Assembly (NCBI GenBank): GCA_037441385.1
Contig: JBBISH010000072.1
Span: forward strand, 1 to 33,390
Direction of reading: 5' to 3'
From: Myxococcales bacterium
GTDB lineage: Bacteria > Myxococcota_A > UBA9042
DNA length: 33,390 nt
Below the pieces are notes generated by a model. It saw only the letters and a program-made list of their open reading frames with translations, was not told the DNA's origin and did no database searches. Numbering within the stretch: the first letter of the stretch is position 1; every line of letters starts with the position of its first letter. This document shows positions 1 through 33,390 of the stretch, piece by piece. The translations under genes were made by a program, and so were the position numbers.

Positions 1-1
1 C

Positions 2-256
2 TGGTGCGCCTCGGGCGGCGGCCGTGGCGGTCAGGGCGGCAACGGCGGCAGCGGCGGCGGCGGCGGCGGCGGCTGCGGCGGCGTCAGCTACGGGCTCTTT
101 GTCAACGGTGGTGACGGCTTGGACAAGGCCGGCATGCTGGCCGTCAACACGGTGCAGATCCTGGGCGCGCCGGGCGCGGGCGGTGCCGGCGGCAAGAGCT
201 TGGGCAAGAGCGGCGGCGACGGCGCCACGGGCGCGGGCGGCAAGGCCAACTTCTAG
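2..256 (+). CDS. 3' end of a Gly-rich (PE-PGRS-like) secreted or surface protein, truncated by the window edge
   Basis: Frame 2 is open from the window start: WCASGGGRGGQGGNGGSGGGGGGGCGGVSYGLFV...GGKANF, stop TAG at 254-256. GGxGGxGG repeats; (GGC)7 run at 53-73. Absent from the ORF track because it has no start codon in the window. Confidence 0.75.
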   Translation, partial: WCASGGGRGGQGGNGGSGGGGGGGCGGVSYGLFVNGGDGLDKAGMLAVNTVQILGAPGAGGAGGKSLGKSGGDGATGAGGKANF

Positions 257-291
257 CGGTCCGTGCACCCCCTTGAGTCATTGCACAACCA

Positions 292-425
292 ATACGCACC
301 CCACCTGATTCGCGCCTGTACGGCTTTTCTGACCCGTTCTGCAACTGGCGAGAATCAGGCGGGGCCCCCGGTTCTGGCCCGAAGAATTGCCCGAGTTTTC
401 GATCCGATTCGGACGGAATTGGTAT
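292..425 (-). repeat. Repeat family A, copy 1 (134-bp MITE-like element)
   Basis: Reverse complement aligns without gaps to 14821-14954 (about 16 mismatches by hand count) and to 30420-30552. Ends ATAC...GTAT; internal hairpin CCTGATTCTCGCC/GGCGCGAATCAGG. Confidence 0.9.
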
Positions 426-492
426 CAAGGAATAGTCAAGCGATTCCTCCTGAATGGTCGCATCAGGATCCCGTTCCTTTGGGGCGCGCACC

Positions 493-536
493 TTGACAGT
501 ACCAAGCTTTCATCGTATATCGACGATATACGGAGG
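493..536 (+). promoter_or_regulatory. ars operon promoter with overlapping candidate ArsR operator and RBS
   Basis: TTGACA at 493-498; TATATC 17 bp downstream at 516-521; perfect palindrome CGTATATCG-A-CGATATACG at 514-532, also readable as ATCGT-N6-ACGAT at 512-527; GGAGG at 532-536 before ATG 543. Confidence 0.7.
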
Positions 537-542
537 TCGAGC

Positions 543-920
543 ATGTTTGTCCCCCCTGCGTCTGAAGCCGCGTGCGATCCGACCTGCGACTGCGGCGACG
601 GCGCGCCCTGCCCGTCCCCCCAGGCGGAGATGACGTTCCCCAGCGACGACGGGGCGTTTGTCGCCGATCTGGCCAAGTACGCCAAAGCCCTGGGTCATCC
701 GGCGCGCGTGGCCATTATCCGGCTGCTGCTGCGGCGCGAGGCCTGCGTATGCGGCGAAATCGTGGATGAATTGCCGCTGGCTCAGTCCACCGTGTCGCAA
801 CACCTCAAGCAACTCAAAGAGGCTGGTCTCATTCGCGGCGAGATCGACGGCCCGCGCATCTGCTACTGCGTGGAGCCAGCGGCAATTGCCCAGCTGCGCG
901 CGCTGGTGGCCGCTTTGTAG
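543..920 (+). CDS. arsR: ArsR/SmtB-family metalloregulator
   Basis: [34 protein letters not shown] helix-turn-helix, GPRICYC. Start placed at ATG 543 after GGAGG; first gene before arsD and arsA. Confidence 0.92.
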
Positions 921-944
921 GCCGCGCAAGACAGAGGAGTCCTT

Positions 945-1319
945 ATGAATACACTTGCGGTTTTTGATCCTGCGATGTGCTGCTCTACCGGTGTGTGCGG
1001 GCCAACCATCGATCCGCAGCTGATGCGGTTTGCGGCCGACCTGGAGTGGCTGGGCGAGCAAGGTGTCGCCGTCGAGCGCTACAACCTGGCGCAGCAGCCC
1101 ATGAATTTTGCCGAGACGCCGGCCGTACGCGAGGCCTTGCAGGCGGCCGGCGAGAAAGCGCTGCCCATGCTGCTGACAGACGGCCGTGTGCTCAGCTCGG
1201 GCATCTACCCCACGCGCGGCCAGTTGGCCAGTTGGTTTGGCCTGACCGTGGCGCCGCGAGTGGGTACGCGCCGGGCCGAAAGCAAGGGTAGCTGCGGCTG
1301 CAAGTCTGGGGAATGCTGA
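945..1319 (+). CDS. arsD: Arsenite metallochaperone ArsD
   Basis: VFDPAMCCSTGVCGP signature, VERYNLAQQP, YPTR, C-terminal Cys cluster; RBS GAGGAG. Confidence 0.95.
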   Translation: MNTLAVFDPAMCCSTGVCGPTIDPQLMRFAADLEWLGEQGVAVERYNLAQQPMNFAETPAVREALQAAGEKALPMLLTDGRVLSSGIYPTRGQLASWFGLTVAPRVGTRRAESKGSCGCKSGEC

Positions 1320-3076
1320 TGGATACCGCCACGGTGTCGCGCAACCAGTTCTTCACTGGCAAGGGCGGCGTGGGCAAAACCTCGGCCGCCTGCGCAACGG
1401 CGGTGGAGCTGGCCGACCGCGGGCTGCGCGTGCTGCTGGTGAGCACCGACCCGGCTTCGAACCTGGACGAAGTGCTGGGAGTGCCGCTGGATTCGCAGGT
1501 GCCTACGCCCGTGCCGGCGGTCGCAGGGCTGTGGGCCCTGAACATCGACCCCGAAGCTGCAGCGGCGGCCTACCGCGAGCGTGTGGTGGGGCCGGTGCGC
1601 GGTCTGTTGCCGGCGGCGACGGTGGCGAACATCGTCGAGCAACTTTCGGGCGCGTGCACCACGGAGATCGCGGCCTTCGATCAGTTCGCGCACCTGCTGG
1701 GCGATCCAACGGCGACCCAGCAGTTTGACCGGATCGTCTTGGACACGGCGCCCACCGGGCACACCCTGCGCCTGTTGGAATTGCCTGCCGCCTGGACCGA
1801 TTTCCTGGACAACAACACCTCGGGCGCCACGTGCCTGGGGCCACTTTCGGGCCTGAAGGTGCAGCGGCAGGTGTTTGCGGCGGCCCTGGCGGCGCTGCGC
1901 GACCAGGCCCAAACCCTGGTGGTGCTGGTGGCGCGGGCCGAGCCCGCCACGCTGCGCGAAGCCAGCAGAACGGCCGAAGAACTGTCGACGCTGGGCATCC
2001 GCAACCTGCAACTGCTGCTCAACGGCGTGTTCCGCGATCCGACCCATGCCGATCCGTTGGCGCGCGCCTGGACCCGGCGGACGGAGCTGGCGCTGGGGAA
2101 TATTCCGCAGAATCTGCAGGGTCTTGCAAGGCACGAGGTGCCGCTGCTGGCGCAAGCGCCGATGGGAATTGCCGGGCTGCGCGCCTTTGCTGCGGCCCGC
2201 AATGGTATGGCAATGGCCGCACCGTTGCCCGGCACGGCCGACGCTGGGCCGTTACCGGGGGCCGATCTGGCTGTTCTGGTCGACGAATTGGCCGCGACCG
2301 GGACGGGCGTGGTCCTGACCATGGGTAAGGGCGGTGTGGGCAAGACCTCGGTGGCGGTGGCTCTGGCGCGAGCGCTGGTGGCGCGCAAGCTCGCGGTGCA
2401 TTTGACCACCACCGATCCTGCGGCGCATGTGCTTGAAACGCTTGGCGACATCCCGGCTGGTCTGCGGGTCAGTCGCATCGATCCGGCCGCCGAGGTGCGC
2501 CGCTATTGCAACGACGTCATGGCCACCAGCGGCGCGCACTTGGATGCCCACGGCCGGGCCCTGCTGGCCGAGGAACTGCGCTCGCCCTGTACCGAGGAGA
2601 TCGCCGTATTTAGGGCCTTTGCCGAGGTGGTGGCCAACGGCGAGCGCGAGGTCGTGCTCATCGACACCGCGCCCACCGGCCACACGCTCCTGCTGCTGGA
2701 CGCGGCCCAGGCCTATCACCGCGACGTGCAGCGCACCGCCGAGGCGCCGACGCCGGCCGTAGAAAACCTGTTGCCGCGGCTGCGCAATTCCCAGTATGCC
2801 CGCGTGCTGCTGGTCACCGTGGCCGAGGCGACACCGGTCCACGAGGCGGCACAGCTCCAAGCCGACTTGCAGCGCGCTGGCATCGACGTATATGGCTGGG
2901 TGGTGAATCAGGTGCTGGGCGGGCTGCCGGCCACGCACCCGTTGCTGCGCGCTCGGCAAGCAGGCGAAGTCAGGTATCTGCGCGAAATCGAAGGCCTGTC
3001 GCAGCGAATGTACCGCGTGCCGTTTGCGCTCGCGGCCCCGGCAGGGCCGAGCCAGGCCAACGTCGAAGCGAGGTAG
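1313..3076 (+). CDS. arsA: Arsenical pump-driving ATPase ArsA (start may be ATG 1319, overlapping the arsD stop)
   Basis: Two GKGGVGKT P-loops, two DTAPTGH motifs, metalloid-binding Cys in SGACTTE, ATCLGP and SPCTEE. Confidence 0.95.
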   Translation: MLMDTATVSRNQFFTGKGGVGKTSAACATAVELADRGLRVLLVSTDPASNLDEVLGVPLDSQVPTPVPAVAGLWALNIDPEAAAAAYRERVVGPVRGLLPAATVANIVEQLSGACTTEIAAFDQFAHLLGDPTATQQFDRIVLDTAPTGHTLRLLELPAAWTDFLDNNTSGATCLGPLSGLKVQRQVFAAALAALRDQAQTLVVLVARAEPATLREASRTAEELSTLGIRNLQLLLNGVFRDPTHADPLARAWTRRTELALGNIPQNLQGLARHEVPLLAQAPMGIAGLRAFAAARNGMAMAAPLPGTADAGPLPGADLAVLVDELAATGTGVVLTMGKGGVGKTSVAVALARALVARKLAVHLTTTDPAAHVLETLGDIPAGLRVSRIDPAAEVRRYCNDVMATSGAHLDAHGRALLAEELRSPCTEEIAVFRAFAEVVANGEREVVLIDTAPTGHTLLLLDAAQAYHRDVQRTAEAPTPAVENLLPRLRNSQYARVLLVTVAEATPVHEAAQLQADLQRAGIDVYGWVVNQVLGGLPATHPLLRARQAGEVRYLREIEGLSQRMYRVPFALAAPAGPSQANVEAR

Positions 3077-3077
3077 G

Positions 3078-3341
3078 ATGATGCAAGTCCAGGTCTACGG
3101 CACCAACTGCGCGCCGTGCAAGGTGATGCTCGAAAACACCCAACAGGCGGTGCGCGAGCTCGGCTGGCCGATCTTCGTCGAAAACGTGAAGCGGATCCAG
3201 GATATGCTCGACATGGGCATCACCGGAACCCCGGCGCTAGCCATCGATGGCGAAGTGGTCGTGATGGGCCGCGCCCTGCCCGTGGCCGAGATCAAAGACC
3301 TGTTGGTCGCCGCCAAAGCGCCCACGCCGGGCGCGCCATGA
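3078..3341 (+). CDS. Small redox-active disulfide protein (MTH895-like thioredoxin fold)
   Basis: VYGTNCAPCK with CxxC near the N-terminus, TPALAIDGEVV; 87 aa; starts 1 nt after the arsA stop. Confidence 0.8.
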   Translation: MMQVQVYGTNCAPCKVMLENTQQAVRELGWPIFVENVKRIQDMLDMGITGTPALAIDGEVVVMGRALPVAEIKDLLVAAKAPTPGAP

Positions 3342-3790
3342 ACCAGCCCAAGCTATGGATGGGCCTCACGATTGTCGCCGTGGTGGTAGGCGGTCCGTTG
3401 TGGCTCAAGGGCCAGACGGCCGCGCCAGTCCAGACAGCGCCCGCCAAAGTGCAGAACGTGGCCGCGCCAGCCGCGGTGGCACCCAAGAAGCTGCCTAAGT
3501 TCGTGGACATCGGTACCACATCATGCGCGCCGTGCAAGGTGATGATGGGCGTGCTGGGCGAGCTCGAGGCCCAGTACACCGATCGCCTGGCGATCGAGTT
3601 CATCAACACCCAGCAGCGGCCCGAAGTGATGCAGCAGCTTGGGTTGCGGGCCATTCCGTCGCAACTGTTCTGTGCGCCCGACGGCAAAGAGCTGTACCGG
3701 CACACGGGCGTGCTGCGCGTCGCGGACGTCGTGGCCAAGTGGCGCGAGCTGGGCTACCCGCTTGACCCAGTCGACGGCGTGCGACCATGA
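3338..3790 (+). CDS. Membrane-anchored or exported thioredoxin-family protein
   Basis: ATGA overlap with the previous gene; N-terminal hydrophobic segment, Ala/Pro linker, FVDIGTTSCAPCK, IPSQLF...DGKELYRHTG. Confidence 0.85.
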   Translation: MNQPKLWMGLTIVAVVVGGPLWLKGQTAAPVQTAPAKVQNVAAPAAVAPKKLPKFVDIGTTSCAPCKVMMGVLGELEAQYTDRLAIEFINTQQRPEVMQQLGLRAIPSQLFCAPDGKELYRHTGVLRVADVVAKWRELGYPLDPVDGVRP

Positions 3791-4500
3791 TGGAATCGTT
3801 GCTGTTTTGGCTGAACGATGCCGTCGCGGGCGCTCCCGTGCTGGCCTTGCTCGCCGCGTTCTTGTGGGGCCTGGCCAGCGTCCTGCTCAGCCCCTGCCAT
3901 CTGGGGATGATCCCCTTGGTCGTGGGCTTTGTCAGCGCCGAACGCGGCAGGAACCAGGGGGCCGGCAGCAAGGGCCGGGGCACCGTGCTCGCCTTCAGCT
4001 TTGCGGGCGGCATGTTGCTCGCCATCTTGGCCGTGGGCGGACTGGTGATGGCCCTGGGGCACGCCGTGTCTGGCCAGCTCCGCTACGGCAACTACGCCAT
4101 CGCCGCGATCTTCTTGTTGGCCGGCCTGAACTTGCTTGGCGTCGTTCCGTTGCCCGAAAAAGGGCTGACCCTCGGCAGGCGCTGGGGGCAAGGCGTTCTG
4201 GCGGCGGTCGCAGTGGGCCTGGTGCTGGGGATCGGCTTGTCGCCGTGCACGTTCGCCTTTCTTGCGCCGGTGCTGGGGGCAACAGCCGCGGCGACAGCAC
4301 ACAACCCGTTGTTTGGCATGAGCTTACTTGTGGCGTTCGCCGTCGGCCACTGCGGGCTGGTCGGCGTGGCCGGCAGCTCCACCGAGCTGGTGCAGCGCTA
4401 CCTGGACTGGTCCGAAGGCTCGCGCGGTCCAGCCATCGCCAAAGCCGTGTGTGCAGTCCTGCTTTTGCTGGCGGCCGCCTACCTCATCTACATCTCGTGA
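3787..4500 (+). CDS. ccdA: CcdA/DsbD-beta-family transmembrane electron transporter
   Basis: About 6 hydrophobic segments with two conserved Pro-Cys motifs (LSPCHL, LSPCTF); ATGA overlap with the thioredoxin gene. Confidence 0.85.
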   Translation: MMESLLFWLNDAVAGAPVLALLAAFLWGLASVLLSPCHLGMIPLVVGFVSAERGRNQGAGSKGRGTVLAFSFAGGMLLAILAVGGLVMALGHAVSGQLRYGNYAIAAIFLLAGLNLLGVVPLPEKGLTLGRRWGQGVLAAVAVGLVLGIGLSPCTFAFLAPVLGATAAATAHNPLFGMSLLVAFAVGHCGLVGVAGSSTELVQRYLDWSEGSRGPAIAKAVCAVLLLLAAAYLIYIS

Positions 4501-4580
4501 TGCCGCGTCGGCCCGCCCGCCCAAGCTGTTGGGGTTGACGGCGCCGCGCGGGCAAGGCAACGTGCCATGCCGCCGCCACC

Positions 4581-5315
4581 ATGGCGGACCACCTCCCAGC
4601 ACAGATCACCATGGCCAGCGAGAGCACTTTTGCAGGCGAGCCACAGCCCTGGCCCGCCGTTGACGTTCTGGAACAGTACATCGCCCCATCGCGTATCGAG
4701 CGGGTGGACGGCGTGCTGCGTTCGCGGCTGGGCTCGGTTACGGCCGTGTTCGAAGACATCTTCGATCCGCACAACGTCGCGGCCTGCGTGCGCACTTGCG
4801 AAGCCTTTGGCCTGCAGGATCTGCACTGGATCTTTAGCAAGCACAGCATGCGCACGTCGTCGAGCGTGGCCAAGTCGGCGGACCAGTGGGTCAACATGCA
4901 CCGCTACACCAGCACGGTCCAGGCGGTGCGCGCGCTGAAGGATCAGGGGTTCTCCATTCTGGTCAGCGACTTGCAGGCGACCGACACGCTAGAGACCCTG
5001 CCCTTGCCCGCCAAGGCCGCGATCGTGGTCGGCAACGCCCACGACGGCATCAGCGAGGAAATGCGCCAGTTGGCGGACGCGCGCTACATCCTGCCCATGT
5101 GGGGCTTTGTGCAGTCGTTCAACCTGTCGGTGGCCCTTGCGCTCACGCTGCAAGGGGTGGTGCCGCGGCGGCGCGCCGAGTTGGCGGCCCATGGGCGCAC
5201 AGGCGACCTGCCGATGGAGCAGATGTGGGCACTGCGCCGCAAGTGGTTGGAATTCGGCATGACTCGCCCTGATCTAGTTCGCCGCGAGCTCGGCGACCAC
5301 GAGGCCGTTCCATGA
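4581..5315 (+). CDS. TrmH/SpoU-family RNA 2'-O-methyltransferase
   Basis: FEDIFDPHNVAACVRTCEAFG, AIVVGNAHDGIS, LPMWGFVQSFNLSVA SPOUT motifs. Confidence 0.85.
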   Translation: MADHLPAQITMASESTFAGEPQPWPAVDVLEQYIAPSRIERVDGVLRSRLGSVTAVFEDIFDPHNVAACVRTCEAFGLQDLHWIFSKHSMRTSSSVAKSADQWVNMHRYTSTVQAVRALKDQGFSILVSDLQATDTLETLPLPAKAAIVVGNAHDGISEEMRQLADARYILPMWGFVQSFNLSVALALTLQGVVPRRRAELAAHGRTGDLPMEQMWALRRKWLEFGMTRPDLVRRELGDHEAVP

Positions 5316-5938
5316 CCCCCATCCGTGTGGCCCCGCACACTTTGTTGGATGCCGTAGCTTTTGTTGCGCGTTTTCCGGCGCCAATTGCTCAGGCAGTCTT
5401 GCCGGCCGCCCCGCACGCGCCAATGCCTGCGGCCGACGACGGCGTGCGCAAGGCAATCCGCGACGTCTTGCGCCAGGGTGGCTTCAAGCCCACCGGCCGG
5501 TCCAAGCCCGCGTCTGAGTTTCTGCTCGGCGCGGAAGCTCAGGGCGCGTTCCCAACCATCAACCCGCCCATCGACATCTGCAACCGCGTGTCGCTGCACA
5601 GTGGCGTGCCCATCAGCGCCATCGACGCCGATCGCACCTCCGGTCCGCTCTCGATTCGGCTGGGCGGCGCGGGCGAAGAGTACGTCTTCAACTCGGCCGG
5701 TCACGCCATTGACCTGGAGGGGCTGCTCTGCCTGTGCGATGCCGAAGGACCGTGCGCCAACGCCGTCAAGGACGCGCAACGCACCAAGACCACCAGCGAG
5801 ACCAAGCGCCTGCTGGTCATCCTCTGGGGTAGTCGAGCCCTGCCCGGTCTGAGCGATCAAACCGCAGCATGGGCGCGGGCTTGGCTGACCGCGGCGGGCG
5901 CGACCACGGAGTCCGTTCCATGCCAGAGCGGCGACTAG
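5312..5938 (+). CDS. Stand-alone B3/B4 (PheRS-beta editing-like) domain protein
   Basis: FKPTGRSKPASEFL, INPPIDICNRVSL, PISAIDAD, LCLCDAEGP; ATGA overlap with the methyltransferase gene. Confidence 0.8.
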   Translation: MTPIRVAPHTLLDAVAFVARFPAPIAQAVLPAAPHAPMPAADDGVRKAIRDVLRQGGFKPTGRSKPASEFLLGAEAQGAFPTINPPIDICNRVSLHSGVPISAIDADRTSGPLSIRLGGAGEEYVFNSAGHAIDLEGLLCLCDAEGPCANAVKDAQRTKTTSETKRLLVILWGSRALPGLSDQTAAWARAWLTAAGATTESVPCQSGD

Positions 5939-6059
5939 GGCGACCAGCACCAGCCATTCGAACGATTTTCTAGGATCTGGCGCAGAGGCGGCGCGGTCCG
6001 CTCCCCCAACGCCCGCAGGTGACACCATTTCTGGAAGCAGCGCACCCCTGGATCAGCCC

Positions 6060-7394
6060 TTGGCCTTGGCGCCCGCGACCACCGCGCGAGCCGAGGCTGC
6101 GTCCCTGGTGCGCCTGGCGGGCCCGCTCATGGTCGCCCAACTGGCGCAGATGGCGATGGGCGTGGTCGGCACGGTAGCGGCCGGGCGGCTGGGAGTCGAC
6201 GCGCTGGCGGCCCAGGCGCTAGGCTCGACCACGCTGGTCCTTGTCATTGTCACGGGTTACGGCCTGATGGCCGGCCTTGACCCGCACGTGGCGCGGGCCG
6301 TGGGCGAAGAAAATCCGCAAAGGGCCGGTGCGCTGTATCGCCAAGCCATCTGGATCGCCGTGTTGGCCGGCACGCTGCTGACCGGTGCGCTGCTGACGGC
6401 GCCTGCGCTGCTTCGCGCCATGGGCCAGGCGCCCAAACTCGTTTCAGATACAGCGGAATATCTAAACATCGCCTCGCTGGGCCTGGTACCGGCGATCACC
6501 TACATAACTTCGCGCTCATTCTGTTCGGCGGTGGGCAAGGCCAGGCCCGTGATGGTCGTGGCGATCCTTGGCAACATTGCCAACGCGCTGCTCGCGTTTG
6601 CCGCCGTGGACCGCGGCTACGGGCTGGCCGGCATCGCCTGGGCGTCGGTGGTGTGCCGGCTGGCGATGGGCGCGGCGTTGGTGGCGTGGGTCGACGTGGC
6701 GCCGGGGCTGCGGCCATTCCGTACGGCCTGGGTCCGCCCCGGGGCGCTGTCGCTGCCGATCCTCCGATCTGGGGCGCCGCTGGCGCTGCAATACCTCATG
6801 GAGGTCACAGGCTTTGTCGTGACGACGCTGTGGATGGGGCTGCTGGGCTCGTCCACCTTGGCCGCCCACGAAGTGGCGCTGTCGATCGCCGCGATTGCCT
6901 TCCAGGTTCCCTTCGCGATCGGCACGGCGGCGTCGATGCGGGTGGGCCATGCCATCGGGCGCCGCGATCCCCGCGCCGTGCAACGGGCGGGATGGACTGC
7001 GTTTGGACTGGGTCTGCTCTACGCCGTGGGTTCGGGGGCCGTGATGGTGGCGCTGCGCGAGTGGATGGCGCGCCAGTACCTGCCCAGCGCCACGGCCGAC
7101 GTGATCGCCCTGGCCTGCCACTTCCTCATCATTGCCGCGGGGTTCCAGATCGCCGACGGCATCCAGGCCATCGGCTTTGGAGTGCTCCGCGGCATGGACG
7201 ACACCCGCGTACCCGTGCTGTTCAACGTCCTGGGATTTTGGCTGCTGGGGATGCCGCTCGGTTACGTAGCCGTGTTCCGCCTGCACCAGCACGCCGATCG
7301 CTTGTGGTGGGGGCTGTTCCTGTCGCTGGCCGTGGTTGCGGTGTCGCTGGTCCTGCGCTTCCGTCACCGAGCGCGGACGCTACGCATTCACTGA
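6060..7394 (+). CDS. MATE-family efflux transporter (NorM-like)
   Basis: About 12 hydrophobic segments; LAAHEVALSI, RVGHAIG, FQIADGIQAIGFGVLRGMDDT MATE motifs. Exact start uncertain. Confidence 0.9.
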   Translation: MALAPATTARAEAASLVRLAGPLMVAQLAQMAMGVVGTVAAGRLGVDALAAQALGSTTLVLVIVTGYGLMAGLDPHVARAVGEENPQRAGALYRQAIWIAVLAGTLLTGALLTAPALLRAMGQAPKLVSDTAEYLNIASLGLVPAITYITSRSFCSAVGKARPVMVVAILGNIANALLAFAAVDRGYGLAGIAWASVVCRLAMGAALVAWVDVAPGLRPFRTAWVRPGALSLPILRSGAPLALQYLMEVTGFVVTTLWMGLLGSSTLAAHEVALSIAAIAFQVPFAIGTAASMRVGHAIGRRDPRAVQRAGWTAFGLGLLYAVGSGAVMVALREWMARQYLPSATADVIALACHFLIIAAGFQIADGIQAIGFGVLRGMDDTRVPVLFNVLGFWLLGMPLGYVAVFRLHQHADRLWWGLFLSLAVVAVSLVLRFRHRARTLRIH

Positions 7395-7412
7395 CCAAAC
7401 CAGCCGGAGCGC

Positions 7413-8237
7413 CTACTTGCTCAGCCCGTCGATCGCGTCGCGGGTGCGGTCGGCCTCCGCCTCTTCCAGACCAAAGCGGTACCCACCCACCAGCGACAAG
7501 TGCAGGACGTTCACGCCGTAGTCCGACTGCTCGCGGCCGACCGCGCCAATTGCGCCCGACCAGTGATCGACTTCAAAGGCAATTCCCAGGGTGGTGGTGT
7601 CGTCGTGCCAGTCGACCAACAGACCGCCACCCGCAGTCAGGCCATTTTCGCCCATGGTCCAGCGCACATCCTTGATGACCTCGGGTAGCGACGTGGGCGA
7701 CATGGCCGGCTGGCTCACCCAGCGGTAGCCAAAGTGCCCGGCCAGGGTCACCGAGAACGGCAGGTAGTCCCACGTAGCCATGACCGGCACGACCGCGCGC
7801 CCCGAATGGATTTGATCGACCAGGCTTTGGCCCACCTGCGCACCCGTGGCAAGGTGCAGACGGCCCGCCGTGCCAAGATCGCGCTCCATGAAGCGCCAGG
7901 TGCCTTCTGCGCCCACCAAAGCACTGCCGATGCCCAGGCGCACGCCCACGTCGACGTTGGGCACGATGCCGCGGCGCGCCACCAATTCCAGCGGATTGAC
8001 ATAGTTCGCGGCCGTAGCCTGTTTCTTGGTCAGGTCCTGAGTGCCGTTGTACCAGTCGACCGCGCCCAACATGGCGTGCGCGCCGTTGACGTGGCCCGCC
8101 ACTTCGTACTCGCCAGGCTGCAGTGTCCGCGCCGAGCGCACGTGCACCGGACTCAGGCATCCGGCAAAGGTCAGCGCCAGGGCCACGCCCAGGATCGGCC
8201 GAAGCGAACTCGAACCACCATGTATCCAATTCATCAA
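7413..8237 (-). CDS. Hypothetical lipoprotein, possibly outer-membrane beta-rich
   Basis: Lipobox LTFAG-C; SARTLQPGE followed by alternating beta-strand-like segments ending in aromatic residues. Confidence 0.65.
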   Translation of the reverse strand: MMNWIHGGSSSLRPILGVALALTFAGCLSPVHVRSARTLQPGEYEVAGHVNGAHAMLGAVDWYNGTQDLTKKQATAANYVNPLELVARRGIVPNVDVGVRLGIGSALVGAEGTWRFMERDLGTAGRLHLATGAQVGQSLVDQIHSGRAVVPVMATWDYLPFSVTLAGHFGYRWVSQPAMSPTSLPEVIKDVRWTMGENGLTAGGGLLVDWHDDTTTLGIAFEVDHWSGAIGAVGREQSDYGVNVLHLSLVGGYRFGLEEAEADRTRDAIDGLSK

Positions 8238-8258
8238 GCGGCCTCCCCAAATCTGCGG

Positions 8259-9320
8259 TCAGCGCGACACGCCCAGCTGCTTGCAACGGTCGCGGATACG
8301 GCGCACGTCGTCCGATCGTCGCGCCGGCGCCTTCAAGAAGCGCTGATACATCTCCAATGCGACGGCCTTGTCGCCCTTGGCGTCTTGCAACTCGCCCAGG
8401 GCCAACAGCACGCCGGCGTCGTCGGGGTACTGCTCGACCCCCTTGGCCAGCTGATCGATGGCGTCGTCGACCTTGCGCTGCAAGACCAAGACCCGCGCCA
8501 TCGCCACGCGATTCTCGGGCCCTAGCTGCGGCAAGAGCTTTTCGGCTTCGCGGCCGGCTTGCTCGGCTTCGGCCACGCGCCCCAACCCTTGCAAACACGC
8601 TACCTTGGCCGCCCACGCCTGCGCGAAGCGTGGCCGCATTTCCAGCGCCTGCTCCACCGCCTTCAAGGCCTCGGCATACTCTTGCCGCTCCATCCAGGCC
8701 AACGCCAAGTTGTACAGGATCGAGCCGTGTCCGGGCGCCAATTCTGCCGCCTTTTTCAGGGCCTCGATAGCCTCGCTCCACAGGCCGCGCCGCAGGCGCA
8801 CCGCGCCCAGGTTCGACCACACGCGCGCATCGTCGGGCGCCAAGGTCGCGGCCTGCTCCAGCACCTTTTGAGCCGCCACTTCCTCGTCGTCGGCCAGATA
8901 CAGGATGCCCAAGTTCGACAGGGCGCCGTGCAACTGCGGGTTGACCGCAATCGCCTCTTCAAAGTGCTGGCGCGCCTCGGCCCGCTTGTTTTCGGCCATG
9001 GCGATCAAGCCCAGGTGGTACATCGCCAAGGCCGAGCGCGGATACTTGGCCAGATGCTCTTCAAAGGCTTGGCGCGCGGCCTCGTTGTCGCCGTCGCGCA
9101 GGGCGCTCATGCCGTCGAGCAAGCGCCCGGACAAGGGCTCGTGGTCTACGCCCAGCCGCAGCGGCGACTCGCTCAGCCCGCGGTCGCGGTCCGGAGCCAC
9201 ATAGCCCGAGCCGCACGCCGAGCCAAAGATCGCAAGCGCCAGTCCGGCCGCCCAGTTGCGCAGCCACGCTTGCCGATGAGCCGGCGTCGGGGGCGTTGGC
9301 AACCTGCGGTTCAGAGTCAT
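8259..9320 (-). CDS. TPR-repeat lipoprotein
   Basis: Signal peptide ending FGSA-C; repeated TPR patterns (ALSNLGILY, VWSNLGAVR, ILYNLALAW). Confidence 0.85.
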   Translation of the reverse strand: MTLNRRLPTPPTPAHRQAWLRNWAAGLALAIFGSACGSGYVAPDRDRGLSESPLRLGVDHEPLSGRLLDGMSALRDGDNEAARQAFEEHLAKYPRSALAMYHLGLIAMAENKRAEARQHFEEAIAVNPQLHGALSNLGILYLADDEEVAAQKVLEQAATLAPDDARVWSNLGAVRLRRGLWSEAIEALKKAAELAPGHGSILYNLALAWMERQEYAEALKAVEQALEMRPRFAQAWAAKVACLQGLGRVAEAEQAGREAEKLLPQLGPENRVAMARVLVLQRKVDDAIDQLAKGVEQYPDDAGVLLALGELQDAKGDKAVALEMYQRFLKAPARRSDDVRRIRDRCKQLGVSR

Positions 9321-9405
9321 GAGCAGTCCCTGGCGGTGGGAAAGCTAGTGTAGCCGCGGCAGAATGCGACACAAGCCCCGCGCGCCGCATCCTGGCGAGA
9401 GTTGA

Positions 9406-12129
9406 TTATCCAGCCACTTCAGAAAGTTCCTGCTCGACTTCGGCCAAACGCTGCTGCACCGCCGCCAAGCGCGGACCACCGCCACGCTGGGTCAGGTAGG
9501 CCAGGTACGACCGCAAGCCCGTCGCCATGCGCACCAGGTCGCCCATGTCGTGCAGCATCTGCAGCGACTCGTCAAAAGCCTCTGTACACTTGCGGTCGAT
9601 GATGGTCGCTCGCGTGCCGGCGTCGGACAGGGCGCGCGTACCCAACACGCAGGCGCGGACCACCAGTGCCCGCGCCACCGCCAGCCGCGCACCCGAGCCG
9701 CGGGCCACGTCCACGGCACGCTCGCTGTCCAAGTCTGCGGTCTCGAGCGCCGATCGCTCCAGCGAAATCGAAGCTTGCACGCGATAGACGCCACTGAGGA
9801 GCTCGGGATCGTCAACGTCGCGGGCCAGCTCCGTCATGTCGATCATCATCGCCGCGCCTTCTTGCCACTCGCCGAGCGCGATCGCGGTCTCGGCGCGGGC
9901 CAGCGCCACTTCTAGCCGCCGACGCCGATCGCCCACCTCTTGCGCGAGCATCGAGGCCTGCTCCCAGGCCTGGAACGCGAGCTTGTACTTGCCCTGCGCC
10001 GCGTGGACTTCGCCGAGCACCGCGCGCGCCTCGGCCGCGCCCCAGCGCTCTTGGATTTGATCGCAGATCTGCACCGCTTCGGCCACGGCATCGTGGGCGT
10101 CCGAGAAATGCCCACGGCCCAGGTGCACCCGCGCGATGTTGCACAGCGACCGCGCCACCACCCGCCGATCCTGCGAGCGACGGCGCAGCGCCAAGGCCTT
10201 CAAGAAGTGCTGCAGCGCCGTCTTGTAGGCGTCATTCTCACCACGGATCAGGTGGATGAGGCCCAGCTCGTCGCTGACATCGGCGATCCAGCGATGCGCG
10301 CCGGCCACCTTTAGATGCTTCATCGCCGCGTCCAGGTAGGCCAGCGCAGCGTCGTAGTGCCCGGACACGCGGGCCACTTGCGCGACCCGCAGTTGTACGG
10401 TGCCGCAGCGCAAGTCGTCGTCCAGGCAGCGGGCCATATGCAGCGCGTCCAGCAGCGCTCGCTCGGCCTCGACGTGCCGCGAAAGGCGCAGCAGCCCGCC
10501 GCCATAGGCAGTGCGCAGATCGCAGGCGATATCGGCATCGTCGGCGCCGCTGTTGCGTGTCCCAGCCTCGTACAGCGCCAGCGCCCGCTGCAGCTGCCCC
10601 ACCGAGCGCGCCGCATTGCCCGCCTCAAGGTAGAATTGCGCAGCTTGCCGGCGCCGACCGCCTGCCTCGTACAGTTCGGCAATGTGGGCGTTTTCGGCGA
10701 TCGGATCCACGCGCGGCCGGCTCGACAGCCATTGGGCGGCCAGGCGGCTGAACAAATCGCGCTTCTCGGCGTCCATCTCGCTGACCACGGCCGCCGGGTC
10801 CGTCGAGTGAACGAAGCTGAATTCCAGCTCGGAACCCAGGTGCGATTGCTCCACAAAGACAACCACATCCACGGCCTGCAGCTGCAACATGGCCGCACGC
10901 AGCTGCGATCGATCCCGCTCCGAGATGCTGTCGGCCGGGTTGTTGTGGGCACCGCGCAACACCGAAAGCACACCGCCAAACCAACACGTGGGACCAAACA
11001 CCGCGGCCGCATCCACCACCAGGCGCAGTTCGTCGGGCAGCCGGGCAATTCGGTCCGGCAACATCGACGTCGATTGGCCGTTGGCCGCCAGCGTGTTTTG
11101 CCACGACACCGACACGCCGCGCTCGGTGCGGCTGACCCAACGCCACACGCCATCTTTTTGGGCAATCTCGCCAGCGGCCACCATGCCGCGCAGCATGTCG
11201 ACCAGCCGCTCGGGCGATCCGGCGGCCTGCGCAGCCAACGCTTCGCCCACATTTTGCGGCGCACCGCGCACCGAGTGCAGCAGCTTGCTGGCCAGAGCAC
11301 GCAGCGTCGCCGCGTCCATTGGCCCCAAACTGACGGCAATGAGGTCAAAGCCCTCTGGCGGCGCCACGCGAGCTTCTACGATGGCCACCACAGCCGACTG
11401 GGCGGCATTGGTCTGCAGCCCGCTCAGCATGGCCGGCAGCTCATCCGCGGCACTGCTGGCTGCGTCAAATTGCAGCACCAGCGGGGCGGTCTTGGCCCGG
11501 TGGCGCAACAGGGCCGCCACCAACTGGGCCGACACGTGGACAGGCGGTTCCACGACCGTGCGGTCTTCGGCCACGCCATCGGGCTTGAGCCCCAGCAGCG
11601 GCGCCACCACGTCGATCACGCCCGGAGCGCGCTCCTGGCCCAACCAAGTCTGCAATTCACTTTGGATGCGGTCCCAGGCCTTGGGCTGCCGAAGCGCGCC
11701 GATGCCGCCCAGCACCTCGGCGAGCACACGTCCAGGCAAGGTCGCCGGCCCGGCGGTCTCGCGTTGCGTCACCTTGACCCATTTCAGTGACTTGCTCGAC
11801 GTGGTGATGAGGCGCGACAACTCGGCGATCAGGCGCGTCTTGCCCACACCATGCGGCCCGTAGACCCAAATGACCTTGGCGTGACGATGGTTGATGGCCT
11901 CGCGCACGGTATTGTAGGCCAGTTCGATCTCGGCACGGCGACCGACGAAGGGCACGTTGAAGCCAAAGACCGAGGTAACTTCGCTGATCTGCTTGACCTC
12001 GGCTTCGCGGTCGCGATGGACGGGCAAATCCTCGTGGGCCCGCAGCACCACTTGGCTGCTAGGGGTCCGCCGCGGCGCGACGACCGTCGCGGGCACAGGC
12101 TTTGGAAGTTCGGGCGGTTGGTCAACCAT
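9406..12129 (-). CDS. STAND-like AAA ATPase with C-terminal TPR repeats
   Basis: PFVGRRAE, Walker A GPHGVGKT, long helical/TPR C-terminal half (VARSLCNIARVH). Start placed at MVDQ (12129) because the longer ORF overlaps mutS2. Confidence 0.8.
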   Translation of the reverse strand: MVDQPPELPKPVPATVVAPRRTPSSQVVLRAHEDLPVHRDREAEVKQISEVTSVFGFNVPFVGRRAEIELAYNTVREAINHRHAKVIWVYGPHGVGKTRLIAELSRLITTSSKSLKWVKVTQRETAGPATLPGRVLAEVLGGIGALRQPKAWDRIQSELQTWLGQERAPGVIDVVAPLLGLKPDGVAEDRTVVEPPVHVSAQLVAALLRHRAKTAPLVLQFDAASSAADELPAMLSGLQTNAAQSAVVAIVEARVAPPEGFDLIAVSLGPMDAATLRALASKLLHSVRGAPQNVGEALAAQAAGSPERLVDMLRGMVAAGEIAQKDGVWRWVSRTERGVSVSWQNTLAANGQSTSMLPDRIARLPDELRLVVDAAAVFGPTCWFGGVLSVLRGAHNNPADSISERDRSQLRAAMLQLQAVDVVVFVEQSHLGSELEFSFVHSTDPAAVVSEMDAEKRDLFSRLAAQWLSSRPRVDPIAENAHIAELYEAGGRRRQAAQFYLEAGNAARSVGQLQRALALYEAGTRNSGADDADIACDLRTAYGGGLLRLSRHVEAERALLDALHMARCLDDDLRCGTVQLRVAQVARVSGHYDAALAYLDAAMKHLKVAGAHRWIADVSDELGLIHLIRGENDAYKTALQHFLKALALRRRSQDRRVVARSLCNIARVHLGRGHFSDAHDAVAEAVQICDQIQERWGAAEARAVLGEVHAAQGKYKLAFQAWEQASMLAQEVGDRRRRLEVALARAETAIALGEWQEGAAMMIDMTELARDVDDPELLSGVYRVQASISLERSALETADLDSERAVDVARGSGARLAVARALVVRACVLGTRALSDAGTRATIIDRKCTEAFDESLQMLHDMGDLVRMATGLRSYLAYLTQRGGGPRLAAVQQRLAEVEQELSEVAG

Positions 12130-12335
12130 GGGGTGATCTCGGCGCGCCCGACGCATCGGGGTCGGATTCGGGTCCGGCGGTCGCACAGCGCAACAAACCC
12201 GGCGCACCCGCGTGCCGCATGCCTTGGCGTGGCAAGTCGGCACGGGGCCATGATAGAAACGCGCAGCCCGGCGGGCAAGGCCAGCCGAAGAATTGTCCGC
12301 GAGCTTGCCCACCTGCCGGGCGGGAGCACCCCAAC

Positions 12336-14762
12336 ATGAGCGAAGGCCTGCGCAACCATCGTATTCTAGAAGCATTGGCTCTGCACGCCGCCACGGATCG
12401 CGGCGAGGTCGCGGCTCGCGCCTTGGCTGCGGCCAGTTCGCCCGACGAGGCCCAGGTGCGCCTTGCCGAGGTGACCGAGGCCGAATTGCTGTTGCGCAAC
12501 TCATCGTTGCCCAAGCTGCCGCTGCGCCTGGACGTCGCTGAGCCGCTGACCCGGGCGGGCCGCGGGGCCAGTCTGGACGGGTCGGACCTGGCGGCGCTGG
12601 GGCGACTGGCGCGCGCCGGACGGCAGAACCAGCGCATCGGACAGCTGTGGCCACCAGAAGTCCGGTTGCTTCGCGCTCACGTGGGCCGGCTACCCGATCT
12701 GGAACTGGTAGGGACAATCCTGGCCGACTCGCTGGACGACGACGGGCTGCTGCTGGACACGGCCAGTCCCGAGCTGGCGCGGCTGCGGCAGGAAGTGTTC
12801 ACGCTGGGCGCCCGGCTGCGGCGGCGCATCGAGGCGCTGGTCAAAGAGACCGATGCGGCCGGCCTGCTGCAAGACGACTACTACACGCTCCGCGACGACC
12901 GCTACGTCTTGCCGGTGGTGGCGAGCCAAAAGCGCACGCTTTCCGGGATCATCCACGGCATGTCGCAAACCGGCGCGACGGTCTACGTCGAACCGCAAGA
13001 GCTCGTCGACGGCAACAATCAGCTGGCGTTGGCTCACGAGGCCGTGCGTCGCGAAGAGCGGCGCATCCTGGCCGAACTGTCGCAGATGTGCGCCGAGCAC
13101 CGCGACGAATTGCTGGCGACGTCGGATGTTTTGACCCTGGTGGATCTGCGCATGGCAGCGGGTCGCCTTGGCGTGCAGTTGGAGGCTCACTGCCCGCGTT
13201 TTGGCGACGGCACCGCGCTGGATGCCCCGGCGCTGCGCCACCCCATCTTGGTGCTCGACGGTGTGCAGGTGGTCGCCAATGCGGTGCGGTGGTCAGCGCC
13301 CGCGCGCTGGTTGGTGGTATCGGGGCCCAACGGTGGCGGCAAGACCGTAGTGCTTAGCGCGGTGGGCCTAGCGGTCGAGATGGCGCGCATGGGCCTGTTT
13401 GTGTGCGCCTCGCCCGATACCCTGCTGCCCTGGTTCGACCGCGTCGAGACCGTGCTGGGCGATGCACAGGACATCGAGCGCGGTCTGTCGACCTTTGAAG
13501 GGCACCTGCGCCGCATCGCGCAAGTACTTACCGCTGCTGAGCAACCGGGGCAGACGCTCATTTTGCTGGACGAACTGGCGACCGGCACTGAGCCCTTGGC
13601 CGGTGCCGCGCTGGCCACGGCCATTCTAGAACACGCGATGGCCAACCTGCCGCGCGCTTGGGGCGTGGTGACCACGCACTTCGAAGCGCTGAAATTGCTC
13701 GCGCTGCGCAACCCGGCCTGTGTCAACGCCGCTTTGGAGCTGGACGCGCGCAGCCTGACGCCCACGTTCCGCCTGACGCTGGGCCACATGGGCACCTCGA
13801 ACCCGCTGGCGCTGGCGGCGCGGTTGGGCATGCCGGCCAGCATCGTGAACCGCGCCGAGCAGCTGATGGGCACCGGAGGCAGCGAGGTCATGCAACTGCT
13901 CGACCGCCTGCAGGCGCAGCGCCAGGCCCTGGCGGACGCGGAGCAGTCGGTGCAGCGCGAGAAGAAACAGCTTGAAAATAGTCGTCAATTGCTCGACGAC
14001 CAGCGAAACAACGAACAGCGCGCCATCGACCGCCGCATCGAGCGCGCCACGGCCGATGTGAACAAGCAACTTCATGCAGTTGCTCAGGAATTGGCCCAGG
14101 CGCGTCAGGCCGCGGCGTCGGCCGACAAAAAGCGCATCGAAGAGGCGGCCAAGGTGATCTCGCAGCGGCAAGTGGAGGTCGAACGCCTGAGCAAAGCCGC
14201 CACGGCGCGCCTGGGGGGCAAAATCGAGCGCGAGCCCATGCAAGCCACACAGCTGCAAGTTGGCTCTGTGGCATGGCATTTGGGCCTGGACTGCCGGGTT
14301 GAGTTGATCGAGGCCTCGCCCAAGGGCGATCGGTTCAAAGTCCGCGCTGGCGGCCTGGAGCTGTGGTGCACGCTGGCCGAGTTGGCTACGAGCAAGCCGA
14401 GCGACGTGGCGCCAGTGACCAAGCCCCAAGGCAAGCAAGGCGCTCAGGCTAGCCAACCAACTGATTCTACTGCACAACCCCGAAATCTCGATGAGGGAGC
14501 GGCGCTGCTGCGACTGCCCGACGCAACCGTGGATGTGCGCGGCATGCGCGCCGAAGAGGCCGTCCGCGAGGTCGACCGCCACCTGGACAAGATGATTCTG
14601 ACAGGTCGCCCAGGTGCTTGCGTGGTCCACGGCCACGGCACCGGAGCCCTGCGCGACGCCGTGCGGTCGCACCTGCGCCGGCACCCGCACGTCGCCCACA
14701 GCCGCCCCGGTCTGCAGGGCGAAGGCGGCGACGGCGCCACGCTGGTCTGGCTCGAAACCTAG
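12336..14762 (+). CDS. mutS2: MutS2 endonuclease / ribosome-collision ATPase with Smr domain
   Basis: GIIHGMSQTGATVYVEP, GPNGGGKT, LSTFEGH, LLDELATGTEP, TTH, coiled coil, C-terminal Smr (VDVRGMR...HGHGTGALR...GGDGAT). Confidence 0.93.
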   Translation: MSEGLRNHRILEALALHAATDRGEVAARALAAASSPDEAQVRLAEVTEAELLLRNSSLPKLPLRLDVAEPLTRAGRGASLDGSDLAALGRLARAGRQNQRIGQLWPPEVRLLRAHVGRLPDLELVGTILADSLDDDGLLLDTASPELARLRQEVFTLGARLRRRIEALVKETDAAGLLQDDYYTLRDDRYVLPVVASQKRTLSGIIHGMSQTGATVYVEPQELVDGNNQLALAHEAVRREERRILAELSQMCAEHRDELLATSDVLTLVDLRMAAGRLGVQLEAHCPRFGDGTALDAPALRHPILVLDGVQVVANAVRWSAPARWLVVSGPNGGGKTVVLSAVGLAVEMARMGLFVCASPDTLLPWFDRVETVLGDAQDIERGLSTFEGHLRRIAQVLTAAEQPGQTLILLDELATGTEPLAGAALATAILEHAMANLPRAWGVVTTHFEALKLLALRNPACVNAALELDARSLTPTFRLTLGHMGTSNPLALAARLGMPASIVNRAEQLMGTGGSEVMQLLDRLQAQRQALADAEQSVQREKKQLENSRQLLDDQRNNEQRAIDRRIERATADVNKQLHAVAQELAQARQAAASADKKRIEEAAKVISQRQVEVERLSKAATARLGGKIEREPMQATQLQVGSVAWHLGLDCRVELIEASPKGDRFKVRAGGLELWCTLAELATSKPSDVAPVTKPQGKQGAQASQPTDSTAQPRNLDEGAALLRLPDATVDVRGMRAEEAVREVDRHLDKMILTGRPGACVVHGHGTGALRDAVRSHLRRHPHVAHSRPGLQGEGGDGATLVWLET

Positions 14763-14820
14763 AGACGCGACCAATTACTGCTCATTTGTTCAGTAACCGC
14801 TGCTTCTGGCCGCGTCTCTA
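14759..14820 (+). repeat. Repeat module B, copy 1 (CTAG-bounded long hairpin)
   Basis: CTAGAGACGCGACC...GGCCGCGTCTCTA terminal inverted repeat; matches the reverse complement of 17546-17607; its first CTAG contains the mutS2 stop. Confidence 0.9.
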
Positions 14821-14994
14821 ATACGGTTTCCGTCCAAATCGGCTCGAAAACTTCGGCAATTCTTCGGGACCGAACCGGGGTCCCCGCCTGATTCTCGCCG
14901 GCTGCAGACCGGGTCAGAGGAACCGTACAGGCGCGAATCAGGTGGGGTGCGTATCAGAGGAACCGTACAGGCGTGAATCAGACGGGGTTCGTAT
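14821..14994 (+). repeat. Repeat family A, copy 2, with a tandem 40-bp duplication of its right end
   Basis: 14821-14954 matches copies 1 and 3; 14914-14953 is repeated with variants at 14954-14993. Confidence 0.9.
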
Positions 14995-15093
14995 GACCCC
15001 AAGTGGGGCGCAAGCGAGCGCCTGCAGCGACTCGCCGCGCCGAGTTCAAAGGTTCGGACGTGCGGAGAAAGTCCTAATTGATCAGCTCTCTAG
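14995..15093 (+). repeat. Repeat module C, copy 1
   Basis: CCCCAAGTGGGGCGCAAGCGAGCGCC...GTGCGGAGAAAGTCCTAATTGATC...CTAG matches the reverse complement of 17449-17549. Confidence 0.88.
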
Positions 15094-15114
15094 AGCTTTG
15101 TGCGAGCTTTGACC

Positions 15115-16062
15115 CTACTTGGGCCGAGCGTAGCCCACCAGGCACTGGCCGGTGGTCCAGACTTCGTTGCTGCTGGGCCAACGCACCAGGCGCGTATTGA
15201 CCACTTCGCCCGCGCCGTCGCGAATGACCTGCGGCCGAGTGGGATCCACTGCCATTCTGCGCACTTTGCCCGCTCGCTGCGCAATCAGCACCACGTGGGC
15301 GCCGCGCACGCGTTCAACCACGCCGACCAGCGTCACGCCGTCGTCAGGGCGGCCATTGCCATTCAAGTCGGCGGTATCGCGAAAGAAGATCAGATCGCCC
15401 GGACGGGTGTCGCCGTCGGGCACCTTGCCATTCTGGCCGGTCAGCTTGCCCCACAGCGCCGCCGCATAGGGCCCACGCGCCTCGACCTGCACGTCTTGCC
15501 CTGCGGCCTTGAGCACTTGCGCTACAAACGCCCGATCCTGCAGGCCGGGCGTCCCCAGCAGCGCCTGAGCGGCTTCCACACGTTGGGTTGCGCGAAGTTC
15601 CTCGTCGTTCTGCGGTGCACGAGCATTGGCCGGGGCGGCCGGCTGCTGGGTCGGTGCCGCCTCTGCAGGAGCACGCACTGGCTCTGCGACTGGCGCGGGC
15701 GGGGTCGATTCAGCTGGCGGATCCTTGGCTTGCGCGGCGTGACGCTGCGGCCAAGCACCGGTGGGGTGGGTAGCCATGACCGGTCGCTGGCGGGCGGGAC
15801 GATCACGCGGCGGCGCCTCTTCGGGCCGCTCGTCCAACGGCGGAGGCGGCAGGCCCAGCTGCGGTTCCGGGGCGTCGCCCCCTGCGTTCAGACCGCTTTC
15901 CTCAAAGGCGTAGTCGCGCGGGCACGTGACGGCGGCCCCACAGCCTGCCCAGGCAACAGACGAGCAACACAGCAAAACACTGGCGCTCGACAGCCAAGTT
16001 CGGTCCGCAACCCGCAGGGTTCGGCGCAGCTGGGGCAGCAGTTCCGCCAAGATCACTCGCAC
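15115..16062 (-). CDS. Lipoprotein with Pro-rich linker and C-terminal NlpC/P60(CHAP)-like domain, catalytic residues apparently lost
   Basis: VAWAG-C lipobox; Pro/Ala-rich middle; RPGDLIFFRDTADLNGNGRPDDGVTLVGVVE resembles the PGDLVFF...THVG core. Start uncertain. Confidence 0.65.
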   Translation of the reverse strand: MRVILAELLPQLRRTLRVADRTWLSSASVLLCCSSVAWAGCGAAVTCPRDYAFEESGLNAGGDAPEPQLGLPPPPLDERPEEAPPRDRPARQRPVMATHPTGAWPQRHAAQAKDPPAESTPPAPVAEPVRAPAEAAPTQQPAAPANARAPQNDEELRATQRVEAAQALLGTPGLQDRAFVAQVLKAAGQDVQVEARGPYAAALWGKLTGQNGKVPDGDTRPGDLIFFRDTADLNGNGRPDDGVTLVGVVERVRGAHVVLIAQRAGKVRRMAVDPTRPQVIRDGAGEVVNTRLVRWPSSNEVWTTGQCLVGYARPK

Positions 16063-16249
16063 AGGACCACGATGGCCCTGCCGCTAGGATCGGTCGCCCT
16101 GCCACGGCGTCAAGAAAAGCGCCCGCGCCACCGTGCGATCTGTACACCGGCGGACTATCGTACAGCAGTGGTGAATCGCGCAGGCCGCCAGCGCGTTCGC
16201 CATTTGGACAGCCGCGCTCCCACCCGAGCGGCACAGCACGAGGTAGCCC

Positions 16250-17440
16250 ATGTTCGCATCCGCTCGCCAACTCGGTTTGGCCCTTCTGACTTTGACCGCC
16301 AGTCTGTCGGGCTGCGTGGTCGCTACCGGCACGCCCCAGCCCGCCGGCACCACGGTCGCAGGCACCGCCAGCTTTGTCCTGGCCTGGACCGTCGCGGGCC
16401 AGCCCGCAAGTTCGGGCTGTGGAGCCAAGGGCTTGGTCACGGTCGACGCGCTGATCCTAGACGCCGCCAAGGCCAAGATCCTGGGCAAAGCCTCTGCCGC
16501 GTGCACGGCTGGTCAGGTCACGATCCAGAATTTACCAGCAACCAGCGGCACTTGGCTCCAGATCGACGGCTACACCGCCAGCGACCCGGCCGGCAGCCCT
16601 AGCTGGGGCAACGACCCGCTCAGCGGTCCCTTCGTGTTGATCTCCAACAAGATCGGTCAGCCCGATGCGCCCATCGACCTGGTCAAGCTGCAAGGCGCCC
16701 CGACCGGCCAAGGCAACGTCTACGTGACATGGAGCATCAAGGGCAAGCCAGCCGCCAGTGGCTGCGGCGACTTTGGCATCAACACGGTGACGGTGCACGT
16801 CAAAGACGACAAGAAGAACGAACTCGCCTACATCGAAGCGCCCTGCAGCGCCGGCAACGCCACGATCGCCAAGGTGCCCGCCGGCAGCGCGCGCTACGTG
16901 CAGATCGACGCCTTTGGCCCCAAATTGCCAGAGAGTTGGGGCAACATCAGCCTCGCCGGCCCGTTCGCCGTGGTCGCGAACCAAACCGCCAGCGCCCCCA
17001 GCGCCATCGACTTGGACCGCCGCTCGGTGCTCAGCTTTGACTGGGGCTTTGCCAGCGGCACCTGCGCCAGCAACGGCGTCGCCACGGTCTACGTGCAAGT
17101 CCGCGACAAGAACAACCAAGTCGTGGTGCCCATGACCGATGCCTGGGCCGCCAAGCCCTGCGACTTGTCGACCGCGTCCAGCTACGACGCGCGCGTCATC
17201 GACTACGACCATGCCACGCCGACGTGCGCGATTCCGCCCAACGCCAAGGGCTTGGTGGTCTGCAACGCGCCAGCCGGCGGCATCGGCCTGATGCTCACCG
17301 GCACGGGCGCCAACAGCACCAATCCGCTGGTCGGCGGCAGCATGAATGTGTTGAATTACCAAGCGGGTACCGAAGTCGACTCGCTGACTCCGATCCTGCT
17401 CGCGCCCTGCTCTGGCGCCAATCCCTGCCAACAGCCCTGA
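16250..17440 (+). CDS. Cys-containing repeat lipoprotein of unknown function
   Basis: RBS GAGG; lipobox SLSG-C; two clear ~115-aa repeats (W..G.PA.SGCG...TV...C.AG..TI..PA...QID...SWGN..L.GPF) and a divergent third. Confidence 0.8.
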   Translation: MFASARQLGLALLTLTASLSGCVVATGTPQPAGTTVAGTASFVLAWTVAGQPASSGCGAKGLVTVDALILDAAKAKILGKASAACTAGQVTIQNLPATSGTWLQIDGYTASDPAGSPSWGNDPLSGPFVLISNKIGQPDAPIDLVKLQGAPTGQGNVYVTWSIKGKPAASGCGDFGINTVTVHVKDDKKNELAYIEAPCSAGNATIAKVPAGSARYVQIDAFGPKLPESWGNISLAGPFAVVANQTASAPSAIDLDRRSVLSFDWGFASGTCASNGVATVYVQVRDKNNQVVVPMTDAWAAKPCDLSTASSYDARVIDYDHATPTCAIPPNAKGLVVCNAPAGGIGLMLTGTGANSTNPLVGGSMNVLNYQAGTEVDSLTPILLAPCSGANPCQQP

Positions 17441-17448
17441 ACGAGTCC

Positions 17449-17607
17449 CTAGACATCGGATCAATTAGGACTTTCTCCGCACATCCGAACCTTCGACTAC
17501 GGCGCGGCGAGTCGCTGAAGGCGCTCGCTTGCGCCCCACGTGGGGCTAGAGACGCGGCCAAAGCGGCAATTACTGAACAAATGAGCAGTAGTTGGTCGCG
17601 TCTCTAG
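17449..17607 (-). repeat. Uninterrupted B+C composite repeat, copy 2 (CTAG-C-CTAG-B-CTAG)
   Basis: CTAG at 17449, 17546 and 17604; inverted relative to 14759-15093; the last CTAG contains the livF stop. Confidence 0.9.
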
Positions 17608-18326
17608 CCGTCGCCCAGGTAGGCCGCCTGCACCTTCGGGTCGGCCAGCAGCTCGGCGCCCGTGCCCTCGGCAATCACCGACCCCGTCTCGAGCACATAG
17701 GCGCGCGACGCGATCTTCAGCGCCATGCGGGCGTTCTGCTCCACCAGCAAGATGGTGGTGCCCTGACGGTTCAACTCCAGGATCACGTCGAAAATCCGCT
17801 GGACAATCAAGGGCGCCAGCCCCAGCGACGGCTCGTCCAAGAGCAGCAGCCGCGGCCGGATCATCATGGCGCGACCCACCGCCAACATCTGCTGCTCGCC
17901 GCCAGAGAGCGTGCCGGCCAACTGCGCGCGCCGCTCGAGCAACACCGGGAACAGGCCGAAGATCTTCTCCAAGTCCTGACGAATACCGTCTTTGTCGTCG
18001 CGGATGTAGGCGCCCAGGGCCAAGTTCTCGGCCACGGACAGGCGCGGGAACACCCTTCGGCCTTCGGGGCAATGGGCGATGCCGCACGTGACGATCTGGT
18101 GCGCCGGCAGGGGCAGCAAGTCCTTGCCCTCAAAGGTGATCTTGCCAGCCTTGGGCTTGTGCAGACCCGAGATGCAAGTGAGCGTGGTGGTCTTGCCCGC
18201 GCCGTTGGCGCCAATTAGCGTCACGATTTCGCCCACTTGCACCTTCAGCGAAATGCCGTGTAGCACCTCGATGGCGCCGTGGGCAGCGCGGATCTGCTCG
18301 ACCTCCAGCATCGCTCCCGCCGTCAT
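17604..18326 (-). CDS. livF: Branched-chain amino acid ABC transporter ATPase LivF
   Basis: GANGAGKTT, PEGRRVF, LSGGEQQMLA, LLLDEPSLGLAP, VEQNA. Confidence 0.92.
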   Translation of the reverse strand: MTAGAMLEVEQIRAAHGAIEVLHGISLKVQVGEIVTLIGANGAGKTTTLTCISGLHKPKAGKITFEGKDLLPLPAHQIVTCGIAHCPEGRRVFPRLSVAENLALGAYIRDDKDGIRQDLEKIFGLFPVLLERRAQLAGTLSGGEQQMLAVGRAMMIRPRLLLLDEPSLGLAPLIVQRIFDVILELNRQGTTILLVEQNARMALKIASRAYVLETGSVIAEGTGAELLADPKVQAAYLGDG

Positions 18327-18329
18327 GCG

Positions 18330-19583
18330 CTAGTGCCCCCCATCGTCGGCGCCCAGATAGGCCTCGATCACCTTGGGATCGCGGCGGATTTCGTCGGGCG
18401 TACCGTGCGCGATGCGCTTGCCGTGGACCAGCACGGTGATGTGGTCGCTGATGCCCATGACGACCCGCATGTGGTGCTCGATGAGCAGGACCGTCACACC
18501 GCGGTCGCGGATAGCCCGCACCAGCGCCATCAATTCCACGGTCTCGGACGGGTTCATGCCGGCGGCCGGTTCGTCCAAAAGCAGCAGCTTGGGCCGTGTC
18601 GCCAGGGCGCGCGCGACCTCCAACCGCCGTTGCTCACCGTAGGCCAGACTGTTGGCCAGGTCGCCAGCGCGACGGTCCAAGCCCACGAATTTCAACAGCT
18701 CCATCGCCTCTTGCCGTGCCACCGCTTCCACAATCCGGCTCGCCCCGGTCAGCGTGCCGCGCCGCGTCAGGCGTACCAGCCAGGCCAACGCCGCGCCAAC
18801 CAGCGCCACCAGCAGCACCGACGGCACGGTCTCGTCGTCGACGCCGTCGCCGGTGGTCCAGCCCAGGCCCACCATGGCCAGCACGCACACGGCCGGCAGC
18901 CCCAGGTCCAGCCACGCGCCATGCGGGAAACGCCCATCCAGTGCGGATCTGGCCGCTCCGCCGCTTCCAACTGTGCCGCGCCGCAGGTGCCGATCCATCG
19001 CGACCAGCACGTTTTCGAGCACGCCCATGTGGTGGAACAGGCGGATATTCTGGAAGGTGCGCGCCACACCTTGCAGGGCTACGCCTTGTGGGGTCCGCCG
19101 ACTGCGCAGCCACACCGCCCGCGCTCCCAGCGCACCGATGACAAATCCGACCAGCGAGAACAGCAACATCAACATAGTGTTGCCGGCCGCAACGTGAGCA
19201 AACAGATCCGAAAACGCACCCGAGATTGTGAACTCCCAAGGCGGATGGGCCTTGATCACCGCCTTCCAAGTCGCGTCGATCCCGGCAGCGATGAAGAGGA
19301 ACAGCAGGCTCGACGCCAGCCCCGTAGCGAGCCAGCCGGACACGACTTTGCCGGTCATCGGTGCGCGCACGTCGCGGCCGTCCAAGTGGACCTCGCCGGA
19401 GGTGGGCTCGTAGATGCCAGTAATCGCGTTGAAAAGACTGGTCTTTCCGGCGCCATTGGGACCGATGACCGCCGCGATCTCGCCCGGCCGCACGTCCAAG
19501 TCGACTTCGCTGACCGCCGTAAGGCCGCCAAAGCGCAAAGTCAATTTGCGCACGCTGAGCAGCGAAGTAGCCGGCGCGCTCAC
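18330..19583 (-). CDS. livG: LivG-type ABC ATPase with two hydrophobic insertions (417 aa)
   Basis: LRFGGLTAV, GPNGAGKT, ARTFQNIRLF, LAYGEQRRLE, LLLDEPAAGMNPSE, IEHHM, VIEAYLG; extra segments at about aa 74-162 and 203-275. Confidence 0.88.
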   Translation of the reverse strand: MSAPATSLLSVRKLTLRFGGLTAVSEVDLDVRPGEIAAVIGPNGAGKTSLFNAITGIYEPTSGEVHLDGRDVRAPMTGKVVSGWLATGLASSLLFLFIAAGIDATWKAVIKAHPPWEFTISGAFSDLFAHVAAGNTMLMLLFSLVGFVIGALGARAVWLRSRRTPQGVALQGVARTFQNIRLFHHMGVLENVLVAMDRHLRRGTVGSGGAARSALDGRFPHGAWLDLGLPAVCVLAMVGLGWTTGDGVDDETVPSVLLVALVGAALAWLVRLTRRGTLTGASRIVEAVARQEAMELLKFVGLDRRAGDLANSLAYGEQRRLEVARALATRPKLLLLDEPAAGMNPSETVELMALVRAIRDRGVTVLLIEHHMRVVMGISDHITVLVHGKRIAHGTPDEIRRDPKVIEAYLGADDGGH

Positions 19584-20680
19584 GCTTCCTCCGGTTCTTC
19601 GTGCAGTTCTGCGGCCACGCGGCGGGCCGGGAACAGCCCCTCTGGGCGCAGCCGCATCATGAAGATCAGCGCAAAACCAAACAGGAACCAGCGCCAGGAC
19701 GAGAAGCGCGCCAGCGGGTGCGAGGCATCGCCTACTGCCACTTGGATGCCCCGGTCGAGTAGCGGCGACAGCACGTTGTCAAAACCGATGAGCAGCGCCG
19801 CACCCAGCAGCGCGCCGCGGAGCGAGCCCAAACCGCCGATGATCAGACAGCAAAGCACCATCACCGCGTTGTTGAAGTCGTAGTTGGTGGGGTCGGCGGT
19901 GGTGGTCAGGTTGGTGGCGTACAGGCAGCCGGCCAGGCCCGACAGCGCGGCGCCGCCGGCAAACGCCATCAGCTTGATGCGCCCCGGGTCCAGGCCCATG
20001 CAGGCCGCGGCCAACTCGTCTTCGCGCAGGGCCACGAAGGCCCGGCCGATCCGGGTATTTTCGATGACTTTGAGCACCACCACCGCCGCCACGAGCACGA
20101 GCAGCGCGGTGTAGTACATCACCAGCAGGTTGGCCTCGCCGGCGTCGCCCGCGCCCAGCCAGTCGCGAAGCCACGACGGGGTCCACACTTCGGGCACCGG
20201 GTTCAGGCCGCGCGGACCGTCAGTAATGTTCTCCAAATTGATGAGCACTGTGCGCAGGACTTCGCCAAAGCCGATCGTCACGATCGCCAGATAGTCGCCC
20301 CGCAGCCGCAACGTGGGGGCGCCGATCACCGCGCCCGCCACCGCCGCCACCAGCGGCGCACAGACCAAGGCACCCCAAAATCCAAAGTGGAATGGGTACT
20401 TGTCTACGGTCATCACGCCGGTCGCCATCGCGCCAATACCAAAGAACGCCGCAATACCCAGCTGCAGCAGGCCCGCGTAGCCCACCTGGACGTTTAGCGC
20501 CACCACCAAGATGCCGTAGACAAAGATGGTCACCAGCCGCTGGTCCAAGTGGAGTTGCAGGCCCGCCGCCTCGCCAGCCAGATCGAACACTGGGAAAATT
20601 GGGTAAAGAACTGCAAAAATCAGCAGCAACGACTCAGTCGTCAAGTACCGCTTCCAACCTCTTGGTGCAACCACGGCCAT
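19580..20680 (-). CDS. livM: Branched-chain amino acid ABC permease LivM
   Basis: GYAGLLQLG, LRLRGDYLAIVTIGFGE, GRAFVALREDE, GGLGS, RPEGL. Confidence 0.9.
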   Translation of the reverse strand: MAVVAPRGWKRYLTTESLLLIFAVLYPIFPVFDLAGEAAGLQLHLDQRLVTIFVYGILVVALNVQVGYAGLLQLGIAAFFGIGAMATGVMTVDKYPFHFGFWGALVCAPLVAAVAGAVIGAPTLRLRGDYLAIVTIGFGEVLRTVLINLENITDGPRGLNPVPEVWTPSWLRDWLGAGDAGEANLLVMYYTALLVLVAAVVVLKVIENTRIGRAFVALREDELAAACMGLDPGRIKLMAFAGGAALSGLAGCLYATNLTTTADPTNYDFNNAVMVLCCLIIGGLGSLRGALLGAALLIGFDNVLSPLLDRGIQVAVGDASHPLARFSSWRWFLFGFALIFMMRLRPEGLFPARRVAAELHEEPEEA

Positions 20681-20683
20681 TGA

Positions 20684-21634
20684 CTACACTTTCTCCCGCG
20701 CCGTGGACCCAAGCAGACCCGCCGGACGGAACACCAGCAGCACGATCAGAATCCCGAACAGCACCGCCGGCTGCCATTGCGCGCCGATGAATTGGTCCGA
20801 GAACGCCCGCACCAGGCCTAGCAGCAAGCCGCCCAGCACCGCGCCCGGGATGTTGCCGATGCCACCCACCACCGCCGCAGTAAAGGCATACAGGCCGTTC
20901 TGGTAGCCCATCTGGTAGTACACCGTGTTGATGTACAAGGCGTAGACCACCGCGGCAAACCCCGCCAGACCGCCGCCCACCAAGAAGGTCGCGGCCACCA
21001 CCCGATCCACGTCCACGCCCATCAGCCGCGCCGCTTGCGGGTCCTGGGCCGTGGCGCGCATGGCCATCCCCAACTTGGTGCGCGTCACCAGCAAGAACAG
21101 CGCGGTCATCACGGCCAGCGAAGCCCCGATAACCAATACGTCTTTGAGCTGCAGCGTCAGGGCCGCGTCGCCCAGGAGGTTGTCGGTGGGCAGCAGCGCC
21201 GGGAACGACTTGGGCGCCGCCGGCTGCCCGCCGCCGCCAAAGACGTCGAGCGGCAAAGCCCCCCAAATCAAACCGATGTTCTGCAGCACAAACGACACGC
21301 CGATGGCCGACACCAGCGGCGCCAACTTGGGCGCCTTGCGCAGCGGCTTGTAGACCAGCCGATCGATCAGCAGGTTGACCACGGCGCCAAAGCCCGAAGC
21401 GAGCACCAGCACCAGCGCCAGCTGCGCAAACAGGCTGAACCCTTGGGCATCCTGCAGGCCCGACGCGCCGACCAGCGTCAGGGCAAAGAACCCGGACAGC
21501 ATGAACACGTCGCCATGCGCAAAGTTGATGAACTCCAAGATGCCATACACCATGGTGTAACCCAGCGCGATCAAGGCAAAAACCATGCCATTGGTCAGGC
21601 CGAGCAGCAGCTGTTGCGCCAGGGTGTCGAGCAC
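20684..21634 (-). CDS. livH: Branched-chain amino acid ABC permease LivH
   Basis: ALIALGYTMVYGILEFINFAHGD, GMAMRATAQD, AFTAAVVGGIGNIPGA. GTG start at 21634 preceded by GGAG. Confidence 0.92.
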   Translation of the reverse strand: MLDTLAQQLLLGLTNGMVFALIALGYTMVYGILEFINFAHGDVFMLSGFFALTLVGASGLQDAQGFSLFAQLALVLVLASGFGAVVNLLIDRLVYKPLRKAPKLAPLVSAIGVSFVLQNIGLIWGALPLDVFGGGGQPAAPKSFPALLPTDNLLGDAALTLQLKDVLVIGASLAVMTALFLLVTRTKLGMAMRATAQDPQAARLMGVDVDRVVAATFLVGGGLAGFAAVVYALYINTVYYQMGYQNGLYAFTAAVVGGIGNIPGAVLGGLLLGLVRAFSDQFIGAQWQPAVLFGILIVLLVFRPAGLLGSTAREKV

Positions 21635-21672
21635 GCGAGGACTCCAGAGAACAGGGACGGGGGGGTGGAAGG

Positions 21673-23100
21673 CTACGGAGCGGTGGGCGTTGCGGCCGCG
21701 GGCACGCACTGCCACGCGGCGACTTTGGCGGGATCTTGGCCCTTGCCGTCGAAGAACAGCTGCGCTGAGGGGCCAAGGCCGACGCCCGAGCCCGGAGCCT
21801 GGGCCGGGGCTGGAACCGTTTCTGCTTTGGGCGCGCCCTCTTGCACGCCAAGCATCACCGAAAACACGAAGTTTCCATTCTGAACTATCGAACCCGACAT
21901 CGTGGTCAGGCTGGTGTCGCCATTGCTGTCAAAGTTCCAAGTGCCCAGCGCACCGGCGTCTTGCTTGTACTCGGTCATCGCCTTGCGGAGGCCCTCGCGG
22001 TCCTTCTTGCCGGTCTTGGCCAGCACATCCAGTGCCGTGCGGGCGGCCACGTAGCCGTAGACCGCATAACCCTCTGGCTCGCTGTGGAATTTGTCGCGGT
22101 ACTTCTTGACGAAGTCGGCGCCCTTGCCGGTCAGCTTGTCGGGCGGAACGCCGCCGAAGGTGACAAAGGCCCGCCCTTCCAGGTTCTTGGCGCCGCCGGC
22201 CTCGATGAACGCCTTCTCGAAGCAACCGTCGGGCACCATCAGCTTGGCCGGCAGGGCCACGGCCACCATGTCCTTGGCGATCTGCCCGGCGTTGGTCTGG
22301 GTGGTGCCGCCAAAGTACACGAAATCAGGGTTCAAGGCCTTGATCTTGGTCATCAGCGACCGGTACTCCTGCGCCTTGGGGTCGATGCCTTCGCGCCCAA
22401 GCACCTGCAGCCCGGTCTGCTTGGCCGTCAGTTCGAACACATCGGCGATGCCTTTGCCGTACAGACCGCGATCGTCCAGGATATACACGGACTTGGCGCC
22501 CAGCTTGTGCATCCACTCGCAAGCGGCCTTGCCTTGGATGTCGTCGGCCGGGACCACGCGGAAGTAGTTGACGTTGCCCGTGGGACGGTAGACCGCCGGC
22601 TCGTTGGCCTCACCCATGCCGGGCTTGGTCAGGCCGGTGTAGGTGTTGGCGGGCGAGATCATCACCAGCGCATTTTTGTTCAGGATCGGCATCGAGATCT
22701 TGGCCGCGCCCGAGTTGTACGTGCCGATGTAGAACATCACATCGGGGTCTTTGGCGGCCTTGTCGGCGTTGGCGGCTTCGACTTCGGGGTCCCAGTCGCC
22801 CTTCTTGGCGCTGGCGTCGTCCCAGTCCTCGTAGACCACTTGGAATTCACCGGCTTCGTTGCCCGCTTCCTCTAGCGCCATCTTGATGCCGTTGACGGTG
22901 GTGCTGGTCTGGGCGTTTGCCGAGCCGGTCCGCGGCAAACTCGAGACGATCTTGACCACGCCCGCGCTGCCGCCCGTGGGCTGGGCGTTGATGGCACCGG
23001 AACTGGCGCTAGCTGCGGCGTTTCCGGGCCGGCGGCGCGCGCACGAGGCATCCAAGACAGCGAGGAGCGCCAACACGAGCAAGAAGATTCGATTCGTCAC
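21673..23100 (-). CDS. livK: Branched-chain amino acid ABC substrate-binding lipoprotein (LivK/LivJ family)
   Basis: GTG start at 23100, lipobox-like LDAS-C; GTYNSG, ISPANT, NYFRVVPADDIQG, DDRGLYGKGIAD, GALGTWNFDSNGD. Confidence 0.85.
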   Translation of the reverse strand: MTNRIFLLVLALLAVLDASCARRRPGNAAASASSGAINAQPTGGSAGVVKIVSSLPRTGSANAQTSTTVNGIKMALEEAGNEAGEFQVVYEDWDDASAKKGDWDPEVEAANADKAAKDPDVMFYIGTYNSGAAKISMPILNKNALVMISPANTYTGLTKPGMGEANEPAVYRPTGNVNYFRVVPADDIQGKAACEWMHKLGAKSVYILDDRGLYGKGIADVFELTAKQTGLQVLGREGIDPKAQEYRSLMTKIKALNPDFVYFGGTTQTNAGQIAKDMVAVALPAKLMVPDGCFEKAFIEAGGAKNLEGRAFVTFGGVPPDKLTGKGADFVKKYRDKFHSEPEGYAVYGYVAARTALDVLAKTGKKDREGLRKAMTEYKQDAGALGTWNFDSNGDTSLTTMSGSIVQNGNFVFSVMLGVQEGAPKAETVPAPAQAPGSGVGLGPSAQLFFDGKGQDPAKVAAWQCVPAAATPTAP

Positions 23101-23251
23101 CAGAGAGCCTCGCCACGGCGGTTCAGTTCGGCGCGAGAGTACGCGAAAAGCAACGGCGAAACAACGGCCACAACCGCCGCGGTTGTCCATAATCCGCCGC
23201 GGTTGGCCGCCGCCCGCAGAAGTGCTACCGTTCGCGCCCCTGGAGGTGGCC

Positions 23252-24838
23252 ATGAGCAACACCGTGTTTGATACGCAACTGCAAGAGAACTACAAACAAC
23301 TCAAGGCGATGCAGGCCGTGGACCGCATCTGGCAGCGCGACGGCGCGCTGTTTTCGGACGACCTGGAGGTGGCGCGCGCCGTGCGGAACCGCCTGGGCTG
23401 GCTGTTTTGCAACGCCACGATGCGCAGCCACGTCGACCGCCTGGCCGTCATGGCCAAAGTGGTGGAACGGCAACGCTACGACCGCGTGGTGGTCATCGGC
23501 ATGGGCGGTTCGTCGCTGTGGCCCGAGGTGGTGGGCCGGCACCTGCAAGGGCGGCGCGGGTTGCCCATCCGCGTGGCCGACAGCACGCATCCCCTGGCGG
23601 TGGCAGAGCTTTTGGCCTGGTGCCAACAAGGCAAGGCCCTGTTCGTGGTGGCGACCAAGAGCGGCGGCACGGTCGAGACCGTGAGCCTGTACCGCTACTT
23701 CCGGCCCATTTTCGACGACGGGCAGCACTATGTGGCCATCACGGACGCGGGATCGAGCCTGGAGGCGCTCGCCAAGGCCGAGGGGTTCCGCGAGATCTTC
23801 ATCAACCCCTCTGACGTCGGCGGGCGTTTCTCGGCCGCAACGCTCTTTGGCCTAGTGCCGGCAGTGTTGGCCGGCGCGGTTCTACACGACGCCCTGCAAC
23901 GCGTGGAAGACATGCTGCAAGAGTGCCGCGAGCCCGATCCCAGCCTGAACCCAGGCGCACAGCTGGGGGCGTGGCTGGCCGCGGCTGAGCAAACCGGCCA
24001 CTGGCAAGTCCGCCTGGCGCTTGGCAAAGACGTGCGCAACTTTGGCGCGTGGGTCGAGCAACTGGTCGCAGAGTCGACGGGCAAGCTGGGCCACGGCGTG
24101 CTGCCCGTGCTGGGCGGCGTGGACCAGAACCACTTGGCCGCGGCGATGCAAGCCGGCGCCGTGGTGGGCTTGACGACGTTCGCCCACCCGGACGAGCCGT
24201 TCCTGCAGCAATGCCAAGAAGTCGGGGCCGCCGAGCTCAGCTTTGTCATGCCCGAGGTGACCGATCTCTGGGCCGAGGTCGTACGTTGGGAATTCGCCAC
24301 GGCCGTGTGCGGCTTGCTCCTGGGGATCAACCCGTTTGATGAGCCGGACGTGTCCAGCGCGAAGGCGGCGACGAACGCCCTGCTCAGCGGCAAAGAGCAG
24401 CCGGCCGAGCCCAGCCGCCGGGTCCAAATCACCGCGCTCAGCCAGCTGGCCAGCGAACTGCAGCCGGAGCTGAGCAGCTTGAAACCCGGTGACTATTTGG
24501 CGGTTTTGGCCTTCGTCGCCCCGACCACGGGCAACCTGCAGCGCCTGGAGGCCCTGCGGCAGAGTCTGCAAGACAAAACCGCCGCCGCCGTCACGGTGCA
24601 GGTCGGCCCGCGCTACCTGCACTCCACGGGTCAGCTCCACAAGGGCGGACCGCGCCAGGGCGTATTCGCAGTGGTCACCGACCTGAACCAGCCCGACGTG
24701 CCCGAAACGGCCATCCCTGGTGCAAGTTTTGGCTTTCGGCAGCTAGCGCAGGCACAATGTCAGGGCGACGTCTGGGTGCTGCGGCAGCGCGGCAAGCCGG
24801 TCGTCTTCGCCGACTGGGCGGCGGCGCGAGCGACCTGA
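23252..24838 (+). CDS. pgi: Glucose-6-phosphate isomerase of the type found in Tal-Pgi fusions, here stand-alone
   Basis: GMGGSSL, TKSGGTVET, VGGRFS, EQLVAESTGK, NPFDEPDV, GPRYLHSTGQLHKGG; GGAGG before ATG 23252. Confidence 0.85.
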   Translation: MSNTVFDTQLQENYKQLKAMQAVDRIWQRDGALFSDDLEVARAVRNRLGWLFCNATMRSHVDRLAVMAKVVERQRYDRVVVIGMGGSSLWPEVVGRHLQGRRGLPIRVADSTHPLAVAELLAWCQQGKALFVVATKSGGTVETVSLYRYFRPIFDDGQHYVAITDAGSSLEALAKAEGFREIFINPSDVGGRFSAATLFGLVPAVLAGAVLHDALQRVEDMLQECREPDPSLNPGAQLGAWLAAAEQTGHWQVRLALGKDVRNFGAWVEQLVAESTGKLGHGVLPVLGGVDQNHLAAAMQAGAVVGLTTFAHPDEPFLQQCQEVGAAELSFVMPEVTDLWAEVVRWEFATAVCGLLLGINPFDEPDVSSAKAATNALLSGKEQPAEPSRRVQITALSQLASELQPELSSLKPGDYLAVLAFVAPTTGNLQRLEALRQSLQDKTAAAVTVQVGPRYLHSTGQLHKGGPRQGVFAVVTDLNQPDVPETAIPGASFGFRQLAQAQCQGDVWVLRQRGKPVVFADWAAARAT

Positions 24839-24850
24839 CCGGAGAAAGTC

Positions 24851-25186
24851 ATGGATTTCGTTAACATGGAGATGCTGAACGGCCGCACGCTGCTGATGCT
24901 GTTCATCGCTGCGGGCGTGGGCTACTTCGCCATCAAGTGGACGGCCAACCTGATCATGGGCTTGCTGATCGGGCTCGCGGCCATCGGTGCGGTGGGCTGG
25001 CACACCGGCCTCATCACCAAAGACCGCGTGCGCACCGCCACGGCGGACTTGCGCGAAAAGGCCGGCGACGCCTTCAACGACGCCAGCGACAAGGCCAAGA
25101 ACATTGGCGAAAAACGCCACTCGACTTCGGCCGGCGGCGCGTCGCAGGTCAACGACGCCTACAAAAAGAACATCGACAATCGCTAG
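24851..25186 (+). CDS. Small hypothetical membrane protein (two TM segments plus charged helical tail)
   Basis: GGAG RBS; two hydrophobic stretches followed by an A/K/D-rich tail; codon usage consistent with neighbours. Confidence 0.7.
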   Translation: MDFVNMEMLNGRTLLMLFIAAGVGYFAIKWTANLIMGLLIGLAAIGAVGWHTGLITKDRVRTATADLREKAGDAFNDASDKAKNIGEKRHSTSAGGASQVNDAYKKNIDNR

Positions 25187-25204
25187 TTCGCGCCCGATCC
25201 GCCG

Positions 25205-26056
25205 CTACGTCTGGCAGCGCGGACACCAAAACGTCGCCCGCTGCCCCACCCGCGCAGCGACGATCTGCGGGACCGGCGCATCCAGCCGCAACTCCCTACA
25301 TCGATTGCATTCTTGGCCATGGCGTTGGTACACGTCCAGCTGCTGTTGAAAGTAGCCCGGCGCCTGGTTGCCGCCCACAAAATCGCGCAACGTCGAGCCG
25401 CCGGCGTCGATGGCATCGCGGAGCACGGCCTGAGCCTGCTGGACCAGCTCGGCGCACTCGGCCAGGGTGACCCGCTCAGCCGGCCGCAGCGGCGAAATCC
25501 GTGCCCGGAAGCAGGTCTCCGAGGCGTAGATGTTGCCGATACCCACGACGACCGCACCGTCCATCAGCAACTGCTTGATCGGCACCTGCCGACCGACGCA
25601 GCGCGAGTGCAAGTAACCCGCTGAAAACTCGGACGACAGCGGCTCCGGCCCCAGATCGCAAAGGAGCGGGTGAGCCTCGCCCGGCGGCAGCAGGTCCAGG
25701 GCGCCAAACCGGCGGGCGTCCACATAGCGCAGCCACAGCGGGTCGCCCACAGCGCCGTCGAGCTGCCAGCGCCAGTGCTCGTGCTTCTGCCACTCGGGCT
25801 CGGGCCCCGGCTGGGCAAACAAGCGCCCCGACATGCCCAAGTGGACGAGCACCTGCGCACCTTCGAGCTGCAACAACAGGTACTTGGCCCGTCGGCGCAC
25901 CTCGCCGATCCGCGCCCCCACCTGCCCAAGCAACGCCTGCACCGGCATCGGATAGCGCAAGTCGGCGCGCTTGAAGGTCATCTGCACAATCAGCCGGCCC
26001 GGGAGCACTAGCTCCAGGTGGCGGCGCACGGTCTCGACTTCAGGAAGTTCCGGCAT
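25205..26056 (-). CDS. mutM: Formamidopyrimidine-DNA glycosylase
   Basis: MPELPEVET, RRAKYL, HLGMSG, D.RRFG, LGPEPL, GIGNIYASE, C-terminal zinc finger CNRC...CPRCQ. Confidence 0.95.
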   Translation of the reverse strand: MPELPEVETVRRHLELVLPGRLIVQMTFKRADLRYPMPVQALLGQVGARIGEVRRRAKYLLLQLEGAQVLVHLGMSGRLFAQPGPEPEWQKHEHWRWQLDGAVGDPLWLRYVDARRFGALDLLPPGEAHPLLCDLGPEPLSSEFSAGYLHSRCVGRQVPIKQLLMDGAVVVGIGNIYASETCFRARISPLRPAERVTLAECAELVQQAQAVLRDAIDAGGSTLRDFVGGNQAPGYFQQQLDVYQRHGQECNRCRELRLDAPVPQIVAARVGQRATFWCPRCQT

Positions 26057-26080
26057 GAATTCCAAATGCTTCTATTTGGT

Positions 26081-26887
26081 TCAGCGACTACGCATCACGC
26101 GAGCCAGGTACCGGCTGCAATCCAGCGTCTTGCGCAGCAACAGCATGTCGCTCGCAAACTGTTGCGGTGCCGGCGGATCGGCCCGCAACTCGGCATCGCT
26201 GCGGCGATCGGCCTTGGCCACCACCCAGCGCTGACCGTGCTGCCAACGGGCGTCCAGATCGTCGCGGGCGCAGCGCGAAAACTTGGTCAGGAGCCGCAAT
26301 CGCCCGGCCACGCTGGGCTCGTCGACCGAACCGTTGAGGTCCACGCCCTGCTCGGCCGCCAGCTCGCTCCAACGCTCGGCCAAGACCTCGGCGCGCAGGC
26401 GCTGCGTGTCCAGATCACTCGATATTTCGCCATGAAACCGCATCAGCGGCACCGGGTCGTAGTTGTCTGGCGCGCTGCCACGCGCGGGCATCACGCGGTA
26501 GAGCGTCTCGACCAGGGCAAAGTAGCCGTGCAGAAGGTCCGCGTGGGCCTCGTCGCGCAAGGCGGCATTGCGCATGGCGCGGGCCATCTCCACGCGATCG
26601 CGCCGCACCGTGGCAATCGGGTCGCTGTGCGGGAATAGGTCGTCGTCTTCCATCGGCGCGGGTGGCAGCTGAGCCGGTTCTTCGGGCAGTGGCCGCGGCG
26701 CAGGATAGCGCACGTTCGCAAATTGGGGCGGCGGCTGCGGACGCGGCTTGCTGCGCACTTGCGGGCCACCGCAGGCCGCCAGCGCCGCCAAGCCCAGCAC
26801 GGCCAGCGGTCGCCAAAAAGCCGCTTGCCCGGCCCGCAGCGGCTTTGGCAAGTCCAAGGCCACGGCGAGTCGGGCAAGCAAGTGCAT
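26081..26887 (-). CDS. Hypothetical lipoprotein
   Basis: LAALAA-C lipobox, Pro-rich linker, helical C-terminal domain; co-oriented between neighbours with short gaps. Confidence 0.65.
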   Translation of the reverse strand: MHLLARLAVALDLPKPLRAGQAAFWRPLAVLGLAALAACGGPQVRSKPRPQPPPQFANVRYPAPRPLPEEPAQLPPAPMEDDDLFPHSDPIATVRRDRVEMARAMRNAALRDEAHADLLHGYFALVETLYRVMPARGSAPDNYDPVPLMRFHGEISSDLDTQRLRAEVLAERWSELAAEQGVDLNGSVDEPSVAGRLRLLTKFSRCARDDLDARWQHGQRWVVAKADRRSDAELRADPPAPQQFASDMLLLRKTLDCSRYLARVMRSR

Positions 26888-26902
26888 TCGCGTCAGAGTC
26901 TT

Positions 26903-28318
26903 CTACTGGGGCAGGCGGCCGTCGTTGCGAGTGGTACCGAAGGGCGCAACCCACGCCTCGGTCGTCGCTTTCTTGTCCGCCTTGAACGCGCGCAGCTTGG
27001 CACCGTCCCACACGTACAGCGTGCCGTCGGGGCTCAGGACCGGCGACGGGCGCACACCCGGCGTGATCCAGGTGGTGGGCGTGGCCATAAAGCCCGTGTT
27101 CAGGCTGACCTCACCCGCGGCGGCGTCATACAGAGCGATACCGAGCAACTGACCGTTGCGGTCCAGGGCCGTGACGGCGCCGTCGGTCGAGACGAACAGC
27201 GTGCCATCTTGGGCGACCACGGGGCGACCAGCGGGGTGGTGCAGTGTAGAGAACGTGTCGATCGGCTGCACGCCGGCCGAACCGGGCGCCAGGTACTTGC
27301 CGGGCGAGAAGTCGGTCTTCTTGGTCGAGAAGCCGTCGAACACCCAGCGCTTCTGGCCGGTGGCTGCGTCGATCGCGTACAACGGGTCGATCGGCTCGAC
27401 GCGCTTCTCCCACACCGGGAAGTAGACCACATCGCGCGTGACCGTCGGGGCCGCGGCCACAGTGCAGTCGGTGCAATCCGGCTTGAAGGTCCAGTCGACC
27501 TGGCCCTGCTGCGAGACGCGCTGCAGCACGTGATCGCCGCCGGTGACCGCGTAGGTCTCGCCCTTGGGTCCGGGGGCAAAGTCGACCACGCCCTGCGGGA
27601 AGTTGTAGGTCCACAGGACCTTGCCGTGGCCATCCTCGGCGATCAGGTTGCCGAACAGCGGCTGGCCGCCGAGCTGCGAACCCCACATCGAGTCGATGCC
27701 GCGCGAGCCCGACAGGTAGCGGATCGAGCCGTCGGCCAGCACGGCCGCGGGCGATGCGTCGCTGCGGGTAAAGCGGATGGCGCCGGTCTGGCGGTCCAGG
27801 GCGTACAGCGTCGCGTTGCTGCCCCAGTTGGTGGTCGCCGCGTACACGGTGTCCGACGACATGGACGGCGGCGTGCCGACGGGTGCGCCCGAAAGCTGCT
27901 GCGACCAACGGGACTTGGCCATCTCGGCGCCGCTCAGGGCCTGCACCGACGCGTCGGAGGTATTGCCCGACATCAGGTAGAGGTTGCCTGTCTCGTCGGC
28001 CGACGGGACGGTCAGGTTCGAGCCGGTGTTGCCCAGCGGAGTCAGGCTGCCGTTCTTGCCAATGCGCAGCAGCTCGTTGCCGCGCGCCACCACCAACTCA
28101 CCGTTCTGCATGGCGACCGGCGGCCACTCGATCGGGTTGGCCGACAAATCGGCGCTGTAGATCTGGGTGCCGATTTCGCCGCACACGCGCACGCCGCCAG
28201 CGTCGGTGCAGACGCTGTCTTCTTGGCACGCCGCACTGACCAGAGCCAGGGACGAGAGCGCAGCCAGGGTGGCTGCCCGGGGCAGCACGCGAGTCAGCGA
28301 GTGGAAGAAGCGTCGCAT
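26903..28318 (-). CDS. PQQ-like (BamB-type) beta-propeller lipoprotein
   Basis: AAGGAGG RBS; LVSAA-C lipobox; repeated LYALDRQTG, LYAIDAATGQKRWVF and SPVLSPDGTLYV blades. Confidence 0.85.
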   Translation of the reverse strand: MRRFFHSLTRVLPRAATLAALSSLALVSAACQEDSVCTDAGGVRVCGEIGTQIYSADLSANPIEWPPVAMQNGELVVARGNELLRIGKNGSLTPLGNTGSNLTVPSADETGNLYLMSGNTSDASVQALSGAEMAKSRWSQQLSGAPVGTPPSMSSDTVYAATTNWGSNATLYALDRQTGAIRFTRSDASPAAVLADGSIRYLSGSRGIDSMWGSQLGGQPLFGNLIAEDGHGKVLWTYNFPQGVVDFAPGPKGETYAVTGGDHVLQRVSQQGQVDWTFKPDCTDCTVAAAPTVTRDVVYFPVWEKRVEPIDPLYAIDAATGQKRWVFDGFSTKKTDFSPGKYLAPGSAGVQPIDTFSTLHHPAGRPVVAQDGTLFVSTDGAVTALDRNGQLLGIALYDAAAGEVSLNTGFMATPTTWITPGVRPSPVLSPDGTLYVWDGAKLRAFKADKKATTEAWVAPFGTTRNDGRLPQ

Positions 28319-28340
28319 CGTAACCTCCTTGACCTGTACA

Positions 28341-28375
28341 GTAGACGATCCGGTAGACGATCCGGTAGACGATCC
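28341..28375. repeat. 12-bp tandem repeat GTAGACGATCCG, 2.9 copies
   Basis: Units at 28341, 28353 and 28365; about 10 bp upstream of the RBS of the beta-propeller gene. Confidence 0.9.
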
Positions 28376-28561
28376 AATGGGCTACACGGTTTATGCTATG
28401 GGTATCCCGCTCATCGGACGAAGCCAACGTTTGCGCAACGCGCCACGGTCCGAGTTTATTCCCAACTTTCCAGCGTCGATTCCAAACTGGATCAGCGCCT
28501 GAAGTGTTTCTTGGAGTGCCCGACTGTCCTGGTGGGTGCCGCGCAGGCAAGCCGTTTGATC

Positions 28562-28614
28562 GAACACGAACCCTTTCGTGTTCTCAACCTAGCCATTGCC
28601 CCAAGGGCGCGCAA
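28562..28614 (-). promoter_or_regulatory. Candidate sigma70 promoter with a perfect 9-4-9 palindrome at the predicted start site
   Basis: Minus strand TTGCGC (28614-28609)-N17-TAGGTT (28591-28586), then GAACACGAA-AGGG-TTCGTGTTC (28583-28562). Confidence 0.5.
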
Positions 28615-28637
28615 GTGAAAAATCCTCAAGCGCTCAC

Positions 28638-30308
28638 TTATTTTCTCATTCGGCTGGCCAACCGGTCGCGCACCCGCAAAATCTGTCGTGGCATTCCGGG
28701 CATACGCACTGCCGAACCGACGACGACCAGGGCCAAGAGCCAGCCCAAACCGGCAGGCAGCAGCGCCACGCCCCGCAACACGGCTTTGGGCCAACCCGGC
28801 GGCAGCCCGGCCAAAATCGACGCGCCGGCCTTCAGGCCCACCCACGCGAGCGCCGCCGCTGCGATCGCGACCGGCGCGGTCCTGGCGATCCCCTGCAACA
28901 GGATCAGGGCGTCCAGGCCCAGCCGCCGCCGCGCCAAAATGGCCAAGACAAGCGCTTGCAGTGCAATGCCGACGACGCCTGCCAGACATAGCCCAGTAAT
29001 TTCGTGGTCGTGCCAAGACGCCAGCGCGCCATACACCGGCAACATCGCCACGGTCACCACGGTGGTGGCTACCATGGGTCGCCACGTGTCGCCCGTGGCA
29101 TAGAAGGCGCGGGCCAAAACCTGCTGTGCGCCCCAGGCCGGAATCGCAGCACACAAGGGCAACAACGCCACCGCCGCCATGTCGGCGTCGTGAGCGCTGA
29201 AATGGCCGTACTGGAACAGCATCGCCACAACTTCGCGGCTCGACACCGCCAGACCGGCGGCGAGCACGGCGGACAGACCCAACACGGCCCCCAGCGAACC
29301 GGCCAAAATCCGTGCCAATTCCAGGCGCTGCCCCTCTGCGTGCAGCCGGGCAAGGTAGGTGCCGGCCGCCTGCCCGGCCGCGGTGCCCAACAGGCCGATT
29401 GGCACGAGCATTACCCGCCGCGCCGTCATCAGCCACGAGATCGAGCCCGGCTGCAGCGAGGATCCAAAGCGCTTGACCAGCCACTCGTCCACGGTCGTCA
29501 GGCTGACGCCTATCATCAAGGGCGCGGCAATCCACAGGAATTGGCGGATCTCGCTGTCGGTGGGGCGCCAAAGGAAGCGGAACCGCAGTTGCTGACGCGC
29601 CGACCACATGGGCACGATCAGGCCGCCCAGCGCGGCGCCGATCAAGGCGCCCCAGGAAAACCCTTCGATTTGGCCGACTTGTCCGCCGATCAGGCCGCCG
29701 GTGATGATGCCGCCGTTGTACAAAAGCGGCGTCAACGCCATGGCCGAGAAGCGCTGGCGGGCCAAGAGAGCCGCCTGCACGAGACCACCCAGCAAGAAAA
29801 ACAGCTGAGCCGGCAAGACGATCCGGGTCAAATGCGCGGTCTGCGTCACCTTGTCGGGTGCAAACCCCGGAAACCACATGCCAACTAGCGGTTCCGCAGC
29901 GAGCCAGGCCACCGCGATCAGCAGCGCCGCCACCACGGCCATCGCCGACGCGATCGTCGAAAACGCGCGATCGGCACGGGTCAGGCCGGCCGCATCCGGG
30001 AGAGCCGCCGCCGGATCCGCGTCCTGCTCGGCATAGAGCGCAGCCATGCGCGGCAGCAGCGACACGCTGAGCGCACCGCCGGCCAGCAGGTAGTTGATGA
30101 GGTCGGGCAGCGTGAACGACGCCTGGTAGACGTCGGTCTGGCCAGTCGCGCCGAATTGGAAGCCGATCAGCCAGTCACGGCCGTAACCCAGGATGCGCGA
30201 AAGGAGATTGCTGGCGGCCAGCAGCAGCGCCGCAGCTTGGATTCCGCGCACATGGGATGACGAAGCCGTGGAGGGGGAGGCGCCGGGCACGGAAGGGGGA
30301 GCAACCAT
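28638..30308 (-). CDS. murJ: Lipid II flippase MurJ (MviN)
   Basis: LSRILGYGRD, DVYQASFTLPD, LAGGALS, LARAFYATGDTWRP; many TM segments. Confidence 0.92.
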   Translation of the reverse strand: MVAPPSVPGASPSTASSSHVRGIQAAALLLAASNLLSRILGYGRDWLIGFQFGATGQTDVYQASFTLPDLINYLLAGGALSVSLLPRMAALYAEQDADPAAALPDAAGLTRADRAFSTIASAMAVVAALLIAVAWLAAEPLVGMWFPGFAPDKVTQTAHLTRIVLPAQLFFLLGGLVQAALLARQRFSAMALTPLLYNGGIITGGLIGGQVGQIEGFSWGALIGAALGGLIVPMWSARQQLRFRFLWRPTDSEIRQFLWIAAPLMIGVSLTTVDEWLVKRFGSSLQPGSISWLMTARRVMLVPIGLLGTAAGQAAGTYLARLHAEGQRLELARILAGSLGAVLGLSAVLAAGLAVSSREVVAMLFQYGHFSAHDADMAAVALLPLCAAIPAWGAQQVLARAFYATGDTWRPMVATTVVTVAMLPVYGALASWHDHEITGLCLAGVVGIALQALVLAILARRRLGLDALILLQGIARTAPVAIAAAALAWVGLKAGASILAGLPPGWPKAVLRGVALLPAGLGWLLALVVVGSAVRMPGMPRQILRVRDRLASRMRK

Positions 30309-30419
30309 GCCCGCAGGCTATCGCCGTTGCTGGTGCGCGCCAAGTTTCTCTGCCACTTGAACCACTGGCGGCTGGGGCAGACTGCGGCGCTGGCTGTGGC
30401 CGGGGGGATCGCTGGTGCA

Positions 30420-30552
30420 ATGCGGAATCCGTCTAACTCGGGTCGAAAAGTCCGGCAATTCTTCGGGCCCGAACCGGGGTCTCTGCCTGATTCTCGCCGG
30501 TTGCAGACCGGGTCAGAGAACCGTACAGGCGTGAATCAGACGGGGTTCGTAT
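30420..30552 (+). repeat. Repeat family A, copy 3 (133 bp)
   Basis: GGCAATTCTTCGGG...GCCTGATTCTCGCC...CCGTACAGGCGTGAATCAGACGGGGTTCGTAT matches copies 1 and 2; right end overlaps the TAA stop of the small Cys-rich gene. Confidence 0.9.
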
Positions 30553-30734
30553 TAGCTCTTCTTGCCGAAGGGCCACCACGACGAGCCACCCTCTTTGGTC
30601 TCGGCCTTGGGCGGTTGCTCGCGGCACTTGCAGCGCTTGTCGTGCGGAACGTCGCCCAGCACCATCTCGACGTGCGCGCCGCATCCAGTGAAGCTTGGCT
30701 TTCCGCAGGTACGGCAAGTGATTCGACTGCACAT
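30552..30734 (-). CDS. Small Cys-rich protein (60 aa), possibly metal-binding
   Basis: AAGGAG RBS; MCSRITCRTCGKPSFTGCGAHVE...RCKC; six Cys and two His. Confidence 0.75.
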   Translation of the reverse strand: MCSRITCRTCGKPSFTGCGAHVEMVLGDVPHDKRCKCREQPPKAETKEGGSSWWPFGKKS

Positions 30735-30860
30735 GCTAATGTTCTCCTTTACGTTTGCGCGATCGATTCGGCTGCAGCCACTGGCGGCCCAACCGCTCGG
30801 ACTATGGGAGCCATCACCTGGGCAAAGGGTTCAGCGCTGCCAGCAGATCCGCGCGCAAGG

Positions 30861-30889
30861 TGGACGCCCAGGCTGGCGATCGGTAGAAT
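30861..30889 (+). promoter_or_regulatory. Candidate sigma70 promoter for add-guaB
   Basis: TGGACG (30861-30866)-N17-TAGAAT (30884-30889), 60 bp upstream of the add start. Confidence 0.55.
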
Positions 30890-30948
30890 CCGGCGAATTT
30901 CTGCCCGGCCAGAAGCGGATGCCGGGTCCCTTTCAGGAGTTCACCCCT

Positions 30949-32148
30949 ATGTACAAACCGACCCGCGAGCTGATTCAGCGGCTGCCCAAGACCGACCTGC
31001 ACGTCCACCTGGACGGCTCGCTGCGGCTGAGCACGATCCTGGAGCTTGCCGAAGAAAACCACGTCAAATTGCCCACTACGGATCCCGACAAGTTGTTCGC
31101 CCTCATCGACGCCGACAACGCCAACAGCCTGACCGAGTACCTGCGCGCCTTTGACATCACGCTCAGCGTCATGCAGACCGAGGAATCGCTGTACCGCACC
31201 GCGTTGGAACTCTGCGAAGACGCCGCGGCAGAGAACGTCTGGTACATGGAAGTGCGCTATTCGCCGATGCTTCACATGCAGCACGGCCTGCCGCTGACGA
31301 CCATCGTCGAGGCCGTGCTGGCCGGTCTGCGCGACGGTAAGAAGAAGTACGGCATCCGTTCGGGGCTGATTATCTCGGCCCTGCGCCACACCGATCCCAA
31401 GTGGTCGCTGCGGCTTGCGGAATTGGCATGCGCCTACAAGAACCGCGGCGTGGTGGGCTACGATCTGGCTGGCGCCGAGGACGGTTTCCAAGCCCGCAAG
31501 TTTGCTGGAGCTTTCCACCTGATTCGCAGCAACAACGTCAACTGCACCGCCCACGCCGGCGAGGCGTTTGGGCCCGAGTCGATCCACCAAGCGCTGCACG
31601 ACTGCGGCGCGCACCGCATCGGCCACGGGACCCGGTTGCGCGAGGACGGCGATCTGCTGAACTTCGTCGCGGATCACCGCATTCCGCTGGAGATCTGCCT
31701 CAAATCGAACGTGCAGACGCGCGCCGTCGACAGCCTGGAGGCGCACCCGATCAACTTCTATCACGATTACGGAGTTCGGGTTACGCTAAACACCGATAAC
31801 CGTTTGATCACGAATACGACAGTAACCGACGAATATATGCTGTGGATCAACAATTTCGACGTCGCGGCCTCGGACGTGCGCGAAGTGGTGATCAACGGCT
31901 TCAAGTCGGCGTTCCAGTCGTATCGCTGGCGGCAGGACATCCTGGCGCGGGCAATCGTCGAGATCGACACCGCCATCGCCGAAGAGGCGCGCCGCCACGC
32001 CGAAGCGACCGGCGAGAAGCTGCCGGCCCAGTACAAGCGCGATCGCCGCGGCACCTCGCAGCGTTTTGAAGACAAGCAGCGCGAAGACGACGGGCTGACC
32101 CGCATGGTGCACGTGTCTGACACCAGCATGGGTTCGGCGGGCCGCTGA
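30949..32148 (+). CDS. add: Adenosine deaminase
   Basis: PKTDLHVHLDGS, YDLAGAE, HAGE, HRIGHG, LEICLKSN, NTDN; AGGAG RBS before ATG 30949. Confidence 0.92.
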   Translation: MYKPTRELIQRLPKTDLHVHLDGSLRLSTILELAEENHVKLPTTDPDKLFALIDADNANSLTEYLRAFDITLSVMQTEESLYRTALELCEDAAAENVWYMEVRYSPMLHMQHGLPLTTIVEAVLAGLRDGKKKYGIRSGLIISALRHTDPKWSLRLAELACAYKNRGVVGYDLAGAEDGFQARKFAGAFHLIRSNNVNCTAHAGEAFGPESIHQALHDCGAHRIGHGTRLREDGDLLNFVADHRIPLEICLKSNVQTRAVDSLEAHPINFYHDYGVRVTLNTDNRLITNTTVTDEYMLWINNFDVAASDVREVVINGFKSAFQSYRWRQDILARAIVEIDTAIAEEARRHAEATGEKLPAQYKRDRRGTSQRFEDKQREDDGLTRMVHVSDTSMGSAGR

Positions 32149-32178
32149 TCCCCCAACAAAACAACGAGGATCGTTCGC

Positions 32179-33306
32179 ATGTGGACAGATCGCCTGCTGC
32201 CGCACGGACCCGCGCTTACCTTTGACGATGTGCTTCTGGTGCCGCGCCGCAGCGAAGTGCTGCCAACCGATTGCAGTCCACGAACGGTACTTGCGGCCGA
32301 ATTGAGCTTGCCGATTCCGCTGTTGTCCGCCGCCATGGACACCGTCACCGACGTGCGGATGGCGATTGCCCTGGCGCAGCTGGGCGGCTTGGGGGTGATC
32401 CACAAGAATCAGGCGATCCCCGAGCAGGTCAAGACCATTCGCCGCGTCAAGGATACGCCCGTGCTGAGCCCGCAGGCCGCGATCGACCGCAACGGCGAGT
32501 TGCTGTCGGCGGCGGCGGTGGGCGCGGGCGCGGACGCGTGGCAACGGGCGACGCAATTGGTCAGCGCTGGCGTGGACTTGCTGGTGGTCGACACTGCCCA
32601 CGGCCACAGCGCCAACGTCTTGAAGCTGGTGCGGCAACTTCGCGAGAAGTGGCCGGAATTGCTGGTGTGCGCCGGCAACATCGCCACGCCCTTGGCGGCG
32701 ATCGATCTGGCAGCGGCGGGTGCTCAGATCGTCAAGGTGGGCGTGGGCCCCGGCTCGATCTGTACGACGCGCATCGTGGCAGGCGTGGGCGTGCCCCAGC
32801 TGACCGCGATTTTGGAGTGCGCCGAGGCTGCCAAGGCCCACGGTGTCAGCGTCATCGCCGATGGCGGGATCCGCTACTCGGGCGACGTGGTCAAGGCTCT
32901 GGCGGCGGGCGCCGACGCCGTGATGCTGGGTGGCCTGCTGGCCGGCACAGACGAGGCACCGGGGACGGTCGTCGAATCAGGCGGTCACCGGCGCAAGATC
33001 TACCGCGGCATGGGTTCGCTGGGCGCTATGCAAGACGGCAGCAAGGACCGCTACGGCCAGGCCGGCGTGGACAATGGCAAACTGGTGCCCGAAGGCGTGG
33101 AGGGCGAAATCGCGGCTTCTGGTCCGCTGGAAGGCGTGATTCACCAGCTTGTGGGCGGACTTAGGGCCGGAATGGGCTACGTGGGTGCGGCAACCTTGGG
33201 CGGCCTGCGCCAGGCCCACTTCGTCCGAATCACGCCGGCCGGCGTGCGCGAGAGCCATGTACACGACTTGGTGGGCGTGAAGGCCGCGCCGAACTATCGG
33301 GCATAA
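32179..33306 (+). CDS. guaB: IMP dehydrogenase lacking the CBS subdomain
   Basis: [34 protein letters not shown] (catalytic Cys), IADGGI, YRGMGS, flap [15 protein letters not shown]; 375 aa. Confidence 0.92.
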
Positions 33307-33327
33307 TCGCCTAGAATCTGACTAGAT

Positions 33328-33359
33328 ACCCCTCTCACCGGCTCGTCGGGGAGAGGGGT
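33328..33359. repeat. GC-rich REP-like hairpin downstream of guaB
   Basis: ACCCCTCTC-ACCGGCTCGTCGGG-GAGAGGGGT; preceded by two CTAG tetramers at 33311 and 33322; no U-tract. Confidence 0.55.
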
Positions 33360-33390
33360 GGCGCGGCAGCGCCGGGGTGTGGGGTTGGCG

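What the first reader, a model, noticed from the sequence alone, without database searches (positions are those of the whole stretch)
18330..19583. ABC ATPase LivG with two transmembrane hairpins inserted inside the nucleotide-binding domain
Seen: 417 aa, against about 255 aa for ordinary LivG. All motifs are intact and in frame (Walker A, Q-loop RTFQN, LAYGE signature, Walker B, H-loop). Insert 1 (about aa 74-162; nt 19364-19098) lies between Walker A and the Q-loop and has two hydrophobic helices (VVSGWLATGLASSLLFLFIAAG; MLMLLFSLVGFVIGALGA) around a ~35-aa loop. Insert 2 (about aa 203-275; nt 18977-18759) lies in the helical subdomain and has two more (WLDLGLPAVCVLAMVGLGW; VPSVLLVALVGAALAWLV) around an acidic loop TTGDGVDDET. 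Arg/Lys clusters flank the outer ends of both hairpins, as the positive-inside rule predicts. LivH, LivM and LivF are present and normal, so this is not an end-to-end permease-ATPase fusion. Inference: an integral-membrane NBD with its own periplasmic loops, which could anchor the ATPase or let an external signal gate ATP hydrolysis. I know of no characterised example.
Basis: partly seen in the sequence, partly recalled or inferred. Interest (0 to 1): 0.8.

Follow-up and report, generated by a model that had tools for sequence, protein, structure and literature searches.

The report
ABC importer ATPase with membrane hairpins
The normally soluble ATP-burning subunit (LivG) of an amino-acid-type ABC importer here carries two conserved pairs of membrane-type helices inside its catalytic domain, so it is probably an integral membrane protein, a layout found in hundreds of uncultured bacteria but described in no paper or solved structure that I could search.

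Summary
The ORF at 18330-19583 (-) encodes a 417-aa LivG-type ABC ATPase with all catalytic motifs. It sits in an SBP-LivH-LivM-LivG-LivF operon.

- **Size of the inserts:** plain relatives have 46 residues from Walker A to the Q-loop and 90 from the Q-loop to Walker B. This protein has 134 and 158. That gives two inserts of about 88 and 68 residues.
- **Membrane character:** each insert holds two helices as hydrophobic as the permease helices. Charges follow the positive-inside rule.
- **Structure:** an AlphaFold2 model (mean pLDDT 90.9) shows four long helices added to an intact nucleotide-binding fold. That fold matches MJ1267/LivG. No solved chain covers the inserts.
- **Not an artefact:** 112 of the 120 best database hits carry both inserts. 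All 12 orthologue loci from related genomes carry both.
- **Distribution:** insert 1 alone occurs in Planctomycetota and Verrucomicrobiota operons and is homologous to this one. It has an invariant Trp in the outer loop and small-residue motifs in its helices. Earlier notes of this scan flagged insert 1 in planctomycetes. The second hairpin, at the "LivG insert" site, is what this window adds.
- **Limits:** function is inferred, not shown. I read the hairpins as auxiliary membrane helices and a tether beside LivHM, possibly with a contact on the outer face.

The parts
18330..19583 (-). livG* gene: 417-aa LivG-type ABC ATPase with two internal hairpin inserts
   Evidence: ORF. Pfam ABC_tran 97 bits in 2 stretches and BCA_ABC_TP_C 51.8 bits. 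NCBIfam LivG NF008449 272 bits in 3 stretches, below its cut-off of 362. AF2 mean pLDDT 90.9.
19440..19463 (-). Walker A, GPNGAGKT, residues 41-48
   Evidence: invariant in alignment A1
19095..19361 (-). Insert 1, residues 75-163, between the ABC-beta strands and the Q-loop
   Evidence: Walker A to Q-loop is 134 residues against 46 in plain relatives. Homologous to insert 1 of insert-1-only proteins.
19278..19343 (-). Predicted membrane helix 1, residues 81-102 (conserved W84, G88, L89, small residue at 92)
   Evidence: KD 1.94; AF2 helix 78-100; conservation
19185..19277 (-). Outer loop 1, residues 103-133, with the conserved motif D103-x-x-W106-x-A-x-x-K111 and F118; two short helices in the model
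   Evidence: W106 invariant in 19 of 19 and 100% of 56; F118 92%; AF2 helices 102-111 and 120-133; net charge -0.2 over 44 sequences
19113..19184 (-). Predicted membrane helix 2, residues 134-157, with G146-x3-G150-x2-G153, followed by W158 and the basic cluster R160, R162, R163
   Evidence: KD 2.22; AF2 helix 136-160; G150 91%, R162 96%; stretch after the helix has net charge +3.2
19050..19061 (-). Q-loop, RTFQ, residues 175-178; starts 15 residues after the end of the AF2 helix (residue 160) that contains membrane helix 2
   Evidence: invariant
18750..18977 (-). Insert 2, residues 203-278, in the helical subdomain at the position of the 'LivG insert'
   Evidence: Q-loop to Walker B is 158 residues against 90 in plain relatives; alignment A1; flexible linker 203-221 with pLDDT under 50
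18855..18920 (-). Predicted membrane helix 3, residues 222-243
   Evidence: KD 1.80; AF2 helix 223-243; stretch before it has net charge +2.5
18831..18854 (-). Acidic outer loop 2, residues 244-251 (TGDGVDDE)
   Evidence: 0 K+R and 4 D+E in residues 242-251
18762..18830 (-). Predicted membrane helix 4, residues 252-274
   Evidence: KD 2.25; AF2 helix 252-274
18630..18647 (-). ABC signature, LAYGEQ, residues 313-318
18570..18587 (-). Walker B with catalytic Glu, LLLLDE, residues 333-338
18471..18482 (-). H-loop, IEHH, residues 368-371
17604..18326 (-). livF-like partner ATPase, 240 aa, no inserts
   Evidence: Pfam ABC_tran in one stretch, 22-167; NCBIfam LivF 283.9 bits, below cut-off 441
19580..20680 (-). 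livM-like permease, 366 aa
   Evidence: BPD_transp_2 150 bits; nine hydrophobic peaks at a KD threshold of 1.5
20684..21634 (-). livH-like permease; probable true start at V28 of the longest ORF (which runs to 21715), giving 316 aa
   Evidence: BPD_transp_2 160.8 bits; orthologues begin at this position
21673..23262 (-). Substrate-binding protein (Peripla_BP_6); the true start is probably downstream of the longest ORF's start
   Evidence: Pfam 124 bits, residues 103-448; one hydrophobic N-terminal segment at 52-70

Best explanation
LivG* is the only LivG of this genome's only Liv-type (HAAT family) ABC importer. It is a catalytically competent nucleotide-binding domain that is itself an integral membrane protein.

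Two helical hairpins, each entering from and returning to the cytoplasm, are spliced into two surface sites of the domain. Hairpin 1 lies between the ABC-beta strands and the Q-loop. Hairpin 2 lies at the 'LivG insert' of the helical subdomain, next to the groove that receives the permease's coupling helix.

I infer that the four helices stand in the bilayer beside LivH/LivM as auxiliary membrane helices. They would tether the motor permanently to the permease. Through the conserved outer loop of hairpin 1, they would also make a contact on the outer face of the transporter.

**Shown here:** the inserts, their hydrophobicity, their charge pattern, their conservation, and the intact ATPase fold.

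**Inferred:** membrane insertion, packing against LivHM, and any functional role.
For: **The inserts are membrane-like.**
- There are four hydrophobic peaks of KD 1.8-2.25 over 19 residues. The rest of the NBD reaches at most about 1.1, and LivH/LivM helices score 1.6-2.7.
- Charges follow the positive-inside rule over 44 two-insert homologues. Net charge is +3.2 after helix 2 and +2.5 before helix 3, but -0.2 and -0.6 in the two outer loops.
- Helices 1 and 2 carry conserved small-residue motifs: G88 (83%) and position 92 (Gly in 66%; Ser here) in helix 1; G146, G150 (91%) and G153 in helix 2.

**The ATPase fold is intact.**
- AF2 with a 62-sequence alignment gives mean pLDDT 90.9 and pTM 0.83. 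It shows helices at 78-100, 136-160, 223-243 and 252-274. Only the linker 203-221 is unconfident.
- The NBD core superposes on TM1139 (1ji0, Z 30.3, 239 residues) and on MJ1267 (1g9x, Z 28.8, rmsd 2.0). Among the 50 best entries listed of 48,161 chains aligned, none aligns more than 247 of the 417 residues.

**The layout is conserved.**
- 112 of the 120 best hits carry both inserts.
- 12 of 12 orthologue loci in related genomes carry both.
- Of the 150 best 50%-identity representatives, 61 carry insert 1, and 11 of those also carry insert 2.
- Insert 1 is homologous across classes: 49 of 55 insert-1-only inserts match an HMM of the two-insert class at E<=1e-3. None of 275 shuffles does.
- W106 is invariant in 19 of 19 sequences from three phyla.

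**Genomic context.**
- The same SBP-LivH-LivM-LivG*-LivF operon occurs in a Verrucomicrobiae locus and a Kuenenia locus.
- In this genome LivG* is the only match to itself at E<=1e-20. The only other BPD_transp_2 pair belongs to a Bmp-type system with a fused double ATPase.

**Site of insert 2.** The 'LivG insert' of MJ1267 is described as structurally equivalent to the coupling-loop binding site (passages of PMC3776845).
Against: - There are no experimental topology data, and no dedicated TM or topology predictor was available.
- The AF2 coordinates could not be read. I therefore did not verify that the four helices are parallel and point to the membrane-facing side of the NBD.
- The complex of LivH, LivM and LivG* could not be predicted.
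- LivH and LivM of insert-bearing operons show only small indels against those of plain operons. No helix has been lost that the hairpins would replace.
- Helix 3 is the least hydrophobic (KD 1.80). It has an Asp (226) near its start and a Pro (230) inside it.
- The insert sequence diverges fast. A search with residues 72-168 alone finds only 8 proteins. That would fit a passive anchor as well as a specific contact.
- No solved LivM-like structure was found by sequence to dock against.
Confidence: 0.6

Rival explanations
1. Trans-membrane lever. The outer loop of hairpin 1 senses the docked binding protein or a periplasmic ligand. It passes this signal through helix 2 straight to the Q-loop 15 residues downstream. 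ATP hydrolysis is then gated from outside without going through the permease. In relatives this loop is a folded domain of 50 to over 300 residues.
For: - The outer loop holds the best-conserved residues of the insert: W106 in 100% and F118 in 92% of 56 sequences, and W106 in 19 of 19 across three phyla.
- The AF2 helix that contains membrane helix 2 ends at residue 160, and the Q-loop starts at 175.
- Loop length varies widely. Walker A to Q-loop is 131-135 in the minimal form and reaches 372 (L012) and 404.
- The 462-aa homologue P0014 is modelled with a confident three-strand plus helix domain in this loop (mean pLDDT 94.5; strands 133-137, 140-144 and 151-155; helix 158-173).
- One long-loop member has a sub-threshold EF-hand match (23.7 bits, cut-off 25.9).
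Against: - In this window's protein the loop is the minimal 31-residue form without the folded domain.
- No Pfam family passes its threshold in the loops of the 10 long-loop sequences tested.
- Nothing here shows contact with the binding protein.
- Hairpin 2 has only an 8-residue outer loop, which fits an anchor better than a sensor.
Confidence: 0.2
2. The hydrophobic helices do not span the membrane. They form a peripheral or in-plane membrane-binding subdomain, or a buried four-helix bundle on the cytoplasmic side.
For: - Membrane insertion was not tested.
- Helix 3 is only moderately hydrophobic and contains Asp and Pro.
- AF2 folds the chain confidently as a single body without any membrane.
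Against: - All four segments are 19-25 residues long, with KD values in the range of the permease helices.
- Basic clusters flank only the ends predicted to be cytoplasmic.
- In homologues up to about 330 residues, including a folded domain, sit between helices 1 and 2. That is easier to place outside the membrane than inside a cytoplasmic bundle next to the NBD dimer interface.
Confidence: 0.12
3. Artefact: mis-assembly, frameshift read-through or a decaying gene.
For: - The NCBIfam LivG score falls below the equivalog cut-off (272 against 362).
- Three of the 120 best hits (P0007, P0013, P0046) are N-terminally short proteins without a Walker A. For P0007 and P0046 the source is an NCBI record.
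Against: - The frame is open with all motifs in register.
- An independently built contig is identical.
- 12 of 12 orthologue loci keep both inserts in frame at 57-93% identity.
- Hundreds of homologues share the layout.
- The gene is translationally coupled to livM.
Confidence: 0.01

Closest known systems
Canonical LivG / MJ1267 (HAAT family, TC 3.A.1.4; NCBIfam NF008449; PDB 1g6h, 1g9x, 1gaj)
   Same: - Same fold: Foldseek best hit 1g6h with TMt 0.83; 1g9x with Z 28.8 and rmsd 2.0 over 234 residues.
- Same motifs, including the LxYGxQR-type signature and the C-terminal BCA_ABC_TP_C motif.
- Same operon partners LivH, LivM, LivF and an SBP.
- Insert 2 sits where MJ1267 has its short 'LivG insert'.
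   Different: - 417 aa against about 255.
- About 88 and 68 extra residues form two hydrophobic helical hairpins, so it is probably not a soluble peripheral subunit.
- The score is below the LivG equivalog cut-off.
Membrane-threaded LivG of planctomycetes, flagged earlier in this scan (AI notes e1-2706732 and e1-5245116)
   Same: - Insert 1 is at the same site, with two membrane-type helices around an outer loop.
- I confirmed homology of insert 1 between this protein's class and insert-1-only proteins.
- I found insert 1 in Kuenenia, Gemmataceae, Pirellulales and Fimbriiglobus loci.
   Different: - Here the loop is the minimal 31-residue form.
- A second hairpin is present in the helical subdomain.
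- The host belongs to a different phylum (Myxococcota, inferred from the names of the closest hits).
Archaeal MalK, DppF and OppD ATPases with internal membrane hairpins, flagged earlier in this scan (AI notes e1-5449150, e1-5423138, e1-5416719, e1-1532003, e1-5591952, e1-5454901)
   Same: Same idea: membrane-type helices spliced inside the NBD of an ABC importer. In some cases they lie in the helical subdomain.
   Different: Different ABC families (CUT1, PepT), different domain of life, and no sequence relation tested here. I did not check those notes.
Fused TMD-NBD ABC proteins (half-transporters; MacB-type with an N-terminal NBD), and the natural LivM-LivG-LivF fusions seen among this protein's relatives
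   Same: The NBD is covalently joined to membrane helices, so the motor cannot leave the membrane.
   Different: In those proteins a complete permease domain is attached end to end and forms the translocation path. Here four helices lie inside the NBD sequence, and separate LivH and LivM permeases are still encoded.
CFTR NBD1 regulatory insertion (named in PMC3776845, passages read; its position and disorder are recalled, not tested)
   Same: A lineage-specific insertion in an ABC NBD that modulates coupling between the nucleotide site and the coupling-helix site. It is an analogue for the 'lever' reading.
   Different: It is soluble, disordered and phospho-regulated, is not hydrophobic, and belongs to a different ABC family.

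Membership tests
ABC ATPase (Pfam PF00005, ABC_tran) | Walker A, Q-loop, signature, Walker B with catalytic Glu, D-loop and H-loop, all in order | tested here: met
   Motifs at 41-48, 175-178, 313-318, 333-338, 340-344 and 368-371. PF00005 scores 97 bits against a cut-off of 25, split into 2 stretches. Invariant columns in A1.
LivG (HAAT family ATPase; NCBIfam NF008449 equivalog) | Score at or above the curated equivalog cut-off (362 bits) | tested here: not met
   272.2 bits in 3 stretches. LivG is still the best-scoring family (next is UrtD at 182). The shortfall goes with the two inserts and with distance from the E. coli protein. LivF, LivM and LivH of the operon are also below their equivalog cut-offs.
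LivG/LivF-type ATPases | C-terminal BCA_ABC_TP_C motif (PF12399) | tested here: met
   51.8 bits against a cut-off of 25.5, residues 390-414
LivG (HAAT family ATPase) | Fold of MJ1267, including a helical-subdomain insert relative to other NBDs | tested here: met
   1g6h is the best Foldseek hit (E 4.1e-18, TMt 0.83). 1g9x gives Z 28.8. Insert 2 aligns to the LivG-insert region of plain LivGs.
HAAT family ABC importer (TC 3.A.1.4) | Operon with two BPD_transp_2 permeases, a second ATPase (LivF type) and a Peripla_BP_6 binding protein | tested here: met
   Gene order is SBP, LivH, LivM, LivG*, LivF on the minus strand, with overlapping or 3-nt junctions.
Canonical importer NBD | Soluble, peripheral subunit without membrane helices (about 240-260 aa) | tested here: not met
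   417 aa with four hydrophobic helices of KD 1.8-2.25 and a positive-inside charge pattern. Actual membrane insertion is not testable with these tools.
Insert-1-bearing LivG clade (this scan's 'membrane-threaded LivG') | Two hydrophobic helices between Walker A and the Q-loop, with the outer-loop Trp motif and the W-x-R-x-R-R-T-P stretch after helix 2 | tested here: met
   W106 invariant in 19 of 19. R162 96% and P165 85%. HMM test 49 of 55 against 0 of 275 shuffles. On a core-only FastTree, 168 of 174 carriers fall in one split with 3 plain sequences (support 0.954). A subsampled IQ-TREE gives a weaker 68 of 83 with 6 plain (aLRT 90.3).
Fused TMD-NBD half-transporter | A complete permease domain attached to the N- or C-terminus of the NBD | tested here: not met
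   No hydrophobic segment lies before Walker A or after Walker B. The helices lie inside the NBD, and separate LivH and LivM genes are present.

The most novel reading that the evidence does not exclude
The hairpins are a second, direct signalling path across the membrane in an ABC importer. The conserved outer loop of hairpin 1 (invariant Trp106; a folded domain of 50 to over 300 residues in relatives) would read the state of the binding protein or of a periplasmic ligand. It would move helix 2, which ends 15 residues before the Q-loop. Hairpin 2 sits at the coupling-helix groove. Together they would let the outside of the cell gate ATP hydrolysis without passing through the permease. If true, this is a new principle of ABC transporter regulation. 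It may recur in the archaeal MalK, DppF and OppD cases noted by this scan.
Probability: 0.2. Interest if true: 0.85.

Novelty: new variant of a known kind. Interest (0 to 1): 0.62.

Why it matters
The textbook ABC importer has soluble motor subunits that touch the membrane domain only through a coupling helix. Here a motor carries four membrane helices of its own, conserved over many uncultured bacteria in at least three phyla. That breaks the textbook division of labour.

It bears on how NBDs are assembled and held on their permeases. It also raises the question of whether ATP hydrolysis can be controlled from the outer face of the membrane.

The family offers natural variants for testing: no hairpin, one hairpin, two hairpins, and outer loops from about 30 to over 300 residues.

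It also matters for annotation. Three of the 120 best hits are N-terminally short proteins that lack the Walker A motif (two of them carry NCBI names), and curated LivG models score these proteins below their cut-off.

Tried and rejected
**Complex prediction.** The job was LivH alignment A2, LivM alignment A3 and LivG* residues 60-300 of A1. I handed it in. Each time the queue was full. At the tool reported itself unavailable. Nothing was folded.

**Model coordinates.** The AF2 models are not exposed to the script machine, so I could not measure the geometry of the hairpins relative to the NBD.

**Solved structures.** A phmmer search of PDB with LivM found nothing at E<=0.001.

**Insert-only search.** A database search with residues 72-168 found only 8 close relatives. 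The insert sequence alone is too divergent for that tool.

**Pfam on outer loops.** A scan of 10 long-loop sequences gave no family over threshold. The only hints were a sub-threshold EF-hand in P0132 and a weak DUF2826 match in L005.

**Permease comparison.** I compared LivH and LivM from 14 insert-bearing operons with those of plain operons (46 LivH, 42 LivM). Only small indels separate them, and no helix is gained or lost.

**RNA evidence.** No RNA holder is listed for this stretch.

**Joints in read laying.** These came from short pieces at 90% likeness with sides under 35 letters. I set them aside as conserved ABC segments of other organisms.

**Paper searches.** None found a description of membrane helices inside LivG or any importer NBD. 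I saw listings and abstracts only, except for passages of PMC3776845. Subscription journals, TCDB and bioRxiv supplements were not searchable.

**Phylogeny.** I rejected the claim of strict monophyly of insert carriers, because the FastTree and the subsampled IQ-TREE disagree on 6 to 15 sequences.

**ESM Atlas.** The look-up gave only leads: nearest clusters have 344-370 aa representatives, commonest in Planctomycetota and Chloroflexota.
Full report
**1. The observation**

The window holds, on the minus strand, five genes in this order:
- a Peripla_BP_6 binding protein (21673-23262)
- a LivH-like permease (20684-21634 or 21715)
- a LivM-like permease (19580-20680)
- the gene in question (18330-19583)
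- a LivF-like ATPase (17604-18326)

The GTG start of the gene in question overlaps the LivM stop codon as GTGA.

The 417-aa product has Walker A (41-48), Q-loop (175-178), signature LAYGEQ (313-318), Walker B (333-338), D-loop and H-loop (368-371), all in register. Pfam finds ABC_tran in two stretches and the LivG/LivF-specific C-terminal motif BCA_ABC_TP_C. NCBIfam ranks LivG first, at 272 bits in three stretches, below its 362-bit equivalog cut-off. The other four proteins are also best matched by Liv models but fall below their equivalog cut-offs. The system is therefore a HAAT-family importer of unknown substrate, not an orthologue of the E. coli one.

**2. Size and nature of the inserts**

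In plain relatives, Walker A to Q-loop is 46 residues and Q-loop to Walker B is 90. Here the spacings are 134 and 158. That gives inserts of about 88 residues (75-163) and 68 residues (203-278).

Kyte-Doolittle means over 19 residues peak at 1.94, 2.22, 1.80 and 2.25 in four segments. The rest of the protein stays at or below about 1.1. LivH and LivM helices score 1.6-2.7.

Over 44 two-insert homologues, net charge is as follows:
- +3.2 in the 15 residues after helix 2
- +2.5 before helix 3
- -0.2 in outer loop 1
- -0.6 in outer loop 2

In this protein loop 2 is TGDGVDDE. The pattern fits two hairpins that enter from and return to the cytoplasm, as an NBD requires.

**3. Structure**

AlphaFold2 with a 62-sequence alignment gives mean pLDDT 90.9 and pTM 0.83. 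It shows long helices at 78-100, 136-160, 223-243 and 252-274, two short helices in loop 1 (102-111 and 120-133), and one unconfident linker at 203-221.

Foldseek's best PDB hit is MJ1267, the archaeal LivG (1g6h, TMt 0.83, TMq 0.52). An exhaustive VIA-align pass over 48,161 chains gives 1ji0 at Z 30.3 and 1g9x at Z 28.8. Among the 50 entries it lists, no chain aligns more than 247 of the 417 residues. So the ATPase fold is intact and the inserts have no solved counterpart among those chains. I could not read the coordinates, so the orientation of the helices relative to the NBD is not verified.

**4. It is real and conserved**

- An independently assembled contig of run X1 (possibly the source sample) spans 18183-20680 without a difference. 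Small contigs from a second sample cover part of the gene, including insert 1, also without a difference.
- Of the 120 best hits in the 5.8-billion-protein collection, 112 carry both inserts, 5 carry insert 1 only, and 3 are N-terminally short records without Walker A.
- In related genomes, 15 of 41 (G000 included) have a match at E<=1e-30. All 15 are in the window's own family (14 of 24 other genomes there), and none is among the 16 genomes of other families.
- All 12 loci fetched carry both inserts.
- Within the genus the outer loop of hairpin 1 differs by about 48 residues: Walker A to Q-loop is 134 in five genomes and 182 in three. Other genera have 192-207. This window has the minimal loop.

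**5. A wider family**

Among the 150 best representatives of 50%-identity clusters:

| Class | Count |
|---|---|
| Both inserts | 11 |
| Insert 1 only | 50 |
| Plain spacing (many of them LivG-LivF or LivM-LivG-LivF fusions) | 67 |
| Not classifiable by my motif patterns | 22 |

Of the 80 genome loci fetched, 9 carry this insert 1. Two are Polyangia, and those also have insert 2. The other seven are Verrucomicrobiae, Candidatus Kuenenia, Gemmataceae, Pirellulales, Fimbriiglobus and two Planctomycetota MAGs. A tenth locus, L042, has a different hydrophobic insert at the same site. The remaining 70 are plain or lack the motifs; many of their long matches merely span adjacent livG and livF genes.

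The Verrucomicrobiae and Kuenenia loci have the same five-gene operon.

*Homology of insert 1.* An HMM built from the inserts of 121 two-insert proteins matches 49 of 55 insert-1-only inserts at E<=1e-3. It matches 0 of 275 composition-matched shuffles. The tested segment includes about 8-10 residues of canonical LivG sequence at its end.

An alignment of 19 inserts from three phyla shows these conserved features:
- an invariant Trp (W106 here) in the motif N-V-D-x-L-W-x-A-x-V-K just after helix 1
- a conserved Phe (F118, 92%)
- G-x3-G-x2-G in helix 2
- W-x-R-x-R-R-T-P after helix 2

*Homology of insert 2.* The 8 two-insert proteins that lie outside the main clade all score above every one of 160 shuffles against an HMM of the main clade's insert 2. 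Five of the 8 reach E<=1e-4.

**6. Distribution and evolution**

A profile of insert 1 (A4) gave these results:
- 15 of 301 genomes sampled from the window's phylum have a hit. All 15 are in the window's family (14 of 23 besides G000), and none is among the other 277 genomes.
- 8 of 301 genomes sampled from the phylum of the Kuenenia genome have a hit. Only 12 candidates per genome were scored, so these are lower bounds.

On a tree of NBD core columns only (262 columns, inserts excluded; 239 sequences; 27 dropped for missing motifs or truncation and 4 for odd spacing):
- FastTree puts 168 of 174 carriers on one side of a split with 3 plain sequences (support 0.954).
- It puts 112 of 120 two-insert proteins in a pure clade (support 0.979).
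- A subsampled IQ-TREE (148 sequences) is weaker: 68 of 83 carriers with 6 plain sequences (aLRT 90.3).

I conclude that insert 1 most likely arose once in a LivG lineage. That lineage is now patchily spread over Myxococcota, Planctomycetota and Verrucomicrobiota. Insert 2 was added in a sublineage. The numbers of losses or transfers are not resolved.

The sampling is biased, because the query contains the inserts and so hits that share them rank higher.

**7. Genomic role**

In this 90.9%-complete genome LivG* is the only match to itself at E<=1e-20. The only other BPD_transp_2 permease pair belongs to a Bmp/PnrA-type system with a fused double ATPase. LivG* is therefore the working LivG of the only Liv-type importer found, not a spare paralogue. 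The surrounding genes are housekeeping: MutS2, Fpg, MurJ, adenosine deaminase, and an IMPDH/GMP-reductase-type enzyme.

**8. How it most likely works**

*Shown:* an intact ATPase, four membrane-like helices at two fixed sites, a positive-inside charge pattern, and conserved small-residue motifs and outer-loop residues.

*From the literature:* the short 'LivG insert' of MJ1267, the site of insert 2, is described as structurally equivalent to the coupling-loop binding site of other NBDs (passages of PMC3776845).

*Inferred:* both hairpins leave the NBD on its membrane-facing side. They stand beside LivH/LivM as auxiliary helices and tether the motor. Loop 1 contacts something on the outer face.

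The bolder reading is that loop 1 reports the state of the binding protein, or of a periplasmic ligand, to the Q-loop through helix 2. Three points favour it:
- the conservation of loop 1
- the 15-residue distance from helix 2 to the Q-loop
- the folded domains that occupy this loop in relatives. The 462-aa homologue P0014 is modelled at pLDDT 94.5 with three strands and a helix there. Planctomycete loops reach a Walker A to Q-loop distance of 404.

Three points weigh against it for this window: the loop here is the minimal form, nothing shows a contact, and hairpin 2 has only an 8-residue outer loop.

LivH and LivM of insert-bearing operons differ from plain ones only by small indels. The hairpins therefore do not replace lost permease helices.

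**9. Comparison with what is known**

The protein is a LivG-type NBD by fold, motifs and operon. It fails the curated LivG equivalog score, and it fails the defining property of importer NBDs of being soluble.

It is not a fused half-transporter, because the helices are internal and separate permeases are present.

Eight literature searches found no description of membrane helices inside LivG or another importer NBD. These covered open-access full text and bioRxiv only. Subscription journals and TCDB were not covered.

Earlier AI notes of this scan had flagged insert 1 in planctomycete LivG (e1-2706732, and e1-5245116 with EF-hands). They had also flagged analogous hairpins in archaeal MalK, DppF and OppD. 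I confirmed the planctomycete connection myself. I did not check the archaeal notes.

What this window adds:
- the second hairpin at the LivG-insert site
- the minimal-loop form
- the presence in a Myxococcota family and in Verrucomicrobiae
- the homology and tree evidence

**10. Verdict**

The architectural reading is supported, and the functional reading is open. This is a new variant of a known kind of system. It would be surprising to an ABC-transporter specialist and is testable with standard topology and reconstitution experiments.

Noticed in passing
L042:6196-6429 (Candidatus Limnocylindrales MAG): A LivG with a different hydrophobic insert at the same site as insert 1. Walker A to Q-loop is 118 residues. 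By eye it has two hydrophobic helices with a very short loop, and it lacks the Trp motif. The insert-1 profile A4 finds nothing in that genome. This may be an independent insertion at the same hot spot. ESM Atlas also points to 346-370 aa clusters commonest in Chloroflexota.
   Followed up: partly
L004, L027, L029, L033, L043, L048, L050, L077 (Clostridia-type genomes): LivG homologues whose Walker A to Q-loop spacing is 70 instead of 46. That is a 24-residue, non-hydrophobic addition between Walker A and the Q-loop, where insert 1 lies.
   Followed up: no
L012:3355-4350; L104 and L105 (Planctomycetota genomes G560, G440): The outer loop of hairpin 1 grows to about 300 residues or more (Walker A to Q-loop 372, 371 and 404). 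No Pfam family matches the L012 loop. P0132 has a sub-threshold EF-hand match in its loop (23.7 bits, cut-off 25.9).
   Followed up: partly
P0007, P0013, P0046 (close homologues in public records): These are proteins of 263-279 aa that start inside the gene and lack Walker A. P0007 is 94% identical to this protein over 67% of it and begins near helix 2. P0007 and P0046 carry NCBI names. Gene callers appear to truncate these genes.
   Followed up: no
P0147, P0160, P0166, P0170 and others (800-945 aa): Among plain-spacing relatives there are natural single-chain fusions. They have 5-10 hydrophobic helices before the first Walker A and, in most cases, two Walker A motifs. Apparently they are LivM-LivG-LivF fusions.
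   Followed up: no
window 19736-19759 and 19715-19726 (LivM residues 308-315 and 319-322): The LivM segments LDRGIQVA and ASHP are present in essentially all 14 insert-bearing operons (occupancy 1.0 and 0.97). They are present in only about 0.3 and 0.1 of 42 plain operons. This is a possible co-varying feature. Its side of the membrane is not determined.
   Followed up: partly
window 21673-23262 (-): The longest ORF of the binding protein has about 100 residues before the Peripla_BP_6 domain. One hydrophobic segment (52-70) ends in ...LLAVLDASC, which looks like a lipoprotein signal by my recollection of the lipobox. The true start is probably internal. The Kuenenia SBP also has a long N-terminal extension, with the domain starting at residue 185.
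   Followed up: no
window 9406-12717 (-): A 1103-aa protein with an AAA_16 ATPase domain and TPR/MalT-like repeats, a STAND-type architecture.
   Followed up: no
window 16250-17440 (+) and 15115-16062 (-): Two ORFs of 396 and 315 aa next to the operon have no Pfam match at E<=1e-5. The first begins with a hydrophobic segment ending in ...SLSGC.
   Followed up: no
L102 (G000:C110:3500-13000): The genome's second BPD_transp_2 system is a Bmp/PnrA-type transporter with a double ABC ATPase and two permeases.
   Followed up: yes
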